Source of the DNA: an uncultured Bacteriovoracaceae bacterium | GTDB lineage: Bacteria; Bdellovibrionota; UBA2428 | Reading direction: 5' to 3' | Length of the DNA stretch: 64,000 bases | Assembly (NCBI GenBank): GCA_964636255.1 | Contig: CAZWNW010000003.1 | Location: forward strand, 225,441-289,440 | In this document: one piece after another, positions 1 through 64,000 of the stretch | Numbering within the stretch: position 1 is the stretch's first letter | Layout: each line of letters opens with the position of its first letter | Position numbers and translations under genes: made by a program | The notes under the pieces: model-generated | What the model was told of the DNA's origin: nothing | Databases searched by the model: none | Seen by the model: the letters and a program-made list of their open reading frames with translations, nothing else

Positions 1-9142: not shown

Positions 9143-10978
9143 ATGTTTGGTCTCAGCGGCAGTAGATCCGGTGCTACATCATCAGGATGTGATTCCCCGC
9201 TCATTCCAATCGCTCTTCAGTTTACTCGACGACCCTGGGCGTTAAAGTTATTTTTTCATTCATGGTTTATTGTAGGCAAAATGCGACCCATTGGCAGGCA
9301 GCTTCCTCTCGCAAATTGGGGAGAAAGCTTTCTCATCGCTCTTTTCGTTTTGATCGCCATTGTTGTCTTTAAAGACTTTGGGATTACCTGGGATGAACAG
9401 CAGTCCTTGGATTTGGGCCAGTTTGTTATCAACTGGTACACCAGCTTCTTTACGGATCGGCGAGCACTGGAATTAGCGGATTTTCCTAATTATGGAGGAT
9501 TGGCGTCTATCGTTTCTTGGATCAGTTACAAGTTGCTCCCGGGGCCTTTGCACTATCGGACTCACGTTGCTTACCTGATTTTTGCGGTAGCAGGTCTAGT
9601 ATTTGTTGGGCGTCTAGGTCGCTTGTGCAGTGGAAAATGGGGCGGAATATTTTCGATTCTTCTCCTGGCCTCTTATCCACTATTTTTTGGAAGCGCATTC
9701 ATGAATCCTCGGGACGTGCCTTTTGCGGCTACCTTCATTGCTTCTCTGTATTACCTGTGCCGCTTGTTGATGACGCCCACTCGCGATTCAGTGAAGTCCA
9801 AGCAACGAAGAAGGGCAATCCTAGCCTTTGGTGTGAGTTGCGGTCTAGCGGTAGCCATTCGCAGCGCGGCTCTTATTTTTATTCCCGCCTTTCTTTTCGT
9901 TACGGTGATCCAACTATTGCCTCAGAATTTTGCTAACTCCAAGTTAGGCACGCTGAAGCAAAAAATTGCGACATTTTCTCGCGATTCAATGAGAATTATT
10001 GCCGAAACCGGGATAATTGTTCTGCTTGTTTACTTAACGCTTTTTCCGTTCTGGCCTAGTGCACAGGTGAATCCTCTTTTGCCAATCCAAGTTTTTCTGA
10101 ACGGCAATGTCTTTGGCGACATCCCTACCTATTTCAACGGAAGCGTGATTTCCACTTATGACTTACCGCTCTCCTACTATGCATCTTGGTTTCTATCATC
10201 CTGTTCGGACTTCCTGCTGTCTCTTCTTATCATTTCCAGCTTGGCAATTTTGTTTCTTAGTATTCGCGATCGGAAGAGTCTTAAAACTTTCAAAGTTCTT
10301 ATCGAGATTCCCACACTCGTAGCGATCGGAGTATTCTGCTTATTCGTTTTTGGCATTGTTTTGAAACGACCGCGGGCCTACGACGGCTTTCGCCATTTTA
10401 TTTTTCTTATTCCTGTTATTTGTGTGATTTCTTCCTCACTTTTTGTGGCTACACTTCGCTCTCTGAAAAATAAAACTCTTGTAGTCGGCGCGACGATGCT
10501 TGCTGGATTTAGTTTCTTATACACGGTCAAGGAAATGGTGCTGCTTCACCCCTATCAATACATCTACTCAAATAGCTACGTTGAAGGAGGAATAAAAAAT
10601 CGCCTGAAAAACAATGAGCGAGATTACTGGGGACTCGCGCTTCACGAAAGCATTCACTGGCTTGGAAAAAAAGTCGCTGAATCAAAAAGCCTCGGGAGCA
10701 TAAGGGTCTATGGGTCCGAGTTTGAATATCCAGGAAACATCGTCAAACCACTGGCTATTTATATTGATATGCTAGCGCCAAACATCAGAAGTCGAATTGA
10801 ATACGTGTCTGAGCCCAATGACGCCGACTTAGCGATAGAATTACTGAGGGGCCATTCCTTGCACAAAGAATCACCTCAAGAGAAAATAGTTCATCAGATT
10901 GAGCGCCATGGCGTTCAGCTGGGGTTGATTTTAGACACCGGCAGGAACCCAAAACTAGCTCAACAATTAAAGAACTAA
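9143..10978 (+). CDS. polytopic membrane protein, putative GT-C-fold (ArnT/PMT-like) glycosyltransferase. An alternative start is ATG 9281.
   Basis: 611 aa with more than 10 predicted TM segments. The first loop after TM1 carries the acidic motif FGITWDEQQSLD, as in GT-C enzymes. The gene is tightly coupled to the downstream GT9 gene (TAAgATG). Confidence 0.45.
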   Translation: MFGLSGSRSGATSSGCDSPLIPIALQFTRRPWALKLFFHSWFIVGKMRPIGRQLPLANWGESFLIALFVLIAIVVFKDFGITWDEQQSLDLGQFVINWYTSFFTDRRALELADFPNYGGLASIVSWISYKLLPGPLHYRTHVAYLIFAVAGLVFVGRLGRLCSGKWGGIFSILLLASYPLFFGSAFMNPRDVPFAATFIASLYYLCRLLMTPTRDSVKSKQRRRAILAFGVSCGLAVAIRSAALIFIPAFLFVTVIQLLPQNFANSKLGTLKQKIATFSRDSMRIIAETGIIVLLVYLTLFPFWPSAQVNPLLPIQVFLNGNVFGDIPTYFNGSVISTYDLPLSYYASWFLSSCSDFLLSLLIISSLAILFLSIRDRKSLKTFKVLIEIPTLVAIGVFCLFVFGIVLKRPRAYDGFRHFIFLIPVICVISSSLFVATLRSLKNKTLVVGATMLAGFSFLYTVKEMVLLHPYQYIYSNSYVEGGIKNRLKNNERDYWGLALHESIHWLGKKVAESKSLGSIRVYGSEFEYPGNIVKPLAIYIDMLAPNIRSRIEYVSEPNDADLAIELLRGHSLHKESPQEKIVHQIERHGVQLGLILDTGRNPKLAQQLKN

Positions 10979-10979
10979 G

Positions 10980-12320
10980 ATGAAATTAGACCTAAAGAAA
11001 CATCTAGATTTTTGGATAGGAGGAATTCTGGTTCTTCTACTATTCCCGTTCGTGAGAACCATAGGTCTTCTACTGAGAAGAGATCATTCACTTCAGAAGC
11101 CAAAGCACATCGCCTTCTTTAAACTATTGGGTGGCGGAAGCCTGGTTGTTGCGCTACCAACTTTCGTGGCACTCAGAAGGAAGTTTCCGCAGACTAAAAT
11201 TTCAATTGTCACCGGGCCAGCTACAAGTGCTTTTGCAAAGTCTCTCAAGATCTTTGATGAGGTTTTGATCATCGACGACAGACGCCTATTGAACTTGCTG
11301 TTTAGCAGCCTTCGAGTTCTCTTTTGGATGTTTCGCAGAGTCGATGTATCCATTGATCTAGAGCTTCATTCCAGGCTTTCAACTGTTTTTAATACGATCG
11401 CTATGGTGAAATCCCGCGTCGGGCTCATTGACCAACACTCAATTTGGCGAAAGCGGCTTTACACACATTCTGTTTTTCTGAATCCTTTTGGCGCCGTCTA
11501 TGAGACCTATGACTGTATTGCTGGTCTTTTTGGAATTCAAAGTGTGGAGACCTCACTCGCATGCCGGCACTGGAGTGAGGTTGTGGTTCAAAGTAAAAAT
11601 TCAATGGACTGGAGACCGCAGTCCTATCGAAGCGGGGACTATTTGGTATTGGGTGTCGGTTCCTCTGAACTTGCAACGGAACGTCGCCTCAGTATTCCGC
11701 AATGGGTCGCAATATTGAAATTGGTCGCTCCTCACTATTCTACCGTTGTTTTGCTAGGTAACACCGCCGACGCCTCCATTGGTCGAAAGATAGTAGCCGC
11801 ATATCAAGAGTCGGATGAACTTCGCATTCATTTTCATATGATTGCTGGTCAAACCTCTCTAGAAGAATCGATCCAAATCCTCCATTCATCAAAGTGCTTT
11901 GTCGGGGTGGACTCCGCCCTATTGCATTTGGCTAGATGGTCTGGGATCCCAAGCTTGTCATTTTGGGGACCCTCGGATCCGCGAACCCGCCTACGTTCGC
12001 TTGGTATCGTAGAGAAATCTTTCTATCAGAGGCTTTCGTGTTCTCCGTGCGTACACCTGATTGAGCCAGCACCCTGCCAGGGGAACAATATATGCATGGA
12101 GTTTGACTTAAAAAATGAACAATTGCGTCTCGATTTTCAAAACTTTCTTGTTGATACGAGAAAGAAGTTTTCTACCTCTATTTCCCAGGCTACCTCTCGA
12201 TGTATCGTTTTTGATCCCGCCGGAAAGTGTCGAATACTTGCAGTCCAATATGATGCGAAAATTCTGGAAGCGGAAGTTGACAGGACCAAAGGCGCCTCGA
12301 GAGAAATTCGCTACGAGTAA
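10980..12320 (+). CDS. glycosyltransferase family 9 (heptosyltransferase-like)
   Basis: GT9 hallmark segments are FVGVDSALLHLARWSGIPSLSFWGPSDP and KISIVTGPATSAFAKSL. Length is 446 aa. Confidence 0.7.
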   Translation: MKLDLKKHLDFWIGGILVLLLFPFVRTIGLLLRRDHSLQKPKHIAFFKLLGGGSLVVALPTFVALRRKFPQTKISIVTGPATSAFAKSLKIFDEVLIIDDRRLLNLLFSSLRVLFWMFRRVDVSIDLELHSRLSTVFNTIAMVKSRVGLIDQHSIWRKRLYTHSVFLNPFGAVYETYDCIAGLFGIQSVETSLACRHWSEVVVQSKNSMDWRPQSYRSGDYLVLGVGSSELATERRLSIPQWVAILKLVAPHYSTVVLLGNTADASIGRKIVAAYQESDELRIHFHMIAGQTSLEESIQILHSSKCFVGVDSALLHLARWSGIPSLSFWGPSDPRTRLRSLGIVEKSFYQRLSCSPCVHLIEPAPCQGNNICMEFDLKNEQLRLDFQNFLVDTRKKFSTSISQATSRCIVFDPAGKCRILAVQYDAKILEAEVDRTKGASREIRYE

Positions 12321-12345
12321 ATTCTGCTTCGCTCTCCCCGCTCTT

Positions 12346-13470
12346 TCAAATCGCTCTTAACGAAAAGACGAGGTCGATGCGGCTGGCATCTGGGGAAACG
12401 GAAAAGTCCGGACGCGAGGCTAGGCTGGAGAGAAGGCGCACATGGTGGGCGGTTTCAACGCGAAGACCTGTCGAGTGGTGCATCAAATCTTCGTGTCCAA
12501 CAAAGGGTTCCAGTAGAGCGGCCCAAGCAACGGGTGCCACCAAATGGGCAAGGGCCTTTGGTTTCAGTTCTGTTTTTCCGCGAAGACTCAAGGTGAGATA
12601 GGCCTCGTTATCCTTGGATGCGGCTTCGATTTTCATCATGGGGGGAACATCGCCCGTATTTTTGGCCATGATATCGACGAAATGGAGAAGCGATTCTTCC
12701 AGCTGTTTTTGGGGTGCGTGAATCTTGAAGCCTGCTGCAATGCCTTCATGCTGCAGCTTGATTTTGCGGGATTTGCAAAGGCCCTCGGCCCACGGGATGA
12801 GCGGGAAACTTTGCGCGGGAAGGCTCGCCGCACTTTTTTCGTCAGAAAGCAGCGAGCGCACGTCTTCTTCCATGACCGAGAGACGCAGGGAAATTTGTTT
12901 TAAAAATTTTTCCCGAATCGCGAGGTTTTCAGGATCATTTTCGTTGAATTGTTTAAGAGCCTCTAGAATTTGCGGCATCGTGCGGAATTCGTGCAGCAAA
13001 ATTTGCAGCAAGCGTTCGCGGGACCAATCCTTTGCGCGCAGGTGATTCAAAGCTCTCTCTAAATGTAGGCGCGATTCGTCCAGGCTACGGCGCATTTGCG
13101 TTCGTTCGCTTGCCTGTTTAACGGTACGGAGCAAATCGTCCGGCTCCCAAGGCTTGGAAATATAGCGCCAGATCTGACCACTGTTGACGGCCTCAATGAC
13201 CGCTTCCAGGTCCGCGAATCCAGTCAAAAGTATACGCGTTGGAACCGCGTCGATTTTTAAGGCCTCTTCAAAAAACTTAGAGCCTGTCATTTCCGGCATT
13301 CGCTGGTCCGAGACTAAGCAATCAAAGCGCTCCCCGTTTTGGAGAAGCTTCAAGGCTTCCTTGGGGGATTCCAATCCGACAAGTTCAAAATCTTTTCGCA
13401 AAAGGCGTATGAGCGCCCGAATATTATCCGGCTCGTCATCAACTATGAGAACGCGGGACGGAGAGGCCAA
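12346..13470 (-). CDS. response regulator with an N-terminal REC domain and a degenerate histidine-kinase-like C-terminal domain
   Basis: REC has LIVDDEP, the acceptor D in CLVSDQRMPEMTG, and SKPW. The C-terminus has the HisKA-like LLHEFRTMP but no G1/G2 ATP-binding boxes. The TTG start directly abuts the Nudix stop. Confidence 0.65.
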   Translation of the reverse strand: MASPSRVLIVDDEPDNIRALIRLLRKDFELVGLESPKEALKLLQNGERFDCLVSDQRMPEMTGSKFFEEALKIDAVPTRILLTGFADLEAVIEAVNSGQIWRYISKPWEPDDLLRTVKQASERTQMRRSLDESRLHLERALNHLRAKDWSRERLLQILLHEFRTMPQILEALKQFNENDPENLAIREKFLKQISLRLSVMEEDVRSLLSDEKSAASLPAQSFPLIPWAEGLCKSRKIKLQHEGIAAGFKIHAPQKQLEESLLHFVDIMAKNTGDVPPMMKIEAASKDNEAYLTLSLRGKTELKPKALAHLVAPVAWAALLEPFVGHEDLMHHSTGLRVETAHHVRLLSSLASRPDFSVSPDASRIDLVFSLRAI

Positions 13471-13881
13471 TTAGTATCGCTCCAAAAAGAAATCGTTCAG
13501 GATATCTTTTTGCTTCCAAGCAATCGGATCCGGCAAATTCATTTGGTGAAAGAGGCCATTTTCAATTACGCCGGCTGTAGTTTTAGGATTTCCGCGCGCG
13601 CGGGCTAGAAAAACAACACGCACTTTGGCGCCGCCTTCGCTTTCCTCGGGATAGGAGTAGGTGTGGAACTGCCGGACGATTTCCGCGTCCAAACCCGTAC
13701 TCTCCAAGACCCGCCGCAGGGCGGCTTCTTCCAAATATTCATTGTCGCCAATGCGGCCCCCTGGCAAACGCCAGCTGTCTTGGGGTTCGTCGGTTTTCTG
13801 CAAAAGGATCAGGCCCGAGCCCATATCCAGCAGTACATCTACATGCGTTTCTCGTTTGAGGTCCTTTTGACCTGAATCCAT
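13471..13881 (-). CDS. NUDIX-family hydrolase with a divergent Nudix box
   Basis: The Nudix-box-like segment is GGRIGDNEYLEEAALRRVLESTGL. The canonical REx2EE appears as RRVLES. Length is 136 aa. Confidence 0.6.
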   Translation of the reverse strand: MDSGQKDLKRETHVDVLLDMGSGLILLQKTDEPQDSWRLPGGRIGDNEYLEEAALRRVLESTGLDAEIVRQFHTYSYPEESEGGAKVRVVFLARARGNPKTTAGVIENGLFHQMNLPDPIAWKQKDILNDFFLERY

Positions 13882-13906
13882 ACCGTGCTAGTCTCCCTGC
13901 AAACTT

Positions 13907-15016
13907 ATGAGAATCGGTGTTCCCAAAGAAGTTAAAAATACTGAAAACAGAGTCGCTATTGTTTTGGCTGGCGTCAAGTCCCTCGTTCAAGCCGGTCACG
14001 AAGTTCGTGTCCAAGAGGGCGCCGGCCTAGGTTCCGGCATCACAGACGCGCAGTATCGAAGTGCGGGGGCAAAAATAGTGCCCTCCGCCAAAGATGCTTG
14101 GGACGCAGATCTTGTGATGAAAGTTAAGGAACCGCAGCCTGAAGAATTTGGATTCATGCGGCCGGGACTTCTTCTTTACACCTATCTCCACTTGGCCAAT
14201 GAATTAGAGCTGGGCCAAGAGCTATTGAAGCGCAAAGTCCGCTCGATTGCATATGAAACCATTCAACTCCCTAACGGATCTCTCCCTCTGCTTCGACCGA
14301 TGTCCGAGGTCGCCGGGCGCCTGGCGCCTCAGGTAGGTGCAAATCTATTGGAAAAACGCAATGGAGGAAGCGGAGTTCTCTTGGGCGGAGTTCCGGGCGT
14401 AGATCGCGGCGTTGTCACCATCATTGGTGGTGGAGTCAGCGGCATTAACGCTGCCAAAGTCGCCATCGGCCTAGGCGCCGAAGTGACCGTGATCGAGAAA
14501 AATCCTGATCGTCTGGCTTATTTGGACGATATTTTCAACACTTCCATCAACACCCGTATGAGTGATCCCGTTAGCATCGAGGAGTCCGTTGCGGTTTCTG
14601 ACCTGGTGGTGGGCGCGGTCCTTATTCCGGGTGCAAAAGCACCAAAACTGGTGACCCGCGAGATGATCCAAAAGATGCGCCCGGGTTCAGTAGTCGTTGA
14701 CGTCGCTATTGACCAAGGGGGTTGTTTTGAAACTTCTAAACCCACGACACATAGTCAGTCCTCCTATATCGAAGAGGGCGTTCTTCACTATTGCGTCACC
14801 AACATGCCGGGCATTGTGGCACGTACTTCGACCTTTGCTCTCACGAACCACACGCTGACATTTGCCTTGATGCTGGCGGCCGATCCGATTGGGGCCATTC
14901 GCAACAACCCGGCTTTAGCATTGGGTGTGAATACCTGGGATGGACATTGTGTTTACGCTCCCGTCGCACGAGATTTAGACTTCGAATACGTTCCCCTAGA
15001 GAAGACTCTGAGTTAG
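13907..15016 (+). CDS. ald: alanine dehydrogenase
   Basis: The N-terminus [23 protein letters not shown] is classic for Ald. The NAD-binding fold is [28 protein letters not shown]. Length is 369 aa. Confidence 0.9.
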
Positions 15017-15040
15017 TCTCTTTTCTGGGAATCAACTTCG

Positions 15041-15778
15041 ATGACAGCGCCGCGTTTATTGATCTGTGTTCCAACTTATAACGAAAAGGACAATGTCGAG
15101 GCACTTGCACGCGCGATTTTCGAGCGAGCCTCTCCGCAGACCGAAATCCTTTTTGTAGATGATGGAAGCCCTGATGGCACAGGAGAAGTTTTGAAACGCA
15201 TGACCATGGAAGAGACGCGGATCCATGTGATTCACCGCTCGGGAAAGCAGGGCTTGGCGACCGCTTACCTCCAAGCCTTCCACTGGGGTTTGGCACGTGG
15301 TTATGACTGGCTCATGGAAATGGATGCTGATTTCTCGCATGATCCTGCCTACGTTTCTGAAATTGAAGCGATGATCGCGCGCGACGCAGGCGATGTGCTT
15401 TGTGGAAGTCGTTATGTGCCAGGTGGTGGTGTTTCCAACTGGTCGAAAATGCGCCTTCTTCTTTCGCGTTCGGGATCGCTTTATTCAAGACTTGTGCTGG
15501 GTCGCCCGATGGCAGATTGGACCGGAGGCTTCAATACGTGGAATCGGCGCGTGCTAGAGAACCTGCAACTGCAGACGATTAAAAGTCGCGGATACGCATT
15601 TCAAATTGAAATGAAATATCGAGCGCTCATTAAAGGCTACCGGGTGATTGAATTTCCGATCATTTTTAAAGAACGCCGTGCAGGCCAATCCAAGATGAGC
15701 GGATCGATCATCAAAGAGGCCGTGATCGGAGTGCTTCGACTCAGGACGGCTCACAGTTGTGGCCGGCTATTTGAATAA
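15041..15778 (+). CDS. GT2 polyprenol-phosphate mannose/glucose synthase (Dpm1-like)
   Basis: Motifs are LICVPTYNEKDNV, ILFVDDGSPDGT and DADFSHDP. The 245 aa size is typical of dolichol/polyprenol-P-sugar synthases. Confidence 0.75.
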   Translation: MTAPRLLICVPTYNEKDNVEALARAIFERASPQTEILFVDDGSPDGTGEVLKRMTMEETRIHVIHRSGKQGLATAYLQAFHWGLARGYDWLMEMDADFSHDPAYVSEIEAMIARDAGDVLCGSRYVPGGGVSNWSKMRLLLSRSGSLYSRLVLGRPMADWTGGFNTWNRRVLENLQLQTIKSRGYAFQIEMKYRALIKGYRVIEFPIIFKERRAGQSKMSGSIIKEAVIGVLRLRTAHSCGRLFE

Positions 15779-15823
15779 TCTCGGCGACTTGCGCCTGCTG
15801 GGAGCAGCTGGCAAACTAAGGGG

Positions 15824-17587
15824 GTGAGACCCCTACTTTACACGCTCAGTGCTCTTTTTATTCTGGAACGTCTCTTCCTACAGGATTTCCTGATCAAGAT
15901 CGGAGGTCAGGCCGGTCCCTATATCTTCGAAGGTCTTTTGATTTTGAGCTTTCTGGCTCTGGCGCGAGAAGAACTTCACTTCCGTTTTCGATTCACTTGG
16001 CAGTGGGCCTTTCTTGGAAGTCTCAACATCATCTTCGGAGCCTCCATATTTTTTCTCTGCGAGAATATGGGCCTAGTTGTTCCCTTTGATTTTTCCTCCA
16101 AAAGCTTTGCGTTCATGTTGATTGTTGTCGGCCCGCTGATGGAAGAACTTCTCTTTCGCGGGCTTCTCTGGCAGTCCCTGCGACCCATTTTTCATTCCGC
16201 CTTTTGGACTTTGCTGATCACTTCCGTTCTCTTTTCATTCGATCATTTCGGCGCCTTTTTCCGCGTTCCCGCGGATTTTCAAAGTTTTATTCTTTTTCAA
16301 ACCTTCTATACCCTCCTCTTTGGACTGCTATGGGGTTATTCGCGCCTTAAGACTAATAGCGTATTGGCGGCGGTTATCTTGCACGCTTTGTTTAACCTCG
16401 GCTTTTATTCAGCCGCAAAAGTTTACCCGCGATCCGCCGGAGCGGAGCAATCGATGCTGGAGGCCGGGGATCTTTCACACGCCGATGCGCCAGCCCAACT
16501 TCCCGCCGATCTTGCTCAGTGGGAGGAATTCAATAACGCGATTGATAGTTTTCGCCAGGGAATGGGCGGAGTGGAAACAGCCGAGCGTCCGCCCAACAGC
16601 GTGCCTCGTGTGTTGATCGCGGATATGGCGATTGCTAAAGTTAATTTATTTAAAAGAAATCCTGGCGTGAAGATATTCATCCCGGCCGAGGGCTCAGGCG
16701 GCGGGGAATTAGCGACGAACTGCGCCACGAATCTTAGGCGCATCGAAGAGTTTTTTTCGGCCCTCCTGCAAGATCAGGCGCCGCCTTTTGAGCTGGATCA
16801 AAAGGCTGTCGAGCAGTTGGAGCAAACATTGTGGGCAACCCACGGCTATCACGTATTGGGACTTGTGCAGAAAAATCTGCGAAAGAGTGAAATTATTTTT
16901 CTGCCCATGAATCCCCCCCCGAGCGTTAACACCGGGATCAGTGATCATAAATCGTATATCCAAAAAAACATTCTCCCAGACATGGTTCGACTCTTCCGAG
17001 CGGTGAAAGAGTATAGCCCCGACCTTGTTTTAGTGGCATCAAGTGACACCGTGGAAGAAAATGAACGCGACCTAAAGGTGGGGGGCTATACCCCTTCAGA
17101 TGCTCGTCGTGGAGCTGAAGAAATTCTAGGTGCTTGGACCGGTGCCTGGACCACGCTCATTTCATCTTTCCCAAAAATTTGGTTTGTTGTACCCAGTGGA
17201 AATGGTGGGATTGATGGTCTGGGCGATCGTTTAGAGTCGCGCATGATTCGTAGTGGTCCCATCCCCGCAGTACTTCCTTTTGGCAACATGATTCGCGTGG
17301 CCTCATTCGAGGAACGAAAAGATAGCTGTCTCTCGCGTTTTTCTAATTTTGGAGTCGAGGCCAGCGATGTAGCCGCACGTGGAAGAGAAGTTGAGTCTTG
17401 GGCGCCCTGTGCAAAAAGACCTTCGGTTCGCCTTTCCGGAACTTCGCAGGCGGCCGCAAAAGTGACCGCCGCGTTGGCCGAGGCTTTGGAAAACGGCATC
17501 ACAGTCGAGGAAACGATGAAGACTTTTCTCCGAGAAAGCTGTCTCGAGGATCGAGTCAGCACAGCGTCCCGAATTCCAGAACGCTAA
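15824..17587 (+). CDS. fusion protein: N-terminal CPBP (CAAX/Abi-type) intramembrane metalloprotease domain plus a C-terminal S8 subtilisin-like serine protease domain
   Basis: CPBP motifs are EELLFRGLLW, FSFDHFG and HALFNLG. S8-like catalytic motifs are VLIADMAI (Asp), WATHGYHVLG (His), VVPSGNGG (Asn) and LSGTSQAAAKVTAALA (Ser). The start is GTG. Confidence 0.6.
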   Translation: MRPLLYTLSALFILERLFLQDFLIKIGGQAGPYIFEGLLILSFLALAREELHFRFRFTWQWAFLGSLNIIFGASIFFLCENMGLVVPFDFSSKSFAFMLIVVGPLMEELLFRGLLWQSLRPIFHSAFWTLLITSVLFSFDHFGAFFRVPADFQSFILFQTFYTLLFGLLWGYSRLKTNSVLAAVILHALFNLGFYSAAKVYPRSAGAEQSMLEAGDLSHADAPAQLPADLAQWEEFNNAIDSFRQGMGGVETAERPPNSVPRVLIADMAIAKVNLFKRNPGVKIFIPAEGSGGGELATNCATNLRRIEEFFSALLQDQAPPFELDQKAVEQLEQTLWATHGYHVLGLVQKNLRKSEIIFLPMNPPPSVNTGISDHKSYIQKNILPDMVRLFRAVKEYSPDLVLVASSDTVEENERDLKVGGYTPSDARRGAEEILGAWTGAWTTLISSFPKIWFVVPSGNGGIDGLGDRLESRMIRSGPIPAVLPFGNMIRVASFEERKDSCLSRFSNFGVEASDVAARGREVESWAPCAKRPSVRLSGTSQAAAKVTAALAEALENGITVEETMKTFLRESCLEDRVSTASRIPER

Positions 17588-17590
17588 GTA

Positions 17591-17640
17591 AGCTATCCTC
17601 ATTTCACCATTTAGAAATGAGGATAGTCGATGAGTTTTTC
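17591..17640. terminator. bidirectional intrinsic terminator between convergent genes
   Basis: 13-bp perfect inverted repeat CTATCCTCATTTC / GAAATGAGGATAG followed by TTTTT. It sits between the 3' ends of 15824-17587 (+) and 17649-18224 (-). Confidence 0.55.
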
Positions 17641-17648
17641 TGCGTTCC

Positions 17649-18224
17649 TTACTTGCAGTTTAAAATTTGCTTCAGGATTGTGTCTTGGCGGGCAGTCTGA
17701 GCATCCAGTTCTGCTTTTTTTGCTTTAACTTTTGCGATTGCATTGCTGACACTGCCGCTGGTGATTTTCCACGCGATCGCACCGCTTCCCGCGACGCCGG
17801 CCCCGACAGCAACTCCGAGTGCTTCAAACAAGAGAAAACCCGAGTCTTTCAGAATCGGGTTAGCGGCTTTTGCGGTGTTGTAAAAAAGTCCGCCACTGAC
17901 GGCGGCAAGTAGCACGCCTGCTGTTGTTACTGATATTGAAATAGTTCTTTTAGTTTTGGCCTTGCCCAGAGCAGTTTCTAGTTCAGCCCATGCAGCGCGC
18001 GTGATTTCTGCGTCGCTTTTGGCTTTTTCAAAACTGGCCTTAAGCGCGTTTTTCTCTTCCGCCGTTAAATTGCAGTCGACGCCTTCGGCTCCTGCCACAC
18101 CCGCTGTAGCGGATGGGGTATTTGATTCGCTATGTTGCGCCAGACTCCCAAGGGGGCTGAGCAAGGAAAAGCTGATCGTGAGGGCCATCATTTTTGCACT
18201 GAGTGTTTGCATGTCCTTTTTCAT
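17649..18224 (-). CDS. secreted hypothetical protein with a Gly/Ala-rich (glycine-zipper-like) hydrophobic segment
   Basis: The signal peptide is MKKDMQTLSAKMMALTISFSLLSPLGSLAQ. Internal segments are VTTAGVLLAAVSGGLF and ALGVAVGAGVAGSGAIAW. Confidence 0.55.
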   Translation of the reverse strand: MKKDMQTLSAKMMALTISFSLLSPLGSLAQHSESNTPSATAGVAGAEGVDCNLTAEEKNALKASFEKAKSDAEITRAAWAELETALGKAKTKRTISISVTTAGVLLAAVSGGLFYNTAKAANPILKDSGFLLFEALGVAVGAGVAGSGAIAWKITSGSVSNAIAKVKAKKAELDAQTARQDTILKQILNCK

Positions 18225-18248
18225 TATCTTCCTCTTTTCTTTCAGAAT

Positions 18249-19724
18249 TTAGTTCTGGCCTGTTAGATCCAGAAAACGTTTGATGTTTTCGATTTCCTGG
18301 GCAGTGGCCTTTCTGCCTTGGGTTGTTTCGAGTTCGAAGACAACCTGATCGAGTCTGTCGCCGATCTGGAAAGTTTTCGGACGATTTTCGAGATCAATCA
18401 TTTCGTTTAGAAGTTTATCCGATTGTTGGCCTTCAACGCTGGCCGCCATTTTTTTATCGCCTGCTCTTTGTGCTCCGATCATGACTACGGGAGTGGCAGC
18501 AGTGGCGCCACCGGCAATGGCAAGGCGCGTCTTCCATGTGAGTGAACCCAGGCGCGTAAACACCCCCCACATTGCAACACTGGAGATCGCGCCGACAAAC
18601 ATCGAAGCTCCATCCTCTAAGAACTTTTGCCCGACGGCGCAGAGATTTGTTTTGTCTGAATTAGCGTTAGCTTTTATGGCGGACCGGGTCTTAATTCCAG
18701 CAGATACGACAGTTGTTCCGGTCCCAATGGCAATTGCTGTGGCCGAGGCGCCGGCAACAATGGGGTACGCAACAGGAGAGAGAATCGCGGTATAGATATT
18801 CTTCCGAAGTTTTTTGATTCCAGCCACTAAATTTGCGTTAGAAACATCAAAGGCGTCACGAATGAGTGCGTGCGCTTGCTGAGAATCTTCTTTGCTGAGG
18901 CCATAATTTCGTTGCAGATCCATGAAGGAATCGATCATGCGGTCGCGGGCCTTTTCTGCTGCGGCAAATTTTCCATTGCTATCGGCTTTTCCACCCCATT
19001 GTTCCTTCCATCCAGCAATAAATAGATTGCCGGCCGTTGATTGACTGCGGGATGTGCGAACAAAATTTTCAATATCGGATCCAAAGGCATCAAGCTTTTC
19101 ACGGAGGAGTTTTTGGTGTTCTTCTAAACTAATCGCGCGTTCTCTGTGAGGGATTTTGACAAGATTCAAAAAGTAGAATGGTTTCCTGCCATTTGATCGG
19201 ATGAAGTCCTCCAGGCTATCTGCGCTTTCAGGAAAAAGATCGATGAAAGCACGTTTTTGATCTGGGTCTCTTAGCAGGCGATCGAAAGAATATGAATCAA
19301 AGTTAGCTCCTGATGAACTTAGTTTCAGGCCATTTTTTTTCAGGAGCTCAAGGCTGGAGTTATTCTCAAGATTCAGTTTCTGAAGCGCTTGATTTCGCTT
19401 CTCGGCCAGGACTGTTTGCCAGGCGAAGCTGGCTAAAAATCCTTGGTGATTCTTGTCACGGCTGTATTGGGCCTCGGAAAGTCCTCGAAAAACCATATCT
19501 GCGATCTTTCGATCACTTAGGCCCGAACGAGTTGCCCGTCGGATGCGATCCACGAAAATCAAATCAGTGGGACTGAGCTCGGCCTCGCAGTTTTTCGCTT
19601 GATGCAGCATCCCCTGGGAATTCTCAAGGTTTGGGCTGTGTTGTGCCCAGAGAAGGCTCGGAATCAGTCCCAGAGATGCGATTTTGAGGCCACTTCGAAT
19701 TCGTTGCAATAAAAGTAGTATCAC
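18249..19724 (-). CDS. hypothetical protein with a C-terminal Gly/Ala-rich hydrophobic domain resembling that of 17649-18224
   Basis: 491 aa. The C-terminal segments are ILSPVAYPIVAGASATAIAIGTGTTVVSAGI and LAIAGGATAATPVVMIGA. It lies 24 nt upstream of the smaller similar gene. Confidence 0.55.
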   Translation of the reverse strand: MILLLLQRIRSGLKIASLGLIPSLLWAQHSPNLENSQGMLHQAKNCEAELSPTDLIFVDRIRRATRSGLSDRKIADMVFRGLSEAQYSRDKNHQGFLASFAWQTVLAEKRNQALQKLNLENNSSLELLKKNGLKLSSSGANFDSYSFDRLLRDPDQKRAFIDLFPESADSLEDFIRSNGRKPFYFLNLVKIPHRERAISLEEHQKLLREKLDAFGSDIENFVRTSRSQSTAGNLFIAGWKEQWGGKADSNGKFAAAEKARDRMIDSFMDLQRNYGLSKEDSQQAHALIRDAFDVSNANLVAGIKKLRKNIYTAILSPVAYPIVAGASATAIAIGTGTTVVSAGIKTRSAIKANANSDKTNLCAVGQKFLEDGASMFVGAISSVAMWGVFTRLGSLTWKTRLAIAGGATAATPVVMIGAQRAGDKKMAASVEGQQSDKLLNEMIDLENRPKTFQIGDRLDQVVFELETTQGRKATAQEIENIKRFLDLTGQN

Positions 19725-19887
19725 TTAATTTTTAAGATTCCGACAGCGATAGGAATCTACAAGGGCAGGGAATTATTGACGGTTTGGACGGCTAGAAAGC
19801 CTCCATTTTTCCGGTATTTATGTCAGACCTTTCAACATTATGAAATTCCTCAATCATTTGGGTTTATAGATTTTCTGATCTTTTCAT

Positions 19888-22749
19888 TTGTGTAACATTA
19901 CGATGCTCTATGGGATGGTCGGAGCAGCAGTTTATATGAACTTAAATCGCCTCTCATCAAATTTGCTTGTGGCAGGCTTGATGTTGCTGGCTGGAAAAGT
20001 TGCACTGAGCCTTGCCATAGCTCCTGGAAATGTCGCACTTTTTTGGCCTCCTGCAGGTATTGCGGTGGCAGCGCTGATCGTCGGCGGTTTTTTCAATGCT
20101 CCAGGAGTTTTTCTGGGGGCGGCAGGTGTGAACTTTTGGCACCACTGGCAGTTGGGCACTCCGCTGGACGTGACTTTGATTTTGTGCGTTTTGATCGGAA
20201 TCGGCTGCACATTGCAGGCAGCCCTTGCGCGTCTCTACATCGTGCGCTTCTTGGGCGGTTCGATTGCCTTGAAAAGCGTGCGAGAATTAGCGATCTTTTT
20301 TTTCCTTTGTGGTCCCGGAGCCTGCTGGGTTGCTTCGCTGATAGGCGTGTATGCGCTACTTGTTACAGGCTTGATTGCCCCTGAGCTTTTTGCTGTTAAC
20401 TGGTGGAGCTGGTTCATCGGCGATATGCTGGGCGTAGTCATCTTCGCCCCGCTCCTTTTGGCCTTTATCGGAAAGCCTAGGATTCTCTGGCGCACGCGAA
20501 TTCGAGTGGTGGCCTTTCCGCTAATGCTCGCCCTTACCTTATGTATTTCAATCTCCGTGCAGTTTCGCTCGAACAAGCAAGAGAGCCAAAATCGCGAACT
20601 AGAATCTCGCACGACACTTTTAGTAGATGATCTTGAAACACTCATAGAGTCTTATGCGCGGCTTCTGCATGGAGTGAAGGCTTTTTATCTTTCGAATGAA
20701 GAGGCGGTCGATAAAATCGAATTCGATACATTCGTAGGGCGCTACTTCCATCAATACGAGGGAATTCACTCGATCCAGTGGTTGCCCCATATCAATGCAA
20801 GCGAGCGCAATCGATTCGAATCTTCGGTTCGCGCCAGTCTGGGCGTTCCGGATTTTAGAATCACAGAATTAGACGAACGCCGCCAAAACTTCCTTCCGGC
20901 AGCGGAGAGAGATTTTTACCTTCCAGTCCTCTATCTCTTCCCTGATTCCAATAACCTAAGAATTCTTGGCTATGATGTGGGTTCGCATCCTCAGAGAGCT
21001 AAAGTTTTACAGGCGATGGATGGGCGCGATGAAGTCATAGCTTCGGGACGTTTTTTATTGTTGCGTATGGACGAGCCCAGCCGCGAAATGGGTTTTCGTT
21101 TTCTCTTACCTCTTTATCGATCCGACTTAAGGCCGCGGCAGGCACTGCAGGCTTGGCCGGGCGCCCGTAAAAATGAAAATCCAGTTTTAGGATATTTTTC
21201 TGTAGTGGTCCGCGTGAATGAAATGATTGATCACCTCACGATACCGCACCGTGCGGGGGGCGATCTTAATCTGCAAGTGGTCGATGGCGACGGAACCGTT
21301 ATTTATAGCGCTGGAGCTGAAAGCCCATTTGGTCCGGTACTCGAGCAGCCAATTTTGAGCAATCGCGTATTTAATTTGAATTGGCGCGTGTTGATGTGGC
21401 CTGCGGCAGTTAGTCCCGCAGTCTTGCCGTTACTGTCCTCTAATTCAGATTATTTGATCGGCGTATTCCTTACTGCAATTTTGTCGATCATTTTGTTGGT
21501 CTTGGCCGGTCGGAACGAAGATCTCCGCATAGAAATCGAAAAACGCTCTGAAATTGAGCAGCACCTTCGCGAAGCGCGCGATTCTGCGGAGTCAGCAAAT
21601 CGAGCCAAGAGCCTGTTTCTTGCAAACATGAATCACGAATTGCGTACTCCTCTGGGCGCTGTGCTCGGTTTTTCGAAGCTCTTGGCAGATCCCGGTGTCG
21701 GCAGTGAAGAGCGATTGTCGTATGTCTCTGCGATCCAACGGAACGGTGAGCTTCTGTCGCGCCTGATCGACGACGTCATTGATCTTTCAAAAGTAGAGGC
21801 TGGACATCTTTCGATGGAAAGCAAAAAGTTTTCTGTTCAGACTTTGGTCCGCGATGTCGTCCGGATTTTTGAAGTTCAGCTCACCCAGAAAAACATTCAA
21901 ATCAGTTTCGATATCCATCCAGACGCTCCGGATTTGATTTCGGCTGACGAAAGCCGCATTCGTCAAGTGCTACTGAATCTTGTGGGCAATGCTCTGAAAT
22001 TTACTGAGCAAGGCGAAATCCGACTGCGATATTCCGCAACGGTTGGGAATGATCCGATGAGTTGGAAGCTCCGCTTTGAAGTCGAGGACACTGGGTCAGG
22101 GATACCTGAGCATGAACAACAACGAATCTTTGAACCTTTCGTGCAGGGAGAATCCAGTACGGCAAAGCTTAAGGGCGGGGCTGGACTAGGTTTGGCGCTT
22201 TCTCGAAGACTTGCGAAATTGATGGGCGGAGATCTTTTTCTTAAGAATAGTGTGCCTGGTAAAGGAAGCTGCTTTGCTGTCGAATTGAGCGTGCAGAAAG
22301 ACTCCACGCGCGCACAGAACGTCGCGCGCAAGTCAGCTTACTCGGATGAACTCCGTGGTCGAAAAATTTTAGTCGTCGAAGATTCCGAGGATACGCAGGA
22401 GCTTACGAAGATTCTGCTCACTCGTATGGGGGCGAAGGTGACCTTCGCGTCCAATGGGCAGGAGGCAATCGATCGAGTACCCTTGGATCAACCTGAGGCG
22501 ATCTTGATGGATTTACAAATGCCTGTGAAAGATGGCTATGAGGCTACTCGAGAATTGAGATCTCTCGGATTTCAGGGTCCAATCATTGCGCTGACCGCTT
22601 ATGCTTTGCGCGAAGTTCGTGACCGTTGTTTTGCCATGGGTATGGATGACTTTCTTACTAAGCCGGTCGATTCAAAGCAGCTTTTCAACTGCCTAGTGCG
22701 GCATCTTGGACTTAGTTCGCGTCCGGATGTCGAACAAATGCTTCATTGA
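19888..22749 (+). CDS. hybrid sensor histidine kinase: MASE1 membrane domain - CHASE domain - HisKA - HATPase - REC. The start is uncertain: TTG 19888, or ATG at 19903, 19915 or 19936.
   Basis: The MASE1-like N-terminus is LSLAIAPGNVALFWPPAGIAVAAL. It has a CHASE-like periplasmic block. The H-box is NMNHELRTPL, the N-box is LLNLVGNALKFT and the G-box is DTGSGIPE. The receiver is ILVVEDSEDTQE...MDLQMP. Confidence 0.8.
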   Translation: MCNITMLYGMVGAAVYMNLNRLSSNLLVAGLMLLAGKVALSLAIAPGNVALFWPPAGIAVAALIVGGFFNAPGVFLGAAGVNFWHHWQLGTPLDVTLILCVLIGIGCTLQAALARLYIVRFLGGSIALKSVRELAIFFFLCGPGACWVASLIGVYALLVTGLIAPELFAVNWWSWFIGDMLGVVIFAPLLLAFIGKPRILWRTRIRVVAFPLMLALTLCISISVQFRSNKQESQNRELESRTTLLVDDLETLIESYARLLHGVKAFYLSNEEAVDKIEFDTFVGRYFHQYEGIHSIQWLPHINASERNRFESSVRASLGVPDFRITELDERRQNFLPAAERDFYLPVLYLFPDSNNLRILGYDVGSHPQRAKVLQAMDGRDEVIASGRFLLLRMDEPSREMGFRFLLPLYRSDLRPRQALQAWPGARKNENPVLGYFSVVVRVNEMIDHLTIPHRAGGDLNLQVVDGDGTVIYSAGAESPFGPVLEQPILSNRVFNLNWRVLMWPAAVSPAVLPLLSSNSDYLIGVFLTAILSIILLVLAGRNEDLRIEIEKRSEIEQHLREARDSAESANRAKSLFLANMNHELRTPLGAVLGFSKLLADPGVGSEERLSYVSAIQRNGELLSRLIDDVIDLSKVEAGHLSMESKKFSVQTLVRDVVRIFEVQLTQKNIQISFDIHPDAPDLISADESRIRQVLLNLVGNALKFTEQGEIRLRYSATVGNDPMSWKLRFEVEDTGSGIPEHEQQRIFEPFVQGESSTAKLKGGAGLGLALSRRLAKLMGGDLFLKNSVPGKGSCFAVELSVQKDSTRAQNVARKSAYSDELRGRKILVVEDSEDTQELTKILLTRMGAKVTFASNGQEAIDRVPLDQPEAILMDLQMPVKDGYEATRELRSLGFQGPIIALTAYALREVRDRCFAMGMDDFLTKPVDSKQLFNCLVRHLGLSSRPDVEQMLH

Positions 22750-22838
22750 TCAAATTTGACGCTGCGATGTAGGTTCTCGTCTACAATTCCATAGAGGAGT
22801 GAAGCAATTCAGGGCAGAATGGGCCCCGGGAAAAGTCC

Positions 22839-24662
22839 ATGCGTGAACTGGAAGATTTGCCGCTCACAACAAAAAACGAAATTCGTTCGCTTTGGCGTGA
22901 AGAGCGTTCGCTACGCGTGGGCCGCACACTCTGTTTTGTGGCGATCTTTCTGTCGTCGCTGACCGTTATTTCCGATATTATTTGGGGAGGCGAACGGCTC
23001 GTAATCGTCGCCGATTTTCTTCTCTTGTTTGGTTGTGTCGCGTCCTTGCTGATTTTGCGACTAAAGTCTCGTCCTACTTATTTTTGGATCCCACTCTTTG
23101 CGAGTTTTTGGTTGAGTTGCCTTCCCTTTTTCTGGGCGACCGGCGGTATTGCAAGCCCTTTCATTGGTATCTGTCTTGCGGCGCTCTATTTGATTGGAAC
23201 TGTACTGGACTCCCGCACTCGTTCGACTTTCTACTTTACCTTGGCCCTTCTTCATTTACCTGTCTTTTATTTCCTGGGTCCGCTACCGGTACCGCCGATG
23301 TCTCCTCTTCTCTTGATGGTAGTAAACGTCTTGAATTTGGCGGCCATCTTTTTTGGTTTGCATGCAATTCTTCGTACCGAAAACGAGCTCGCAAGTGAAT
23401 TCACAGAGCACTTCCAGGATTTGGCTCGAACCCATCAGCAGCTGCAACTGCGCGAATCAGAATTGGTGAAGATCAAGGATGAACTCGAAGATCGAGTCAA
23501 GGAGCGAACGCTGGCGCTGGAGCACGCTAACAAGGCGAAGATGCAGTTCTTGATGAATATGAGCCACGAGATGCGCACACCCATGAATTCTATTTTAGGT
23601 TTTTCTGAGTTACTCGCTACGGAGAATCTATCCTCTCAGGATTCGCGCGATTACTTGGAACGTATCCGCAATAACGGACATCGATTAATGCGATTGATCG
23701 AAGACATATTGGACCTTTCGAAATTCGAAGAAGGGCGCATCCCGATTCGAAAAGCCTCATTTTCGTTGAAGAAACTGGTGGAGACTGTCGTTAACTCTTT
23801 CTTGCCCTCACTGAAATCTAAGGAGATGGTTCTAGAGCTAAAGTTTGGTGGGGAAAGTGATCTGTTGATCGAGGCTGACTCCGATCGAGTTGGCCAAGTG
23901 CTGACCAACCTCCTTTCGAATTCAGTAAAATTCTCCGACAAGGGGAAAATTCAGGTGATTGTGAATCAGGAGTTTGTCGACGGAGGAGTGAGATCAGTGG
24001 TGGACATTGTGGACACCGGAATCGGAATTTCGAGTGATGACATCCGAAAACTTTTTCAACCCTTCACCCAAGCCGACAGCTCCGTGGGTAGGCGCTTTGG
24101 TGGGAGCGGAATTGGACTAGCGATCTCCCGTCATATCGCCCGGCTCATGGAGGGCGATCTCGAATTAGTCTCCAGCCAGCCCGGTCAGGGTTCCCATTTT
24201 CGTTTTCATTTTTTTGCAAGGCATCAGCCGCAAAGCAATGTGAAAGAAACGGTTTCAGACACTAAGGCAAGCTCCAAGAAGCCTGGGCGAGGACAGAAAA
24301 TATTAATTGTCGACGACTCCGAGGATAACGCATTTTTGGTCCGAAATTATGCTGCCTCGCTGGGATTCGAAGCTGAGATTGTGAAGGATGGCAACGAAGC
24401 GATCCAAGCCGTTAAAAATTCACATTTTGATTGCATCTTGATGGATATACAAATGCCGGGCATGGATGGCTGGGAAACGACCCGCTCCATTCGCGCTCTG
24501 GGTTTCCAGCAGCCCATACTGGCAGTCAGTGCTCATGCCTTTGAGTCTGATGTTGAAAAGTCACTTGCAGCAGGCTGTAATCTTCATCTGGCCAAGCCCC
24601 TGAGCATGCTGAATCTCAGTCGCGCGCTGGAAGAACAGTTGGGGAGCAAGATTCAGAAGTAG
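22839..24662 (+). CDS. hybrid sensor histidine kinase (polytopic sensor - HisKA - HATPase - REC)
   Basis: The H-box is MNMSHEMRTPMNSILGFSELL, the N-box is VLTNLLSNSVKFS and the G-boxes are DTGIGIS / GGSGIGLAIS. The receiver is ILIVDDSEDN...ILMDIQMPGMDGWE. Confidence 0.85.
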   Translation: MRELEDLPLTTKNEIRSLWREERSLRVGRTLCFVAIFLSSLTVISDIIWGGERLVIVADFLLLFGCVASLLILRLKSRPTYFWIPLFASFWLSCLPFFWATGGIASPFIGICLAALYLIGTVLDSRTRSTFYFTLALLHLPVFYFLGPLPVPPMSPLLLMVVNVLNLAAIFFGLHAILRTENELASEFTEHFQDLARTHQQLQLRESELVKIKDELEDRVKERTLALEHANKAKMQFLMNMSHEMRTPMNSILGFSELLATENLSSQDSRDYLERIRNNGHRLMRLIEDILDLSKFEEGRIPIRKASFSLKKLVETVVNSFLPSLKSKEMVLELKFGGESDLLIEADSDRVGQVLTNLLSNSVKFSDKGKIQVIVNQEFVDGGVRSVVDIVDTGIGISSDDIRKLFQPFTQADSSVGRRFGGSGIGLAISRHIARLMEGDLELVSSQPGQGSHFRFHFFARHQPQSNVKETVSDTKASSKKPGRGQKILIVDDSEDNAFLVRNYAASLGFEAEIVKDGNEAIQAVKNSHFDCILMDIQMPGMDGWETTRSIRALGFQQPILAVSAHAFESDVEKSLAAGCNLHLAKPLSMLNLSRALEEQLGSKIQK

Positions 24663-24670
24663 CGAATTGG

Positions 24671-27600
24671 CTAGGAATATTCAGCGGGAGCAAATGCTTC
24701 ATTGATCAAAACTTCAACCTTCGATTTTTTATTCAGCTCAATTCCTACGACCATGAGGCGTAGTTCTGTTGAGGGCCGATTGCTGCGAGCAAGGGCCGAT
24801 GCATAGAGGCCTAATTGCCGGCGAATCTTTTGGAGGCGCTCTTCTTTCTTTAGCAAATGGATCGAAGAAGAGGACTTCCAATCAAGAATCACGGCCCCGC
24901 CATCTGCTGGAAACCATAGAGCGTCGGCGAAACCGCTTAAACGAAATTTCTCGGTTAAAAGAAAAAGTCCAAATTCTCTGAGCACTCGACCTTTTGAAAG
25001 ATCTGTCCAAAAAAATTGCAATTCCGGAAGTGCGCGCAACTGGCCAAGCGCTTCTCGAAACAACGGGGCATGTTTTTCGCCACCTAAGAGATCGTCAAGG
25101 GATTCCATTCGCCCATCCCAGATCTCCAGTAGTGCGTGAAAGGCATCGCCTGTTTCACTGGCCCGAAAACGAGGTCGGAGACCTGAAGTCTCCTCGTCCT
25201 TGGCCACTTCTTCGTCTTCCGTCAACTTCAGATAGCGACTGACACCCATACGATAAAATTCATTTGGGGATCGAGGACTATGTTTCTGCGGAGGAATTTG
25301 AATCCAAGTTTCCTGATCTGTATCCTGGGTCGCAGCATGACTTTCTGATGCTTTTGTTTCCTCGTCTTCGGCAACAAGCGCTTGGTAACGAAAGTTTCCG
25401 AGCTTCTTCAACTCATCCCAAGTTCCATTGGTCTCGAGCTTTTCGATGAAGTCGTTCCAGTAGAGTGCATTAATTTCAGGCCATTGCAAAATTCTCAGAG
25501 TGCTGTTCAAGGCGGCTTCTTTTCGAGTGTGGGCACCCTTCCGGTAGAAAAGATGCAGACTCTCTATCGAACGTGTTAAGGCGACATATAAAAGACGTTT
25601 TTGTTCAGCAAGGCGCAGACGTTCGGCTTGGGCTTCACGATAAAGAAAAAGGAGCGATCCTCGGGCCTCGCCACTTTCGCGATCTTCCAACATGAAATTA
25701 AATCCGGCGGAATCGTCAAATTCTGCAAGCTGACTGCGTGGTCCTGAGCGTTTTTCAAAAAGATCCGGAAGATAGACGCACTCAAACTGCAGTCCTTTAG
25801 AGCCATGAATTGTCATTAACTGAATCCGCCCAGATTTTTCCGCAGATTGTGGCGCATGAGGAAGATCAGTCTCCGTAAACTTGCCTTGGTTTCGAATCAT
25901 CCAGATGAGTTCGGGGAGTCCAAAATGCCAAGCGTTTTCCGAGGCCAAAAGTTGTCTTAGAAATTGCGTCATGGCACTCAGCCACTCACGTCCCAGTGGG
26001 AAGCGACGGCAATCGATCTCGTTCGAAAAGCTTTCCAAGGCTTCCAGAGGATCTTGCGCCTTCAATTCACGGAGTTCCGGATTTTGTAGAGCCTGGTATC
26101 CACGAGTCCAACGATCAACTGCCAAATTTCCGCGCGGACTTGTTTTGTCGTCCAGGCTTGTGAGGTAATCGCAAAAAATATCGGTCAGCAGGTGATCTAG
26201 GTAAGCTTCAGAGCCTAAAATTTCGTAAGTTTCACCTGATTTTCGCAAGTGCTCGGCGAATGCGCGCAGAGTACTCCAGCGTTGAAAGAGGACTGCATGT
26301 CGGGCTTTGGGCCCAAAAGTTTTTCGATTTCGGGAGATTTCAGCTGCCAGTTCTCGAAAAATATTTTCCTTGCTCGAGGTCTTTTGTTGTACGGCTGTGA
26401 CGCTCACACGACAATGGGATGTGTCTTTGCAAAACGATAGTCGCGATTCGGGAACTTTTAGAGTTTGAGCCGGAGGATCTAGTCTATCCCTGGGATCAAA
26501 AAGTGCGTGTTGCAGCGGATTGATAAAATCTAAAACTTGCGGATGTGAGCGGTAATTTTCGTCTTTGGCGATCAGTTGAAGTTTTTCGCGTTGTGCGATG
26601 AAAAGACTGACATCGCTTCGGCGGAAGGCATAAATGCTTTGTTTCGGATCGCCGACAAAATACCATTCGGTATCGACTCCACTGAGATGCTCAAGAATTT
26701 CCATTTGTACTTTATTCGTGTCTTGAAATTCATCGACCAGAAGAAGTTTTGGGGCAGGAACAATCCTCTCTCCTTTTTGGCTGCTTTCGCGAAGGGTCAT
26801 CAAAAATTCATACTCCAGAGCGGCAAAATCCAGAATACGAGGCCCTTGATCGCGACAAGCCAAAATAAATGATTTCAAGGTCGTTTCAAGTTCCCACTCT
26901 TCGCGTAGAGATTTTTCATTCAAACTGGGCCAAAAAGGTCCCTTTGCGAAGTCTCGAAAATGGCTGACCTTTTTAAAGTAATCCACTTCGGCATCTTTGA
27001 TTTTCTTCAGCGCGCGAAATTGTAGTGAAGCAATTTTCTCGCGATTAGATTCTTGGAGACCCGCTACTAAGTCCAGGGGCCAAAGATTTTTTGCTGACGA
27101 CGAGGCAATCTCTTCGTTGTAGCGAATCAAGATATCCTGAGTCTCTTGAAGCAAGTCTTTTTTGAAATTTTCGAAGGATTGGAGTGATTCTCTGAGGTTT
27201 CGGAGAACTTCGCCGGAATCCGTCTCAAGTGTTGGCGAATACCAAAGTTTCGTGGTCAAAGCTAAGATTTCTTCAAGCGGGAGAGATCTTAAAAGACCTT
27301 CACCATCGGGAAAATCCGCAAGGTACTGAAGGGCAAAGGCCTTGCGTCGGTAGCTAGCGGCAGATTCGTGGTGGAGTTCGTCCCCATAGCCCAATCGAAA
27401 AAGTTCGGGACGTAGGAGTCTGAGGCAGAGACTGTGGAATGTAGAAATTTGGCTTCGTTGGAAAACTTCTGTGAAGATCGAATCTAGATGATGCTTGCGT
27501 AACTTATCTAAGATCTTCTCTTTCATTTGTTCTGCGGCTTCAATGGTGAAGGTTAATGCGAAGATCTCGGGTGGGTGAAATCCGCCGCCCGTAGCCTTTA

Positions 27601-27712
27601 ATTTTTCGTCGAACTCGAGATAGCCCAAACCTTCGATGTAGCGAGCCACAAGGCCCGTGGTTTTACCGCAACCTGCACCGGCCTCGACAAGTTCCCTTCG
27701 TACTTTTGTCAT
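24671..27712 (-). CDS. addA: ATP-dependent helicase/nuclease subunit A (UvrD/Rep-type helicase with C-terminal PD-(D/E)XK nuclease)
   Basis: The N-terminal Walker A is VEAGAGCGKTTGL. UvrD-like motifs run through the protein. The C-terminal nuclease-like segment is AVILDWKSSSS. Its ATG overlaps the upstream gene stop (ATGA). Confidence 0.75.
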   Translation of the reverse strand: MTKVRRELVEAGAGCGKTTGLVARYIEGLGYLEFDEKLKATGGGFHPPEIFALTFTIEAAEQMKEKILDKLRKHHLDSIFTEVFQRSQISTFHSLCLRLLRPELFRLGYGDELHHESAASYRRKAFALQYLADFPDGEGLLRSLPLEEILALTTKLWYSPTLETDSGEVLRNLRESLQSFENFKKDLLQETQDILIRYNEEIASSSAKNLWPLDLVAGLQESNREKIASLQFRALKKIKDAEVDYFKKVSHFRDFAKGPFWPSLNEKSLREEWELETTLKSFILACRDQGPRILDFAALEYEFLMTLRESSQKGERIVPAPKLLLVDEFQDTNKVQMEILEHLSGVDTEWYFVGDPKQSIYAFRRSDVSLFIAQREKLQLIAKDENYRSHPQVLDFINPLQHALFDPRDRLDPPAQTLKVPESRLSFCKDTSHCRVSVTAVQQKTSSKENIFRELAAEISRNRKTFGPKARHAVLFQRWSTLRAFAEHLRKSGETYEILGSEAYLDHLLTDIFCDYLTSLDDKTSPRGNLAVDRWTRGYQALQNPELRELKAQDPLEALESFSNEIDCRRFPLGREWLSAMTQFLRQLLASENAWHFGLPELIWMIRNQGKFTETDLPHAPQSAEKSGRIQLMTIHGSKGLQFECVYLPDLFEKRSGPRSQLAEFDDSAGFNFMLEDRESGEARGSLLFLYREAQAERLRLAEQKRLLYVALTRSIESLHLFYRKGAHTRKEAALNSTLRILQWPEINALYWNDFIEKLETNGTWDELKKLGNFRYQALVAEDEETKASESHAATQDTDQETWIQIPPQKHSPRSPNEFYRMGVSRYLKLTEDEEVAKDEETSGLRPRFRASETGDAFHALLEIWDGRMESLDDLLGGEKHAPLFREALGQLRALPELQFFWTDLSKGRVLREFGLFLLTEKFRLSGFADALWFPADGGAVILDWKSSSSIHLLKKEERLQKIRRQLGLYASALARSNRPSTELRLMVVGIELNKKSKVEVLINEAFAPAEYS

Positions 27713-30138
27713 TGCAGAGTTTCCTCAAATTTCTCTTCTGTTGTCGCAGCTTCCAAAAGATAGGGGCGTCCACAAAAACCCTGTACGCGGCAATAACGGC
27801 ATTGCGCATCTTTAAAAGGTTTGGCGTCATAACTGCCGGACTTCAGCCCGTTCAGTGCCTTCTGAATTTTGGCATCAAGTGCCTCATTGAGGGTGTTCAA
27901 ATAGTCAGATGTGCAGATTTCGACTTTATGCCCGTAGCGATCGGCGATTTCATTGAGCGCACTGCCCAGGGAAGCTTCAGGTAGGATCAGGAGACGGGAC
28001 TTCTCAGGCGCCAGAGGATTGAGGTAGCCCCCGCCAATGATTCTTCGGCCCTGGAATTCAGGCAGATCTTCAATCAGTTGACGATAGAGGAGCCACTGCA
28101 AATGATTGTGCTCAAGTAGCCTTTCAAATCGACCTTCCATGCGTCCAGTCTTGTAATCCCACAATAGGATTTCGCCACTGGGCAGGAGGTCGATGCGATC
28201 AACTTTTCCTCGAAATTTTTGACCTTTATAAGCACCTTCAACCCAAACTTCAGTGCGGACTTCGCGTGTTGCTGCAATTTGATAAAGTTCTTTTTCAAAT
28301 CCCTCAAGGTGCCTGGCAAGTTTTTCAGAGAGGGGCCCCGCTTGTTTTAAAAGTAGTTGTTTGTAAGCAGGGCTAACTCCATTCTTGAAAACGTGATCGA
28401 GTTTTTCAGCGAGTTCCTGATAGAGATTCGCGCGTGTATCGTGAAAAATTTTCCTAGGCAGAAAACTTTCTAAAACTCGATGGATCCAATCGCCGCGTAG
28501 ATTTTCCGGCATTCGTTCCGGATCGACAACGGTTGCTTCTTGCAGGCGCAAGACTCTTTCAAGATAAAAACGTAATCCGCAGTTGAGATAACTCTCCAAA
28601 GCTGTGGGTGAAGGGCATTCTTTTTCATAAGGAAGAAGTTGAATGGCCTCTTGGGTGTCGATCTGAGGTTTTTCAAGGGGAATCCTGATGAAAAACACAT
28701 CATTTTGAAAGGCTTGAATGAGTGTTGCGAGTTTCCGCATCTCGCGTGCCGGTTTCGGTAAGGAGATGCCCTCGGCCTCGAAACAGTCTTCAAGTTGGGG
28801 AGGTAGGAGATTTAGACGGCTGGATTGAGCGTGAAAGGGATCACAAAGAGCGCGGAGCGATTCTGGCTTCGCCCAAAGAGCTATATTTTCATTGGGCAAA
28901 AACGCAAAGTCGTGAATGCTCAGTACTGGTATCCCATTGGCGTGAAATCGTTGATGCGGCGGTGTTTCACGCGCCTCTCTCAGAAGTCCAAGTTCTAGAA
29001 AAATCCGGCACCAATCCTCGAGACTTTGGAAGTCCTTGGGGCCGTCAGGAAGGGGGGCGGGCCGTGCTTCAGAACGCTCCCAAAGTTTTTCAAGAGCCTG
29101 CCAACAATCAGCGACAGAAAAGTCTGCCGTCAATCGCAATCGAGAACTCTTCTTTGAAAAGAGCCAAGGATGTTTCGAGGGGCAAGCCAATCGGCGATAC
29201 TGGGCAAATAAATAGAGTTCTCGAATTTCTGGCGAATGACTTCTAAGTTCATCGTAGGGAAGATCAAGTGCTTGATCGCCCGGGATCCACTCAGCGATTT
29301 CCGCGGCCGTTGGGAGGGATTCCGGATAGGCCCAAAAAATGGCAAGTCCTGTCTTATCTTTTAAATCACTCTGTGGAATATTTGTGAAGTCCACACTTTC
29401 GCTTTCAGCAATTGGAATCCTCAGGAGTTGGGGAAAGTTTTGGCCGATTTTCTCGGACCACAATCGCAAAAAACTTTCCTCAAGGGCATAAGGATCACGA
29501 TTCTCGATGACAATAATTCGGAGCGGACTTTCCGATCGGGGGTCACGTTCTAAAATCTGTGTCCAGTCTTCAGGGCCGAGACTTGAAAGAGCATTGCGGA
29601 CACTCAAGACGGCTTCAACTGCCTGCCACTCTGAGAGCCAGAATTTATGTTGAGCGGCTTCGGCTCTGAGTCGCAAATAGGCGATGATTTGCTCGGTGGC
29701 ATCCTTCAGTTCTGGGTTTTTACCTAGCTCATAACTGCGCAATACATCAGGCCAACGCTCTAGGGAGATGCTGGAGGGGAAGAGATACTTAAAATTCTGC
29801 TGAAAGGAAAAGAGGCGCCATGGCCGTGTTGTCGGATACAGCTTAGCTAATTCACGCATGATATCCAGAGGACTTAGGATCGGAAAACGCAGACGAGTAA
29901 GATTTTTTCGTTCAAGTTGAAGGAGAATGCGCATTGCGAGCTGCGGAATACGATAGACGCCCGGATTGGGCCAGCCAGTCATCTGAACACGAGCGTCTTT
30001 AAGTTTGCGATCTCCGCCCGGGCTTAAACTGCGGTCCAGAGTTAGGAGACAGTTCTCGGCTTCGAAAACATCGATAGCGGGGTGCTCGGTCTGGGCCAGT
30101 ATCTTGTTGATGAAGTGGTTTAACGTCTTAGCATTCAA
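27709..30138 (-). CDS. addB: AddB-like helicase-nuclease subunit B (inactive helicase fold plus a PD-(D/E)XK nuclease with a Cys cluster). The TTG start is uncertain.
   Basis: The nuclease motif is VDRIDLLPSGEILLWDYKTG. The C-terminal Fe-S-type cysteines are CRYCRVQGFCG. It lies upstream of and overlapping addA, matching the addB-addA order. At 809 aa it is shorter than the usual AddB. Confidence 0.65.
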   Translation of the reverse strand: MNAKTLNHFINKILAQTEHPAIDVFEAENCLLTLDRSLSPGGDRKLKDARVQMTGWPNPGVYRIPQLAMRILLQLERKNLTRLRFPILSPLDIMRELAKLYPTTRPWRLFSFQQNFKYLFPSSISLERWPDVLRSYELGKNPELKDATEQIIAYLRLRAEAAQHKFWLSEWQAVEAVLSVRNALSSLGPEDWTQILERDPRSESPLRIIVIENRDPYALEESFLRLWSEKIGQNFPQLLRIPIAESESVDFTNIPQSDLKDKTGLAIFWAYPESLPTAAEIAEWIPGDQALDLPYDELRSHSPEIRELYLFAQYRRLACPSKHPWLFSKKSSRLRLTADFSVADCWQALEKLWERSEARPAPLPDGPKDFQSLEDWCRIFLELGLLREARETPPHQRFHANGIPVLSIHDFAFLPNENIALWAKPESLRALCDPFHAQSSRLNLLPPQLEDCFEAEGISLPKPAREMRKLATLIQAFQNDVFFIRIPLEKPQIDTQEAIQLLPYEKECPSPTALESYLNCGLRFYLERVLRLQEATVVDPERMPENLRGDWIHRVLESFLPRKIFHDTRANLYQELAEKLDHVFKNGVSPAYKQLLLKQAGPLSEKLARHLEGFEKELYQIAATREVRTEVWVEGAYKGQKFRGKVDRIDLLPSGEILLWDYKTGRMEGRFERLLEHNHLQWLLYRQLIEDLPEFQGRRIIGGGYLNPLAPEKSRLLILPEASLGSALNEIADRYGHKVEICTSDYLNTLNEALDAKIQKALNGLKSGSYDAKPFKDAQCRYCRVQGFCGRPYLLEAATTEEKFEETLQ

Positions 30139-30190
30139 ATCGCGTGTGAGTTTATACAGTGATTCAAGAATCTGTCACGGAGTCAGCTGA

Positions 30191-30610
30191 TTATTCAGTC
30201 GCTGGTGCGGTATCCGTTGCGACTTCCTCTGGGCGAGGCCAAATCGCAAGGCCCGTTGCGGCCGCAGGTTCAATCACCGAGCGCAGGGTCCACTGATTTC
30301 CTAGATCATAGGCATCCGCTGAGGGCACCATATGAATCGTATCCCAGGGGCAATATTTCGCGCAGGCCTTGCAGCCAATGCAGCGGTCCTGATCGACTTC
30401 TACCATTTTTTCCATATCCGGAAATTTGGGGCCGGGAACCAATTCAATGCAGTCGACAGGGCAAAACTGAATACAGGCTTCGCATCCTGTGCAACCCGAT
30501 TGATCGATCACGGCGATCACCTTGGGAGTTTTGATTTTGCGCACCGGTTTTTCTTTCAGCTGGACACGTACTTCTTCGGCCCGCTTTTCGGAAATGTCGC
30601 TGTAATCCAT
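30191..30610 (-). CDS. 2[4Fe-4S] ferredoxin
   Basis: Two CxxCxxCxxxCP motifs: CTGCEACIQFCPVDCIE and CIGCKACAKYCPWDTIH. ATG at 30610 gives MDYSDIS. The ORF track starts at TTG 30628. Confidence 0.8.
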   Translation of the reverse strand: MDYSDISEKRAEEVRVQLKEKPVRKIKTPKVIAVIDQSGCTGCEACIQFCPVDCIELVPGPKFPDMEKMVEVDQDRCIGCKACAKYCPWDTIHMVPSADAYDLGNQWTLRSVIEPAAATGLAIWPRPEEVATDTAPATE

Positions 30611-30823
30611 TTCCTCATTATAAAGCAAATATTTCCAAGAATTGCCAGAACTCTACGGCAAGCTTTTTGGCGAGCCAAATCGAAGAATTTCAGTGCGTTA
30701 TTGGGTTGGCGATGGGCTAGGGGGAGCTGGGACGGGATGCGCGATAGGCAGCCGGGATCTTTACTAGAAATTTACCAAGATGCTGTTTAATATTCTCCAG
30801 AGAATTTGCCGAAAGGTTAAAAG

Positions 30824-31747
30824 ATGAAATCTACTTTTTTTAGAGTCACTTCGTATTTTGCCCTATTCAGCATTTTATCAGCCTGTTCTACCGGCCGCGT
30901 CGAGAAGCGCAGTGCTCAGGCTGCCGTCCGATTTCCGGCCGCCGATGATTTTCGACAGCACACATACGTGCATCCTGCGATCAGCGGATCTCTCGTGATC
31001 CCAAGTGCTATGAAACTTTCCGATCTTTCAATGCAGCTGATGTTAACCTGCAAGCCAGAACCCGAACACGCAGTGGCAAACGAAGAGTCGGACTGTGGCA
31101 AATATACGGTTAAGGTTACACTGGAAGAGAAGGCCAAAGGCGAGCTTGTCTTTCATATTCCTGAATTCAAATACAAAGGGATGAAGCTAATGGACTCCGA
31201 GCTGGGCGATGCCTTCTCGGGACCTATTTTGGGAGCTTATTTTAGTTGGACATTGCATACGACTTACAAAGGACAACGGCTCTTGAGCGATGTTCACGCA
31301 TGGTGGTGGGAAAAACGACCGCTCCAGGAAAAAGATCATCTGCAAAGGTATGTCGAAAAGCTCACGATTTTCAAATCAGTTGCAGCTACTTTTGACTTTA
31401 AAAAATCTCCGAAGCCCGTCAGCAAGAGCAACAAGGATTGGCGGGGCGTGCTTTTTGGCTACCATCTGCCGGATGATAATAAAGCGATGAGCTGGAATTA
31501 TGCTCGGGATGACATGAGATTCCCTTTGAAAATAGGGGGGCATGTACTGGCCCAAGGATCATTCAAAAGCTCTGAACCTCGCCAGTATCTCATCGCTTGT
31601 CCCATGTTTTCCAAGCAGATCGCGATTGATAAAGACTACCCTGATGTGCAGGTGGCCGGGCGGGGCGCTGATTTCTGTTACTATTCGTCGGGCGGAACGG
31701 TTATGGGCCCAGTGAATTCTGAAGATCTCGAAACTTTTCTGAAATAG
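30824..31747 (+). CDS. hypothetical lipoprotein
   Basis: The N-terminus is MKSTFFRVTSYFALFSILSACS, giving lipobox ILSAC. Length is 307 aa. Confidence 0.55.
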   Translation: MKSTFFRVTSYFALFSILSACSTGRVEKRSAQAAVRFPAADDFRQHTYVHPAISGSLVIPSAMKLSDLSMQLMLTCKPEPEHAVANEESDCGKYTVKVTLEEKAKGELVFHIPEFKYKGMKLMDSELGDAFSGPILGAYFSWTLHTTYKGQRLLSDVHAWWWEKRPLQEKDHLQRYVEKLTIFKSVAATFDFKKSPKPVSKSNKDWRGVLFGYHLPDDNKAMSWNYARDDMRFPLKIGGHVLAQGSFKSSEPRQYLIACPMFSKQIAIDKDYPDVQVAGRGADFCYYSSGGTVMGPVNSEDLETFLK

Positions 31748-31761
31748 GCTACGATTCTTAA

Positions 31762-32745
31762 TCAGCGGAGTGCTGGCAATTTCAGAAGTCGCTCACCGAG
31801 CTCCTGGCTTAGTTTCAGCGATACAGGCAGCGTGATGCGAAGTGCTGCGTCCTCACTTTTTGTGAGAAGAACAGGTGCTCGAATCCCCACCTTCTCCAAA
31901 TCATCTGCAAGCCGCAGGGCTTTCGTGTGTGGAAATACGAGGAAGAGTGAATGTCCAGCGCGCGGCCAGTGGGGGCATCGGATTTTGTCGGCGTCGATGG
32001 CGTGCCGAAGTTTTTCCAAAAGTGTGCGTCCGCTGCGGGAAATTGCAGATCGTAAGCGCAGGTGCTGGGCGCCTCGGTGAAATTCTCGGAGCCAAAGTGA
32101 CAGTAGAAGCGGCCAGCTTTCGCTTTCCGGAAAGTTCATGGAAGACTTTAAATTTTCCGGACCTCGCAATATCAGGGTGAGGGGTTTTTGATCCCGAGTC
32201 CAAGCTTGCATAGAGAAGAAAATGCTCACGCGGGATTCGTCAACATAACGAAGCAGCCCTATTTCATCACGAGCATCCCAGAAGAGACTCGAAAGACTTT
32301 CATCGATGACCACGCGCAGTTCAGCATTTTGCATGAAATGCTTTGAGGTGCGGGCCAAAAGTTCAGGAGTGAAAAACGAAGCGTCTGTTGGATGCGGTGA
32401 AAAAAGTATCAACAGTGAAATTTCTTTAGGATCGCGCAATAAATACTCTTCGGGGTCGATTCCAAGGTTGATGATTTCAAAGCCTTCTTCGCGAAGTCCT
32501 TCCATTTCGGGCACGATAGGTCCCATATAACCGATACTTTTCCGGGAGCTATTTTCCAAATGCGCATCGATTACGGCTCGCCAAGCAAGGTCCGGATGCG
32601 GCCAAAGGCTAAAGGTATCCGCTCTTGTGGCTCCGAAAAGTTGCGGAAGATGTGGTGGGGGGCTTTCAATTCGGTCATTAAGATGCAGGAATTCCACATA
32701 GGAGGCAGAGGGTTGCGAGCAATCCAATACGTCCTCTTGATCCAT
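31762..32745 (-). CDS. hypothetical protein
   Basis: 327 aa ORF with protein-like composition. No motif recognised. Confidence 0.45.
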   Translation of the reverse strand: MDQEDVLDCSQPSASYVEFLHLNDRIESPPPHLPQLFGATRADTFSLWPHPDLAWRAVIDAHLENSSRKSIGYMGPIVPEMEGLREEGFEIINLGIDPEEYLLRDPKEISLLILFSPHPTDASFFTPELLARTSKHFMQNAELRVVIDESLSSLFWDARDEIGLLRYVDESRVSIFFSMQAWTRDQKPLTLILRGPENLKSSMNFPESESWPLLLSLWLREFHRGAQHLRLRSAISRSGRTLLEKLRHAIDADKIRCPHWPRAGHSLFLVFPHTKALRLADDLEKVGIRAPVLLTKSEDAALRITLPVSLKLSQELGERLLKLPALR

Positions 32746-32804
32746 TCTTCATATTATAGTCCTCAGGTTTCATGACGCAGCGCCGATAGGACCTTAAGGG
32801 CATA

Positions 32805-33281
32805 ATGCGTAGCGTTAAAAAGGCTTTCTTCATCTCACTTATCGGCCTAGTGACGATCATGGGCCGACCTGCATATTCAGAAGACGCACCCTGCGCCAGG
32901 GAGATTCGTCTTCGTGAACTAAGGCCCCTACAATTTATGGTCGATGCGGATTCTCTGCGGGTTCAACGCAGTCAGTTTAACGAGACTGATCTCAATGGCT
33001 GGGTGGAAGCCGAGTGGTTTGGAAAAAAGTTGCGCTTCAATCATCTCGCGCCGGGCGTGGGACTCCCTTTTGATCTTGTATTTCTCCGTTTGGAAGTCAT
33101 CAATGACCATGGAGAAACGCTCGAGGAATTTTCTACGAATTTTCCTTCAGACAGTGAATGTTTTCTGATCAGCATTTTCCCTGGCGGCTCGACAAAATTT
33201 TTCGACCTTTCATCGAAGCTGGAAAACCTATCGGGCCGACTGCGCCTTCGAGTGCGGGTCTTCGTTCCGGATCATTCGTAG
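32805..33281 (+). CDS. secreted hypothetical protein
   Basis: The signal peptide is MRSVKKAFFISLIGLVTIMGRPAYS. Length is 158 aa. Confidence 0.5.
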   Translation: MRSVKKAFFISLIGLVTIMGRPAYSEDAPCAREIRLRELRPLQFMVDADSLRVQRSQFNETDLNGWVEAEWFGKKLRFNHLAPGVGLPFDLVFLRLEVINDHGETLEEFSTNFPSDSECFLISIFPGGSTKFFDLSSKLENLSGRLRLRVRVFVPDHS

Positions 33282-33285
33282 CTAT

Positions 33286-33831
33286 CTACTGAGGGTTCGT
33301 TGGCACTAGGAAAACTCGTAGTTCACTACTAGTTCCCGTCTTCCTGAACTCTCGTAAATAGCATTCGATTTTAGTCTTCACCGTGCTTAAAAATTGATTT
33401 ATCTTGCAGAGCCTTCCAATGTTGAGGCTAGCAAAGGGCTCGACGTGCATGCTGGCAATTTCCATGCATTTCAAAGAAGAGTTCGAATTTATGCCATTTT
33501 CGAATGAAGCCGAAACGCTATTGGTCCACCGGCAAGTTTTCTCGACCCATTCAGTAGGCGAGAGTTTTTCATCAATGAAAGTGAGTCCGCGTTCATAACA
33601 AATAGCCGCGTCTTTGCCGACTCCAATATTCGAACAAAGTTGATTGAGTACGCCGATCTTGTCTTTGAGCTGAGGACAAGTCGAGGGAGCGATTGCCTCT
33701 TTGAGAATTCCGCGCGGGGCACTTGGCAGAGTCCCTCGGGCTCCTGGAAATGAATGTTGATTTTGGGCAATCGCTTCCAAGGCTAAAGCAAGGGTCATCA
33801 AAATTGAGATTTTTAAAAGGGCCGAAAACAC
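33286..33831 (-). CDS. secreted hypothetical protein
   Basis: The signal peptide is MFSALLKISILMTLALALEAIAQ. Length is 181 aa, with several Cys. Confidence 0.5.
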   Translation of the reverse strand: MFSALLKISILMTLALALEAIAQNQHSFPGARGTLPSAPRGILKEAIAPSTCPQLKDKIGVLNQLCSNIGVGKDAAICYERGLTFIDEKLSPTEWVEKTCRWTNSVSASFENGINSNSSLKCMEIASMHVEPFASLNIGRLCKINQFLSTVKTKIECYLREFRKTGTSSELRVFLVPTNPQ

Positions 33832-33897
33832 TGCTTTCAGTCTAAAGGGCTTCGATTTATTCTTTGAGTCGATTATTTGTCGTTTCGTAGGTGAATT

Positions 33898-34893
33898 TTA
33901 TCGTTCATGCGGCGCGCGGCGAACGGAAAGTCTTACGCCTTGATCTTCGGCGGTGACGACCACAAAACTCCAATCAATGCTGAGTTCCGATTGCCCGTCC
34001 ATGAGTGCCTTGGGCGGATTGGGGAAGGGGGCGGCTGCGCGGAATGCCTCCAGCGCGGCGCGGTCCAGTTCGTGATATCCCGAAGTGCCTGTCAAATCCG
34101 TGCGCAGGATCGAGCCATCCCGTTGAATGCGGACGCGAAGTTTAGTGATGCGGTCACCGCTGATTTGTTTCACGCCTTGCTGCATGAGACTTTGAAATTC
34201 ATTTTTCAGACGACTTTCCCATTGGAAGGAAAGTTTCTGGCGGATGCGTTCGTAAAAACTGAAATACTTAAACTCTTGGGTGTTCAAAAGGGTGTTTGCT
34301 CCGATTGAGACATCTGGCAAATAGTCATTCGTAGCCGAATGTCCATCGCCTTGAGGTCCACTCGGACCCACAGAGGCGATGTCGCGGCCCCCTTTTTTAC
34401 CCCCAGTTGAGATCGAATCGAGGGGAACTGTGAAAAGGTTTTTCACCAAAGTCTCGGAGGCTCGTGCATTCTTTGCACTGGCTTTGTCTTGATTCGGCGC
34501 TGCTTCCTCGACCGAGGCAGGTCCGCGACTGGGAGCCTCTTGGATTCCTTCACGAAGTACATTTTTGAATTCGCCCACACGAGCGGCGCGCGTATTCTGA
34601 TCTACCACGCTTGTGCTTTTTGACTGAAAAACCTGCTGAGACAGAGGCGCGACTAAATTCTTATCCGACGGAAGACTTTCACTTTGAACGAGTTGCTGTG
34701 ATTTTCGCTTGGAATGAATTTTTTGCAGCTTCTGAAAGTCGGCTTCGCTTAGAGTGCGAGTTTCAAGCGAAGAAGCTTTCGAAAAATTTAAAGTTTCATG
34801 ATGGACCCATGGGAGATTGGCGAAGAAAAGTGCAAGCACCAGGACATGCAATCCCACCGACAATAGCGATGCCTTGAGCTCCCGCGAGACCAT
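33898..34893 (-). CDS. TonB-family energy transducer
   Basis: The N-terminal TM anchor is LLSVGLHVLVLALFFANLPW. A low-complexity linker follows. The C-terminal TonB_C-like block is LRTDLTGTSGYHELDRAALEAFRAAAPFPNPP. Confidence 0.65.
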   Translation of the reverse strand: MVSRELKASLLSVGLHVLVLALFFANLPWVHHETLNFSKASSLETRTLSEADFQKLQKIHSKRKSQQLVQSESLPSDKNLVAPLSQQVFQSKSTSVVDQNTRAARVGEFKNVLREGIQEAPSRGPASVEEAAPNQDKASAKNARASETLVKNLFTVPLDSISTGGKKGGRDIASVGPSGPQGDGHSATNDYLPDVSIGANTLLNTQEFKYFSFYERIRQKLSFQWESRLKNEFQSLMQQGVKQISGDRITKLRVRIQRDGSILRTDLTGTSGYHELDRAALEAFRAAAPFPNPPKALMDGQSELSIDWSFVVVTAEDQGVRLSVRRAPHER

Positions 34894-35030
34894 ATGGGCT
34901 ATTCGACAAAATTTCAGAATTTCTAAAAGTATTTAGAGGAAAGGAAGAAGGGTCAGAGAATCTTGCATGATGCGCAGTGTCGGCGGTGGGCCTCGATTGA
35001 TAAAAGGGCAATTCAAGGCGCCTAGGCGCC

Positions 35031-35996
35031 TTAAGTTAGCCCGATTTCACGCAGACGCTGGGCAAGATATTCTCCCGCAGTTGTTTCAGGATCTCGGGGC
35101 GGGCGGTCAGCTGCGACGCAAGACGGCAGCGCCTTGAGACTCATATCTGAAACGGGATGTACAAAAAACGGAATAGAGTAACGCCGCGATCCATCGTTCA
35201 TCATTAAATCTTTGGGCGGATTGGCCACGCGATGCGTGGTGCTTACGTATTTGTAGTTCGAAAGTCTTTGGAGCATGTCGCCCACGTTGACCACAATTTC
35301 ACTGGCTTCAGTCGTGATCGGAATCCAATTGCCGTCACGTCCCATTACCTGAAGGCCCGGATAACTGGCGCCAATTAAAAGTGTGATCAAATTAATGTCT
35401 TCGTGCGCTGCCGAACGGACTGCATCAGGATGTTCGTCGCCGCGAAGGGGCGGATAGTGAATTGGTCGCAAAATAGAATTTCCATAGCGAACATATTCGT
35501 CAAAGAATTTTTCCTCTTGGTCTAAGTTTACGGCAAAGGCGCGCAATAGATCCGTCGCTAGACCCAGCAGCGTATCGAAGAGTTCTCGCATCGTTTGATC
35601 AAAACCAGGGATGACCGGCACGGATATATTTCTCGGGTAAACGGAATAAAGAGGGTGGGTCTCGGGCACGTTAACGCCCACATGAAAGAATTCCTTTAGA
35701 TCACCAATCTGCGTGTGTTTTGCGTGTTCGCGGCCGAAGACGGTGTAACCACGTGCGCCACCCGAATTGGGCAATTCATATTTGAGTTTTTCTTCGACCG
35801 GCATTTTAAAAAACGCATCAATCTTGTCGTAGGCCCGCTTTTGAAGTTCAGGAAGAACTTCGTGACCCTTCACGACCAGAAATCCGATGTCTCTGGCACA
35901 TTCACCTACCGTTTTTATGAAAGCACTTTTATCGGCTGGGTTAGAGGAGCGATACTGTCGAATGTCCAAAGTCTTGATGCTCTGTTTGGCTGTCAT
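35031..35996 (-). CDS. 2-oxoglutarate/Fe(II)-dependent oxygenase (isopenicillin N synthase-like family)
   Basis: The Fe-binding region is AHEDINLITLLIGASYPGLQV ... YVSTTHRVANP. A downstream Arg-x-Ser region is typical of the family. Confidence 0.7.
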   Translation of the reverse strand: MTAKQSIKTLDIRQYRSSNPADKSAFIKTVGECARDIGFLVVKGHEVLPELQKRAYDKIDAFFKMPVEEKLKYELPNSGGARGYTVFGREHAKHTQIGDLKEFFHVGVNVPETHPLYSVYPRNISVPVIPGFDQTMRELFDTLLGLATDLLRAFAVNLDQEEKFFDEYVRYGNSILRPIHYPPLRGDEHPDAVRSAAHEDINLITLLIGASYPGLQVMGRDGNWIPITTEASEIVVNVGDMLQRLSNYKYVSTTHRVANPPKDLMMNDGSRRYSIPFFVHPVSDMSLKALPSCVAADRPPRDPETTAGEYLAQRLREIGLT

Positions 35997-36135
35997 AGGG
36001 AATTGGGCTTAGCACCAAAGTGAAAGCTTTTTCTAAGGAAATTTCCTTTAGGGAGCGGGCTAAACTGAAATTCTTGAATTGGAAGCTCTGCATGGCGCTC
36101 TGCAGCGTAAGCCGATAAATGCTAAATTCGGCCTT

Positions 36136-36447
36136 ATGGCGGCTCTTTCACCAAAAACGCTTTCACTTTCAAAGCTGGGTCTCCTTTTAATCTTGGCTGC
36201 CTGCCGGGGGCCAGTAAAGGGTGGGGCTCCCACGGAGGAAGCGGGGCGGGATGCACCCATTCCCGATGTGCTCCTAAACGAGGCACCACAGGCCCAAGAG
36301 AATATGCTGGGAACGGGTGCACTGGATTCGATGAACGAAGAAGCGATTCATTTTGAACCATTGCCGGAGGCGAGCGAAGGAAGTCCCTATCAACAAAGTT
36401 ATCAAGACGAAGAGGAGCCTCGCGATCCCTCTAAGAAAAAAAATTAG
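36136..36447 (+). CDS. small acidic lipoprotein, hypothetical
   Basis: MAALSPKTLSLSKLGLLLILAAC gives lipobox LAAC. The mature part is Glu/Asp-rich. The ORF track starts at 36079. Confidence 0.45.
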   Translation: MAALSPKTLSLSKLGLLLILAACRGPVKGGAPTEEAGRDAPIPDVLLNEAPQAQENMLGTGALDSMNEEAIHFEPLPEASEGSPYQQSYQDEEEPRDPSKKKN

Positions 36448-36836
36448 AATTCCGTGCATCGACGAATGAGATCAAGAATTTTTGATTTCCGCGACAAACG
36501 GTCCAAACAGAAGTGAAGACCGTCCCACTTGAGAATCGATTGGCAATTGGATGGGACCTCGCTGCGTCCCTTCAAGCCACCGGCAGGTCTGCGCAAATCC
36601 TTTAGCCACGGTAGCGAAACCGCGTGTTTGGGTATGGTGGTGTTGCCACAATAACGAGTTCCGTGCTCTTCGGTGATGAAAAATTCATTGAGTTCAGTGA
36701 ATCGTTGGCTTGCCACTCGGCGAAGCACACTCACATCGATCTGCCCTTTCTTAGTGGCGAATGCGCTGGTCGTAACCACAAAAAAACAAAGAAGACCCAG
36801 AATTGCTAAGCATGAAGAGTGAGACAGGTGCCTCAT
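36444..36836 (-). CDS. small secreted Cys-containing protein. Its start overlaps the stop of the upstream gene (ATGA).
   Basis: ATG at 36836 gives MRHLSHSSCLAILGLLCFFVVTTSAFA, a signal peptide. The track ORF is longer (to 36932) but overlaps the upstream CDS. Confidence 0.45.
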   Translation of the reverse strand: MRHLSHSSCLAILGLLCFFVVTTSAFATKKGQIDVSVLRRVASQRFTELNEFFITEEHGTRYCGNTTIPKHAVSLPWLKDLRRPAGGLKGRSEVPSNCQSILKWDGLHFCLDRLSRKSKILDLIRRCTEF

Positions 36837-37939
36837 AGCGTGCAGTCCTCGCCTTTTTCGACGCGTGTGCAGGCCAGGGTGTCGCGTAAATATTGATTGA
36901 AAAATGCTGCGGACGCAGGAGCATCGGCACAAAAACTTTCCATTCCGGCCCAGGCGTTCTTTCTGCGATTCTCTAAATTTTTAGGATGATTCTTTTTGAG
37001 CCAATCGGCGTAGAAACGGCCGCCGACTGCGAGAGTTAAGGCGGATGAATTCGTCGCTGCTTTTGGACCACAGACCTCTTCCTGAAATCCGCTTTCATGG
37101 TGAATCGCGCCGCTGCTGTTGATGACCTGGGCCAACTCGCGGGCCATCAATGCGCGTAAGTCTGAGTGTTCATTCATCGTACCTATACAAACCGTGAAGC
37201 TATTGGAATCCAAATCGTAAAACACTTGTCGCCCCAGGCTGCCGCATGCCGAAGCCTCATCGAGATTTGGCAACTGAAGGCGCAGAGACCTAATTTTTGC
37301 GATCCAAAGTTTTTTTGTTTCTGGCGATAAATTTTTAGACGCTTTGAGGCTTTCGGTAACACTGGCGCTCATTTCAGAGAACTGTTTTTCGGCGTCTCGG
37401 AAGATCGCTGTGTTTTTCCACATCGCGCCAATTATTTCGGAATTCAGATTCTTTACAATTTCGAGTCGATTTTCCTCTGATGCAGATTCTGTTAACTCAT
37501 TTTCGGCTTTGACACCTTCAGCAGAAGGCATTCGGGAGTCAACGGTAGCTTCAAAGGCCGCGTTCCAGGCCGCCGACAATCGAATCGTCATCACTTCTGC
37601 TTCGGCAATATTCTCGGTGCCAGCCTCACTCGTTTTTGCGAGAAACTCTGAGACTTGCGCGAAATAACCCTCGCTCTCGAGTTTCGCGCGGAGGTCTGCA
37701 GGCAATTTTTCCTTGCGAGCGAGACGTTGTTCAAGATGCATTTTTACACGCCGGCTGTATAGACCCTCTGCTCGTTGGTTATTGGCACAATGATCTTTCA
37801 ACATTGAAAGGCAACTCACGTTTGCACCAAGCTGAGCCGGTGTTTTTGCATCCGGCATATGACTCTTTTTTTGAGCCCCCGCAAATTCAGTGAGTGAAAG
37901 AGTTAAGAGAAAGACCAATACGGTATTGAAAGCGCGCAT
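36833..37939 (-). CDS. secreted hypothetical protein
   Basis: The signal peptide is MRAFNTVLVFLLTLSLTEFAGAQ. Length is 368 aa. Confidence 0.55.
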   Translation of the reverse strand: MRAFNTVLVFLLTLSLTEFAGAQKKSHMPDAKTPAQLGANVSCLSMLKDHCANNQRAEGLYSRRVKMHLEQRLARKEKLPADLRAKLESEGYFAQVSEFLAKTSEAGTENIAEAEVMTIRLSAAWNAAFEATVDSRMPSAEGVKAENELTESASEENRLEIVKNLNSEIIGAMWKNTAIFRDAEKQFSEMSASVTESLKASKNLSPETKKLWIAKIRSLRLQLPNLDEASACGSLGRQVFYDLDSNSFTVCIGTMNEHSDLRALMARELAQVINSSGAIHHESGFQEEVCGPKAATNSSALTLAVGGRFYADWLKKNHPKNLENRRKNAWAGMESFCADAPASAAFFNQYLRDTLACTRVEKGEDCTL

Positions 37940-38062
37940 CTGAAAATGATTCTATCTTCTCTGGACGGGAAGCCAAAGCCGACTGATTGACAGAGAGTCG
38001 GGCGACAAAAACCTGTCAGAGTCCGAAGTTACTTTGCTGCCGGCTAGGCGAAAGCGGCTCGC

Positions 38063-39856
38063 CTAAAGGAGCTGCAACGTTGAGCTGACCAAATTTCCAC
38101 CACGCTCTAGGCTTTGGTAGTTGGGATGATGCAGCTGAATGCCTCGAGAATCTTGTCGCAGATTGCCGATGTTGGTGGTCGTAAAGCGTGCTTCATAAAG
38201 AGTTTCTAGCGGCAATACGACGTTCGCGATATCCGTCAAGGGACCTCGCAAGGAGTCCGCGACGACGACAAAGGGGGCTTGTTTCAAATAGTTCACGAAA
38301 TTTTCCGGCAGTGTGCGTTGTGTGCTTTGACCGAAGACAAATACGGGTCCCACAGGGTGAGCTTCACCGAGTTCATCATGCAGCATCTCAACAGGAACAA
38401 TGCCTTCGTTCAAAAGGCCGCGGCCATTCAAATGACTCAGCAGCGGAATTGCGTGAGCATTGCTCGGCAGCATTTTGTAAAGAGCCCATTCACCTTCAGA
38501 AATCGGCATGGGCAATAGGTAAAGTGTCTCATCCAAGGCATCCGATGACTGGAAAAAATCTTTTTGTGGACGTTTTTCCCAGAGAAGCTTTCCGCTGCGA
38601 ATGGCGGGACCAAAAGTGAGCGAGAGAATGGGAATTTCTGTTTCAAGCTCACGGTAGCTCTCTAGAAGACTAACGATCTTTTTATACTTCTTGAATTGAG
38701 CGGGTGCCGAAAAAAGTGGAGTCGAAGCTTTTGTCGACCACAATTCGAGGAATTTTTTTGCGGTCTTCAATGGGTTGATCCCAGCGACATTGCGACCACG
38801 TTTTTCCCACGAAGCTGCAAGTGATTTTGCCCATGAAATTTCTTCATGAGGCGCTTCATCCCAGATCCAAAATTCCCAGCTTCCTTTAGTCTCTTCGATG
38901 GCAGCCTGGACTTCGCGCAAACTTGTCGATTCTAAGATCTGATCGCGACGAATCATCGGCGAATAAAGTCGACGTTCTTCCTCGTTATGAAAGTGATAGC
39001 CCCAACGGCCTTTGTCGCAGATCCACCAGTCGTTGACGGCAGCATTTTCCCGCGGCACCAATCGTTCAATGAGTGGCTTGGGGGGCATTCCATCCGGGCG
39101 CGCAATGCCGGGGTGGCGGTGTTTGGTGTGAATTTCCACATTGCATCCCATCGAGCAGCCGGTACAAATGCCCTCATGTTTTCGCAGCTCCCAGGGTCGG
39201 GCTTTGAAGCGATAATCGATTGCAGTTAATGCTCCGACGGGACATAAATCCACGACATTTCCCGAAAAAGGACTTTGCATAGCCCGACCTGCAAAAACAT
39301 CGATCTTCGACTTTGAAGCGCGTTCATTCACAACCAATTCCGTTCGGCCATCCAGTTCCGACGAAAAACGCACACAACGTGTGCAAAGAATGCAACGCTC
39401 TTGATCCAGCATCACTCCTTCGGCGACCGGCTTATGTTTGTCGAGAAGTTCTTTTTCTTCGGTCATGCGCGAGCGCGACGGACCATGATCGTAAGTATAG
39501 TCTTGGAGTTTACATTCTCCTCCGCGATCACAAATGGGACAATCTAGCGGGTGGTCCAGAAGCACAAATTCCAAAGTGGCGTTCTGACCTTTTTTTACAA
39601 AATCAGAATTGGTTTTAACTTTCATGCCTTCATTCACTGTGGTCGAGCAAGCAGTGGCTAGTTTTTTCTGGCCCTCGATTTCCACGTAACACATACGGCA
39701 CTGTCCAACGATCGTCAGTCCCGGGTGATAACAAAAATGGGGAATGAAGCTCTCAGCTTTTTTTGCAGCTTCGATCAGCGTGGTTCCCGGTGCAACCTGC
39801 ACCTCTTGACCGTCGATCGTCAGTTTTACGAGTGCTGCTATTTCGTTATCTGCCAC
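38063..39856 (-). CDS. nuoG: NADH-quinone oxidoreductase subunit G (75 kDa Fe-S subunit), short form
   Basis: The N-terminal 2Fe-2S is CYHPGLTIVGQCRMCYVEIEG. The 4Fe-4S motifs are HPLDCPICDRGGEC and CILCTRCVRF. The GTG start has GGAG upstream. Length is 597 aa. Confidence 0.8.
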   Translation of the reverse strand: MADNEIAALVKLTIDGQEVQVAPGTTLIEAAKKAESFIPHFCYHPGLTIVGQCRMCYVEIEGQKKLATACSTTVNEGMKVKTNSDFVKKGQNATLEFVLLDHPLDCPICDRGGECKLQDYTYDHGPSRSRMTEEKELLDKHKPVAEGVMLDQERCILCTRCVRFSSELDGRTELVVNERASKSKIDVFAGRAMQSPFSGNVVDLCPVGALTAIDYRFKARPWELRKHEGICTGCSMGCNVEIHTKHRHPGIARPDGMPPKPLIERLVPRENAAVNDWWICDKGRWGYHFHNEEERRLYSPMIRRDQILESTSLREVQAAIEETKGSWEFWIWDEAPHEEISWAKSLAASWEKRGRNVAGINPLKTAKKFLELWSTKASTPLFSAPAQFKKYKKIVSLLESYRELETEIPILSLTFGPAIRSGKLLWEKRPQKDFFQSSDALDETLYLLPMPISEGEWALYKMLPSNAHAIPLLSHLNGRGLLNEGIVPVEMLHDELGEAHPVGPVFVFGQSTQRTLPENFVNYLKQAPFVVVADSLRGPLTDIANVVLPLETLYEARFTTTNIGNLRQDSRGIQLHHPNYQSLERGGNLVSSTLQLL

Positions 39857-39884
39857 GTTATCGCTTCTCCATTCTATTCATTGA

Positions 39885-41591
39885 TTAACGATCAATCTCG
39901 CCTAGTACGGGATCCATGCTGGCAACAGTTGCAACGGCATCGGCGATGAGTTTGCCTTTCACAAGTTCCGGAAGAATAGCAACACTGCGAAAGGCCGGAC
40001 TGTGAATACGCAATCGGGCCGGGGAATTTCCGCCATCACTCTTCAGGAAAAAGCCGAATTCCCCTTTAGGATTTTCAATGGCAGAGTAAATCTGGCCTTT
40101 CGGAGCTTTGAAGCCTTCGGAAATAATCTTGAAATGCCAAATCAATGCTTCCATCTGTGTGTAGGTTTCTTCTTTGGTGGGGATAACGACTTCGGGAACA
40201 TCTGCGTTGATCGGACCCTCGGGAAGACCCGCGATAAGCTGCTGCAAAATTTTGATGCTCTCTTCCATTTCTCTGAGGCGCACCAAGTAGCGATCATAGG
40301 CATCACCCTGGGTGCCTACGGGTACGCGAAAATCCATTTCATTGTAGAGCATGTAGGGCATGTCTTTTCTAAGATCCCACTTTAGCCCCGTGGCGCGAAG
40401 ATTGGGTCCCGTGACGCCATACTTGATGCCCAATTCCGGAGTGATGACTCCGACCCCGCGTGTGCGGTCGATCCAAATGCGATTGTTCGTTAGCAGTGCA
40501 CTCATCTCATCCAGTGTTTGGGGAAGCTCTTTAAGGAAAGTTGTCAGGCCGTTCAGGAATGCCGAATTTGCATCACGTGAAACGCCACCCACTCGGGTGT
40601 AGCTGGTGGTGAAGCGGTGTCCGGCGAGTTTTTCGATGAGGTCGTAAATTTTTTCGCGTTCATCAAAAGTGTGGAAAAAAACCGTCGCAGCTCCGACGTC
40701 AAGTGCATAGGTTCCGAGCGAGAGTAAGTGGGCGCTGATCCGAGCCAATTCACAGGCGATCATGCGGATGTACTGACCTCGACGGGGAACTTCAATTCCT
40801 AGAAGTTTTTCAACCGCCAAGGTGTAGCTGACATTGTTTGATAAGGGGGCCAAATAATCTAGACGATCCGTGTAGGGAATAAATTGGTGAAATCGCTTGT
40901 TCTCGGCGATCTTTTCAAAACCCCGGTGGAGATAGCCGATTTCAGGAATACATTGAACAATGGTTTCACCATCGATCTCCAAAATCAGGCGTAAAACTCC
41001 GTGGGTCGAGGGATGCTGCGGACCCATGTTGAGAATAATTGTTTCTCTTTGTGATTTTCTGATGGGAGTCGTGATCGAGGGAAGTGAAAGTTTAACGCTT
41101 TCATCCGCGCGGCTAATGGGTCGCGTACCCTCGCCGCGCTTAATTTTCTCCTGAATTTTCATGACGGCCTGGATCACAGCCTCCGGTCGCGGAGGACAGC
41201 CCGGAATGTAGACGTCGACTGGGACTATGTGGTCGAGCCCCTGGACAACACTGTAACTGTCGAACATACCACCCGTGCAAAGGCAGGTGCCCATCGCGAT
41301 TACCCATTTGGGCTCCATCATCTGGTCGTAAATTTTCCGAACAACGGGGGCCATCTTATAGGTCAGGGTGCCGGCCACGATCATGAGGTCTGCTTGGCGT
41401 GGCGAAAAGCGCAAGACTTCGCTTCCGAATCGGGCCATATCAAAACGCGGACCGACGGCGGCCATCATTTCGATTGCGCAGCAACTGATGCCCATGGGCA
41501 TCGGCCAAAGACTGTTGGCGCGACCTTGGTTGATCACCCAGTCGAGTGAGGTTGTGATGACGGAGTCTCCGAGCTTCGATTCAAGTCCCAT
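39885..41591 (-). CDS. fused NuoB-NuoD (complex I 20 kDa plus 49 kDa subunits) without a NuoC domain
   Basis: The N-terminal NuoB signatures are [19 protein letters not shown] and IPGCPPRPE. After a linker of about 30 aa, NuoD starts with [17 protein letters not shown]. At 568 aa total there is no room for a NuoC domain. Confidence 0.8.
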
Positions 41592-41667
41592 GGTGTAAGT
41601 GGATTTATCCTCCTAAGTGGGGATTTTCTCAAGGTCATTCTCGGGAACTATGAAGAATTTGGCGAGC

Positions 41668-42048
41668 TTAAACGGCTTCCGGATCCGGGCGCAAGTCAGT
41701 GCGTTCTTCGCGCAAAACCTCTCGAATGTCGCCGCGTTTTTGATAGGCCCGCAGAAGCAAATCCTGACGTGCTAGTAAACGCTCGCTGCGGCTGATCTTT
41801 GCCAGAATACGATCGATCTGAATGTCTTGAAGTTTGCCTTGTTGAGCCAATTGAACCGCGATTTCTCCGGCGCGGCGATAGGATTGCCGTTGTTTCTGCT
41901 GAATCTTGGCGGAATCCCAAAGAATCTGGAGAATTTTGCCGGTACGAAGTAGTTCGCGGACCGAAGGGCCCAGTGTGCGGCGGACCCAGCGCAGAAGACG
42001 CCACCCGAAACTACGATTTTTTTTCAATCGGGCACGTGCGCGAGTCAT
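41668..42048 (-). CDS. basic, helical hypothetical protein
   Basis: 126 aa. It is very Arg/Lys/Gln-rich with coiled-coil-like composition. It lies directly upstream of the nuoBD fusion on the same strand. Confidence 0.35.
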   Translation of the reverse strand: MTRARARLKKNRSFGWRLLRWVRRTLGPSVRELLRTGKILQILWDSAKIQQKQRQSYRRAGEIAVQLAQQGKLQDIQIDRILAKISRSERLLARQDLLLRAYQKRGDIREVLREERTDLRPDPEAV

Positions 42049-42194
42049 AATCCAAGCTTAGTCCCCAGTCGGCAGGGCGGGCAAGGGCCACAGAGAGCTC
42101 ATTGGGGCTAAAAATCCGGCACCAAAGGACTTTTTCGCTCCGAGCCACTTGAAGAAGGGCCGCGGATTCTCTAGAAGACGAAGCTTCAAATCGT

Positions 42195-42281
42195 GCCGAA
42201 GTGGCGGAATTGGTAGACGCAGTGGATTCAAAATCCACCGCCCGTCAGGGCTTGAGAGTTCGAGTCTCTCCTTCGGTACCA
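42195..42281 (+). tRNA. tRNA-Leu (anticodon CAA)
   Basis: The sequence is GCCGAAGTGGCGGAATTGGTAGACGC...GTGGA-TTCAAAA-TCCAC with the long variable arm typical of Leu tRNAs. The anticodon loop is TT-CAA-AA. The T-arm is GAGAG-TTCGAGT-CTCTC. The acceptor 3' end is CTTCGGT-A-CCA, with G1-U72. Confidence 0.85.
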
Positions 42282-42310
42282 TTTTTCGCGGCCCGCGCAG
42301 CGGGGAACAA

Positions 42311-42336
42311 AAAGTGACCGACGTCACTTTTTGACG
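42311..42336 (+). terminator. hairpin plus T-run after tRNA-Leu
   Basis: The hairpin is AAAGTGAC-cgac-GTCACTTTTT. Confidence 0.45.
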
Positions 42337-42616
42337 CGAAAAAGCCTGAGCACTTGCGGAGGGAAGAGGGAGCGGAGCGACCGACCCCGCAGCAAGCGCG
42401 CAGGGGCAGAAAGCATCCAGTACAAAAAAAATCAAACTGCCCCTGAGTAGCAATTGCTCTAGCTTTGCGGAGGGTGGTGGTCTCCACCACTAAAATGGTA
42501 CCGACCTTTTGCGGGTATCGAGATTTTCTGCGAGCTGCGCCGATAAGATCAAAATTCCAGCCGTGCGATTGTTTGGGGGCTGCACCGCATTTGGGGAACA
42601 ATTGTTTTATCATTGA

Positions 42617-42949
42617 GTGATGAGTATCAGTTTGAGTGCTTTTCTGCTTTTAATCCTTGGACTCATTTTCCTGATTTTTTTTATTTGGCGTCATTACTTT
42701 TCACTGGCCAAGAAAGCGCTGTTGGATTGGGCCCGTCAGGAGAATTTCAAGGTTATCGAGCTGAAACGATGCCAATGGGACTTGGGACCATTTAAGTGGA
42801 AAGCTGTCCGAGGTCAGGAAGTCTTTCGGATTCAAGTCCAAGATTTTAGCGGACAGATTCGGCGAGCTTGGATCCGAGTGAACGTTCCTATCTACGGAAG
42901 TCTTTTAAATTTGGTGGGTGGATCACCCGTCGAAGTGCATTGGGAATAA
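42617..42949 (+). CDS. small membrane-anchored hypothetical protein
   Basis: 110 aa. The N-terminal TM is SLSAFLLLILGLIFLIFFIW. Low confidence. Confidence 0.3.
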   Translation: MMSISLSAFLLLILGLIFLIFFIWRHYFSLAKKALLDWARQENFKVIELKRCQWDLGPFKWKAVRGQEVFRIQVQDFSGQIRRAWIRVNVPIYGSLLNLVGGSPVEVHWE

Positions 42950-43064
42950 TGCGCTATTTCAATTCCAAGATTCACAGCCCGACATTTTCAATGCTCTGAC
43001 GAAGCCGTAGATTCCGAGAGTAGCGGGGGACTTTTGACTTCATAGGCGACTTTGAAAAATTCCT

Positions 43065-43871
43065 TTGTTTTATCGGGTGGGAAGCCGACTCGGACTGTTT
43101 TTAAATGGTCCCCCAAGCCTCGTAATCTCAAAGCGACGGAAAAATCTTTTGGGCGATCCCTTTCTGGTTTTTTTTGATGATGATGTGATTGTCGGTGCAT
43201 CCTGTCTGGCCGCTTATCAGAGGGCCCATAATCAATTTCCTGGAAGAAAGTTTTTTGGGGGACCCACAAGCGGAATTTTCGAGAAAAGCTGCCCCAAATG
43301 GCTCGAGTCCCTGCAGCCTAGTTCCGTCAATGGTTTGAGATACAGCCCTGAGGAACTCAAGACCAGAAAGAAGGAGCCTTTCTTTTTGGGTTTCAACTGG
43401 GCTTGCAGTCGGAGTTTGATTTTGGAATACGGCGGTTTTGATCTTAGATTTGGACCAGGTTCTCTGACTGGGGCCACCGGGCAGGAAACACGAATGCAAA
43501 ATCTTTTGAAGCAGTCGGGGGTCCGGGCGGTTTATGTTCCTGATGCTGGTGTTGCTCATTTTGTCCCCGCAGAATCGATCAGCCTCCGTTGGGCCATCAG
43601 ACGGCGCTATCGCAACGGAATGGAGTTTGAACTCAATTATCCCAGTGGAATCAGAGCTCGTTTTATAGCCCTCATAAAAAAACTGATTCTGCTTCCGTTG
43701 GGCTTCCGAGGACTGCGACCGGGCGGCGAGTGGCTTTGCGGTTTAGGATTCGAAATGGGTCGTTGGAAAATAAAGAGCAACAGATTTTTTCGAAGGGCGT
43801 CTCACATTGCGCTGCAGTCGACATCACCCGCGCCCATGTGGTCAAAGCCTTGGAGGAGAAGGCAATTATAG
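43065..43871 (+). pseudogene. N-terminally truncated GT2-family glycosyltransferase fragment
   Basis: It has GT2 core motifs: FLVFFDDDV (DXD) and NWACSRSLILEYGGFDLRF. The first roughly 60 aa, with the IIPxYN and DDGS motifs, are missing. All three upstream frames are closed and unrelated. The start is TTG. Confidence 0.4.
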
Positions 43872-44323
43872 TCTTTGTGGCAGTCTTGGATGCTGTAGCT
43901 CATCACATTGGGTCGGGGATTGAAGGTTTCCTGGGGAAGTCCAAAGCTTTTTCGGATATCCGTTTCCTTCAAACGACTTTTAAAATGGAGATTGATCGCT
44001 TGGAGGGATCCACGTTCCCAGGCCAGGCTAATTCTCTGAATTTGAGAATGAATTTTGGGAACCAATTCCTGTGGAAATTCGAAACCCTCGTAATAAGCAT
44101 CCGTATTCTTGCAGGGATCTCCTTTGTTGAGATAGTTTTTTAGATCACAGTTAAATCTTGGATCGCGGTGCTTGAATTTCTTTTCCAAAAAGCAGCCAAA
44201 GTCAGGCAGCGTGGATCTGGGCCAAGTCATCACGTCGTCGCTTTTAATTTTTTCCCAATCTGATGCTGCGTTCACTTCAGAACTAAATAAGAAACTGATT
44301 GCCACCATGAATACTTTTTTCAT
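43802..44323 (-). CDS. secreted Cys-rich hypothetical protein
   Basis: ATG at 44323 gives MKKVFMVAISFLFSSEVNAAS, a signal peptide. The mature part has 7 Cys. Confidence 0.5.
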   Translation of the reverse strand: MKKVFMVAISFLFSSEVNAASDWEKIKSDDVMTWPRSTLPDFGCFLEKKFKHRDPRFNCDLKNYLNKGDPCKNTDAYYEGFEFPQELVPKIHSQIQRISLAWERGSLQAINLHFKSRLKETDIRKSFGLPQETFNPRPNVMSYSIQDCHKDYNCLLLQGFDHMGAGDVDCSAM

Positions 44324-44474
44324 TCCTAGACGGTATCGGTGAACGGTTGAGGCCGCAAGGGGGGCGAAGCGAAGTCCCATGTCCGTTTTTTTCATTTTCT
44401 AACCGCTAGGACGGGAGCCTTCTGAATTTCTATTCGCTCCTTGAATTCTACCGAAGGGCTTCTAGACTATCAAA

Positions 44475-46133
44475 ATGGTTAAAAAATGGGAGTCGTGGCT
44501 TCCCGCTCTTCTATTTATCTCTCTTTTTATTTTTGCAGCCTACAGCAACATCTTCGATTGGGATCACTTTCTGGCAGCGGCCGAAGCAGATCTTCGCTCG
44601 TGGATGATTTGGGGCGAGGCACCGGTCTGGAGTTATCTTTTCTGTGGAGGTGTGACCCGTGCAGGCGATCCACAAGCTTACGGTTTATCGCCTCTCTTTT
44701 TAAGTCACATTATTTTTGGCTCGTTTTGGGGTTGGAAAGTCCTGATCGTTTTGACGGCCACCGTTGGCTACCATTTCATGCGCCGCTTGCAATTGCATTT
44801 TTTTCCTGGGCTCAATGCAAATTTTTCTCGTTTGGTAATCTTGACTTATATTTTTGGAAATTTCTTCTTGTGGCATGTGCACCACGGGCACCTCACCTTT
44901 CTTTTAAATTATCTAGTTCTAGGACTTCTTTACTATTTCTTACGAGCCACCCAGGGGGCATTACGACTTAGGGAGCTCTTATGGGTAAGTCTACTGAGCT
45001 GGGCTATTTTTTCGGCGGGCTTCTATCACACCAGCGTGTTTTTTGGCCTACCCCTGGCCATCAGCTGTGTTCTATTTTTCTGCTTAGTATTCGTGCGGCC
45101 TGCAAGTCGGAAGAATTTTCCCATACGGGCCATGGGAAGTTTCCTGCTCTTTCTTAGTGTGGGCATCGCGGGGGCAATATACAAGTGGGGTGCCGTTTTA
45201 GGTTATCAACTTGAGAACCCACGTGTCGTCGAATCATTCAACGAGACGATGACTTTTGTGGGCTTTCTTAAAAACCTATTTTTGCCCACGAAAGATTATC
45301 AGTTTCTAGGTTTTTTAGGGAACGAGGGACCGTGGGGAATTTGGGAATATTCGGCATTTTCTCTGGTGGCTTGGCTCTTTCTTTTTATGGTGGTGGTGCT
45401 TTTAATTCAAAAGAAGCGTCTGGACCTTTCCTCAAACATTGCGAAGTTCTCGCTAATTTTTCTCGGAGTCAGCACGGCCTTTTATTTGGGTGGTGATTCC
45501 ATCTTTTATCCATTCAAATTTGTGAATGAAGTCTTTCTCAGTAATTCGGTTCGCGTGATCGGTCGCTTTGGCCACAATTTAACTCTGGCATTTCTGCTTC
45601 TCGTGTTCTTGATGGCCGAGAAACTTCCACGAATCAGTAATTTTTTAGGAAAGCGAAGTGTCTACGCCCTATCCATCTTGATTCTCTTGTTGAATTTCCT
45701 AAGTTTCTCGCCGACTCTATTCAATCCGTTGCCACCTAAGTTTTTTGCTGAACTGGATTTCAATCCCGACCCCGAAATGAGAGCAGTGATGTCGACGCGA
45801 CCTCGAACTGACCGGCAATCCTTTATGTACGAGCCCATTTTGGCCGGAGTTGCAGTGCTGAATTGCTATAATCCTATTGCCAGAGAATCCGTGGTTGTGG
45901 CGGAGATGTCGGAACTTGCTCTAAAGTTGGAAGCCAAGCCGCTTCCCTTCATTCAGTTCGACAGCGCTCCGAGTGAGGATTGTATTCGCGATACTTTTTT
46001 TACAGCGTCTAAGCTGCGGGTTGGGAAAGCTTGTCCTTCGGGGTGTTTCCTTCTGAATCAACTGAAGCCTGAAGATGCAGCCCTCTACGTTCGAGACCCC
46101 GTTTCCGGTCATCATTGTTTTAAGAAAGAATAA
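44475..46133 (+). CDS. polytopic integral membrane protein (more than 10 TM), hypothetical. It is possibly a second GT-C-like enzyme.
   Basis: 552 aa, highly hydrophobic. The acidic motif SNIFDWDHF follows the first TM. Confidence 0.5.
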   Translation: MVKKWESWLPALLFISLFIFAAYSNIFDWDHFLAAAEADLRSWMIWGEAPVWSYLFCGGVTRAGDPQAYGLSPLFLSHIIFGSFWGWKVLIVLTATVGYHFMRRLQLHFFPGLNANFSRLVILTYIFGNFFLWHVHHGHLTFLLNYLVLGLLYYFLRATQGALRLRELLWVSLLSWAIFSAGFYHTSVFFGLPLAISCVLFFCLVFVRPASRKNFPIRAMGSFLLFLSVGIAGAIYKWGAVLGYQLENPRVVESFNETMTFVGFLKNLFLPTKDYQFLGFLGNEGPWGIWEYSAFSLVAWLFLFMVVVLLIQKKRLDLSSNIAKFSLIFLGVSTAFYLGGDSIFYPFKFVNEVFLSNSVRVIGRFGHNLTLAFLLLVFLMAEKLPRISNFLGKRSVYALSILILLLNFLSFSPTLFNPLPPKFFAELDFNPDPEMRAVMSTRPRTDRQSFMYEPILAGVAVLNCYNPIARESVVVAEMSELALKLEAKPLPFIQFDSAPSEDCIRDTFFTASKLRVGKACPSGCFLLNQLKPEDAALYVRDPVSGHHCFKKE

Positions 46134-46171
46134 GCAATGATTGGCCTGCTTCGCTTACTAGAATAGGCGAG

Positions 46172-46891
46172 TTATTTTCCGCCGCCGGTATCCATGCCGC
46201 CATAGACCAGGCTGTCAGAGGAAAGCGGTGCTTCAAATACATCGGGCGTCCAGTATCGCAAATACTGCAGTACCAGGGCGTCTCTTTCTTTATTGTGATC
46301 CAGAAGAATTTCCAGCTGCGAACTTTCAGTCGGAAGATCTTCATTTTCTTTAGGTTCTTTAGGGGCAGAATCTGAATCAGGCAGGCTAGAATAATTTTTA
46401 TATTCAGGCTCTGATCGCGCCGAAAAAAGCAGACCTTTTTTGTTAAAATCTTTTGAAGCGTAGAGTGCTGTGCGAACCACTTGAGGCTCTTGGGAGTCAA
46501 ACTCTAGCGTGACATCCAAACGAATTTCCGACAAAGGCCCTAAGAAAAAATGGGGAACGATGGTGACTTTGAAATATACTCCGTCAGCACTCAGGCCCTC
46601 GAAAACACTTTTTTCGATTTTTTGCAGGGCTAAACGGATCGCTTCATTTTCAGTATTTCTCAGAAGCTTGGCATCCAGGGCATCCCTCAAGAAGAAGTAG
46701 TCACTAGCAAAGGGGACGAAATCACCCACTTGGATACGACTCGGGGCTTGATTCGTAGAACTTGTACTGTTTTCAGCGCTCTGCTGGCGAATTTTTTGGT
46801 CGAGCTGACTCACTTCCTCTGCAAATGCAGTTGCGGAACTTGCGAGAATTCCGCCAAGGATAGAGAGCATCAAAAGCTGTTTAAAATTCAT
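46172..46891 (-). CDS. secreted hypothetical protein
   Basis: ATG at 46891 gives MNFKQLLMLSILGGILASSATAFA, a signal peptide. Confidence 0.5.
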   Translation of the reverse strand: MNFKQLLMLSILGGILASSATAFAEEVSQLDQKIRQQSAENSTSSTNQAPSRIQVGDFVPFASDYFFLRDALDAKLLRNTENEAIRLALQKIEKSVFEGLSADGVYFKVTIVPHFFLGPLSEIRLDVTLEFDSQEPQVVRTALYASKDFNKKGLLFSARSEPEYKNYSSLPDSDSAPKEPKENEDLPTESSQLEILLDHNKERDALVLQYLRYWTPDVFEAPLSSDSLVYGGMDTGGGK

Positions 46892-47060
46892 TAACTTACA
46901 CCTCAAGTGCCCCTGGCCCTGAAAAGAGAGCTGGAGCCCAGCATTTGTAACGAATTTGGCGCCTGGCGTCAAGATGCAAGTCGTTCTGGAGCCTCGTGGA
47001 TAGCTGCAAGTTTTTGCTTGATCTTCAGGCCCTTAGGAAGATAAAAGGCGAGCTTCTCGT

Positions 47061-47306
47061 ATGAAAAAAGATATTCATCCCACAAACTACCGCCCCGTTG
47101 TTTTCCAGGACGTTTCCTGTGATTTTTCCTTCCTCACGCGCTCGGCTGTCCCTACCAAGGACAAGATTAAGTGGGAAGATGGCCAAGAATATCCCTTGGT
47201 GAAAGTGGAAATTTCTAGTCAGTCGCATCCCTTTTTCACTGGTAAACAGCGTCTTTTGGATACCGAAGGACGCGTTGATAAATTCAACAAAAAGTACCGT
47301 CGTTAG
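47061..47306 (+). CDS. rpmE2: 50S ribosomal protein L31 type B (non-zinc-ribbon paralog)
   Basis: The N-terminus is [15 protein letters not shown]. The C-terminus is HPFFTGKQ. Only one Cys is present, so the CxxC pairs are absent. Confidence 0.85.
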
Positions 47307-47417
47307 ATTAAACGCTTTAAGAGGCTCAGTGGACCCTGGAATTCCCAAGAATTCCGGGGTTTTTTGTGTCTGCGAATCTGCTTCACTCGCAGTCTGAAAT
47401 TGACTATGGGAGAGGGC

Positions 47418-48314
47418 ATGACACAAACGCCCGGCTTTCAACCTACGATTAACCTCAAAACTGGTCTTGCAGAGATGCTCAAAGGTGGCGTCATTATGGA
47501 CGTCATCAATGTCGAGCAGGCTAAGATCGCTGAGGACGCCGGAGCCGTGGCCGTAATGGCTTTGGAGCGCGTGCCTTCTGATATTCGCAAAGAAGGCGGC
47601 GTCTCACGGATGTCGGATCCTCGCATGATCGAAGAAATAATGGCTGCCGTAAGCATCCCTGTGATGGCAAAAGTTCGCATCGGCCATTTTGTCGAAGCGC
47701 AAATTCTAGAGGCTCTAGGTGTGGATTACATCGACGAGAGCGAAGTTCTGACTCCCGCAGATGATCGCTACCATATCAATAAATTCCAGTTCAAAGTTCC
47801 CTTCGTTTGCGGAGCTTGTAACTTAGGTGAAGCACTTCGTCGTATTGGCGAAGGAGCAGCTTTGATGCGTACAAAAGGCGAAGCTGGAACGGGCGATGTT
47901 GTTGAAGGCGTAAAACACCTTCGTCAAATAGTTTCCGAGATTAAGCGCCTGGGTGCGATGGACGAATCTACTCTGATGACGGAAGCGAAGAATTTTGGTG
48001 CTCCCTACGAATTAGTTTTACGTGTAGCGCGCGAGGGCCGTTTGCCCGTGCCCAATTTTGCGGCGGGCGGCGTGGCTACTCCGGCTGATGCGGCGCTCAT
48101 GATGCAACTAGGTGCGGAGTCAGTGTTTGTTGGATCTGGAATTTTCAAAAGTGATAATCCGGCACTTTTTGCCAAAGCCATCGTTAATGCCGTCGCTCAA
48201 TATCAGGATCCCGCTGCAATCCTAGCCGCAAGCCGCGGTTTGGGTTCTGCGATGCGAGGCCGATCAGCGCGTGCCTTGGATGAGATGGAACGCTTGGCCG
48301 AGCGTGGTTGGTAA
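47418..48314 (+). CDS. pdxS: pyridoxal 5'-phosphate synthase lyase subunit PdxS
   Basis: Motifs are [31 protein letters not shown] and [18 protein letters not shown] at 47418 has GGGAGAGGG upstream. Confidence 0.9.
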
Positions 48315-48332
48315 TTGCTCAACGGGTGCATT

Positions 48333-48890
48333 GTGAAAATCGGCATTCTCGCATTGCAAGGTTGCGTTGAACCACACGAACGGCATCTCAAGGCCTTGGG
48401 TGTAGACACAATTCAAGTACGTCGAGCCGATCAGTTAAATTCCGATCATATTGCAGGACTCATCATTCCCGGAGGCGAAAGCACGACGATGCTTAAACTT
48501 TTGGATCGCTTTCAAATGACCGATGCGCTGAAAAAATTTTCAAAAGATCGACCAGTGTGGGGAATTTGCGCGGGATCTATTTTGATGGCCGCGAAGGTCA
48601 GTCATCCCGAACAGAATTCTTTCGGCATGATCGACATGGATGTCGAGCGCAATTCCTATGGCCGCCAATTGGAAAGTTTTTCCATTCCACTTGCGGGAAA
48701 TTCTGAAGTGGCTTTCATTCGTGCGCCTAAAATATTGCGGCATGGTCCCAACGTGAAAGTGATTGAATCACTTGAAGGCGAGGCTGTTTGGGTTCTGGAA
48801 GGCCGGATGATGGCTTCGACTTTTCATCCCGAGCTATCCCCTGCAGTTCCGTCAACGCTGCATAAATATTTCGTGGAACTTTGTTCCTAG
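48333..48890 (+). CDS. pdxT: pyridoxal 5'-phosphate synthase glutaminase subunit PdxT
   Basis: VKIGILALQG has a GTG start. The catalytic Cys is in GICAGSILMA. It is immediately downstream of pdxS. Confidence 0.85.
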   Translation: MKIGILALQGCVEPHERHLKALGVDTIQVRRADQLNSDHIAGLIIPGGESTTMLKLLDRFQMTDALKKFSKDRPVWGICAGSILMAAKVSHPEQNSFGMIDMDVERNSYGRQLESFSIPLAGNSEVAFIRAPKILRHGPNVKVIESLEGEAVWVLEGRMMASTFHPELSPAVPSTLHKYFVELCS

Positions 48891-48891
48891 T

Positions 48892-50256
48892 TTATTGAAA
48901 AAAATCTGGGGACGAGTCGAAATCCCCAAAGTCAAAAGATAATTGTCCGCGAATTACGATGTCACGAAAGAGATTCATGTCATGGGTTTCACGGCCATGG
49001 GAATCGACAATGTTGGGCAGGCGTAAGAGTGTGAAGGATCGGAATCCGAACTGAGACATGTTGTTTCGAATGTTTTCATAGGCTCTCCGGTAGCCAAAGA
49101 TCGGCAGCGCATTTTCACCGTTCAAAACGACGCCGACTTCGCGAGCGATTGTCGAAACCTCGTGCACAAGTCCCTGGGGCGAACTGTAATTGGGGTGGCC
49201 TGAATTTTCATCGAGTTCAAGACAGGTGAAAGTCAATTCGAGATTCAGTGCGCGCATGGCCGAGAGAATGCTTCGATATTCCATATAACCAGTCGCATAT
49301 TCAGCCGAGTGAGGCATCTCCGGATTGGTGAATTGCCAGTGAAGCCCTGCGATCTTTGCTCCCAATTTTACTTTAAACTTGGGCAGCAAGTTTTCATGGG
49401 CTGCTCGGCTCATGTTTTTCATGTGTTCCAAAAGTGAACCTTGGTACCAGAGCATAAAATCGCGACCATACGCACTTCGTATTCCCGTTCGAAAAAATTG
49501 ATCACCGTCGGTGGGGGGACCGATCTGCTCCCATGATGTAAGAGCACTATTCCAGGCGCGATTGAGCTGATCTAGTGATTGGCCGTACTTATGTCGTAAA
49601 GTGTCCTGAAAGCTGCGAATCGCTAGGGGCGAGTGGGCTTGAATACGGCCCGGCTCGGGATAGCGCCAGCCCGAGGCAGCGTTATAGGAAGGGTAGCGCA
49701 GTTCACCAGCAGGACCCATGCTGATGTAGACTTTTTGAATGATGTCGCGAAAGTCTTGAAAGTGATCGCCGAAGGAGGCGAAGGCCTCGCCATATTGTTC
49801 GTAAGCGCGGCCAAACCAGGGTGCAATGTATTCACCATTCTCGAAACCGTTTTGGTCGCGATAAACCATATTGATACGACCGCCCAGTTGCCAAACCCAA
49901 GAGGGAAGGGGAACATTGCAGTCATCACCCACATTGCCACCGCATTGATGGAAAGAGAGAATCGGAGTCCATTTGAGTCCCTCATCACGAAGGACTTGGG
50001 CGTATTGGCGGTAGTAGTCCCAATCAAAGAGATTGTCGCCGCGCGCTTCGAAATCACCCCACCAGATATCCGTAGTGACTCCGGCCACACCGTTTCTTTT
50101 GAGGGTTTTCAGTTGCTCGCGAAATGAATGCCAATTCTGGATTTTCGTCAATGGCATCATGACGTAGATTTCCGCTGCGAAAGACTGCGCCGAGATCAGA
50201 AATAGAAAACAGGAAAGAAATTTCCTGTGAAAAATATTTGTCAGAGCCCCACTCAT
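48892..50256 (-). CDS. secreted glycoside hydrolase family 14 beta-amylase-like protein
   Basis: The signal peptide is FLSCFLFLISAQSFAAE. GH14 hallmarks are IYVMMPL, DIWWGDFE, ILSFHQCGGNVGDDCNVPLPSWVW, GPAGELRYPSY and GLHWQF. Confidence 0.7.
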   Translation of the reverse strand: MSGALTNIFHRKFLSCFLFLISAQSFAAEIYVMMPLTKIQNWHSFREQLKTLKRNGVAGVTTDIWWGDFEARGDNLFDWDYYRQYAQVLRDEGLKWTPILSFHQCGGNVGDDCNVPLPSWVWQLGGRINMVYRDQNGFENGEYIAPWFGRAYEQYGEAFASFGDHFQDFRDIIQKVYISMGPAGELRYPSYNAASGWRYPEPGRIQAHSPLAIRSFQDTLRHKYGQSLDQLNRAWNSALTSWEQIGPPTDGDQFFRTGIRSAYGRDFMLWYQGSLLEHMKNMSRAAHENLLPKFKVKLGAKIAGLHWQFTNPEMPHSAEYATGYMEYRSILSAMRALNLELTFTCLELDENSGHPNYSSPQGLVHEVSTIAREVGVVLNGENALPIFGYRRAYENIRNNMSQFGFRSFTLLRLPNIVDSHGRETHDMNLFRDIVIRGQLSFDFGDFDSSPDFFQ

Positions 50257-50289
50257 GGCCAGTTGTTAAATTACGATTTTGCCCCGAGG

Positions 50290-51630
50290 TCAACGTCTTC
50301 GCCACTGATTGGCAAGTTCAAGAGCGGCCTCGAAATTTACCACGCCCTCTGTGGTCGAGCGGCCTGTCAGGCTGGGAACACGGACGACGCTTTCTTCGAT
50401 GATCCTCCGCACTTCTGAGGCGAAAAGATGTGGGTGTGCCACGCGGATGCGGGAGGCCAGCGCGGCAACAAAGGGCGCCGCCATTGAAGTGCCGCTCATG
50501 GGAAACTGATCACCGCCTGGGATTCGCGATAGAATATCAACACCCCAGGCTCCCACATTGACTGATTGAGCGCCAAAATTCGAAAAATAGGCGATTTGTC
50601 CCAGAGGGTCGACCGCCAGGACGGTGATGACATTTGGAAACTGCGTGGACAAACTTGCAGGCAGTGCGGCTTCCTGATCGAGATTGGCGCCGCGATTTCC
50701 GGCGGCCACGACAAAGAGAGTCTCGGGATGTTGGCTGAAGAGGCGTCTCCAACGTTCCTCCTCGTAGCGGAAAAGATTGTTTACAAAAAACTCGAAATTT
50801 TTCTGTTGAAGAGGATTTCTCGGGCTATTTGCTCTGAGCATATGCCGCTTTAGATGAGCGAGCCAAAGTCCTTCGGCTTGGATCCGGATCTCTTCGCGGC
50901 TGATGCTGCCGAAGCTGAGGTTCGCGACCGCTGGTCGTGTGGCCGACATGTAGCGTGTAAGAATATCGGCCTGCTGAAATGATTTTTTCGCGAGCGTTCT
51001 TAATACCGCCACCGTTTTTTCTTTGTCATCAAAGATACTTCCCGTATTGAGGTGCTGAAGCTCGGCGCTTGCAAAATTTTGCCTCAAATCGTGAGATGCA
51101 CTTTGAATGTTGGCTGCAAGAATGCGTGTTTTTTCTGCAGAATATTGGGCGATGATTCCGGCAATGTGTGTTCCATGTCCTAGCTCCCCGACTTCCATCA
51201 GAAGTTTTCGCCGGTCAGCTCTTTGTAAAAAGCGAGCGCTTTCTGCGTTTCCCTGTGATTTTGCCCAGACATGGGCGCTGAGTTCCTGAATCTCTAAACG
51301 TCTGCTACGAAAAAAATCAGAAATCCATTCTGGAAGGTGCTCTGGTGAATTCGAAATGATGTTCCAGCCGGACAAATCATCGACAAAGCCGTTACCATCA
51401 TCATCAAGTCCCCCACGACCGGAAAGTTCGGCGGCATTCGTGTCCCGTTTCAGACGAAGTTCCATCGACGCGGTGAAGTCGACAGCCTGGTCAACAACGA
51501 GAACTCGATGACTGATTTGGCTTCCCTCTCCGAAGCCAATCCCCCCAAGGGCGAGGAGCCCAATCCCGATGGTGCGGGACAGGGCTCTCACCCCCGTCAC
51601 ACCCCTCTCTCTCATGAAAAATGAACTCAT
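50290..51630 (-). CDS. secreted S8 subtilisin-family serine peptidase
   Basis: The His motif is GHGTHIAGIIA, the Ser motif is GTSMAAPFVAALAS and the Asn region is VVAAGNRG. The N-terminal signal is ALSRTIGIGLLALGG. Confidence 0.85.
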   Translation of the reverse strand: MSSFFMRERGVTGVRALSRTIGIGLLALGGIGFGEGSQISHRVLVVDQAVDFTASMELRLKRDTNAAELSGRGGLDDDGNGFVDDLSGWNIISNSPEHLPEWISDFFRSRRLEIQELSAHVWAKSQGNAESARFLQRADRRKLLMEVGELGHGTHIAGIIAQYSAEKTRILAANIQSASHDLRQNFASAELQHLNTGSIFDDKEKTVAVLRTLAKKSFQQADILTRYMSATRPAVANLSFGSISREEIRIQAEGLWLAHLKRHMLRANSPRNPLQQKNFEFFVNNLFRYEEERWRRLFSQHPETLFVVAAGNRGANLDQEAALPASLSTQFPNVITVLAVDPLGQIAYFSNFGAQSVNVGAWGVDILSRIPGGDQFPMSGTSMAAPFVAALASRIRVAHPHLFASEVRRIIEESVVRVPSLTGRSTTEGVVNFEAALELANQWRRR

Positions 51631-51732
51631 CACGATTTCAGGGCCATGAAGAGTTAAAAGCTCTTAAAGACGATCTCTAATAATTCGGCATCGTGTCAAG
51701 TTTTTGCTTTTCTTGTTTTTAGGCTCTCGACT

Positions 51733-52422
51733 ATGCTCGCGCCTACTTCAATGTTTGGTTTATCAGAGCAGGAAATCATCGAGTTCTTCAGGCAATCAGC
51801 CTACAGCCCGTGGTCGGTCTACATAACCATTATTTCTCTGATGTACGCCAGTAGTTTTGGTCTTCCTCTTCCAGAAGAAGTTCCCCTAATCGGCGCAGGA
51901 CTTGTGGGGCACATTGCGCATAATCCACACCTCTATCCACCCCCAACACCGGATGCGGTGGCCGTAAATCTCTATGTGCTGGCCAGCGTTTGCCTCTTTG
52001 CCGTCTTTTCTAGTGATCTACTCATCTTTTTTCTCGGGCGATACATGGGAAATCGTTTTCATTCGAGTGCCCGTTTCAAACGAATAACGGATGGTGAAAA
52101 TTATAAACGCATTCAGGCGCGCATCCGTCGAAATGGGGCTTGGGCGAGCGGCGTTTTTCGCTTCACCCCGGGCTTACGCTTTCCTGGCCATTTGGCCTGT
52201 GGGGCATTTGGTATTCCTTTTTGGAAATTTTGCGCCATCGATGGAACGGCGGCGCTGTTGACTGTTCCTACTCAAATTCTTCTTGTGGGTTTTTACGGAG
52301 ATACAATTCTCCGCAACATGAAGATGTTTAAATTTTTTCTCTTAGGTGCTTTGATCATTTTTATTGTTGTGAAGGTCGTCGGGCGCTTTTCTCGTAAAAG
52401 CAATCCGGTCGGGGCCGGATGA
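51733..52422 (+). CDS. DedA/VTT-domain membrane protein
   Basis: It has the GLPLPEEVPLIGAG motif and four hydrophobic segments. Confidence 0.65.
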   Translation: MLAPTSMFGLSEQEIIEFFRQSAYSPWSVYITIISLMYASSFGLPLPEEVPLIGAGLVGHIAHNPHLYPPPTPDAVAVNLYVLASVCLFAVFSSDLLIFFLGRYMGNRFHSSARFKRITDGENYKRIQARIRRNGAWASGVFRFTPGLRFPGHLACGAFGIPFWKFCAIDGTAALLTVPTQILLVGFYGDTILRNMKMFKFFLLGALIIFIVVKVVGRFSRKSNPVGAG

Positions 52423-53441
52423 TCTGGAAATTCTTCCTACGTATTCTTTTTCTCTTTGACGCCGAACGAGTTCATGAATTTTCTGCGCAGCTCTTGGAAT
52501 TTTTGGGGCGATTTTTCCCCCGCACGCTTCGATATCTTGCCAGCGCTCGGGCCCTTGGTCCAGAATCCGCGCGCGATCAGCCGCTGCGAGTAGCCGGACT
52601 TGAGTTTTGGGGTCCCTTAGGCTTGGCCGCAGGCTTCGATAAAAACGGCAGAATGCTCGGTGCTTTGTCGCAGATGGGTTTTTCATTTGTCGAAGTTGGG
52701 ACAGTCACTCCCCGGGCACAGCCTGGAAATGAAAAGCCGCGGCTCTTTCGAATCCCAGAAGAAGAGGCTCTCTTTAATCGCATGGGCTTCAATAACGAAG
52801 GAAGCGATGCCTTGAAATCGCGTCTGCGGGAATTTCAGAAACGAAAGCCGTGGAATTTTCGTGTGGGTATAAATTTAGGAAAGAACAAGGATACGCCGCC
52901 CGAGATGGCGGTAAACGACTACGTATTACTCGCGGAAGATTTAGCAGAATATGCGGATTATCTTGTCATCAATGTCAGTTCGCCGAATACGCCGGGCCTC
53001 CGCAACCTGCAGAGTATCGAAAGTTTGGAGCAGTTACTGCGTGCAACCCGCGGAGCTATAGTGCGCAGCGGATTTTCGCGGCCCCTCTTTCTAAAGCTCG
53101 CCCCTGAACTGGAGCCTGACTTTGTCCAGGAAGTTGCCGAAAAACTTCCGAGCTGGGGCGGCAGCGGATTAATTCTGACCAACACGCTCGCAAGCCAATT
53201 CAAAAATCTCAGCGGTGGATTAAGTGGAGGTCCACTGAAGATTAGATCAAGAGAGATTCTTAAAGCTCTCCGTCGCGTTTCCGATATCCCGGTGATTTCA
53301 GTGGGTGGAATTGATTCACTCGCAGAGGCCAATAAGCGACTGGATCTGGGTGCGAATCTTATACAAATTTATTCGGCGTGGATTTATCGTGGCCCCCGTT
53401 TTCCAGCGAGCATTGCCGCTGGTTTGCGTCGTAAGCCTTAG
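52419..53441 (+). CDS. pyrD: dihydroorotate dehydrogenase (quinone), class 2
   Basis: Motifs are GLEFWGPLGLAAGFDKNG, FSFVEVGTVTPRAQPGNEKPRLFR, MGFNNEG, INVSSPNTPGLRNLQ and a C-terminal ISVGGI. Its ATG overlaps the DedA stop. Confidence 0.9.
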   Translation: MIWKFFLRILFLFDAERVHEFSAQLLEFLGRFFPRTLRYLASARALGPESARDQPLRVAGLEFWGPLGLAAGFDKNGRMLGALSQMGFSFVEVGTVTPRAQPGNEKPRLFRIPEEEALFNRMGFNNEGSDALKSRLREFQKRKPWNFRVGINLGKNKDTPPEMAVNDYVLLAEDLAEYADYLVINVSSPNTPGLRNLQSIESLEQLLRATRGAIVRSGFSRPLFLKLAPELEPDFVQEVAEKLPSWGGSGLILTNTLASQFKNLSGGLSGGPLKIRSREILKALRRVSDIPVISVGGIDSLAEANKRLDLGANLIQIYSAWIYRGPRFPASIAAGLRRKP

Positions 53442-53527
53442 TTTTCACGGACTTTCTATGGTGTGCCCATCTGCTCTCCCCTAATCTCCCTGGTCCGTGG
53501 AATCGAGATTCTGTAAAACACGATCAT

Positions 53528-54025
53528 ATGAAGATTCAAAAACGGATTTCAATGGCATTCACTTTGGGACTCTGCCTTTCCGTCGCTGCTTGGGCCGGAA
53601 GCTCCACCTATCGATTAAATCCCGTCAAGGAACACAGGTACTCTTCTGAGCTGGTGGAACTTTTAAATGGACTGAGCGGTGAATCCGTTGTCTCCATTCG
53701 TGCCAAGTCTGAATGGAAGAAGAGATTTAAAGGAGTCCAGGCGCCGATCTATCTGGAAGACGGTCTCATAGAATTCCAAAGCCCCCTGAACCGCGACAAA
53801 GGTTACGTGGTGACGGCTGAAATTACGCTTGACGATCAAGAGCGTAGCACTTTCTTGGAATCAACTTCCATGGGCGAAAGAGAATGCGAGATTCTCAAAT
53901 CCTTGGTGGGCGCTCTCTCAACGAATAAGATCTCTCTTCAGGCAAATTGTAAGGCGCAGGGACTTAGTCGAAAGGGTACAAAGCAAAGCACGATGAGTGT
54001 GAAAGTGCTTTACTTGGGCCGTTGA
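53528..54025 (+). CDS. secreted hypothetical protein
   Basis: The signal peptide is MKIQKRISMAFTLGLCLSVAAWAGS. Confidence 0.5.
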   Translation: MKIQKRISMAFTLGLCLSVAAWAGSSTYRLNPVKEHRYSSELVELLNGLSGESVVSIRAKSEWKKRFKGVQAPIYLEDGLIEFQSPLNRDKGYVVTAEITLDDQERSTFLESTSMGERECEILKSLVGALSTNKISLQANCKAQGLSRKGTKQSTMSVKVLYLGR

Positions 54026-54098
54026 AGCCGAGTGGAAGTTTTTCACCGCATCATCTAATCTTTCTGAAAGCTTCAAGTTTCTTCCACAAGACCCTATA

Positions 54099-55622
54099 AT
54101 GAAGAGCATGCGTCATCGAGGGCAGACACGTGGTCAGAAATTCGTATTTGCCTTGGCCATCGTGGCACAGATTCGAATGAATCCGGGAAAAAAAGATGTC
54201 TTTATCAAGTTGCCCGGAACCGAGAACTTCGAAAAATTGAACGCGAACGTTTCGAATCTAGCAGAGAATTCCGTTGTTGTGTTGGGAGACAATACGTCGG
54301 TCTATGTCGACTTTGCTGATCCGGCCTTGCCGGATGTCTTGGTGCTTTCGGACAGTGTTTTTCGTCTGAATGCAAGTGATGCAAACTCAGTGGAATTGCA
54401 TTTGCAATCCGGGTCGGCGACGATCGTGGAAGACATCAGCGCTCTTAGTAAAAGTCCAAAGCCGCAGTTTAAAGCTAAGAAGGTATATTTCAAAAAAGGC
54501 GGATCTCCGCGCATCGATTTGGCCCAAAAGAAATCCGAGCTACTACGGAAGCGCGAGCGAATGGTTGTAGAGATACCGAAATCCGAAGATGAAAAAAGCG
54601 CAGCCAAAGCAACTTCGCCGATTGCGGCACCTGCACCTGAACCCATAACTCCGACACCAAAGGCTGAGCTTAGTGCGCCAGTCGCTGCACCTGTCCCGAA
54701 AAGCGTTGCTCCGAAAGTTTCTGTTGATCAAGCTGAAGATGTTGAGTTCAAAGCCAAGGCTGCTGAAGCTAAAGCGGCTGAACGCCGACGCCTCGCGGAT
54801 GAGAAAAGGGAAAAAAGAAGATTGGCCCGCGAAGAAGCGAAAAAGCTTCGAGCAGAGCGCTTGGCTCGCGAGAAATTAGCAAAAGAAAAACAGTCTCCTC
54901 CTGAAACGAAGAAACAAAATCCCAAAAATCTGCAAACTGTCGAATCACGACGAAAATTAAGGCCTGCGGAAAAAACTGAGCCTCCGATTACAGATTCTGC
55001 AAGTGAGTCGGAGGGAATTTGGGAGATTCAAATTGGAAGCGGAATTTCCTACCAATCTTTGAAGGGCGAAAACGATCTTCGTAAACTGGATGCCTCATTG
55101 ACAGCTTTTCCGATTCATCTCGGACTGAAGCGCATCAAGCTTCCTTTCGGATTCGATTTTGCCCTCGCGGCTATGTCGACTCCGCTTCCGGGCCTGGACT
55201 CAACAGCTGAGAAGCTCAGTTTGGATTCGCGTTTGCTGGGCACCTGGAGGTCATTCGGCTTCGGTCTTCGATACTTGCGTGAAGCGGTTTACGTCAGCGC
55301 AAGTGATGGGTTGAACGAGTGGGATTCCTCTGCGCAGTGGGGACTCAGTCTTTCCTATCAGGTTTTGGCACCCCAAGCCGATCAACGATTTTCTTATGAG
55401 CTTCGACCTATAATAGATCTGCTGAAGAGCCGCTTTAATTTCGAATTGCGAGCCGCTTTGCAGTATTTGCCCGCTAGCTGGCCGAACTATGTCTTCGGCC
55501 TGAGTCTCCAGCCTCGATTTCAGATTTGGAACGGCGAGGCGACCGTTTTCGGGGAAAAACGCGATTTTAAAGAAAAACGCTGGGGGCTGACGAGTCTACT
55601 GACCGTGGGGAGGCAATTTTAG
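54099..55622 (+). CDS. hypothetical envelope protein: an N-terminal FecR-like beta-rich region (tentative), a Pro/Ala/Lys-rich charged helical linker (TolA/TonB-like) and a C-terminal beta-barrel-like domain ending in Phe
   Basis: The linker is PAPEPITPTPKAELSAPVAAPVPKS followed by KAAEAKAAERRRLADEKREKRRLAREEAKKLRAERLAREKLAKEK. The C-terminal region has alternating hydrophobic residues and ends TVGRQF. Confidence 0.5.
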   Translation: MKSMRHRGQTRGQKFVFALAIVAQIRMNPGKKDVFIKLPGTENFEKLNANVSNLAENSVVVLGDNTSVYVDFADPALPDVLVLSDSVFRLNASDANSVELHLQSGSATIVEDISALSKSPKPQFKAKKVYFKKGGSPRIDLAQKKSELLRKRERMVVEIPKSEDEKSAAKATSPIAAPAPEPITPTPKAELSAPVAAPVPKSVAPKVSVDQAEDVEFKAKAAEAKAAERRRLADEKREKRRLAREEAKKLRAERLAREKLAKEKQSPPETKKQNPKNLQTVESRRKLRPAEKTEPPITDSASESEGIWEIQIGSGISYQSLKGENDLRKLDASLTAFPIHLGLKRIKLPFGFDFALAAMSTPLPGLDSTAEKLSLDSRLLGTWRSFGFGLRYLREAVYVSASDGLNEWDSSAQWGLSLSYQVLAPQADQRFSYELRPIIDLLKSRFNFELRAALQYLPASWPNYVFGLSLQPRFQIWNGEATVFGEKRDFKEKRWGLTSLLTVGRQF

Positions 55623-55699
55623 CTCCCCTCAGAATTCCGGCAAATTACTAACACCTGAATTTATGCCGAGCCCGGTCACTTTCCGTTAAAATTAGCTCC

Positions 55700-56635
55700 A
55701 TGCGCCTGAATTTTCTCGCATTTCTTTTTTTGGCTGCGAGCGCTGCGTATTCTGCTCCGGCCTTTCACGTTGTGGGAATATCAGAAACGGACGCCAACTT
55801 TGTTAGTGAATCGGGGCGGGCTATCAGCGTGCAGATCTATCTCGAAGACGCCCCTGCGGACACAGTGACTTTCAGCATAACGGCGGATATTCCCGATCAA
55901 ATCGAAGTTTTGCCTGATGCAACTCTTGTTTTTCAAACGACAGAATTCGGTGAGGAGAACGCAAAAACAATTGTTCTGCGGGGTTTGGATAACGATGCGG
56001 CGGAAGCAAACGAGGACGTTATCCTCAGTATAGATCCCGCAGCATCCGCGGATCTGACTTATCAAGCCTTGGCGGCCCAAGATTTTACATTGCAAAACGA
56101 AAACAATGATCCGATTTCTGGAAATCAAAATCCTTCTGCCGTTGTTCTAATCAGTCCCTCCTCTGGAGTGACGGGTCTGACAACGGCGACTGATTTTGTG
56201 ATCGAGCATCCTTTTGATCCCGACAGCGATGAGCTCAAGCTGACGCTTTGTTATGACCAGGTAAATACTTTCGATCAAAGCCCGCGTTGTTTAGATCGCG
56301 ACGAGGATTCACTGGAGCAGATCGCTTTGCGTCAGGGTTCTGTTTGGGGGCAGAGCCAAGTCGCTTGGTCCTTTTCGGGATTGTTGATGCTTGCAGCGCT
56401 TTTCTTGCGATTCCGCCGAACACTGCTGATGCTGCTGGCGCTCGGATTTATTGGGGCTTGCGGAAGCAAAAAACTTCTGGAAAGTTTTCGCATTCAACCG
56501 CGCGCGCGCTGGACCCTAAATTTGGATGAATTGTCAGCCAACCAAACTTACTACTGGAAAGTTTTTGTCAGCGACTCCAAAGGTGGAATTGTCACCAGTG
56601 AAGTGCGGAGCTTTCATAGCGGAGCGAATCCGTGA
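55700..56635 (+). CDS. secreted hypothetical protein with an acidic Calx-beta-like region and internal hydrophobic segments
   Basis: The signal peptide is MRLNFLAFLFLAASAAYSAPA. It has Asp-rich repeats. The internal hydrophobic segments are LLMLAALFLRFRR and LLMLLALGFIGACGS. Confidence 0.45.
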   Translation: MRLNFLAFLFLAASAAYSAPAFHVVGISETDANFVSESGRAISVQIYLEDAPADTVTFSITADIPDQIEVLPDATLVFQTTEFGEENAKTIVLRGLDNDAAEANEDVILSIDPAASADLTYQALAAQDFTLQNENNDPISGNQNPSAVVLISPSSGVTGLTTATDFVIEHPFDPDSDELKLTLCYDQVNTFDQSPRCLDRDEDSLEQIALRQGSVWGQSQVAWSFSGLLMLAALFLRFRRTLLMLLALGFIGACGSKKLLESFRIQPRARWTLNLDELSANQTYYWKVFVSDSKGGIVTSEVRSFHSGANP

Positions 56636-57393
56636 GAAATTATGCTTTGCTCCCTTTTTTGCTTCTATCAATGCCGCTATGGGCACAACAACAGTCCCTG
56701 CCAGCTGCGAAGAAGGAGTCGACCGAGGCTCCACTTGGAGAGGCACAGGCTGTTCAAGAGGTGCGGCGTTTTGTCCAGGAACGCGAGAAATTGAAAGAGT
56801 CCCAGGGAAGTTATTCCGAAACTTCGGCCGCGGGTCCGCCCGTGATTGTTCCCGTTAAAGAAGAAAAGAAAGCTGAGACGAAATCCGACCCCAGTATTTT
56901 TCGACCTAAACGATACTGGGGGCTGCGCGCCGGGGCTTTTTTGCCCGGTGGAGAACTGGGCAGACATACAGGAAGTGGTTGGGGCTTTGGTGGACTACTG
57001 CGAAGCGATTTAGATGCTCGTTTTGAAGTGCAGTTCAATGTGGATTGGATTTACGCTCTCAATTCAAAAAGTGATCAGAAAAATTCTTTGTATCTTTTAC
57101 CTTGGTCGGTGGGGGTACGATTTCCGAAGTCGCTCCCCTTAGTGGCCCGCACTCAAATTGTCCTCGAGCCTTCGCTGGGTGGAGTTTTTTGGTGGTCAAA
57201 AGCTACTCGTTTTTTGGACAACAAGAAGAACCAAGGAAAAGGCTTTGATTTTCTGGCTTCATTTGCTCTGTCCCTCGAATACGAGTGGCAGGAAAATTCA
57301 TTCTTTGCCTTGCCCCTGCGCTATCAGTACGGAGCCGGTTACATCAATCACGCTTGGTGGACATTCGGACTGGAGTGGACGAAAAAGTTTTAG
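56632..57393 (+). CDS. outer-membrane beta-barrel protein (OmpA/OmpW-like porin fold, tentative)
   Basis: The signal peptide is RNYALLPFLLLSMPLWAQQ. Alternating-hydrophobic beta-strand patterns run through the protein. The C-terminus is LEWTKKF, with a terminal Phe. Its GTG start overlaps the upstream stop. Confidence 0.55.
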   Translation: MRNYALLPFLLLSMPLWAQQQSLPAAKKESTEAPLGEAQAVQEVRRFVQEREKLKESQGSYSETSAAGPPVIVPVKEEKKAETKSDPSIFRPKRYWGLRAGAFLPGGELGRHTGSGWGFGGLLRSDLDARFEVQFNVDWIYALNSKSDQKNSLYLLPWSVGVRFPKSLPLVARTQIVLEPSLGGVFWWSKATRFLDNKKNQGKGFDFLASFALSLEYEWQENSFFALPLRYQYGAGYINHAWWTFGLEWTKKF

Positions 57394-57785
57394 AAATCGG
57401 ATTTAGAAAATCGGGCCTTGCCTTGATTTTTTCCCGGGGGATCCAAAACGCTAAGATCCAGCAGAAGTTTTTCGCCGATCCAATCAGCCAAAGTTGTGTG
57501 GTCTGCGAGGTCGTCATCGGTCAACGGGTGAAGGAGCGCCCGAAGTCCACTTTCAAGGATTAATTCCTTTATAGATTCCAAATCCCTCTCTAAGAAGTGA
57601 ATTTCAAACTGAGGGATGGGGTGGGGGCCGACGGGAGCATCTCTGAGTCCGCCCACATAACTGAGTCCGACTGGGTCCTTTCGGCGCAGCCTCTCTTGAA
57701 AAATTTTTTGCAGGCTGATTGCCTTCTCTCTCTCTTCTGCAGTGTAATAAATGTGGGCATGAAAAGGGTTCTTATCTTTAGTCAT
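57390..57785 (-). CDS. DOPA 4,5-dioxygenase-family (YgiD-like) protein
   Basis: 131 aa. The N-terminus is NPFHAHIYYTAEEREKA, characteristic of the DOPA-dioxygenase family. It overlaps the upstream GDPD gene by 8 nt. Confidence 0.6.
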   Translation of the reverse strand: MTKDKNPFHAHIYYTAEEREKAISLQKIFQERLRRKDPVGLSYVGGLRDAPVGPHPIPQFEIHFLERDLESIKELILESGLRALLHPLTDDDLADHTTLADWIGEKLLLDLSVLDPPGKNQGKARFSKSDF

Positions 57786-58533
57786 TTGATGATCCCTTCA
57801 GTTCAGTCATTTTCTCGGGTAGATCGGTGACAATTCCGTCTGCTCCCAAACGCAACAGTTCCTGGGCAACATCAGGATCGTTCACCGTCCAATAATGGAC
57901 CTCGATGCCCAGGCTATGAGCGGCCGTGATCAATTGTTGCGAAGCAAGCGAGATCTTTTCATATTGAATTGGAATCTGAAAGGCTTGAGCATCCATGGAC
58001 AGTGGCTGCAATCTTCCTTGCTGAAGAGCCTGTAAGAATACAGCCATTTCCCCAAACGAGGCACTGGTCGGAATTCCACTTTTCAAGGCGCGAAATCGTC
58101 GCATGATTTCGTCCTTTTCAGCCGCAATCAGTGTGCGCTCGGCAGCGCCTGTCTTTTGGAGAACTCGGAGAACTTCGATTTCTGTTCCTATTTGATCGTC
58201 TTTGATTTCAATATTCCAAAAGGCTTCTGGAAGGGATTCGATAGCTTCTTCCAGGCTCGGAATCGAGAGGGGACTTGAAAAAACGCGATAATCTTTCAAC
58301 TCCTGAAAGTTGAGTTCCGCAATCCTTTGCTTCACTCCGCAGCTACGCATGAGGTCGGCATCGTGGTGAAGGACCGGAACCCGATCGCGTGTCATCCACA
58401 AGTCCGTTTCTAAATATGGACTGAACTTGAGTGCGGCCTCGAAAGCCGAGAGGGTGTTTTCAGGGAATCGAGAGGAAGATCCACGGTGCGCTAAAATGCG
58501 CGGCTTTGGCAGTGCAAAGTATTGGGATTTCAT
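57778..58533 (-). CDS. glycerophosphodiester phosphodiesterase
   Basis: The GDPD active site region is ILAHRGSSSRFPENTLSAFEAA ... ETDLWMTRDRVPVLHHD. ATG at 58533. The ORF track starts at TTG 58614. Confidence 0.8.
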   Translation of the reverse strand: MKSQYFALPKPRILAHRGSSSRFPENTLSAFEAALKFSPYLETDLWMTRDRVPVLHHDADLMRSCGVKQRIAELNFQELKDYRVFSSPLSIPSLEEAIESLPEAFWNIEIKDDQIGTEIEVLRVLQKTGAAERTLIAAEKDEIMRRFRALKSGIPTSASFGEMAVFLQALQQGRLQPLSMDAQAFQIPIQYEKISLASQQLITAAHSLGIEVHYWTVNDPDVAQELLRLGADGIVTDLPEKMTELKGSSND

Positions 58534-58599
58534 AGAGGGAATTCTGCCACGAAAGGGCTTTCGTGGACAGCGACTTCCACGGCATGATATTAGGACGCT

Positions 58600-59433
58600 G
58601 TGACAGAGAGTCAAAAGGCCTATTTAAACATCTCCGCTTATCGATTTTTGCCCATCGAATCGCCGGAGCTTCTGAAATCAAATCTAGAAGATTTGTGTGT
58701 CCGTCATGGTGTGCGCGGCACTATTTTGGTGGCGCCGGAAGGTTTGAATCTGGCGTTGTCGGCATTGGAAGCTACAATGCGAGCTTGGATAAAAGACTTC
58801 GAAGCCATGGGCTACGGAGGTTTTTGGTATAAAGAATCTTACTCCGATCATCTGCCCTTCGATCGACTTCAGGTTAAACATAAACGGGAAATCATCAGTG
58901 TTCGTAACGAAAAATTGGATCCCCTGAGCCGCAGAGCTAAAAAAATTAGCCCGGATGAGTTGAAGGCCTGGCTTGATGAGGGACGTGATTTCACGCTGCT
59001 CGATACGCGTAATATTTATGAAGTCCGGATGGGAACTTTCGAAAAGGCGCGTGATCTGGGGATCGAAGAATTTCAGGATTTTGAAAAACGTCTGCATGAT
59101 AATCGTGAAGCCCTCGGGCCGAAGAAACCTATGGTGATGTTTTGTACGGGTGGAATTCGTTGTGAAAAGGCAGCCTTCGCCGCCAGCGATGCGGGTTTTG
59201 AAGAAGTTTATCAACTCGAGGGTGGAGTCCTCAACTATTTCGAAAAGTGTGGTGGTGATCATTGGAAAGGCGAATGCTTTGTTTTTGACAAACGGGTTGG
59301 AGTTTTGCCTAATCTAGAGGAATCGAAAAGTATTTTGTGTTGGGCTTGCGGCGAACCGTTGGGAGTCGAAGATCAAAAGTCTGAGGCCTATGTTTACAAG
59401 GAGTCCTGTCCTTATTGCGTAAAAAAGGACTAG
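58600..59433 (+). CDS. trhO: rhodanese-domain tRNA uridine(34) hydroxylase (TrhO/YceA family)
   Basis: The N-terminus is LNISAYRFL. The rhodanese active-site Cys is in MFCTGGIRCEKA. The C-terminal Cys pairs are CWACGE and CPYC. The start is GTG. Confidence 0.75.
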   Translation: MTESQKAYLNISAYRFLPIESPELLKSNLEDLCVRHGVRGTILVAPEGLNLALSALEATMRAWIKDFEAMGYGGFWYKESYSDHLPFDRLQVKHKREIISVRNEKLDPLSRRAKKISPDELKAWLDEGRDFTLLDTRNIYEVRMGTFEKARDLGIEEFQDFEKRLHDNREALGPKKPMVMFCTGGIRCEKAAFAASDAGFEEVYQLEGGVLNYFEKCGGDHWKGECFVFDKRVGVLPNLEESKSILCWACGEPLGVEDQKSEAYVYKESCPYCVKKD

Positions 59434-59436
59434 CCA

Positions 59437-61623
59437 TCAAGCTAGGAAGTTGAGTAGCTTTTCGATCAACGCATCTCTTGAAAACGGCTTCGACAAGTAA
59501 TCGCTAAATCCGAAAGAGAGACAGCGTTCCTCTTCATCTTTCATTGCAAAGGCTGTCACGGCTAATATGGGTTTTGTGTATCCTTGAGACCTTAAGCGTT
59601 CTGTAACCTCGTAACCACTCATGCCTTCAAGTTGTATGTCGAGCAGAAGCAAGTCGAAATTTTCATTTAAAGCCTTTTGGACTGCTAGATCTCCACTTTC
59701 GGTAAAAATTAACTCTACTCCAGTAGTGCTAAGAAATTCCTTTAAGAGATGCTGATTGTCAGCCATATCTTCTGCGGCAAGAATACGTTTTCCTTGTAGG
59801 CTAGAAAGCTTACTGGGCGTCGTAGATTTTGGGACGACTTTGGAATCATCATGTGCACTGAGCGTCGTTGCTGGAAGACTTAGTAAAAACTCACTACCTT
59901 CGCCGGGGCAACTGAAGGCTAGCACCAGGTCTCCTCCCATTCGGTGCGCCAATTGTCTTGAAATATAGAGACCTAGGCCCGTTCCAGGATTTGGGAATCC
60001 TTTCGTCTTCAACTTGGAAAAGGGTTGAAACAATTCCTGCTGCTTTTCCTTTGGGATACCCAGCCCAAAGTCCTTTACTGAAATTTGAATTCGAGGTGTG
60101 GCCTGGTCGTAACTGGAGCAATTCGCCTGGATTTCCACGGTTTTTCCAACTGAAAACTTAGCAGCGTTGTTCAATTAATTGATTAGAATCTGCCGCAGTC
60201 TCAATGGATCAAGACAGACTTCGGCTCTATCTTTACTCACTGGCTTGTAGACAATTTTAACCGACTGAACAGAGGATTTGTCTCGAGTGAGGTTCACAAT
60301 CTCTTCGATTTCATCGTTCAAATTGACATTTCTGTTTTGAATTTGAATCTTATCTAAATTCATAGCAGATAAATCGAGTAGATCATTGATCAACGAATGC
60401 AAGTGTTGCCCGTTTCGTTCAATGGCTTCGAGCCATCGCTTAGCATTGTCTGACAGAGGTTCATTGCTTTTTCTAAGCAGTTCAGAAAAACCCAGAATAC
60501 TTCCTAGAGGTGTTCTCAGTTCATGGCTAATATTCGCAAGAAATGCGTCTTTAGTTCGGTTCGCAAATTCTGCTTTCTCTTTGGCTTCTTTGAGTTCACT
60601 TTCAATTCTCTTTTGTTCAGATATATCGCGAGAGACGCCGACTAGATAGTCTACCTGACCCGAGTTGCCGTTTCGGAAGACGGGACTCAGCGTGGTGCTA
60701 AAGTAATGAGTCTCACCTGTGGGCATCTTGTCCTTACTTTCAATGGCTTCAGAAGAACCGCTTTGAATAACTCTGCGGTAGATTTCGGCATAATGATCCC
60801 CGGCCTCTTGCCCCAATAAATCCCAAACAGTGCGACCTAGAATGACATCATAGCCCCCAACGTTTTGGGAAGACTTTTTGTTGACGTGGCGAAAAGTCAT
60901 ATCTCTATCGACGACCCAAATGGCTTCAGTTGCTGAATCAAAAACAGCTTTTAATTTGGCGCTTGCCTGACGGGCCATCTCTTCGGCGTTTTTTCTGGTG
61001 AGAATCTCTTTCTCAAGTTTTTGAATGATCGTCTCGTTTTTTTCGATGACGCGTCTTTCTGCCAGAATCAGATACAAAACTGCGGCTGCGATTGTGAGTC
61101 CCGTGGAATAAAATATGGATGATGCGATCAACTTTGAAGCAGGTTTTGAAATTTCGACCCAAGGACCTAATTGAAATCCAGAAAGAAATAAAAACAAGTA
61201 AAGTAACAGCGGCAGCAATAGCCCAAGAAAAATCGAAACTCTTTCTCGCCAAGTAAAAAGCACAAAAGGGAAGACGATGACAGCTAAATAATAATAGTAG
61301 ATTCCTGAATCAGGCCCAGTTGCCACTGAAAAGAACGTGACAGCCAAGCTTCCTGTTAGAACAGGCAAAAGACGCGCAAAGTGAATCCAGCCTACAGACG
61401 ATGAAAGTGGGACAAACAAATATCCAGCGACGACAAAAAGTACCATGCCTGCCAATTCGATTGAGCCAAGAAGCCAAAAAATAGCTGTGTAAGGTAGCGT
61501 GATGAAGACAATGGAAATCGAAAGCTGATTGGCAAGTCGTAAACGCCTAGAAAGCAGGGGATCGGAAACATGTTGGGATCCCATGGATGAAATCTTTTCC
61601 CAGATGCTCCTGACGTTGGTCAT
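59437..61623 (-). pseudogene. hybrid sensor histidine kinase (TM sensor - PAS - HisKA - HATPase - REC) interrupted by an in-frame TAA at 60175-60177 inside the ATP-binding N-box
   Basis: The upstream part ends ...LRLRQILIN, then TAA. The same frame continues LNNAAKFSVGK..., rebuilding the N-box QILIN[L]LNNAAKFS. The H-box is ISHELRTPLGSILGFSELL. G-boxes and the REC domain (ILAAEDMADN...LLLDIQLEGMSG) are downstream. TAA is one substitution from TTA (Leu). Confidence 0.7.
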
Positions 61624-61715
61624 GCAGTAAACTTATCATCGAAATTGGAGGCCTGAAAGGCGCAGGAGAATGCTGTCTTATAAATAAACAAATTGTCTAT
61701 GGAGATCGATTTAGT

Positions 61716-62411
61716 TTAGCGATTAAAGCGATAGCCTACTCCGCGAATTGTGTGAAAGTGCTGAGGATTTTCAGGATCAATCTCCAGATGCTTTCTGAGC
61801 CGGCTCATGAATAGGTCGGCAGTTCGGGTTTTTGGCAAAAGCTGAAAGCCCCAGACATTTTTCAATAGTTCTTCGCGAGAGATTACGGTCTTTTCACGTT
61901 TGATCAGATAGGTCGCTAGCCGGTATTCAAGCTTCGTAAGCTGCACCCAGCCCTTGGGGGCCAGGATGCGAAAATCCCCGTCTTTCATCGTCCAATGCAC
62001 ATCGGGATCGTCTTCCTTCGTTGCGGGTAGCCGTCGAGAGTAGGCGTGCAATTTGGCTGTAAGCTCCTCAAGCGAAAACGGTTTCGGCAAATAGTCATCT
62101 GCGCCCGCCTTGAGTCCGTCGACGCGTTCGTCGACACTGCCGCGCGCGCTGAGAATGATAATCACGGCGCTCGAACCATGTTGCCGAAAGGCGCGGCATA
62201 GATCCAAGCCTTCGCCATCGGGCAGCATGCGGTCCAAAAAAATTAGGTCATAGGCTTGGGGGTCATCAAAGAATAACTCACGAGCTTTGGTTGCAGTCTC
62301 TGCGACTTCTACAGGCACTTTTAGGCGATCTAAGGCCGCTGTAAGCGTGGCCCGAAGATGGTCTTCGTCCTCGACCAAGAGCGCCCGTAGAAAGTTGAGG
62401 GGGTTTTTCAT
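61716..62411 (-). CDS. OmpR/PhoB-family response regulator
   Basis: REC has LLVEDEDH, the acceptor Asp in LIFLDRMLPDGEG, and KPF. The winged-helix C-terminus is LTKLEYRLATYL...HTIRGVGYRF. Its ATG overlaps the kinase stop. Confidence 0.85.
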   Translation of the reverse strand: MKNPLNFLRALLVEDEDHLRATLTAALDRLKVPVEVAETATKARELFFDDPQAYDLIFLDRMLPDGEGLDLCRAFRQHGSSAVIIILSARGSVDERVDGLKAGADDYLPKPFSLEELTAKLHAYSRRLPATKEDDPDVHWTMKDGDFRILAPKGWVQLTKLEYRLATYLIKREKTVISREELLKNVWGFQLLPKTRTADLFMSRLRKHLEIDPENPQHFHTIRGVGYRFNR

Positions 62412-63376
62412 TGCTGTAGAGGTCCTTCTAATTGAAAGGTCGCGCCGTGACCGTTGCCGTTGCTGAAGGCACGAATTTTAAGTTTGAGTGTGCGCGCGGC
62501 ACTTCGCACTAAATAAAGTCCCAATCCGCTGCCGGCCGATCTGTGAGAATAATTTGGAGCACGATAAAAACGGCGAAAAATCTTTTTTGCCTGTTTAGGA
62601 TCAAAGCCCAGCCCGCCATCAATAAATTTCAACTTCCATCGAGGTCGATTTTTTGAATCCGTGTCGACTGAAAGTACGACTTCCAGTTTCGCTTGGCGAT
62701 TGCCAGAAAACTTGCGTGCATTGTCCACAAGATTATTGGCTATTAAGTCCAGGTAATTGAAACTTCCTAGAATCCAAATTTCTTCTTCGGGCACTTGAAC
62801 CTTCAATTCACCATTGCCGCCCAAAATTGCCCGCCACTGTTCCGATCGTTGTAGGACCCAGCTGCGAAGGTCTACGGGTTCGACTACGGGTCGGTCCTGC
62901 ACATTCTCCCATCGAGAAGCCGTTAAGAGTCGCTCGATCTCCACTTTGAGTCGCTGCAACTCACTTCGATGAGAGAGCCAAAGTTGGTCGGTCTTGGATG
63001 ATTTCGGATACTCTGCTTCCAAGAGGTTGGAGCTGAGTTCCAGTGTGGCCAGCGGAGATTTCAATTCATGGCTGATGTGGGCAAGAAATTCGGATTGAGC
63101 TTGGTTAGCGCGCATTTCGCGAAAAAGTTTGAGGGTGACAAACACGATCAGCACCAAGAGCGAGAGAAAGCCTAATGTTCCGAGGCCCAAGGTCCACCAG
63201 GGATAACTTCCCCACTCATCTTGGGGCACCTGCCCAAGCTGATTGCGTGCGATCTGAATCATTCTTTCGTAGTAGCGAACCACTACAAGGTTCCAGGTCG
63301 TGCCAAGCGTGCCGACCAAGAGCAACAGCGCAATGCTCATCAGGAGCCAAAGCCATTTTTGATTGCGCCATTTCAT
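62408..63376 (-). CDS. sensor histidine kinase cognate to the OmpR-type regulator
   Basis: It has two N-terminal TM segments. The H-box is FLAHISHELKSPLATL, the N-box is NLVDNARKFS and the G-boxes are FIDGGLGF / GSGLGLYLV. Confidence 0.85.
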   Translation of the reverse strand: MKWRNQKWLWLLMSIALLLLVGTLGTTWNLVVVRYYERMIQIARNQLGQVPQDEWGSYPWWTLGLGTLGFLSLLVLIVFVTLKLFREMRANQAQSEFLAHISHELKSPLATLELSSNLLEAEYPKSSKTDQLWLSHRSELQRLKVEIERLLTASRWENVQDRPVVEPVDLRSWVLQRSEQWRAILGGNGELKVQVPEEEIWILGSFNYLDLIANNLVDNARKFSGNRQAKLEVVLSVDTDSKNRPRWKLKFIDGGLGFDPKQAKKIFRRFYRAPNYSHRSAGSGLGLYLVRSAARTLKLKIRAFSNGNGHGATFQLEGPLQQ

Positions 63377-63438
63377 AGAGCTTTAAAATAGTTCTCTTCG
63401 CCTCGGCACTCAAGGGAAGGGATCGGTCAGAGTGATCT

Positions 63439-64000
63439 TTATTTGCTGATGGCGTAGTGATCTTTGTCGCGGGAATCTTTGAAAATTTCTTCCAAAAGCG
63501 AACGCGCCAAATAGGAAGATTTTACTGTCCAATATTTTTCATGGACCGTTAGAATGGAGATGGCAATTTTTCGGTCTTGGTCATAGCCATAGCCTACAAA
63601 CCAATCGCATTTACCGTTCGGATTTTTTCCAGTCAGCGACCCCGTCTTTCCGCCGAGTGAAGCGGAAAAATCATCATTCTGCACCAGTGATTTAAAAAAG
63701 CGACGTGAAGTCCCGCGCGTAACAGTTTCACGCATCAAGAGTTTCATTTGTTCCGCTGAATAAGGGGAGATGACTTGTCCAAGAATTTTAGTTTTGCCTT
63801 CGTACTGCGGGCGATTGAAGGCGTCTGATATGCGCTTGACCACATAGGGAGCAACAAGACTGCCCTCGTTGACAATCGCGGCCGCGATCATGGCGCCGTG
63901 AACCGGGCTGAGTGTATTTAACTGCGTAAAGCCGCTGGCCGTCTCAGCGAGTTCGTAATCGGCGTTTTCGCTGATTTCACTACCGGAAATTTCCAAGGCT
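63439..64000 (-). CDS. penicillin-binding protein / transpeptidase-domain protein, 3' portion. The gene continues beyond the window edge.
   Basis: The KTG motif is in GGKTGSLTG. Upstream of it is GFTQLNTLSPVHGAMIAAAIVNEG, typical of PBP transpeptidase domains. The reading frame is open to position 64000. Confidence 0.6.
   Translation of the reverse strand, partial: ALEISGSEISENADYELAETASGFTQLNTLSPVHGAMIAAAIVNEGSLVAPYVVKRISDAFNRPQYEGKTKILGQVISPYSAEQMKLLMRETVTRGTSRRFFKSLVQNDDFSASLGGKTGSLTGKNPNGKCDWFVGYGYDQDRKIAISILTVHEKYWTVKSSYLARSLLEEIFKDSRDKDHYAISK

What the first reader, a model, noticed from the sequence alone, without database searches (positions are those of the whole stretch)
15824..17587. 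Unusual fusion of a CPBP (CAAX/Abi) intramembrane metalloprotease with an apparently intact S8 subtilase domain
The N-terminal roughly 200 aa carry all three CPBP motifs: EExxxR, FxxxH and HxxxN. The C-terminal roughly 350 aa carry subtilisin-like Asp, His, Asn and Ser catalytic motifs in the canonical order. The fusion order is the point of interest: it joins two different protease chemistries in one polypeptide. CPBP proteins are often linked to bacteriocin/RiPP immunity or processing, and S8 enzymes to leader-peptide removal. A bifunctional peptide-maturation or self-immunity role is an inference. A Dpm1-like GT2 gene is adjacent.
Basis: partly seen in the sequence, partly recalled or inferred. 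Interest (0 to 1): 0.6.

Follow-up and report, generated by a model that had tools for sequence, protein, structure and literature searches.

The report
Membrane CPBP protease fused to subtilase
One gene encodes a membrane-embedded CPBP protease joined to a divergent but apparently intact subtilisin-type protease that sits in the periplasm; this rare, unstudied two-protease design recurs in uncultured Bdellovibrionota and shows no link to bacteriocin or RiPP genes.

Summary

The fusion is not an artefact. Eleven of 24 family representatives carry the same CPBP+S8 design, with CPBP motifs invariant. The other 13 are mostly exported stand-alone S8-like proteins with signal peptides or lipoboxes.

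The positive-inside rule, the exported stand-alone relatives and two covarying cysteine pairs place the S8 domain in the periplasm. It has no propeptide.

The family is small (23 clusters at 50% identity). It is known only from MAGs and metagenomes; the few named records are mostly Bdellovibrionota. Sources annotate the fused members only as CPBP.

The RiPP/bacteriocin reading is not supported: no precursor, modification or transporter genes appear in nine loci, and neighbourhoods are not conserved.

My preferred mechanism is inferred, at about 35%: two-site processing of an exported or membrane-anchored envelope protein. I class this as a new variant of known kinds, of moderate interest.

The parts
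15824..17587 (+). Complete gene, 587 aa plus stop: CPBP-subtilase fusion protein
   Evidence: Single ORF. It is identical to database protein P0001, whose precomputed Pfam domains are PF02517 and PF00082. The start aligns with the start of its relative in L001.
15824..16423 (+). CPBP/Rce1-like domain, aa 1-200, seven predicted TM helices (aa ~3-22, 30-46, 59-79, 94-113, 125-143, 153-173, 179-197), N-terminus cytoplasmic
16142..16159 (+). CPBP motif 1, E107-E108-L-L-F-R112 (EExxxR)
   Evidence: Read from the sequence. EE and R are invariant in all 11 fused family members.
16232..16246 (+). CPBP motif 2, F137-S-F-D-H141 (FxxxH)
   Evidence: Read from the sequence. F and H are invariant in all 11 fused members.
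16382..16396 (+). CPBP motif 3, H187-A-L-F-N191 (HxxxN)
   Evidence: Read from the sequence. H and N are invariant in all 11 fused members.
16424..16606 (+). Variable acidic linker, aa 201-261
   Evidence: Low pLDDT, below 50 for aa 210-226. Length varies from roughly 20 to 70 aa among fused members. Only 24% identity to the closest relative in this stretch.
16607..17584 (+). Divergent subtilase (S8) domain, aa 262-587; periplasmic, no propeptide
16622..16624 (+). Catalytic Asp267 (VLIADMAI, end of strand beta-1)
   Evidence: Aligned to D32 of subtilisin BPN'. Invariant in 24 of 24 members.
16841..16843 (+). Catalytic His340 (THGYHVLG)
   Evidence: Aligned to H64 of subtilisin BPN'. Invariant in 24 of 24.
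17201..17203 (+). Oxyanion-hole Asn460 (PSGNGG)
   Evidence: Aligned to N155 of subtilisin BPN'. Invariant in 24 of 24.
17444..17446 (+). Nucleophile Ser541 (SGTSQA)
   Evidence: Aligned to S221 of subtilisin BPN'. Present in 22 of 24 members; P0008 has Ala and P0009 has Pro at this position.
16721..16723 (+). Cys300, inferred disulfide partner of Cys529 (nt 17408-17410)
   Evidence: Both are invariant in 24 of 24 members. The disulfide itself is inferred, not measured.
17327..17329 (+). Cys502, inferred disulfide partner of Cys573 (nt 17540-17542)
   Evidence: The two cysteines are both present in 14 members and both absent in 10, never one alone.
17592..17627 (+). 14-bp perfect hairpin just after the stop codon, between the convergent genes; likely terminator
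   Evidence: MFE -21.6 kcal/mol, z -5.2, and 0 of 200 shuffles fold as well. The consensus terminator scan did not pick it up.
15041..15778 (+). Upstream GT2 gene (polyprenyl-phosphate glycosyltransferase-like), 45 nt before the fusion gene. Context only, not shown to be functionally linked.
   Evidence: PF00535, E 1.1e-26. Full-length sub-threshold matches to AglJ, dolichyl-phosphate hexose transferase, ArnC and PpgS. In relative L001 the GT2 stop overlaps the fusion gene's start, GTGA.

Best explanation
The gene encodes an inner-membrane protein with two protease domains, belonging to a small family known only from MAGs and metagenomes; the few named records are mostly Bdellovibrionota.

Shown, confidence about 0.9:
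- A 7-TM CPBP/Rce1-type glutamic intramembrane endopeptidase domain, N-terminus cytoplasmic, with an intact active-site set (E107/E108, R112, H141, H187, N191).
- A variable linker joining it to a divergent subtilase domain (D267, H340, N460, S541).
- A subtilase domain that lies in the periplasm, lacks any propeptide and probably carries two disulfides (C300-C529, C502-C573).

Inferred mechanism, about 0.35: the two domains act on the same exported or membrane-anchored envelope protein. The membrane-tethered S8 domain cuts the periplasmic, juxtamembrane part. The CPBP domain cuts within or next to the membrane-embedded segment. This would be a two-site processing, release or sorting reaction. 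It is analogous to site-1/site-2 proteolysis, or to the removal of a C-terminal membrane anchor by CPBP-type myxosortases.

It is a chromosomal envelope gene, not part of a peptide-antibiotic cluster.
For: Architecture:
- One ORF.
- Pfam CPBP and S8 hits, both above their gathering cut-offs.
- AF2 model at pLDDT 87.
- hhalign 99.9% with D/H/N/S mapped onto subtilisin BPN'.

Conservation of the fusion:
- 11 of 24 family representatives carry both domains.
- CPBP motifs are invariant in all 11.
- D, H and N are invariant in 24 of 24 and Ser is present in 22 of 24.
- Fused members fall mostly in one clade at about 30% identity, which suggests long-term retention.
- dN/dS is about 0.13-0.16 for the CPBP part against the nearest relative.

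Topology:
- K+R count of 79 inside against 16 outside over 11 proteins gives N-in, C-out.
- Of the 11 stand-alone homologues, five carry lipobox cysteines and most others a hydrophobic leader; the S8 strand beta-1 begins shortly after the leader.
- Two cysteine pairs are invariant or perfectly co-occurring.

Juxtamembrane action: in several members the linker is only about 20 residues, which holds the S8 domain against the membrane face.

CPBP as a cutter of membrane-anchored exported proteins: the best NCBIfam similarities, all sub-threshold, include the myxosortase-type sorting proteases MrtJ, Mrt_core, MrtS, MrtP and MrtC. Myxosortase is described as a CPBP intramembrane protease that sorts MYXO-CTERM proteins (PMC11980579, title and abstract seen).
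Against: - No substrate is identified.
- No neighbouring gene family recurs across nine loci, so context gives no support for any specific pathway.
- Two fused members (P0008, P0009) have lost the S8 nucleophile Ser but keep the CPBP motifs. S8 catalysis is therefore not always needed.
- In the closest relative (L001/L002) a CAA-to-TAA nonsense codon truncates the CPBP before motif 3, while the S8 part stays intact. The S8 part may therefore work without CPBP catalysis.
- By homology with Rce1, which shares the N-in orientation, the CPBP cavity might open towards the cytoplasmic leaflet, the opposite side from the S8 domain. I could not inspect model coordinates to settle this.
- Inter-domain packing in the model is only moderately confident (pTM 0.66).
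Confidence: 0.5

Rival explanations
1. Two independent functions share one polypeptide. The CPBP part mainly serves as a membrane anchor, or has its own unrelated substrate. The S8 domain is simply a membrane-tethered periplasmic protease, for housekeeping or for a predatory lifestyle, equivalent to its lipoprotein-anchored stand-alone relatives.
For: - Stand-alone S8-like members are anchored by a lipobox or signal anchor instead of CPBP, and are not next to CPBP genes.
- One member (P0011) carries a different N-terminal domain instead of CPBP.
- In the nearest relative the CPBP is cut by a nonsense codon while the S8 part is preserved. A TTG/ATG start inside the last TM helix could still yield an anchored S8 protein.
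Against: - All CPBP catalytic motifs are invariant in the 11 fused members over about 30% overall identity.
- The CPBP part has low dN/dS, which is not expected for a mere anchor.
- Fusion of two proteases that persists across a deep clade suggests coupled function.
Confidence: 0.25
2. The S8-like domain works mainly as a non-catalytic recognition or regulatory module for the CPBP protease, or as a binding protein. This would resemble the pseudoprotease CspC or PCSK9, both subtilase folds.
For: - P0008 (GTAQ) and P0009 (GTPQ) lack the nucleophile but keep Asp, His, Asn, the invariant Gln and all CPBP motifs.
Against: - The window protein and 22 of 24 representatives keep the full Asp/His/Asn/Ser set.
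- Invariance of the oxyanion Asn and both His residues is most simply explained by catalysis.
Confidence: 0.12
3. One reading: a bifunctional RiPP/bacteriocin enzyme, with S8 as leader peptidase and CPBP as Abi-type self-immunity or processing protein.
For: - Structural neighbours include the lanthipeptide leader peptidases CylA, EpiP and NisP and the cyanobactin enzymes PatA and PatG.
- From general knowledge, CPBP/Abi proteins are known bacteriocin immunity factors.
Against: - No precursor-sized ORF fits in the 45-nt and 61-nt flanking gaps.
- No modification enzymes, ABC exporters or bacteriocin genes lie within about 7 kb either side of the gene or in eight other loci.
- Neighbourhoods are unrelated chromosomal genes and are not conserved.
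- Similarity to LanP and PatG is no higher than to generic subtilases.
Confidence: 0.06
4. Artefact: two adjacent genes merged by a sequencing or assembly frameshift, or a chance ORF.
For: In the nearest relative, gene callers report two genes, of 165 aa and 400 aa.
Against: - That split comes from a single in-frame TAA replacing a conserved Gln codon; both parts are in the same frame.
- Ten further independent representatives from different metagenomes have the uninterrupted fusion.
- The window ORF is continuous.
Confidence: 0.01

Closest known systems
Subtilases, peptidase family S8 (subtilisin BPN', thermitase, PfSUB1, SubA; processing enzymes EpiP, NisP, CylA, PatA, PatG)
   Same: - Same order and position of Asp, His, oxyanion Asn and Ser.
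- Conserved HG.HV.G, GN.G, S.FSN.G and GTS.A blocks.
   Different: - Very divergent: 13-22% identity in structural alignments. Pfam sees only the C-terminal half.
- An insertion of about 45 aa between Asp and His, carrying an invariant Cys.
- An insertion of about 27 aa replacing the SLGG substrate-binding segment (SSD(S/T)xEEN...).
- GTSQ in place of GTSM.
- No I9-type propeptide.
- N-terminal fusion to a polytopic membrane protease.
CPBP / Rce1-like type II CAAX endopeptidases (Rce1; bacterial Abi proteins, MroQ, SpdC/LyrA, YdiL)
   Same: - The three signature motifs are intact.
- PF02517 is well above its cut-off.
   Different: - Seven TM helices, ending outside the cell.
- A roughly 330-aa periplasmic serine-protease domain follows. 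I found no description of such a fusion in the searchable literature.
- Not next to bacteriocin, agr or cell-wall genes.
Myxosortases and related CPBP sorting proteases (MrtC, MrtP, MrtJ, MrtS)
   Same: Among the best NCBIfam similarities for the CPBP part. The concept is shared: a CPBP enzyme that removes a membrane-anchoring segment from exported proteins (PMC11980579; bioRxiv 10.1101/2023.06.07.544157).
   Different: - All scores are far below the family cut-offs, for example 31.7 against 75 for MrtJ and 28.8 against 100 for Mrt_core.
- No cognate C-terminal sorting signal has been identified.
- The myxosortase preprint does not mention a subtilase fusion.
Membrane-tethered subtilases acting beside membrane machines: eukaryotic site-1 protease (S1P/MBTPS1) paired with the intramembrane site-2 protease; mycosins (MycP) of type VII secretion
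   Different: - In those systems the S8 enzyme is a separate protein with a single C-terminal TM helix.
- The intramembrane partner of S1P is a metalloprotease (S2P), not a CPBP.
- Any functional analogy here is inference only.

Membership tests
Peptidase family S8 (subtilases) | Subtilase alpha/beta fold | tested here: met
   [not shown]
Peptidase family S8 (subtilases) | Catalytic residues in the order Asp-His-Ser, with the oxyanion Asn, at homologous positions | tested here: met
   hhalign against an S8 profile: D267~D32, H340~H64, N460~N155, S541~S221; probability 99.9%. The residues are invariant or near-invariant in the family. The 3-D geometry of the triad could not be measured because no coordinates were available.
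Peptidase family S8 (subtilases) | Pfam PF00082 score above the gathering threshold | tested here: met
   30.8 bits against 21.8, but the match covers only profile positions 145-271. 21 of 24 family members match at E <= 0.01.
Peptidase family S8 (subtilases) | Serine endopeptidase activity | not testable with these tools
   Needs an enzyme assay comparing wild type with S541A.
CPBP / Rce1-like intramembrane endopeptidases (PF02517) | Motifs EExxxR, FxxxH and HxxxN on consecutive TM helices | tested here: met
   E107-E108...R112, F137...H141 and H187...N191. Invariant in the 11 fused members.
CPBP / Rce1-like intramembrane endopeptidases (PF02517) | Profile score above threshold, and an Rce1-like helical fold | tested here: met
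   [not shown]
Myxosortase-type CPBP sorting proteases (MrtC/P/J/S) | NCBIfam equivalog or domain score above the cut-off | tested here: not met
   MrtJ 31.7 against 75; Mrt_core 28.8 against 100; MrtS 23 against 130; MrtP 21.9 against 250; MrtC 20.1 against 195.
Myxosortase-type CPBP sorting proteases (MrtC/P/J/S) | Co-occurrence with a cognate C-terminal sorting signal (invariant Cys, TM helix, basic tail) in the same genome | not tested
   Only 64 kb of the genome is available, and no proteome-wide motif search was possible.
Lanthipeptide/RiPP leader peptidases (LanP type) and Abi bacteriocin-immunity proteins | Encoded in a cluster with precursor peptide, modification enzymes and/or a dedicated transporter | tested here: not met
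   No such genes lie in window 9143-24662 or in eight other loci. There are no small ORFs in the flanking gaps and no recurrent neighbours.
Secreted subtilisins with an I9/IMC propeptide | N-terminal inhibitor/chaperone propeptide before the catalytic domain | tested here: not met
   No Pfam I9 hit. In stand-alone homologues, strand beta-1 starts shortly after the signal peptide or lipobox. In the fused forms only a variable linker of 20-70 aa lies between the last TM helix and beta-1.

The most novel reading that the evidence does not exclude
The protein is a self-contained two-step membrane proteolysis machine. The periplasmic subtilase domain performs a 'site-1' juxtamembrane cut. The fused CPBP domain performs the 'site-2' intramembrane cut on the same exported or anchored substrate. 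That would define a previously unrecognised protein-release or sorting system, or a signalling system, so far seen mainly in Bdellovibrionota MAGs. The catalytically dead S8 variants would act as pure substrate receptors.
Probability: 0.25. Interest if true: 0.7.

Novelty: new variant of a known kind. Interest (0 to 1): 0.48.

Why it matters
CPBP proteases are widespread in bacteria, but few have known substrates. A conserved covalent partnership with a periplasmic serine protease gives a concrete, testable handle on what one CPBP lineage does: it points to processing of exported or membrane-anchored proteins.

The work also defines a divergent, propeptide-less, disulfide-bonded subtilase subfamily that current annotation misses in the fused proteins. 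These are named only 'CPBP family protease'.

The family also contains natural nucleophile-less variants and differently anchored forms (lipoprotein, TM anchor, an unknown 'domain X'). These are useful for dissecting function.

If the two domains act in sequence, this would be a rare single-chain analogue of site-1/site-2 proteolysis. If they do not, it is a curiosity of domain architecture in an uncultured lineage.

Tried and rejected
- Single-sequence AlphaFold2 of the full protein gave an unusable model (pLDDT 39). It was replaced by a 24-sequence alignment run.
- The word-indexed protein search found only the protein itself and one relative. With the family profile it found only four members. 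The exhaustive representative search was needed to find the family.
The single-protein scan found nothing. The two-sequence alignment found only the known relative, a Bdellovibrionota MAG.
- The AFDB fold library was unavailable.
- Model coordinates are not exposed to scripts. Triad geometry, disulfide distances and the orientation of the S8 cleft relative to the CPBP cavity could therefore not be measured.
- Neighbourhood analysis of nine loci by all-versus-all BLAST found no recurrent partner gene. Operon-based function inference was therefore dropped, including any GT2 link beyond the closest relative.
- The consensus promoter and terminator scan was no better than shuffles.
- Literature searches found nothing describing the fusion. 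The term sets were CPBP + subtilisin; Bdellovibrio + CPBP; PF02517 + PF00082; and CAAX protease + subtilisin-like + Bdellovibrio.
- I considered stop-codon reassignment to explain the in-frame TAA in the relative and rejected it: 11 of 19 genes in that locus end in TAA.
- I considered whether the second S8 gene in the window is the same as the S8 gene next to family member P0014. It is not: no significant similarity.
Full report
1. THE OBSERVATION

Window 15824-17587 (+) is a single 587-codon ORF with a GTG start. The sequence has no internal stop or frameshift.

The CPBP half is clear. Pfam places an Rce1-like/CPBP domain at aa 95-192 (E 2.1e-18, 66.8 bits against a cut-off of 22.4). The three CPBP motifs are directly visible: EELLFR (E107-R112), FSFDH (F137-H141) and HALFN (H187-N191).

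The S8 half is not settled by Pfam alone. Pfam places a Peptidase_S8 match only at aa 452-571 (30.8 bits against 21.8; profile positions 145-271 of 288). A search of solved structures with the protein and its one close relative gave only marginal S8 hits (EpiP, E 0.1). The claim of an 'apparently intact S8 domain' therefore needed independent testing.

2. THE FAMILY

The word-indexed search of 5.8 billion proteins found only the protein itself and one 61%-identical, 400-aa relative, P0002.

An exhaustive HMMER search of 1.84 billion cluster representatives with the C-terminal domain found 23 representatives with E <= 1e-18. After that there is a sharp drop to generic subtilases, which match only the Asn-Ser half.

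Of the 24 sequences (the window protein plus 23), 21 hit Pfam S8 and 11 hit Pfam Rce1-like. The architectures are:
- 11 are CPBP+S8 fusions of 504-587 aa.
- 11 are stand-alone proteins of 302-346 aa.
- P0011 (600 aa) has a different N-terminal domain.
- P0002 is the split relative discussed in section 5.

An HMM of the CPBP part detects only these fusions among all 151 retrieved proteins. None of the 127 generic S8 hits has a CPBP domain.

All members come from MAGs or metagenomes. The few source names are:
- 'CPBP family glutamic-type intramembrane protease [Bdellovibrionota bacterium]' (HVJ64891.1);
- 'CPBP family intramembrane metalloprotease' (MBP7845692.1, NCN41176.1);
- 'membrane protease YdiL';
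- for one short stand-alone member, 'S8 family serine peptidase'.
In the fused proteins the S8 half is thus unannotated.

The only relative in the GTDB species-representative collection is a Bdellovibrionota MAG. It is syntenic with the window over more than ten genes. The window is therefore very probably from a Bdellovibrionota genome; this is an inference.

3. IS THE C-TERMINAL HALF A COMPLETE, INTACT SUBTILASE?

Conservation. In the 24-sequence alignment the invariant residues include D267, H340, H343, G459-N460-G461, C300, C529 and Q542. S541 is present in 22 of 24.

Profile comparison. The family profile against subtilisin BPN' alone aligns H340/N460/S541 with H64/N155/S221. Against an S8 profile seeded on BPN' the alignment is full-length: probability 99.9%, E 9.7e-34, 252 columns. 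It adds D267~D32 at the end of strand beta-1. A generic S8 HMM scores the window protein 98.4 bits.

Conclusion. The catalytic set is intact and canonical in order. The sequence divergence that blinds Pfam comes from two insertions:
- about 45 aa between Asp and His, carrying the invariant C300;
- about 27 aa replacing the SLGG segment (SSDTVEEN...).

4. TOPOLOGY AND MATURATION

The model has seven TM helices.

Across the 11 fused proteins, the N-terminus and alternate loops L2-3, L4-5 and L6-7 hold 79 Lys+Arg. Loops L1-2, L3-4 and L5-6 hold 16. This gives an N-in, C-out topology.

Three further observations put the S8 domain in the periplasm:
- Five of the eleven stand-alone homologues have a lipobox-like Cys, and most of the others a signal peptide or signal anchor. 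The strand bearing the catalytic Asp starts shortly after it.
- C300 and C529 are invariant in all 24 members.
- C502 and C573 are both present in 14 members and both absent in 10, never singly. This pattern is expected for two disulfides.

There is no propeptide: no I9 hit, and no room for one in the stand-alone forms. In several fused members the linker from TM7 to beta-1 is only about 20 residues. The subtilase must then sit directly on the outer face of the CPBP domain.

5. THE SPLIT IN THE NEAREST RELATIVE

In L001/L002, gene callers report a 165-aa CPBP gene and a 400-aa gene. L001 and L002 are two assemblies of what appears to be the same MAG population and are identical in sequence.

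Both parts are in one frame. They are separated by a single TAA that replaces the CAA codon of the family-invariant Gln159. TAA is the commonest ordinary stop in that locus, so this is a nonsense mutation and not recoding.

All CPBP motifs on both sides of the stop are intact. dN/dS for the CPBP part is about 0.13-0.16, with dS saturated. The truncation is therefore recent or polymorphic.

This shows the fusion is ancestral. It also hints that the S8 part may survive loss of CPBP catalysis.

6. CONTEXT

In the window the order is alanine dehydrogenase, then GT2, then the fusion gene, all on the + strand. A strong hairpin follows (17592-17627, z -5.2), and then convergent genes for two uncharacterised exported or membrane proteins.

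The GT2 resembles polyprenyl-phosphate hexose transferases. In the close relative its stop overlaps the fusion gene's start.

The other family loci lie in unrelated surroundings:
- one is near rpoD-dnaG;
- one is among AhpC, ferredoxin and EamA genes;
- one is next to tRNA synthetases;
- one is among flagellin genes.

An all-versus-all comparison of ORFs from nine loci finds no recurrent neighbour family apart from window-L001 synteny. None of the loci has RiPP or bacteriocin precursor, modification or export genes. The 45-nt and 61-nt gaps flanking the window gene leave no room for a small ORF.

7. MECHANISM

Shown: two catalytic centres, both apparently intact, are conserved together across a deep clade. 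One lies within the inner membrane and one is tethered on its periplasmic face.

Inferred, about 35%: they cooperate on exported or membrane-anchored envelope proteins. The subtilase would cut the periplasmic juxtamembrane region and the CPBP would cut the membrane-proximal segment.
- Precedents for CPBP enzymes removing anchoring segments of exported proteins are the myxosortases (PMC11980579; bioRxiv 10.1101/2023.06.07.544157). These give among the best NCBIfam similarities, though all are sub-threshold.

Rivals:
- independent functions, with CPBP acting mainly as an anchor (about 25%);
- an S8 domain that works mainly as a non-catalytic receptor (about 12%; supported by the Ser-less P0008 and P0009);
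- the RiPP/bacteriocin reading (about 6%);
- artefact (about 1%).

8. COMPARISON AND NOVELTY

Each half passes the membership tests for its family, S8 and CPBP. The protein fails the tests for myxosortases (scores far below cut-offs), for LanP/Abi-type cluster membership, and for propeptide-bearing secreted subtilisins.

I found no description of a CPBP-subtilase fusion in the searchable literature.

It is best classed as a new variant of known kinds. It combines a rare, conserved domain architecture with a divergent S8 subfamily, in uncultured Bdellovibrionota.

Interest is moderate. The architecture is real and suggestive, but function is unproven and there is no substrate or conserved partner.

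Noticed in passing
P0011 (family member, 600 aa) and L003 9618-10496 (-): P0011 carries an unknown N-terminal 'domain X' of about 290 aa in place of the CPBP domain. A separate 292-aa secreted homologue of X (29% identity over 230 aa, E about 1e-35) is encoded convergently, abutting the stop codon of the CPBP-S8 gene P0003. This is a Rosetta-stone-type link between X and the S8-like domain. X has no Pfam family and no copy in the window or in L001.
   Followed up: partly
L003 4801-6018 (+) and 7160-7969 (+): Uncharacterised secreted proteins upstream of the CPBP-S8 gene P0003 carry HExxH-like motifs (HEMGH, HEAWH). P0011's domain X has HERIH, but its L003 homologue has HARVIAH instead. They could be metalloprotease-like neighbours or substrates; none has a Pfam hit.
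   Followed up: no
L001 9914-9916 (= L002): The closest relative, a Bdellovibrionota MAG (LH-05nov19-15), has a CAA-to-TAA nonsense codon at the family-invariant Gln of the CPBP domain. It splits the fusion into 165-aa and 400-aa gene calls. The codon is identical in two assemblies.
   Followed up: yes
P0008 and P0009 (fused family members): The subtilase nucleophile Ser is replaced by Ala (GTAQ) or Pro (GTPQ), while Asp, His, Asn and all CPBP motifs are kept. These look like natural pseudo-protease variants.
   Followed up: partly
window 50290-51633 (-): A second S8 gene of 447 aa (PF00082, 86 bits). It also scores 71.5 bits with the HMM of the divergent family and shares motifs such as W..LF..HPETLF and ALPASL. 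It may be an intermediate between mainstream subtilases and this family. It is not similar to the S8 gene next to P0014 in L007.
   Followed up: partly
window 48892-50256 (-): A full-length glycoside hydrolase family 14 (beta-amylase) gene, PF01373 E 5e-146, lies directly beside the second S8 gene. It is an unexpected enzyme for a presumed Bdellovibrionota genome.
   Followed up: no
window 39885-41591 (-): A single 568-aa ORF combines NuoB-like (Oxidored_q6) and NuoD-like (Complex1_49kDa) domains. This appears to be a fused complex I subunit gene.
   Followed up: no
window 9143-12320 (+): A PMT_2-type GT-C glycosyltransferase and a GT9 heptosyltransferase-like gene sit between the secretin/T2SS genes and the response regulator. 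They are absent at the syntenic position in L001, so they look like a lineage-specific insertion of envelope glycosylation genes a few kb upstream of the GT2/CPBP-S8 pair.
   Followed up: partly
window 17649-18224 (-) and 18249-19724 (-): Two convergent, uncharacterised genes encode proteins with N-terminal signal peptides and Gly/Ala-rich hydrophobic C-terminal regions. They have no Pfam or NCBIfam hits and no counterpart in L001.
   Followed up: no
L007 4480-5826 (-): A 448-aa protein with a weak Peptidase_S8 hit is encoded divergently, right next to the CPBP-S8 gene P0014.
   Followed up: partly

Follow-up and report, generated by a model that had tools for sequence, protein, structure and literature searches.

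A NuoB–NuoD fusion without detectable NuoC, encoded next to NuoG in Bacteriovoracaceae and other bacteria

In the 64-kb stretch of DNA analysed here (the window), a single minus-strand gene, nuoBD (39885-41591), encodes a 568-aa protein in which a complete NuoB is joined through a linker to a complete NuoD, and in which NuoC is not detected. The gene lies between a small basic ORF and nuoG. We propose, with a probability of roughly 0.6, that the small ORF, nuoBD and nuoG form a unit encoding the central core for electron transfer in a complex I-type quinone reductase that does without NuoC, the tether between B and D compensating for its loss. To our knowledge NuoC is a universal core subunit of complex I, one of 14, so its true absence is unlikely a priori. 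Although NuoC (human NDUFS3) carries no cofactor, it counts as an indispensable core subunit; it joins NuoD early in assembly, and defects in NDUFS3 lead to disease. The searchable literature describes CD and BCD fusions only and contains no description of a B–D fusion without NuoC, in line with the initial annotation, which had called a fusion that skips C uncommon. One metagenome-assembled genome (MAG) with a missing nuoC is on record, and the gap was ascribed there to incompleteness.

Domains and cofactor residues of the fusion protein

The NuoB domain (aa 1-153; 41133-41591, minus strand) matched PF01058 and TIGR01957 and contains the cysteines of cluster N2, while the NuoD domain (aa 176-568 plus the stop codon; 39885-41066, minus strand) matched TIGR01962 and contains the quinone-reduction site. 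With Pfam, Oxidored_q6 (NuoB) covered residues 37-145 and Complex1_49kDa (NuoD) residues 298-568; with NCBIfam, nuoB_fam covered residues 11-152 and TIGR01962 residues 184-568, the latter at 543 bits against a cut-off of 459. The B domain aligned end to end with Thermus Nqo6, M. smegmatis NuoB and E. coli NuoB. The D domain retrieved mitochondrial 49-kDa subunits in a PDB sequence search (E = 7e-127), shared 41-48% identity with them in fold-search alignments and, in the predicted model, superposed on complex I chain D with a TM score of 0.95 and an rmsd of 2.1 Å. No chain in the PDB had a B–D architecture, and an exact look-up of the window's BD protein returned no match.

The linker (aa 154-175; 41067-41132, minus strand) occupies the place of NuoC in BCD fusions. 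In PDB alignments the B part ended at residues ~153-161 and the D part began at ~172-184, which gives a linker of 10-30 aa, most likely ~20. The 568-aa B-linker-D protein first described thus stands, with a linker probably shorter than the ~30 aa given for it. No domain was detected in the linker with Pfam, NCBIfam or our own NuoC HMM, and Complex1_30kDa (PF00329) had no Pfam match at E ≤ 0.01 in BD and none in NuoG. These results agree with the earlier proposal that NuoC is absent between B and D. Conservation of the linker is low, with a few recurrent S, R, P and T residues, and the predicted model shows it without secondary structure (pLDDT ~73-85).

Across 61 fusion proteins, the N2 cysteines (C37, C38, C103 and C132) were invariant, as were H193, H197 and Y246 of the D domain; we take H197 and Y246 to be the equivalents of Thermus Nqo4 His38 and Tyr87. 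Hydrogenase profiles scored only ~20 bits on BD, with E-values of ~1e-4. By direct reading, the NiFe-ligand cysteines (two CxxC pairs) are absent from the D domain, which reads HRGFEKI and DPVLGEIDR at these positions and has cysteines only in IVQCIPE and IACELAR.

The N2 motif and the quinone-site His/Tyr are shared with canonical Q-modules (NuoB/Nqo6/PSST, NuoC/Nqo5/30 kDa/NDUFS3 and NuoD/Nqo4/49 kDa). There, B, C and D are separate, whereas BD is one polypeptide and NuoC was undetected in the gene, the window and the neighbourhood. NuoBCD triple fusions (NF009808), which have been reported from Desulfobacterota and from some other 'deltaproteobacteria', were the next-best full-length relatives (771-829 aa, 48-50% identity). 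They have the same B-then-D order in one chain, and both ends of NF009808 match BD, but the C part of the profile, ~230 positions, is missing from it: the profile scored 700 bits against a cut-off of 1156, in two stretches, the best of which aligned residues 175-568 with positions 398-791. PF00329 was matched in a true BCD fusion (P0264) but in neither the window protein nor P0093. NuoCD proteins (E. coli type; paralogues L078 and L050 in the window's family) likewise have a Q-module subunit fused to NuoD, but the partner is C rather than B, and their D part is 43-44% identical to the D domain of the window.

Distribution and ancestry of the fusion

The same fusion was present in well over 100 independent assemblies and is therefore not an assembly artefact. 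Identity to the window protein was 78-93% in Bdellovibrionota and ~60% in MAGs labelled Krumholzibacteria, Nitrospirae or Pseudomonadota; overall, the fusion relatives spanned 58-93% identity, and at 50% identity the family collapsed to one representative. Nearly all of the best 120 matches were ~570-aa fusions in which PF01058 and PF00346 were matched but PF00329 was not. Instead of a peculiarity of one genome, as it might have seemed from the window, the fusion defines a conserved multi-phylum family. The dN of BD was 0.08 between the window and its 90% relative and 0.08-0.17 overall, with synonymous sites saturated; BD is under purifying selection.

In all loci examined, the fusion was either alone or grouped with NuoG and/or NuoI in a small operon; it was never adjoined by C, E, F or membrane subunits. 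The order BD-G-I occurred in five other lineages, where the I gene scored above the NuoI cut-off, and single loci had BD-I (one) or BD alone after NifU (one).

An NJ tree with very short deep branches placed 22 of 23 fusions in one clade, nested among D lineages with adjacent C; the remaining fusion (L007) lay just outside. This topology is consistent with a single origin of the family, in which B, C and D would at first have been separate genes, with C then lost and B fused end-to-end to D, and the fusion, once it had arisen, would have spread across phyla. Distant lineages contained direct B-D and I-B-D fusions without C (P0335, P0293) and, going by these sequences, NuoC-free Q-modules may have several origins.

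A NuoC-free core and its alternatives

An HMM built from nine NuoC genes found NuoC in 130/130 canonical B-C-D, B-CD or C-D loci. With the same HMM, no frame of the 64-kb window gave a match at E ≤ 10, and all 31 fusion loci (6-10 kb around the fusion) were likewise without a NuoC match. A metagenome scan with NuoB-part patterns, which served only as a control for the HMM, contributed at least 79 canonical B-C-D loci and at least one fusion. When ORFs of canonical nuo loci were compared with all window ORFs by BLAST, only BD and G matched, together with a ferredoxin that matched weakly; no other nuo genes, including E, F and those for membrane subunits, were detected in the 64 kb, and Pfam revealed no further respiratory domain in nearly all window ORFs of at least 150 aa. 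The absence of nuoA, C, E, F and H-N from the window, as first reported, is confirmed by these searches. A standard nuoA-N operon, sought near the fusion, was found in none of the loci: nuoA, C, E, F, H and J-N were absent within 6-10 kb in 31/31. NuoI was likewise absent from the 64-kb window, and the ferredoxin (30191-30628, 145 aa) was rejected as the missing NuoI, since its NuoI score of 38 bits falls short of the cut-off (113); the profiles nearest to this generic 2x[4Fe-4S] protein are of RnfB type.

The same bacterial family also has a canonical paralogous operon, B-CD-E-F-G-I (L078), which includes NuoE and NuoF and has no adjoining membrane subunits. Its CD gene sits in an operon with the N-module, unlike BD. 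The initial annotation had rightly described a fusion without C followed directly by nuoG and had overlooked this operon. All of the best 120 NuoC-containing relatives were CD fusions and, because one complex has one D site, the C of the CD paralogue would be unavailable to BD. A stand-alone NuoB was also found in two fusion-carrying loci (L008 and L077). Since fusion genomes usually hold a second complex I set, the fusion could be an auxiliary paralogue. Two contigs of 19,832 bp each, one with BD (P0001) and one with CD (P0127), came from different samples and were rejected as one and the same contig.

BD and G are probably the electron-transfer core of a complex I with scattered genes that works without NuoC. 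The BD polypeptide would supply cluster N2 and the quinone-binding pocket, and NuoG would supply clusters N1b, N4 and N5 and an N7-like cluster. The membrane arm would come from a nuoAHJKLMN cluster elsewhere in the genome. According to the main text of PMC13147790, the nuo genes of Bdellovibrionota lie in scattered clusters (termed 'split' in PMC4758237), with nuoAHJKLMN in all members. Non-predatory members of the phylum reportedly have nuoAHJKLMN alone. BD-G shares both phylum and the principle of dispersal with the Bdellovibrio-type split sets described in these sources (PMC4758237, PMC13147790), and it would supply B, D and G to a cluster which, as given there, has no B, C, D, G or I of its own (PMC13147790). 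Neither a B–D fusion nor an absence of NuoC is described in the main text of either source. In light of these scattered clusters, the label of a 'partial' complex I module, used initially, is misleading, as the unit most likely belongs to a complete enzyme whose other parts lie elsewhere (PMC13147790, PMC4758237). NuoI, which directly follows G in other lineages, would have become detached in the lineage of the window, and the electron-input subunits E and F would be encoded elsewhere or replaced by another donor. The assembled enzyme would work without NuoC, the covalent B–D tether and a surface-bound linker replacing the scaffolding or assembly role of this cofactor-less subunit.

A natural complex I without NuoC may therefore exist. 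The broader claim, that a widespread bacterial complex I needs no NuoC (NDUFS3) for assembly or proton pumping because the weld between NuoB and NuoD compensates, is one we put forward tentatively, at somewhat less than even odds. If the NuoC-free family is real, it would help to define the role of NuoC (scaffold, assembly chaperone or NuoG/NuoI interface) and would offer structural biology and engineering a minimal Q-module. Surveys that require all 14 subunits would score such organisms as 'incomplete' for complex I. Predatory bacteria would have a second, differently built set of peripheral-arm genes, which hints at condition-specific respiratory enzymes.

The strongest competing explanation is a normal 14-subunit-type complex I with a separate nuoC elsewhere in the genome, in which case the B–D fusion would be a gene-order accident that followed the move of nuoC. 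We consider this unlikely, though a serious contender. No fusion locus contained a free-standing NuoC, the 120 closest NuoC-containing proteins in the window's family were CD fusions, and in every canonical locus fetched C lay between B and D or was fused to D; a relocated lone C would be unprecedented in our data set. On the other side, the inspected DNA amounts to the 64-kb window and, for the other fusions, ~20 kb each, and nuo genes are indeed scattered in these genomes, with BD, G, I and the membrane arm in different places (fusion loci examined here and PMC13147790).

Less probable still is that BD-G is an alternative peripheral module, which either vies with the canonical B-CD-E-F-G-I set, in some conditions, for a shared membrane arm or works with another partner or donor (ferredoxin or flavodoxin, not NADH). 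The family does have two peripheral-arm gene sets, of which the canonical set (L078) likewise lacks adjoining membrane subunits, and E and F never lie beside the fusion. In Krumholzibacteria a complete rnf operon, whose product handles ferredoxin, directly follows BD-G-I, but this adjacency was seen in one phylum only. In the window and its relative alike, the 2x[4Fe-4S] ferredoxin lies 7 kb away. BD nevertheless keeps its quinone-site and NuoH-facing loops as in ordinary complex I. Sharing of a membrane arm is also not required, as the main text of PMC13147790 reports two membrane-arm gene sets in Peredibacter and a second nuo cluster in predatory Bdellovibrionota.

Within our preferred reading of BD-G as a NuoC-free complex I core, NuoE/F, which oxidise NADH, may also be missing from the enzyme, and electrons may reach it from another donor through NuoG. 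The complex I of Campylobacter and Helicobacter keeps NuoC and is encoded by a single operon. It lacks NuoE and NuoF (PMC12361115) and, as in BD-G, NuoG is kept without adjoining E/F, which makes a non-NADH donor possible; unlike in these genera, E and F of the BD family may simply lie elsewhere. Myxobacterial clusters have been given as nuoEFJKLMN and nuoIHGDBA, with no C written, yet as 'fourteen genes' (PMC2330069).

It is very improbable that BD-G is a decaying or redundant duplicate, disappearing after the loss of NuoC. A canonical paralogous set does exist, and a kinase gene elsewhere in the window is split by a nonsense codon, which shows that genes can decay in this genome. Well over 100 assemblies from several phyla nevertheless have the fusion in an intact frame, no ligand varies, identity is 58-93%, and dN is far below the saturated dS.

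NuoG and the small upstream ORF

The NuoG gene (38063-39856, minus strand; 597 aa) begins 28 nt from the fusion gene, with GGAGAA 8 nt 5′ of its GTG start; as first noted, it is the gene directly after the fusion. Fer2_4, NADH-G_4Fe-4S_3, Fer4_Nqo3 and Molybdop_Fe4S4 domains were matched. The N-terminal 300 aa contain four full ligand sets (C42/C53/C56/C70, H102/C106/C109/C115, C155/C158/C161/C205 and C231/C234/C238/C280), predicted to bind N1b, N5, N4 and an N7-like cluster, and residues 8-313 align with the 75-kDa subunits in the PDB. No Pfam or NCBIfam profile matched residues 322-597. NuoG falls below the TIGR01973 cut-off (388 vs 470) because its N-terminal half alone matches; the C-terminal half is molybdopterin-like, though divergent and shortened. 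Over its full length, NuoG aligned at 31-34% with the NuoG proteins of other BD-type operons (588-663 aa), one of which matches TIGR01973 end to end. NuoG had been described as short, but ~600 aa is ordinary in this and neighbouring clades: NuoG ORFs of Acidobacteriota measure ~550-600 aa from stop to stop, and NuoG of the paralogous operon has 493 aa. The C-terminal half was also considered as a disguised NuoC and rejected, as it had no NuoC HMM match and aligns with the C-terminal halves of NuoG from other operons.

The small, very basic ORF (41668-42048, minus strand; 126 aa) is the first gene of the unit; pointed out in the initial annotation, it is real and conserved. Homologues with 35-75% identity immediately precede the fusion in 18 related loci, and the order small ORF-BD-G was kept in 16-18 Bacteriovoracaceae-type loci. 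An identical protein is present in NCBI on a 383,738-bp contig, with eight further homologues, and the alignment has 32 invariant columns. In other phyla the fusion is not preceded by this ORF, which had no match in Pfam, NCBIfam, PADLOC or PHROG, in keeping with a lineage-specific protein; its AlphaFold model, of low confidence (pTM 0.31), shows two long helices. It was rejected as a disguised NuoC on account of negative NuoC HMM scores, and any role it has in the unit is putative. A promoter/terminator scan returned nothing above chance, and the small ORF, nuoBD and nuoG would, from their arrangement, be co-transcribed as one transcription unit. Two further ORFs downstream (36833-37939 and 36444-36932) were rejected as hidden subunits, having no homologue in relatives and no family match; the region that contains them is a variable spot outside the unit.

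Gene unit and domain composition

Three genes lie head to tail on the minus strand of the window: a small basic ORF of 126 aa (41668-42048), followed after a 76-nt gap by the 568-aa NuoB-NuoD fusion (BD; 39885-41591) and, 28 nt further on, by the 597-aa NuoG (38063-39856), whose GTG start codon is preceded by a GGAGAA ribosome-binding site. In BD, Pfam placed PF01058 at residues 37-145 and PF00346 at 298-568, NCBIfam placed NuoB at 11-152 and NuoD at 184-568, and neither profile set detected a 30-kDa (NuoC) domain. The NuoBCD fusion profile matched both ends of BD and skipped its C part (700 bits; cut-off 1156). The initial annotation had described a single 568-aa NuoB and NuoD protein without NuoC, directly next to a 597-aa nuoG and preceded by a very basic ORF, and had proposed a NuoC domain search on the fusion; that search returned no NuoC domain, and the description holds. 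The short linker that it put at about 30 aa is present, with a length nearer 20 aa, since in alignments to solved structures the B part stops at residue 153-161 and the D part starts at 172-184.

The first 300 residues of NuoG contain full ligand sets for Fe-S clusters N1b, N5 and N4 plus an N7-like cluster. The half beyond residue ~300 matched no profile searched; the whole protein aligns at 31-34% with 588-663-aa NuoG proteins from related operons, one of which matches the NuoG model over its entire length.

An HMM made from nine NuoC genes of canonical operons recovered NuoC in all 130 canonical loci (B-C-D, B-CD and C-D arrangements) and matched nothing at E≤10 across all reading frames of the 64-kb window. 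BLAST of canonical-operon ORFs against all window ORFs matched only BD and NuoG and, weakly, a ferredoxin. Pfam, run on nearly all window ORFs of at least 150 aa, otherwise showed functions unrelated to complex I. These searches agree with the earlier statement that nuoA, C, E, F and H-N are missing from the window. The ferredoxin (30191-30628) was ruled out as NuoI by the curated cut-off. This 145-aa 2x[4Fe-4S] protein is encoded directly upstream of an AddB/AddA-like nuclease-helicase pair (24671-30628, minus strand together), an arrangement that recurs in a relative at 90% identity.

Constraint on BD and origin of the fusion

BD is a functional gene and is strongly constrained. Across 61 fusion proteins there is no variation at the four N2 cysteines, at the two histidines of the HPSTHG loop or at the RLDY tyrosine; the second histidine and the tyrosine correspond to His38 and Tyr87 of Thermus Nqo4. 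BD lacks the cysteines that serve hydrogenases as NiFe ligands. The D domain matches mitochondrial 49-kDa subunits at E=7e-127 (41-48% identity in fold-search alignments), and superposition of an AlphaFold model of BD (pTM 0.83) on chain D of complex I gave a TM of 0.95. In the model the linker is extended (pLDDT 73-85), and confidence is low around residues 50-60 and 223-242, segments that we infer face membrane subunits. Against relatives, dN was 0.08-0.17 for BD and 0.23-0.43 for NuoG, with synonymous sites saturated. We put the probability that BD and NuoG are genuine complex I subunits at roughly 0.9.

The nearest fusion proteins, at 78-93% identity, belong to MAGs carrying the label Bdellovibrionota, Bacteriovoracaceae or Bacteriovorax, and a second tier at ~60% to other Bdellovibrionota and MAGs labelled Krumholzibacteria, Nitrospirae or Pseudomonadota. 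Nearly all of the best 120 matches to BD are ~570 aa with B and D domains and without C, a few being truncated; databases call these proteins plain 'subunit D'. Clustering of a library at 50% identity leaves the whole family with one representative, beyond which the nearest proteins are BCD fusions (771-829 aa) and ordinary NuoD proteins. When D domains were placed in a neighbour-joining tree, whose deep branches are very short, 22 of 23 fusions fell into one clade, nested among lineages with an adjacent NuoC gene (Acidobacteriota, Verrucomicrobia, Ignavibacteria and Bacteroidota). This nesting indicates that NuoC loss with B-D fusion is a derived state, which probably arose in a single event followed by transfer between phyla. 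Three distant library proteins (P0335, P0293 and P0394; 34-38% identity) also join NuoB straight to NuoD without NuoC; one has a NuoI-like 2x[4Fe-4S] domain in front (order I-B-D), and in P0394 the tandem N2 cysteines have been lost.

Gene neighbourhoods and the place of NuoC

Comparison of nuoBD-G synteny with relatives, as the initial annotation had suggested, found the order small ORF-BD-G repeated exactly in 16-18 Bacteriovoracaceae-type loci. Five other lineages have BD-G-I, with the I gene above the NuoI cut-off; one locus has BD-I, and in another BD stands alone, preceded by a NifU-like gene. In that lone-fusion locus (L006, from a MAG labelled Nitrospirae), the start of the fusion gene is overlapped by the gene for the NifU-like Fe-S scaffold (9763-10008; 81 aa). 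Within 6-10 kb of the fusion, nuoA, C, E, F, H and J-N were absent in 31 of 31 loci. Such isolated loci fit reports that the nuo genes of Bdellovibrio are split (PMC4758237) and that all Bdellovibrionota have a nuoAHJKLMN cluster without Q-module genes (PMC13147790). On the reading with the best support, BD and NuoG form the core of a complex I encoded by dispersed genes.

In two loci with BD-G-I, a stand-alone 166-aa NuoB paralogue above the NF011393 cut-off lies ~5 kb downstream (L008 16745-17245; L077 17268-17768), adjoining DHH/DHHA1 genes; L008 also has an FAD-linked oxidase gene beside it, which was not seen in L077, a truncated locus. On four Krumholzibacteria-type contigs, a complete rnf operon, encoding a ferredoxin:NAD+ oxidoreductase, and apbE come directly after BD-G-I, with a SnoaL-like gene between BD-G-I and rnf in three of the four.

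Bacteriovoracaceae also have a canonical peripheral-arm operon encoding NuoB (176 aa), NuoCD (557), NuoE, NuoF, NuoG (493) and NuoI (175), as at L078 1739-7736 and in L050, likewise without adjacent membrane subunit genes. The closest 120 NuoC-containing proteins were CD fusions in every case, and the NuoD part of the CD fusion is only 43% identical to the window D domain. NuoC is thus present in the family but covalently joined to a different NuoD, and so cannot supply a complex in which BD is already present. We somewhat favour an assembled BD enzyme without NuoC, in which the B-D tether would take over from NuoC. The chief alternative would be a separate nuoC in some other part of the genome. 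BD-G could also be an alternative peripheral module that draws on a different electron donor; it would be compatible with this that E and F never lie next to BD-G and that an rnf operon follows BD-G-I in Krumholzibacteria.

The searchable literature records CD and BCD fusions, in line with the earlier remark that a B-D fusion is uncommon, and N-module-less variants; it treats genomes missing one subunit as incomplete, and we found no description there of a B-D fusion without C. The fusion itself is a solid observation; an enzyme without NuoC would be a plausible mechanistic consequence. Myxobacterial nuo clusters are written nuoEFJKLMN and nuoIHGDBA, with no C, yet as 'fourteen genes' (PMC2330069); taken literally, this would mean that NuoC is also missing from a complex I gene set whose B and D are not fused.

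The small ORF and other features of the window

The small ORF is a real conserved gene limited to the lineage of the window. Family searches returned no known family, and structure prediction gave two helices at low confidence; judging by its fixed position, the protein may be an accessory or assembly factor specific to this lineage.

Two ORFs (368 and 162 aa; 36444-37939, minus strand) separate nuoG from a 2OG-Fe(II) dioxygenase gene; neither has a homologue in any related locus or a family match. At this position, a variable insertion spot, the 93% relative has six other unannotated ORFs and the 90% relative only one small ORF. A hybrid histidine kinase gene (PAS-HisKA, then HATPase_c-receiver; 59437-61623, minus strand) is split by an in-frame TAA at 60175-60177, inside the conserved N-box (RLRQILIN*LNNAAKF). 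The usual N-box would presumably have a leucine codon here, and TTA differs by one base; the stop reflects a nonsense mutation or else an error in sequencing. Finally, the window encodes a glycoside hydrolase family 14 beta-amylase (48892-50256, minus strand; 487 bits), to our knowledge rare in bacteria, which is also found in the 90% relative.

What the first reader, a model, noticed from the sequence alone, without database searches (positions are those of the whole stretch)
59437..61623. Hybrid histidine kinase split by a single in-frame TAA inside its N-box
Two adjacent same-frame ORFs, 60178-61623 and 59437-60174, are separated only by TAA at 60175-60177. Reading through the stop restores a textbook HATPase N-box: QILIN-[stop]-LNNAAKFS. 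TAA is one transversion from TTA (Leu). This is therefore one TM-PAS-HisKA-HATPase-REC gene inactivated by a recent nonsense mutation, or a sequencing error, or an intended recoding event. It is not two genes. An intact OmpR-type two-component system lies immediately downstream.
Basis: seen in the sequence. Interest (0 to 1): 0.55.

Follow-up and report, generated by a model that had tools for sequence, protein, structure and literature searches.

The report
Hybrid histidine kinase broken by stop
A single sensor-kinase gene in a Bdellovibrionota genome is cut in two by one premature TAA stop codon inside its ATP-binding domain; it is an ordinary, recently disabled (or mis-sequenced) accessory gene, not a new mechanism.

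Summary
On the minus strand, ORFs 60178-61623 and 59437-60174 share a frame and are separated only by TAA (60175-60177), reading RLRQILIN*LNNAAKFS. With the stop read as Leu, the product is a 728-aa membrane-sensor(MASE7-like)-PAS-HisKA-HATPase_c-REC hybrid kinase, and the HATPase_c match spans the junction. All 119 core homologs are gapless there, with Leu in 104. Only Leu (TTA) is one base from TAA. The ten closest sensor-domain relatives are single-chain hybrid kinases, and P0122 aligns end to end (40% identity, E 2e-168). So it is one gene, not two.

Recoding is unlikely. TAA is the commonest ordinary stop in the window (24 of 55 ORFs). The context is UAA-U, the strongest bacterial terminator. 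There is no 3' RNA structure, and no homolog has a stop at this position.

New here: the gene is absent from the syntenic site in the closest relatives, where the UPF0176 gene abuts the OmpR regulator directly. It also has the lowest GC of 54 genes in the window. It is therefore a lineage-specific, probably acquired, accessory gene.

A real nonsense mutation cannot be told apart from a base-call or consensus error without reads. Interest is low.

The parts
59437..61623 (-). Whole interrupted hybrid histidine kinase gene: 728 codons plus the terminal TGA. The likely true start is the ATG at 61584-61582.
   Evidence: P0001 (469 aa) corresponds to a start at M14.
60175..60177 (-). Premature in-frame TAA at codon 483, followed by T (UAA-U). 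Homologs have Leu here, so the inferred ancestral codon is TTA.
   Evidence: Column census L 104 / I 9 / V 5 / M 1. TTA makes up 15 of 98 Leu codons in this gene.
60178..61623 (-). N-terminal fragment: membrane sensor, PAS, HisKA and the first 11 residues of HATPase_c. It is the only part present in the public protein collection (P0001).
61039..61554 (-). Multi-pass membrane sensor region, MASE7-like (residues about 24-195).
   Evidence: Pfam MASE7 scores 22.1-22.7 bits, below the 26.2 cutoff. Relatives found with residues 1-227 score 31-47 bits on MASE7.
60607..60942 (-). PAS domain (PAS_4, residues 228-339).
   Evidence: E 5e-13.
60364..60552 (-). HisKA/DHp domain (residues 358-420) with an intact H-box, SHELRTPL.
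   Evidence: E 2.5e-20; sequence.
59866..60210 (-). HATPase_c catalytic domain (residues 472-586), containing the stop. The N-box Asn (NNAAKFS), G1 (DFGLGI), F (FQPF) and G2 (GTGLGL) motifs are all intact.
   Evidence: invariant columns N11, N15, D47, G49, G51, G76, G78, G80 are all matched.
59455..59784 (-). C-terminal receiver (REC) domain, residues 614-723.
   Evidence: E 7.5e-23.
59437..60174 (-). C-terminal fragment. It is open from the TTG directly after the TAA, with no Shine-Dalgarno-like sequence upstream. It is not present as a protein in the public collection.
59430..59445 (-). Terminator-like hairpin followed by a T-run, overlapping the natural TGA stop. No such site lies between the two fragments.
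   Evidence: consensus scan only.
59377..61725 (.). Stretch with no counterpart in the syntenic locus of the closest relatives: about 2.35 kb here against about 0.12 kb in L063. It amounts to the hybrid kinase gene plus its 92-bp upstream spacer.
   Evidence: blastn collinearity; gene orders.
61716..63376 (-). Intact OmpR-type response regulator (61716-62411) and its histidine kinase (62408-63376, 4-bp overlap). They are transcriptionally upstream and are conserved in relatives without the hybrid kinase.
58600..59433 (+). UPF0176/rhodanese-family gene, convergent with the kinase and ending 3 bp from its stop. It is the left flank of the insertion. In relatives this gene overlaps the regulator gene directly.

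Best explanation
This is one ancestral gene for a membrane-bound hybrid sensor histidine kinase (MASE7-like sensor, PAS, HisKA, HATPase_c, receiver). It carries a single T-to-A transversion that turned a TTA (Leu) codon in the N-box helix of the ATP-binding domain into TAA. As assembled, translation ends at codon 483. The product is a 469-482 aa membrane protein with PAS and DHp domains but no ATP-binding domain or receiver, so it cannot autophosphorylate. The downstream 245 codons are then an untranslated, still undecayed remnant. The gene is an accessory, probably horizontally acquired insertion between the UPF0176 gene and a conserved OmpR-type two-component operon. Recent loss of such a gene through a nonsense mutation is the expected fate of dispensable acquired genes. 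Shown: the single-gene origin, the one-base path to the consensus residue, the absence of the gene at the syntenic site in relatives, the compositional outlier status, and the intactness of every other motif. Inferred: that the base is real rather than an error, that the truncated product is inactive, and that the direction of the difference is gain here rather than loss elsewhere.
For: Searches show the in-frame TAA. In one search the HATPase_c match spans the junction (profile 2-110), and all five domains score like those of intact relatives. In one search all 119 homologs are gapless across the N-box, the stop column is L 104 / I 9 / V 5 / M 1, and only Leu (TTA) is one substitution from TAA. 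No homolog ends or starts near the junction (at least 253 residues before it and 239 after it); the ten closest relatives, picked by the sensor region alone, are all single-chain hybrid kinases, and P0122 aligns over residues 16-728 (40% identity, E 2e-168); the ATP-binding part of the C-fragment finds those same sensor-domain relatives (P0142, P0129, P0122) as its best matches, so both halves share one history. TAA is the normal and commonest stop (24 of 55 ORFs); other same-frame neighbouring pairs are complete separate genes; the syntenic loci of the closest relatives lack the gene; it has the lowest GC (0.436) and GC3 (0.421) of 54 genes, z about -2.5, and TTA is a frequent Leu codon in it. 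No second lesion exists anywhere in the 728 codons, which fits a very recent event.
Against: No reads and no second assembly of this strain are available, so the base itself is unverified. The only database copy is the same NCBI contig. The complete absence of further decay fits an error or a minority variant in a metagenome consensus equally well. The direction of the presence/absence difference (gain here versus loss in relatives) rests on two of three roughly equidistant lineages plus composition, not on a rooted tree. No flanking repeats or mobility genes mark an insertion.
Confidence: 0.62

Rival explanations
1. Sequencing, assembly or consensus artefact. The organism's gene is intact (TTA). 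The TAA is either a base-call error or a low-frequency variant that was fixed in the consensus of a metagenome-assembled or draft genome.
For: Exactly one base separates the sequence from a perfect consensus N-box. Nothing else in the gene is damaged. The source is a single NCBI contig of 383,738 bp from a lineage otherwise known from metagenome assemblies.
Against: Substitution errors are rare in short-read consensus assemblies (general knowledge). The site is not a homopolymer. No other domain-splitting stop appears among 55 ORFs in the 64 kb, so the assembly is not generally error-prone. Accessory genes of atypical composition are a priori likely to carry real disabling mutations.
Confidence: 0.25
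2. Functional truncation or split. The nonsense mutation is real, but the parts are still used. The TM-PAS-DHp fragment could act as a kinase-dead sensor, phosphatase or partner of another kinase. The C-fragment could be re-initiated at the UUG that directly follows UAA, giving a free receiver-containing protein.
For: UAA is directly followed by UUG. Another gene in the window, the REC protein at 13470, appears to start at a UUG directly after the UAA of its upstream neighbour. Shine-Dalgarno use in this genome looks weak in general. The C-fragment frame is still fully open.
Against: The break lies inside helix alpha-1 of the ATP-binding fold, not at a domain boundary. No homolog among 119 core hits and 10 sensor relatives is split there or anywhere near. 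The 13470 gene has a GGAG upstream, whereas the junction here has none. The C-fragment is not in the public protein collection. The split is not conserved in any lineage, so there is no evidence that selection maintains it.
Confidence: 0.07
3. Programmed recoding. The TAA is decoded, by readthrough or a suppressor tRNA, to give the full-length kinase at a regulated level.
For: Reading through restores a perfect N-box, and the downstream frame is intact.
Against: TAA terminates 24 of 55 ORFs in the window, including complete PdxS and NUDIX genes. The context is UAA-U, which PMC5289835 concludes is the most efficient bacterial termination signal. RNA 3' of the stop folds no better than shuffled sequence (z -0.34). 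The only tRNA in the window is tRNA-Leu(CAA). No homolog has a stop at this column. The known bacterial recoding systems, Sec and Pyl, use UGA and UAG rather than UAA (general knowledge).
Confidence: 0.03
4. Chimeric mis-assembly. Two different paralogous kinase genes were joined at the conserved N-box.
For: The N-box is the most conserved stretch among the many kinase paralogs. The window alone carries at least three other kinases.
Against: Both halves share the same unusually low GC, 0.431 and 0.447 against 0.489 for the window. P0122 is collinear over both halves with no indel at the junction. The ATP-binding part of the C-fragment independently picks the sensor-domain relatives as best hits. 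A mis-join would not be expected to create a stop by a single-base difference from consensus.
Confidence: 0.03

Closest known systems
Hybrid sensor histidine kinases of the HisKA/HATPase_c class with a C-terminal receiver (BarA/GacS, TorS, ArcB, LuxQ and RcsC types; solved cores 7z8n and HK853 3dge/2c2a)
   Same: The H-box, N/G1/F/G2 boxes and receiver occur in the same order. The core matches PDB 7z8n_A at E 3e-45 and HK853 at E 4e-37. The architecture is identical to the ten nearest relatives.
   Different: The reading frame is interrupted by TAA within the N-box helix, so no intact catalytic domain is encoded. No Hpt domain is present. The nearest full-length relative is only 40% identical.
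MASE7-domain membrane sensors (Pfam PF20967)
   Same: The N-terminal multi-pass membrane region aligns to MASE7, and its closest relatives score above the Pfam cutoff.
   Different: The protein's own score (22.1-22.7 bits) is below the 26.2-bit gathering score, so membership is only transitive. The signal it senses is unknown.
Bacterial pseudogenes created by a single nonsense mutation ('internal stop' pseudogenes in genome annotation)
   Same: There is a single in-frame stop inside a conserved domain, one base from the consensus codon. The gene is dispensable or accessory, and there is no conservation of the lesion.
   Different: There are no secondary lesions yet, so the event is very recent or not real. 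Only the N-terminal piece is catalogued as a protein in the public collection.
Programmed stop-codon readthrough or recoding (RF2 UGA-C autoregulation, Sec/UGA, Pyl/UAG)
   Same: The only shared feature is an in-frame stop with a coding-looking frame continuing beyond it.
   Different: The stop is UAA in the strongest termination context (UAA-U). There is no stimulatory structure, no conservation of the stop, and TAA is used as a normal stop throughout the window.

Membership tests
Hybrid sensor histidine kinase (HisKA + HATPase_c + REC) | DHp/HisKA domain with the phospho-accepting His in an H-box | tested here: met
   Pfam HisKA at residues 358-420, E 2.5e-20. SHELRTPL is present, and the H, E, R, T and P columns are at least 90% conserved in homologs.
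Hybrid sensor histidine kinase (HisKA + HATPase_c + REC) | ATP-binding domain motifs N, G1, F and G2 present | tested here: met
   NNAAKFS, DFGLGI, FQPF and GTGLGL all match the invariant columns N11, N15, D47, G49, G51, G76, G78 and G80 of the 120-sequence alignment.
Hybrid sensor histidine kinase (HisKA + HATPase_c + REC) | Kinase core and receiver encoded in one uninterrupted polypeptide | tested here: not met
   TAA at codon 483 lies inside the N-box. All 119 core homologs and all 10 sensor relatives are uninterrupted.
Hybrid sensor histidine kinase (HisKA + HATPase_c + REC) | C-terminal receiver domain with a phospho-accepting Asp | tested here: met
   Pfam Response_reg at residues 614-723, E 7.5e-23. 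The LLLLD motif, the T of AVTAFA and the K of SKP are present.
Hybrid sensor histidine kinase (HisKA + HATPase_c + REC) | Autokinase and phosphorelay activity | not testable with these tools
   This needs biochemistry. As encoded, the product lacks the ATP-binding domain.
MASE7 membrane sensor domain (PF20967) | Score at or above the Pfam gathering threshold (26.2 bits) | tested here: inconclusive
   The score is 22.1-22.7 bits, E about 1e-4. Relatives retrieved with residues 1-227 score 31-47 bits.
Nonsense-mutation pseudogene | In-frame stop at a position where homologs carry a conserved sense codon, reachable by one substitution | tested here: met
   The column is L 104 / I 9 / V 5 / M 1. 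TAA to TTA is a single change, and no other single change gives L, I, V or M.
Nonsense-mutation pseudogene | The stop is real in the organism's DNA | not testable with these tools
   No reads are available. There is only one assembly of this strain in the collections.
Nonsense-mutation pseudogene | Further decay (extra stops, frameshifts, loss of motifs) | tested here: not met
   No second lesion occurs in 728 codons, and domain scores equal those of intact relatives. This implies a very recent event or an artefact.
Programmed stop-codon readthrough / recoding | Leaky stop and context (typically UGA or UAG with a weak +4 base) | tested here: not met
   The stop is UAA followed by U. [quoted passage not shown]
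Programmed stop-codon readthrough / recoding | Stimulatory RNA structure 3' of the stop | tested here: not met
   MFE is -18 kcal/mol against a shuffle mean of -16.9, z -0.34.
Programmed stop-codon readthrough / recoding | The stop is conserved in homologs, or the codon is reassigned genome-wide | tested here: not met
   No homolog has a stop at this column. TAA ends 24 of 55 ORFs, including complete PdxS and NUDIX genes.
Naturally split (two-gene) kinase | Homologs that end after the H-box module and restart as a separate gene | tested here: not met
   Every homolog has at least 253 residues before and at least 239 residues after the junction column. The ten sensor-domain relatives are single chains of 567-903 aa.

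The most novel reading that the evidence does not exclude
The nonsense codon is real and tolerated because the pieces are used. A kinase-dead TM-PAS-DHp sensor fragment modulates another kinase (for instance the upstream OmpR-type pair or one of the neighbouring hybrid kinases). A receiver-containing C-fragment is produced by termination-reinitiation at the UAA-UUG junction. Together this would be a newly born split signalling module in a predatory-bacterium lineage.
Probability: 0.05. Interest if true: 0.45.

Novelty: new member of a known kind. Interest (0 to 1): 0.1.

Why it matters
It matters mainly for annotation. The two ORFs should be recorded as one interrupted gene (a pseudogene or a suspected error), not as a 'PAS sensor' plus a 'response regulator'. 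This prevents a spurious orphan regulator and a spurious kinase without an ATP-binding domain from entering two-component-system inventories of Bdellovibrionota. The synteny result adds a small evolutionary point: an accessory hybrid kinase with foreign-looking composition was inserted beside a conserved OmpR-type operon and is already disabled. That fits rapid turnover of acquired signalling genes. No new mechanism is implied.

Tried and rejected
1. Direct ortholog comparison across the junction was not possible. The word-indexed protein search, the genome-contig scan and the metagenome-contig scan gave only paralog-level hits of 40% identity or less, plus the strain's own N-fragment. The word-indexed search also missed the best relative, P0122, which only the exhaustive HMMER search with the sensor region recovered.

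2. Attempts to reach the source contig or an independent assembly of the same strain failed. Exact look-ups of P0001, the OmpR regulator and PdxS found nothing, so there is no read-level or second-assembly check of the base.

3. Genome-wide TAA reassignment is rejected. TAA is the commonest stop in the window, and other TAA-separated same-frame pairs are complete separate genes.

4. A readthrough-stimulating RNA structure is rejected. Rfam finds nothing in the region.

5. Insertion scars or mobile-element ends around the gene were sought. Only chance-level short repeats were found; for example, an 11-nt inverted pair is expected about once in 2.7 kb.

6. Other broken genes, as a gauge of assembly quality, were sought. 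Candidate overlapping ORF pairs (36444-37939, 43065-44395, 46172-47441) have no Pfam matches, so this test was uninformative.

7. P0122's genomic context is not syntenic with the window, so P0122 is the closest relative rather than a positional ortholog.

8. A literature search for MASE7 returned nothing relevant.

Full report
**Observation.** On the minus strand the sequence reads ...CTG CGG CAG ATT CTA ATC AAT TAA TTG AAC AAC GCT GCT AAG TTT TCA..., which translates to LRQILIN*LNNAAKFS. TAA occupies window 60175-60177. It separates a 482-codon ORF (60178-61623) from a 245-codon open frame (59440-60174, with TGA at 59437-59439) in the same frame. The coordinates and the quoted peptide in the finding are exact. 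The true start is probably the second ATG (61584-61582, M14). The only public copy of the N-fragment (P0001) is 469 aa, and the best relative aligns from residue 16 onward.

**One gene, not two.**
- With the stop read as Leu, Pfam finds a weak MASE7-like membrane region, PAS_4 (228-339), HisKA (358-420), HATPase_c (472-586, profile positions 2-110 of 111, E 1.4e-21) and Response_reg (614-723). The C-fragment alone matches HATPase_c only from profile position 15, so the domain is physically cut by the stop.
- I aligned the junction segment with the 119 best core homologs. All 119 are gapless across the N-box. The column holding the stop is Leu in 104, Ile in 9, Val in 5 and Met in 1. The flanking invariant Asn residues are present. 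Of all single-base neighbours of TAA, only TTA (Leu) gives an observed residue.
- No homolog ends or begins near this position. The minimum is 253 residues before it and 239 after it.
- An exhaustive HMMER search used only the lineage-specific sensor region, residues 1-227. The ten closest proteins it retrieved are all single chains of 567-903 aa carrying HisKA, HATPase_c and a receiver. Eight of them also have a PAS domain, and seven match MASE7.
- The closest relative, P0122 (697 aa), aligns with the merged reading over residues 16-728 at 40% identity (E 2e-168). It reads DPLRLRQILLNLVSNAVKFS across the junction.
- As an independent check, the ATP-binding part of the C-fragment on its own picks sensor-domain relatives (P0142, P0129, P0122) as its best hits among 268 candidates. 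Both halves also share the same low GC. The two halves therefore have one history, and a chimeric join of two paralogs is unlikely.
- Solved kinase cores (7z8n, HK853 3dge/2c2a) are likewise continuous across this position.

**Not recoding.**
- TAA ends 24 of 55 ORFs in the window, against 18 TAG and 13 TGA.
- The other places where two long open frames are separated by a single TAA are complete, unrelated genes: PdxS/PdxT and NUDIX/REC.
- The stop is followed by U. [quoted passage not shown]
- The 98 nt downstream of the stop fold no better than shuffled sequence (z -0.34).
- The only tRNA in the window is tRNA-Leu(CAA), and Rfam finds nothing else.
- The stop is not conserved in any homolog.

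**Could the C-fragment be made separately?**
- A TTG follows the TAA directly. At least one other gene in the window (the REC protein at 13470) seems to start at such a TAA-TTG junction, but it has a GGAG 9-12 nt upstream, whereas the kinase junction has none.
- The break lies within the first helix of the ATP-binding fold, not at a domain boundary.
- A terminator-like hairpin sits only after the natural TGA (59445-59430), and none lies between the fragments.
- I regard independent expression as possible in principle but unsupported.

**Genomic and evolutionary context (new).**
- The organism belongs to Bdellovibrionota. A conserved NuoB-NuoD fusion protein in the window has relatives at 90-93% identity. 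Some weaker hits in the same list (about 60-80% identical) are named as Bdellovibrionales or Bdellovibrionota MAGs.
- The gene abutting the kinase's 3' end (UPF0176/rhodanese family, 58600-59433) has orthologs at 67-70% identity.
- In the contigs that carry two of them (L063-L065 for P0394, and two JGI contigs for P0393), the order is GDPD, UPF0176, then directly the OmpR-type regulator; the contigs that extend further continue with its kinase and a penicillin-binding protein. The UPF0176 and regulator genes overlap convergently. A third, short JGI contig (P0392) has a different neighbour downstream of UPF0176.
- blastn shows window 47414-63957 collinear with L063. However, window 59376-61726 (2.35 kb) corresponds to only about 120 bp in L063, and tblastn finds no remnant of the hybrid kinase there.
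- The three lineages are roughly equidistant at 67-70% identity.
- The hybrid kinase has the lowest GC (0.436) and GC3 (0.421) of 54 genes in the window, z about -2.5.
- The most economical reading is that the kinase is a lineage-specific, probably acquired accessory gene. It was inserted next to a conserved OmpR-type operon that does not depend on it.
- No repeats or mobility genes mark the insertion, so the mechanism of acquisition is unknown.
- The finding's phrase 'immediately downstream' needs correcting. The OmpR-type pair is transcriptionally upstream, separated by a 92-bp spacer.

**Mechanism and likelihoods.**
- Best explanation (0.62): a real, very recent T-to-A nonsense mutation has disabled an accessory hybrid kinase. 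The cell would make at most a TM-PAS-DHp stub that lacks the catalytic and receiver domains.
- Second (0.25): the base is a sequencing or consensus artefact, or a minority variant. Nothing in the sequence can exclude this, because the gene is otherwise flawless and only one assembly of the strain exists.
- Minor alternatives: a functional split or truncation (0.07), programmed recoding (0.03) and chimeric assembly (0.03).

**Comparison with known systems and novelty.**
- By architecture this works like the BarA/TorS/ArcB-type hybrid kinases, and it belongs to a MASE7-PAS subfamily. As encoded, it fails the defining feature of an uninterrupted kinase core.
- The phenomenon is an 'internal stop' pseudogene or a suspected error, which is routine in bacterial genomes.
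- Its value is for annotation: merge the two ORFs and flag the gene as disrupted. It is also a small example of turnover of acquired signalling genes.
- Interest is low (0.1). The most novel reading not excluded, a newly split and still-used signalling module, has a probability of about 0.05.

Noticed in passing
window 39885-41591 (-): A single 568-aa ORF fuses NuoB (residues about 4-166) directly to NuoD (about 175-568) with no NuoC segment. The best NCBIfam model is the NuoB/C/D trifunctional type, matched in two stretches. The same 568-aa fusion is conserved at 77-93% identity in many metagenomic relatives, a few of them named as Bdellovibrionales or Bdellovibrionota MAGs. I did not look for where NuoC is encoded.
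   Followed up: partly
window 19888-22749 (+) and 22839-24662 (+): Two further hybrid histidine kinases (953 and 607 aa) lie in tandem. Both are intact, with TorS/BarA/LuxQ-like cores. They show that the genome carries uninterrupted paralogs of the same class.
   Followed up: no
window 13468-13473 (-): The NUDIX gene ends in TAA. The next codon, TTG, is the only possible start of the downstream REC-domain protein (MASPSRVLIVDDE...), and a GGAG lies 9-12 nt upstream. This is a genuine TAA-TTG stop-start junction of the same form as the one inside the broken kinase.
   Followed up: partly
window 63377-63438 versus L063 12642-13997: The relative L063 carries a 390-aa gene with no Pfam match between the OmpR-system kinase and the penicillin-binding protein. 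The window has only about 60 bp there. This is a second accessory-gene difference in the same neighbourhood.
   Followed up: no
window 53528-57393 versus L063 7262-9018: This stretch has no nucleotide match to the otherwise collinear relative. It holds several ORFs in the window, only one of which I scanned for domains, so gene content appears to differ here too.
   Followed up: no
window 43872-44474, 46973-47363 and 36448-36832: These are the three largest gaps in the mechanical gene map (603, 391 and 385 bp). The ORFs overlapping them have no Pfam match, and Rfam finds nothing there.
   Followed up: partly
window 42195-42281 (+): tRNA-Leu(CAA) is the only RNA gene detected in the window. It lies inside the mechanical ORF 42058-42453 (-), which is therefore probably not a gene.
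   Followed up: no
L062 2316-5589: The closest full-length relative of the kinase (P0122) overlaps by 17 bp a downstream gene with a guanylate/adenylate-cyclase domain. YajQ and PPK2 genes follow it. This is a different, nucleotide-signalling-rich context from the window.
   Followed up: no
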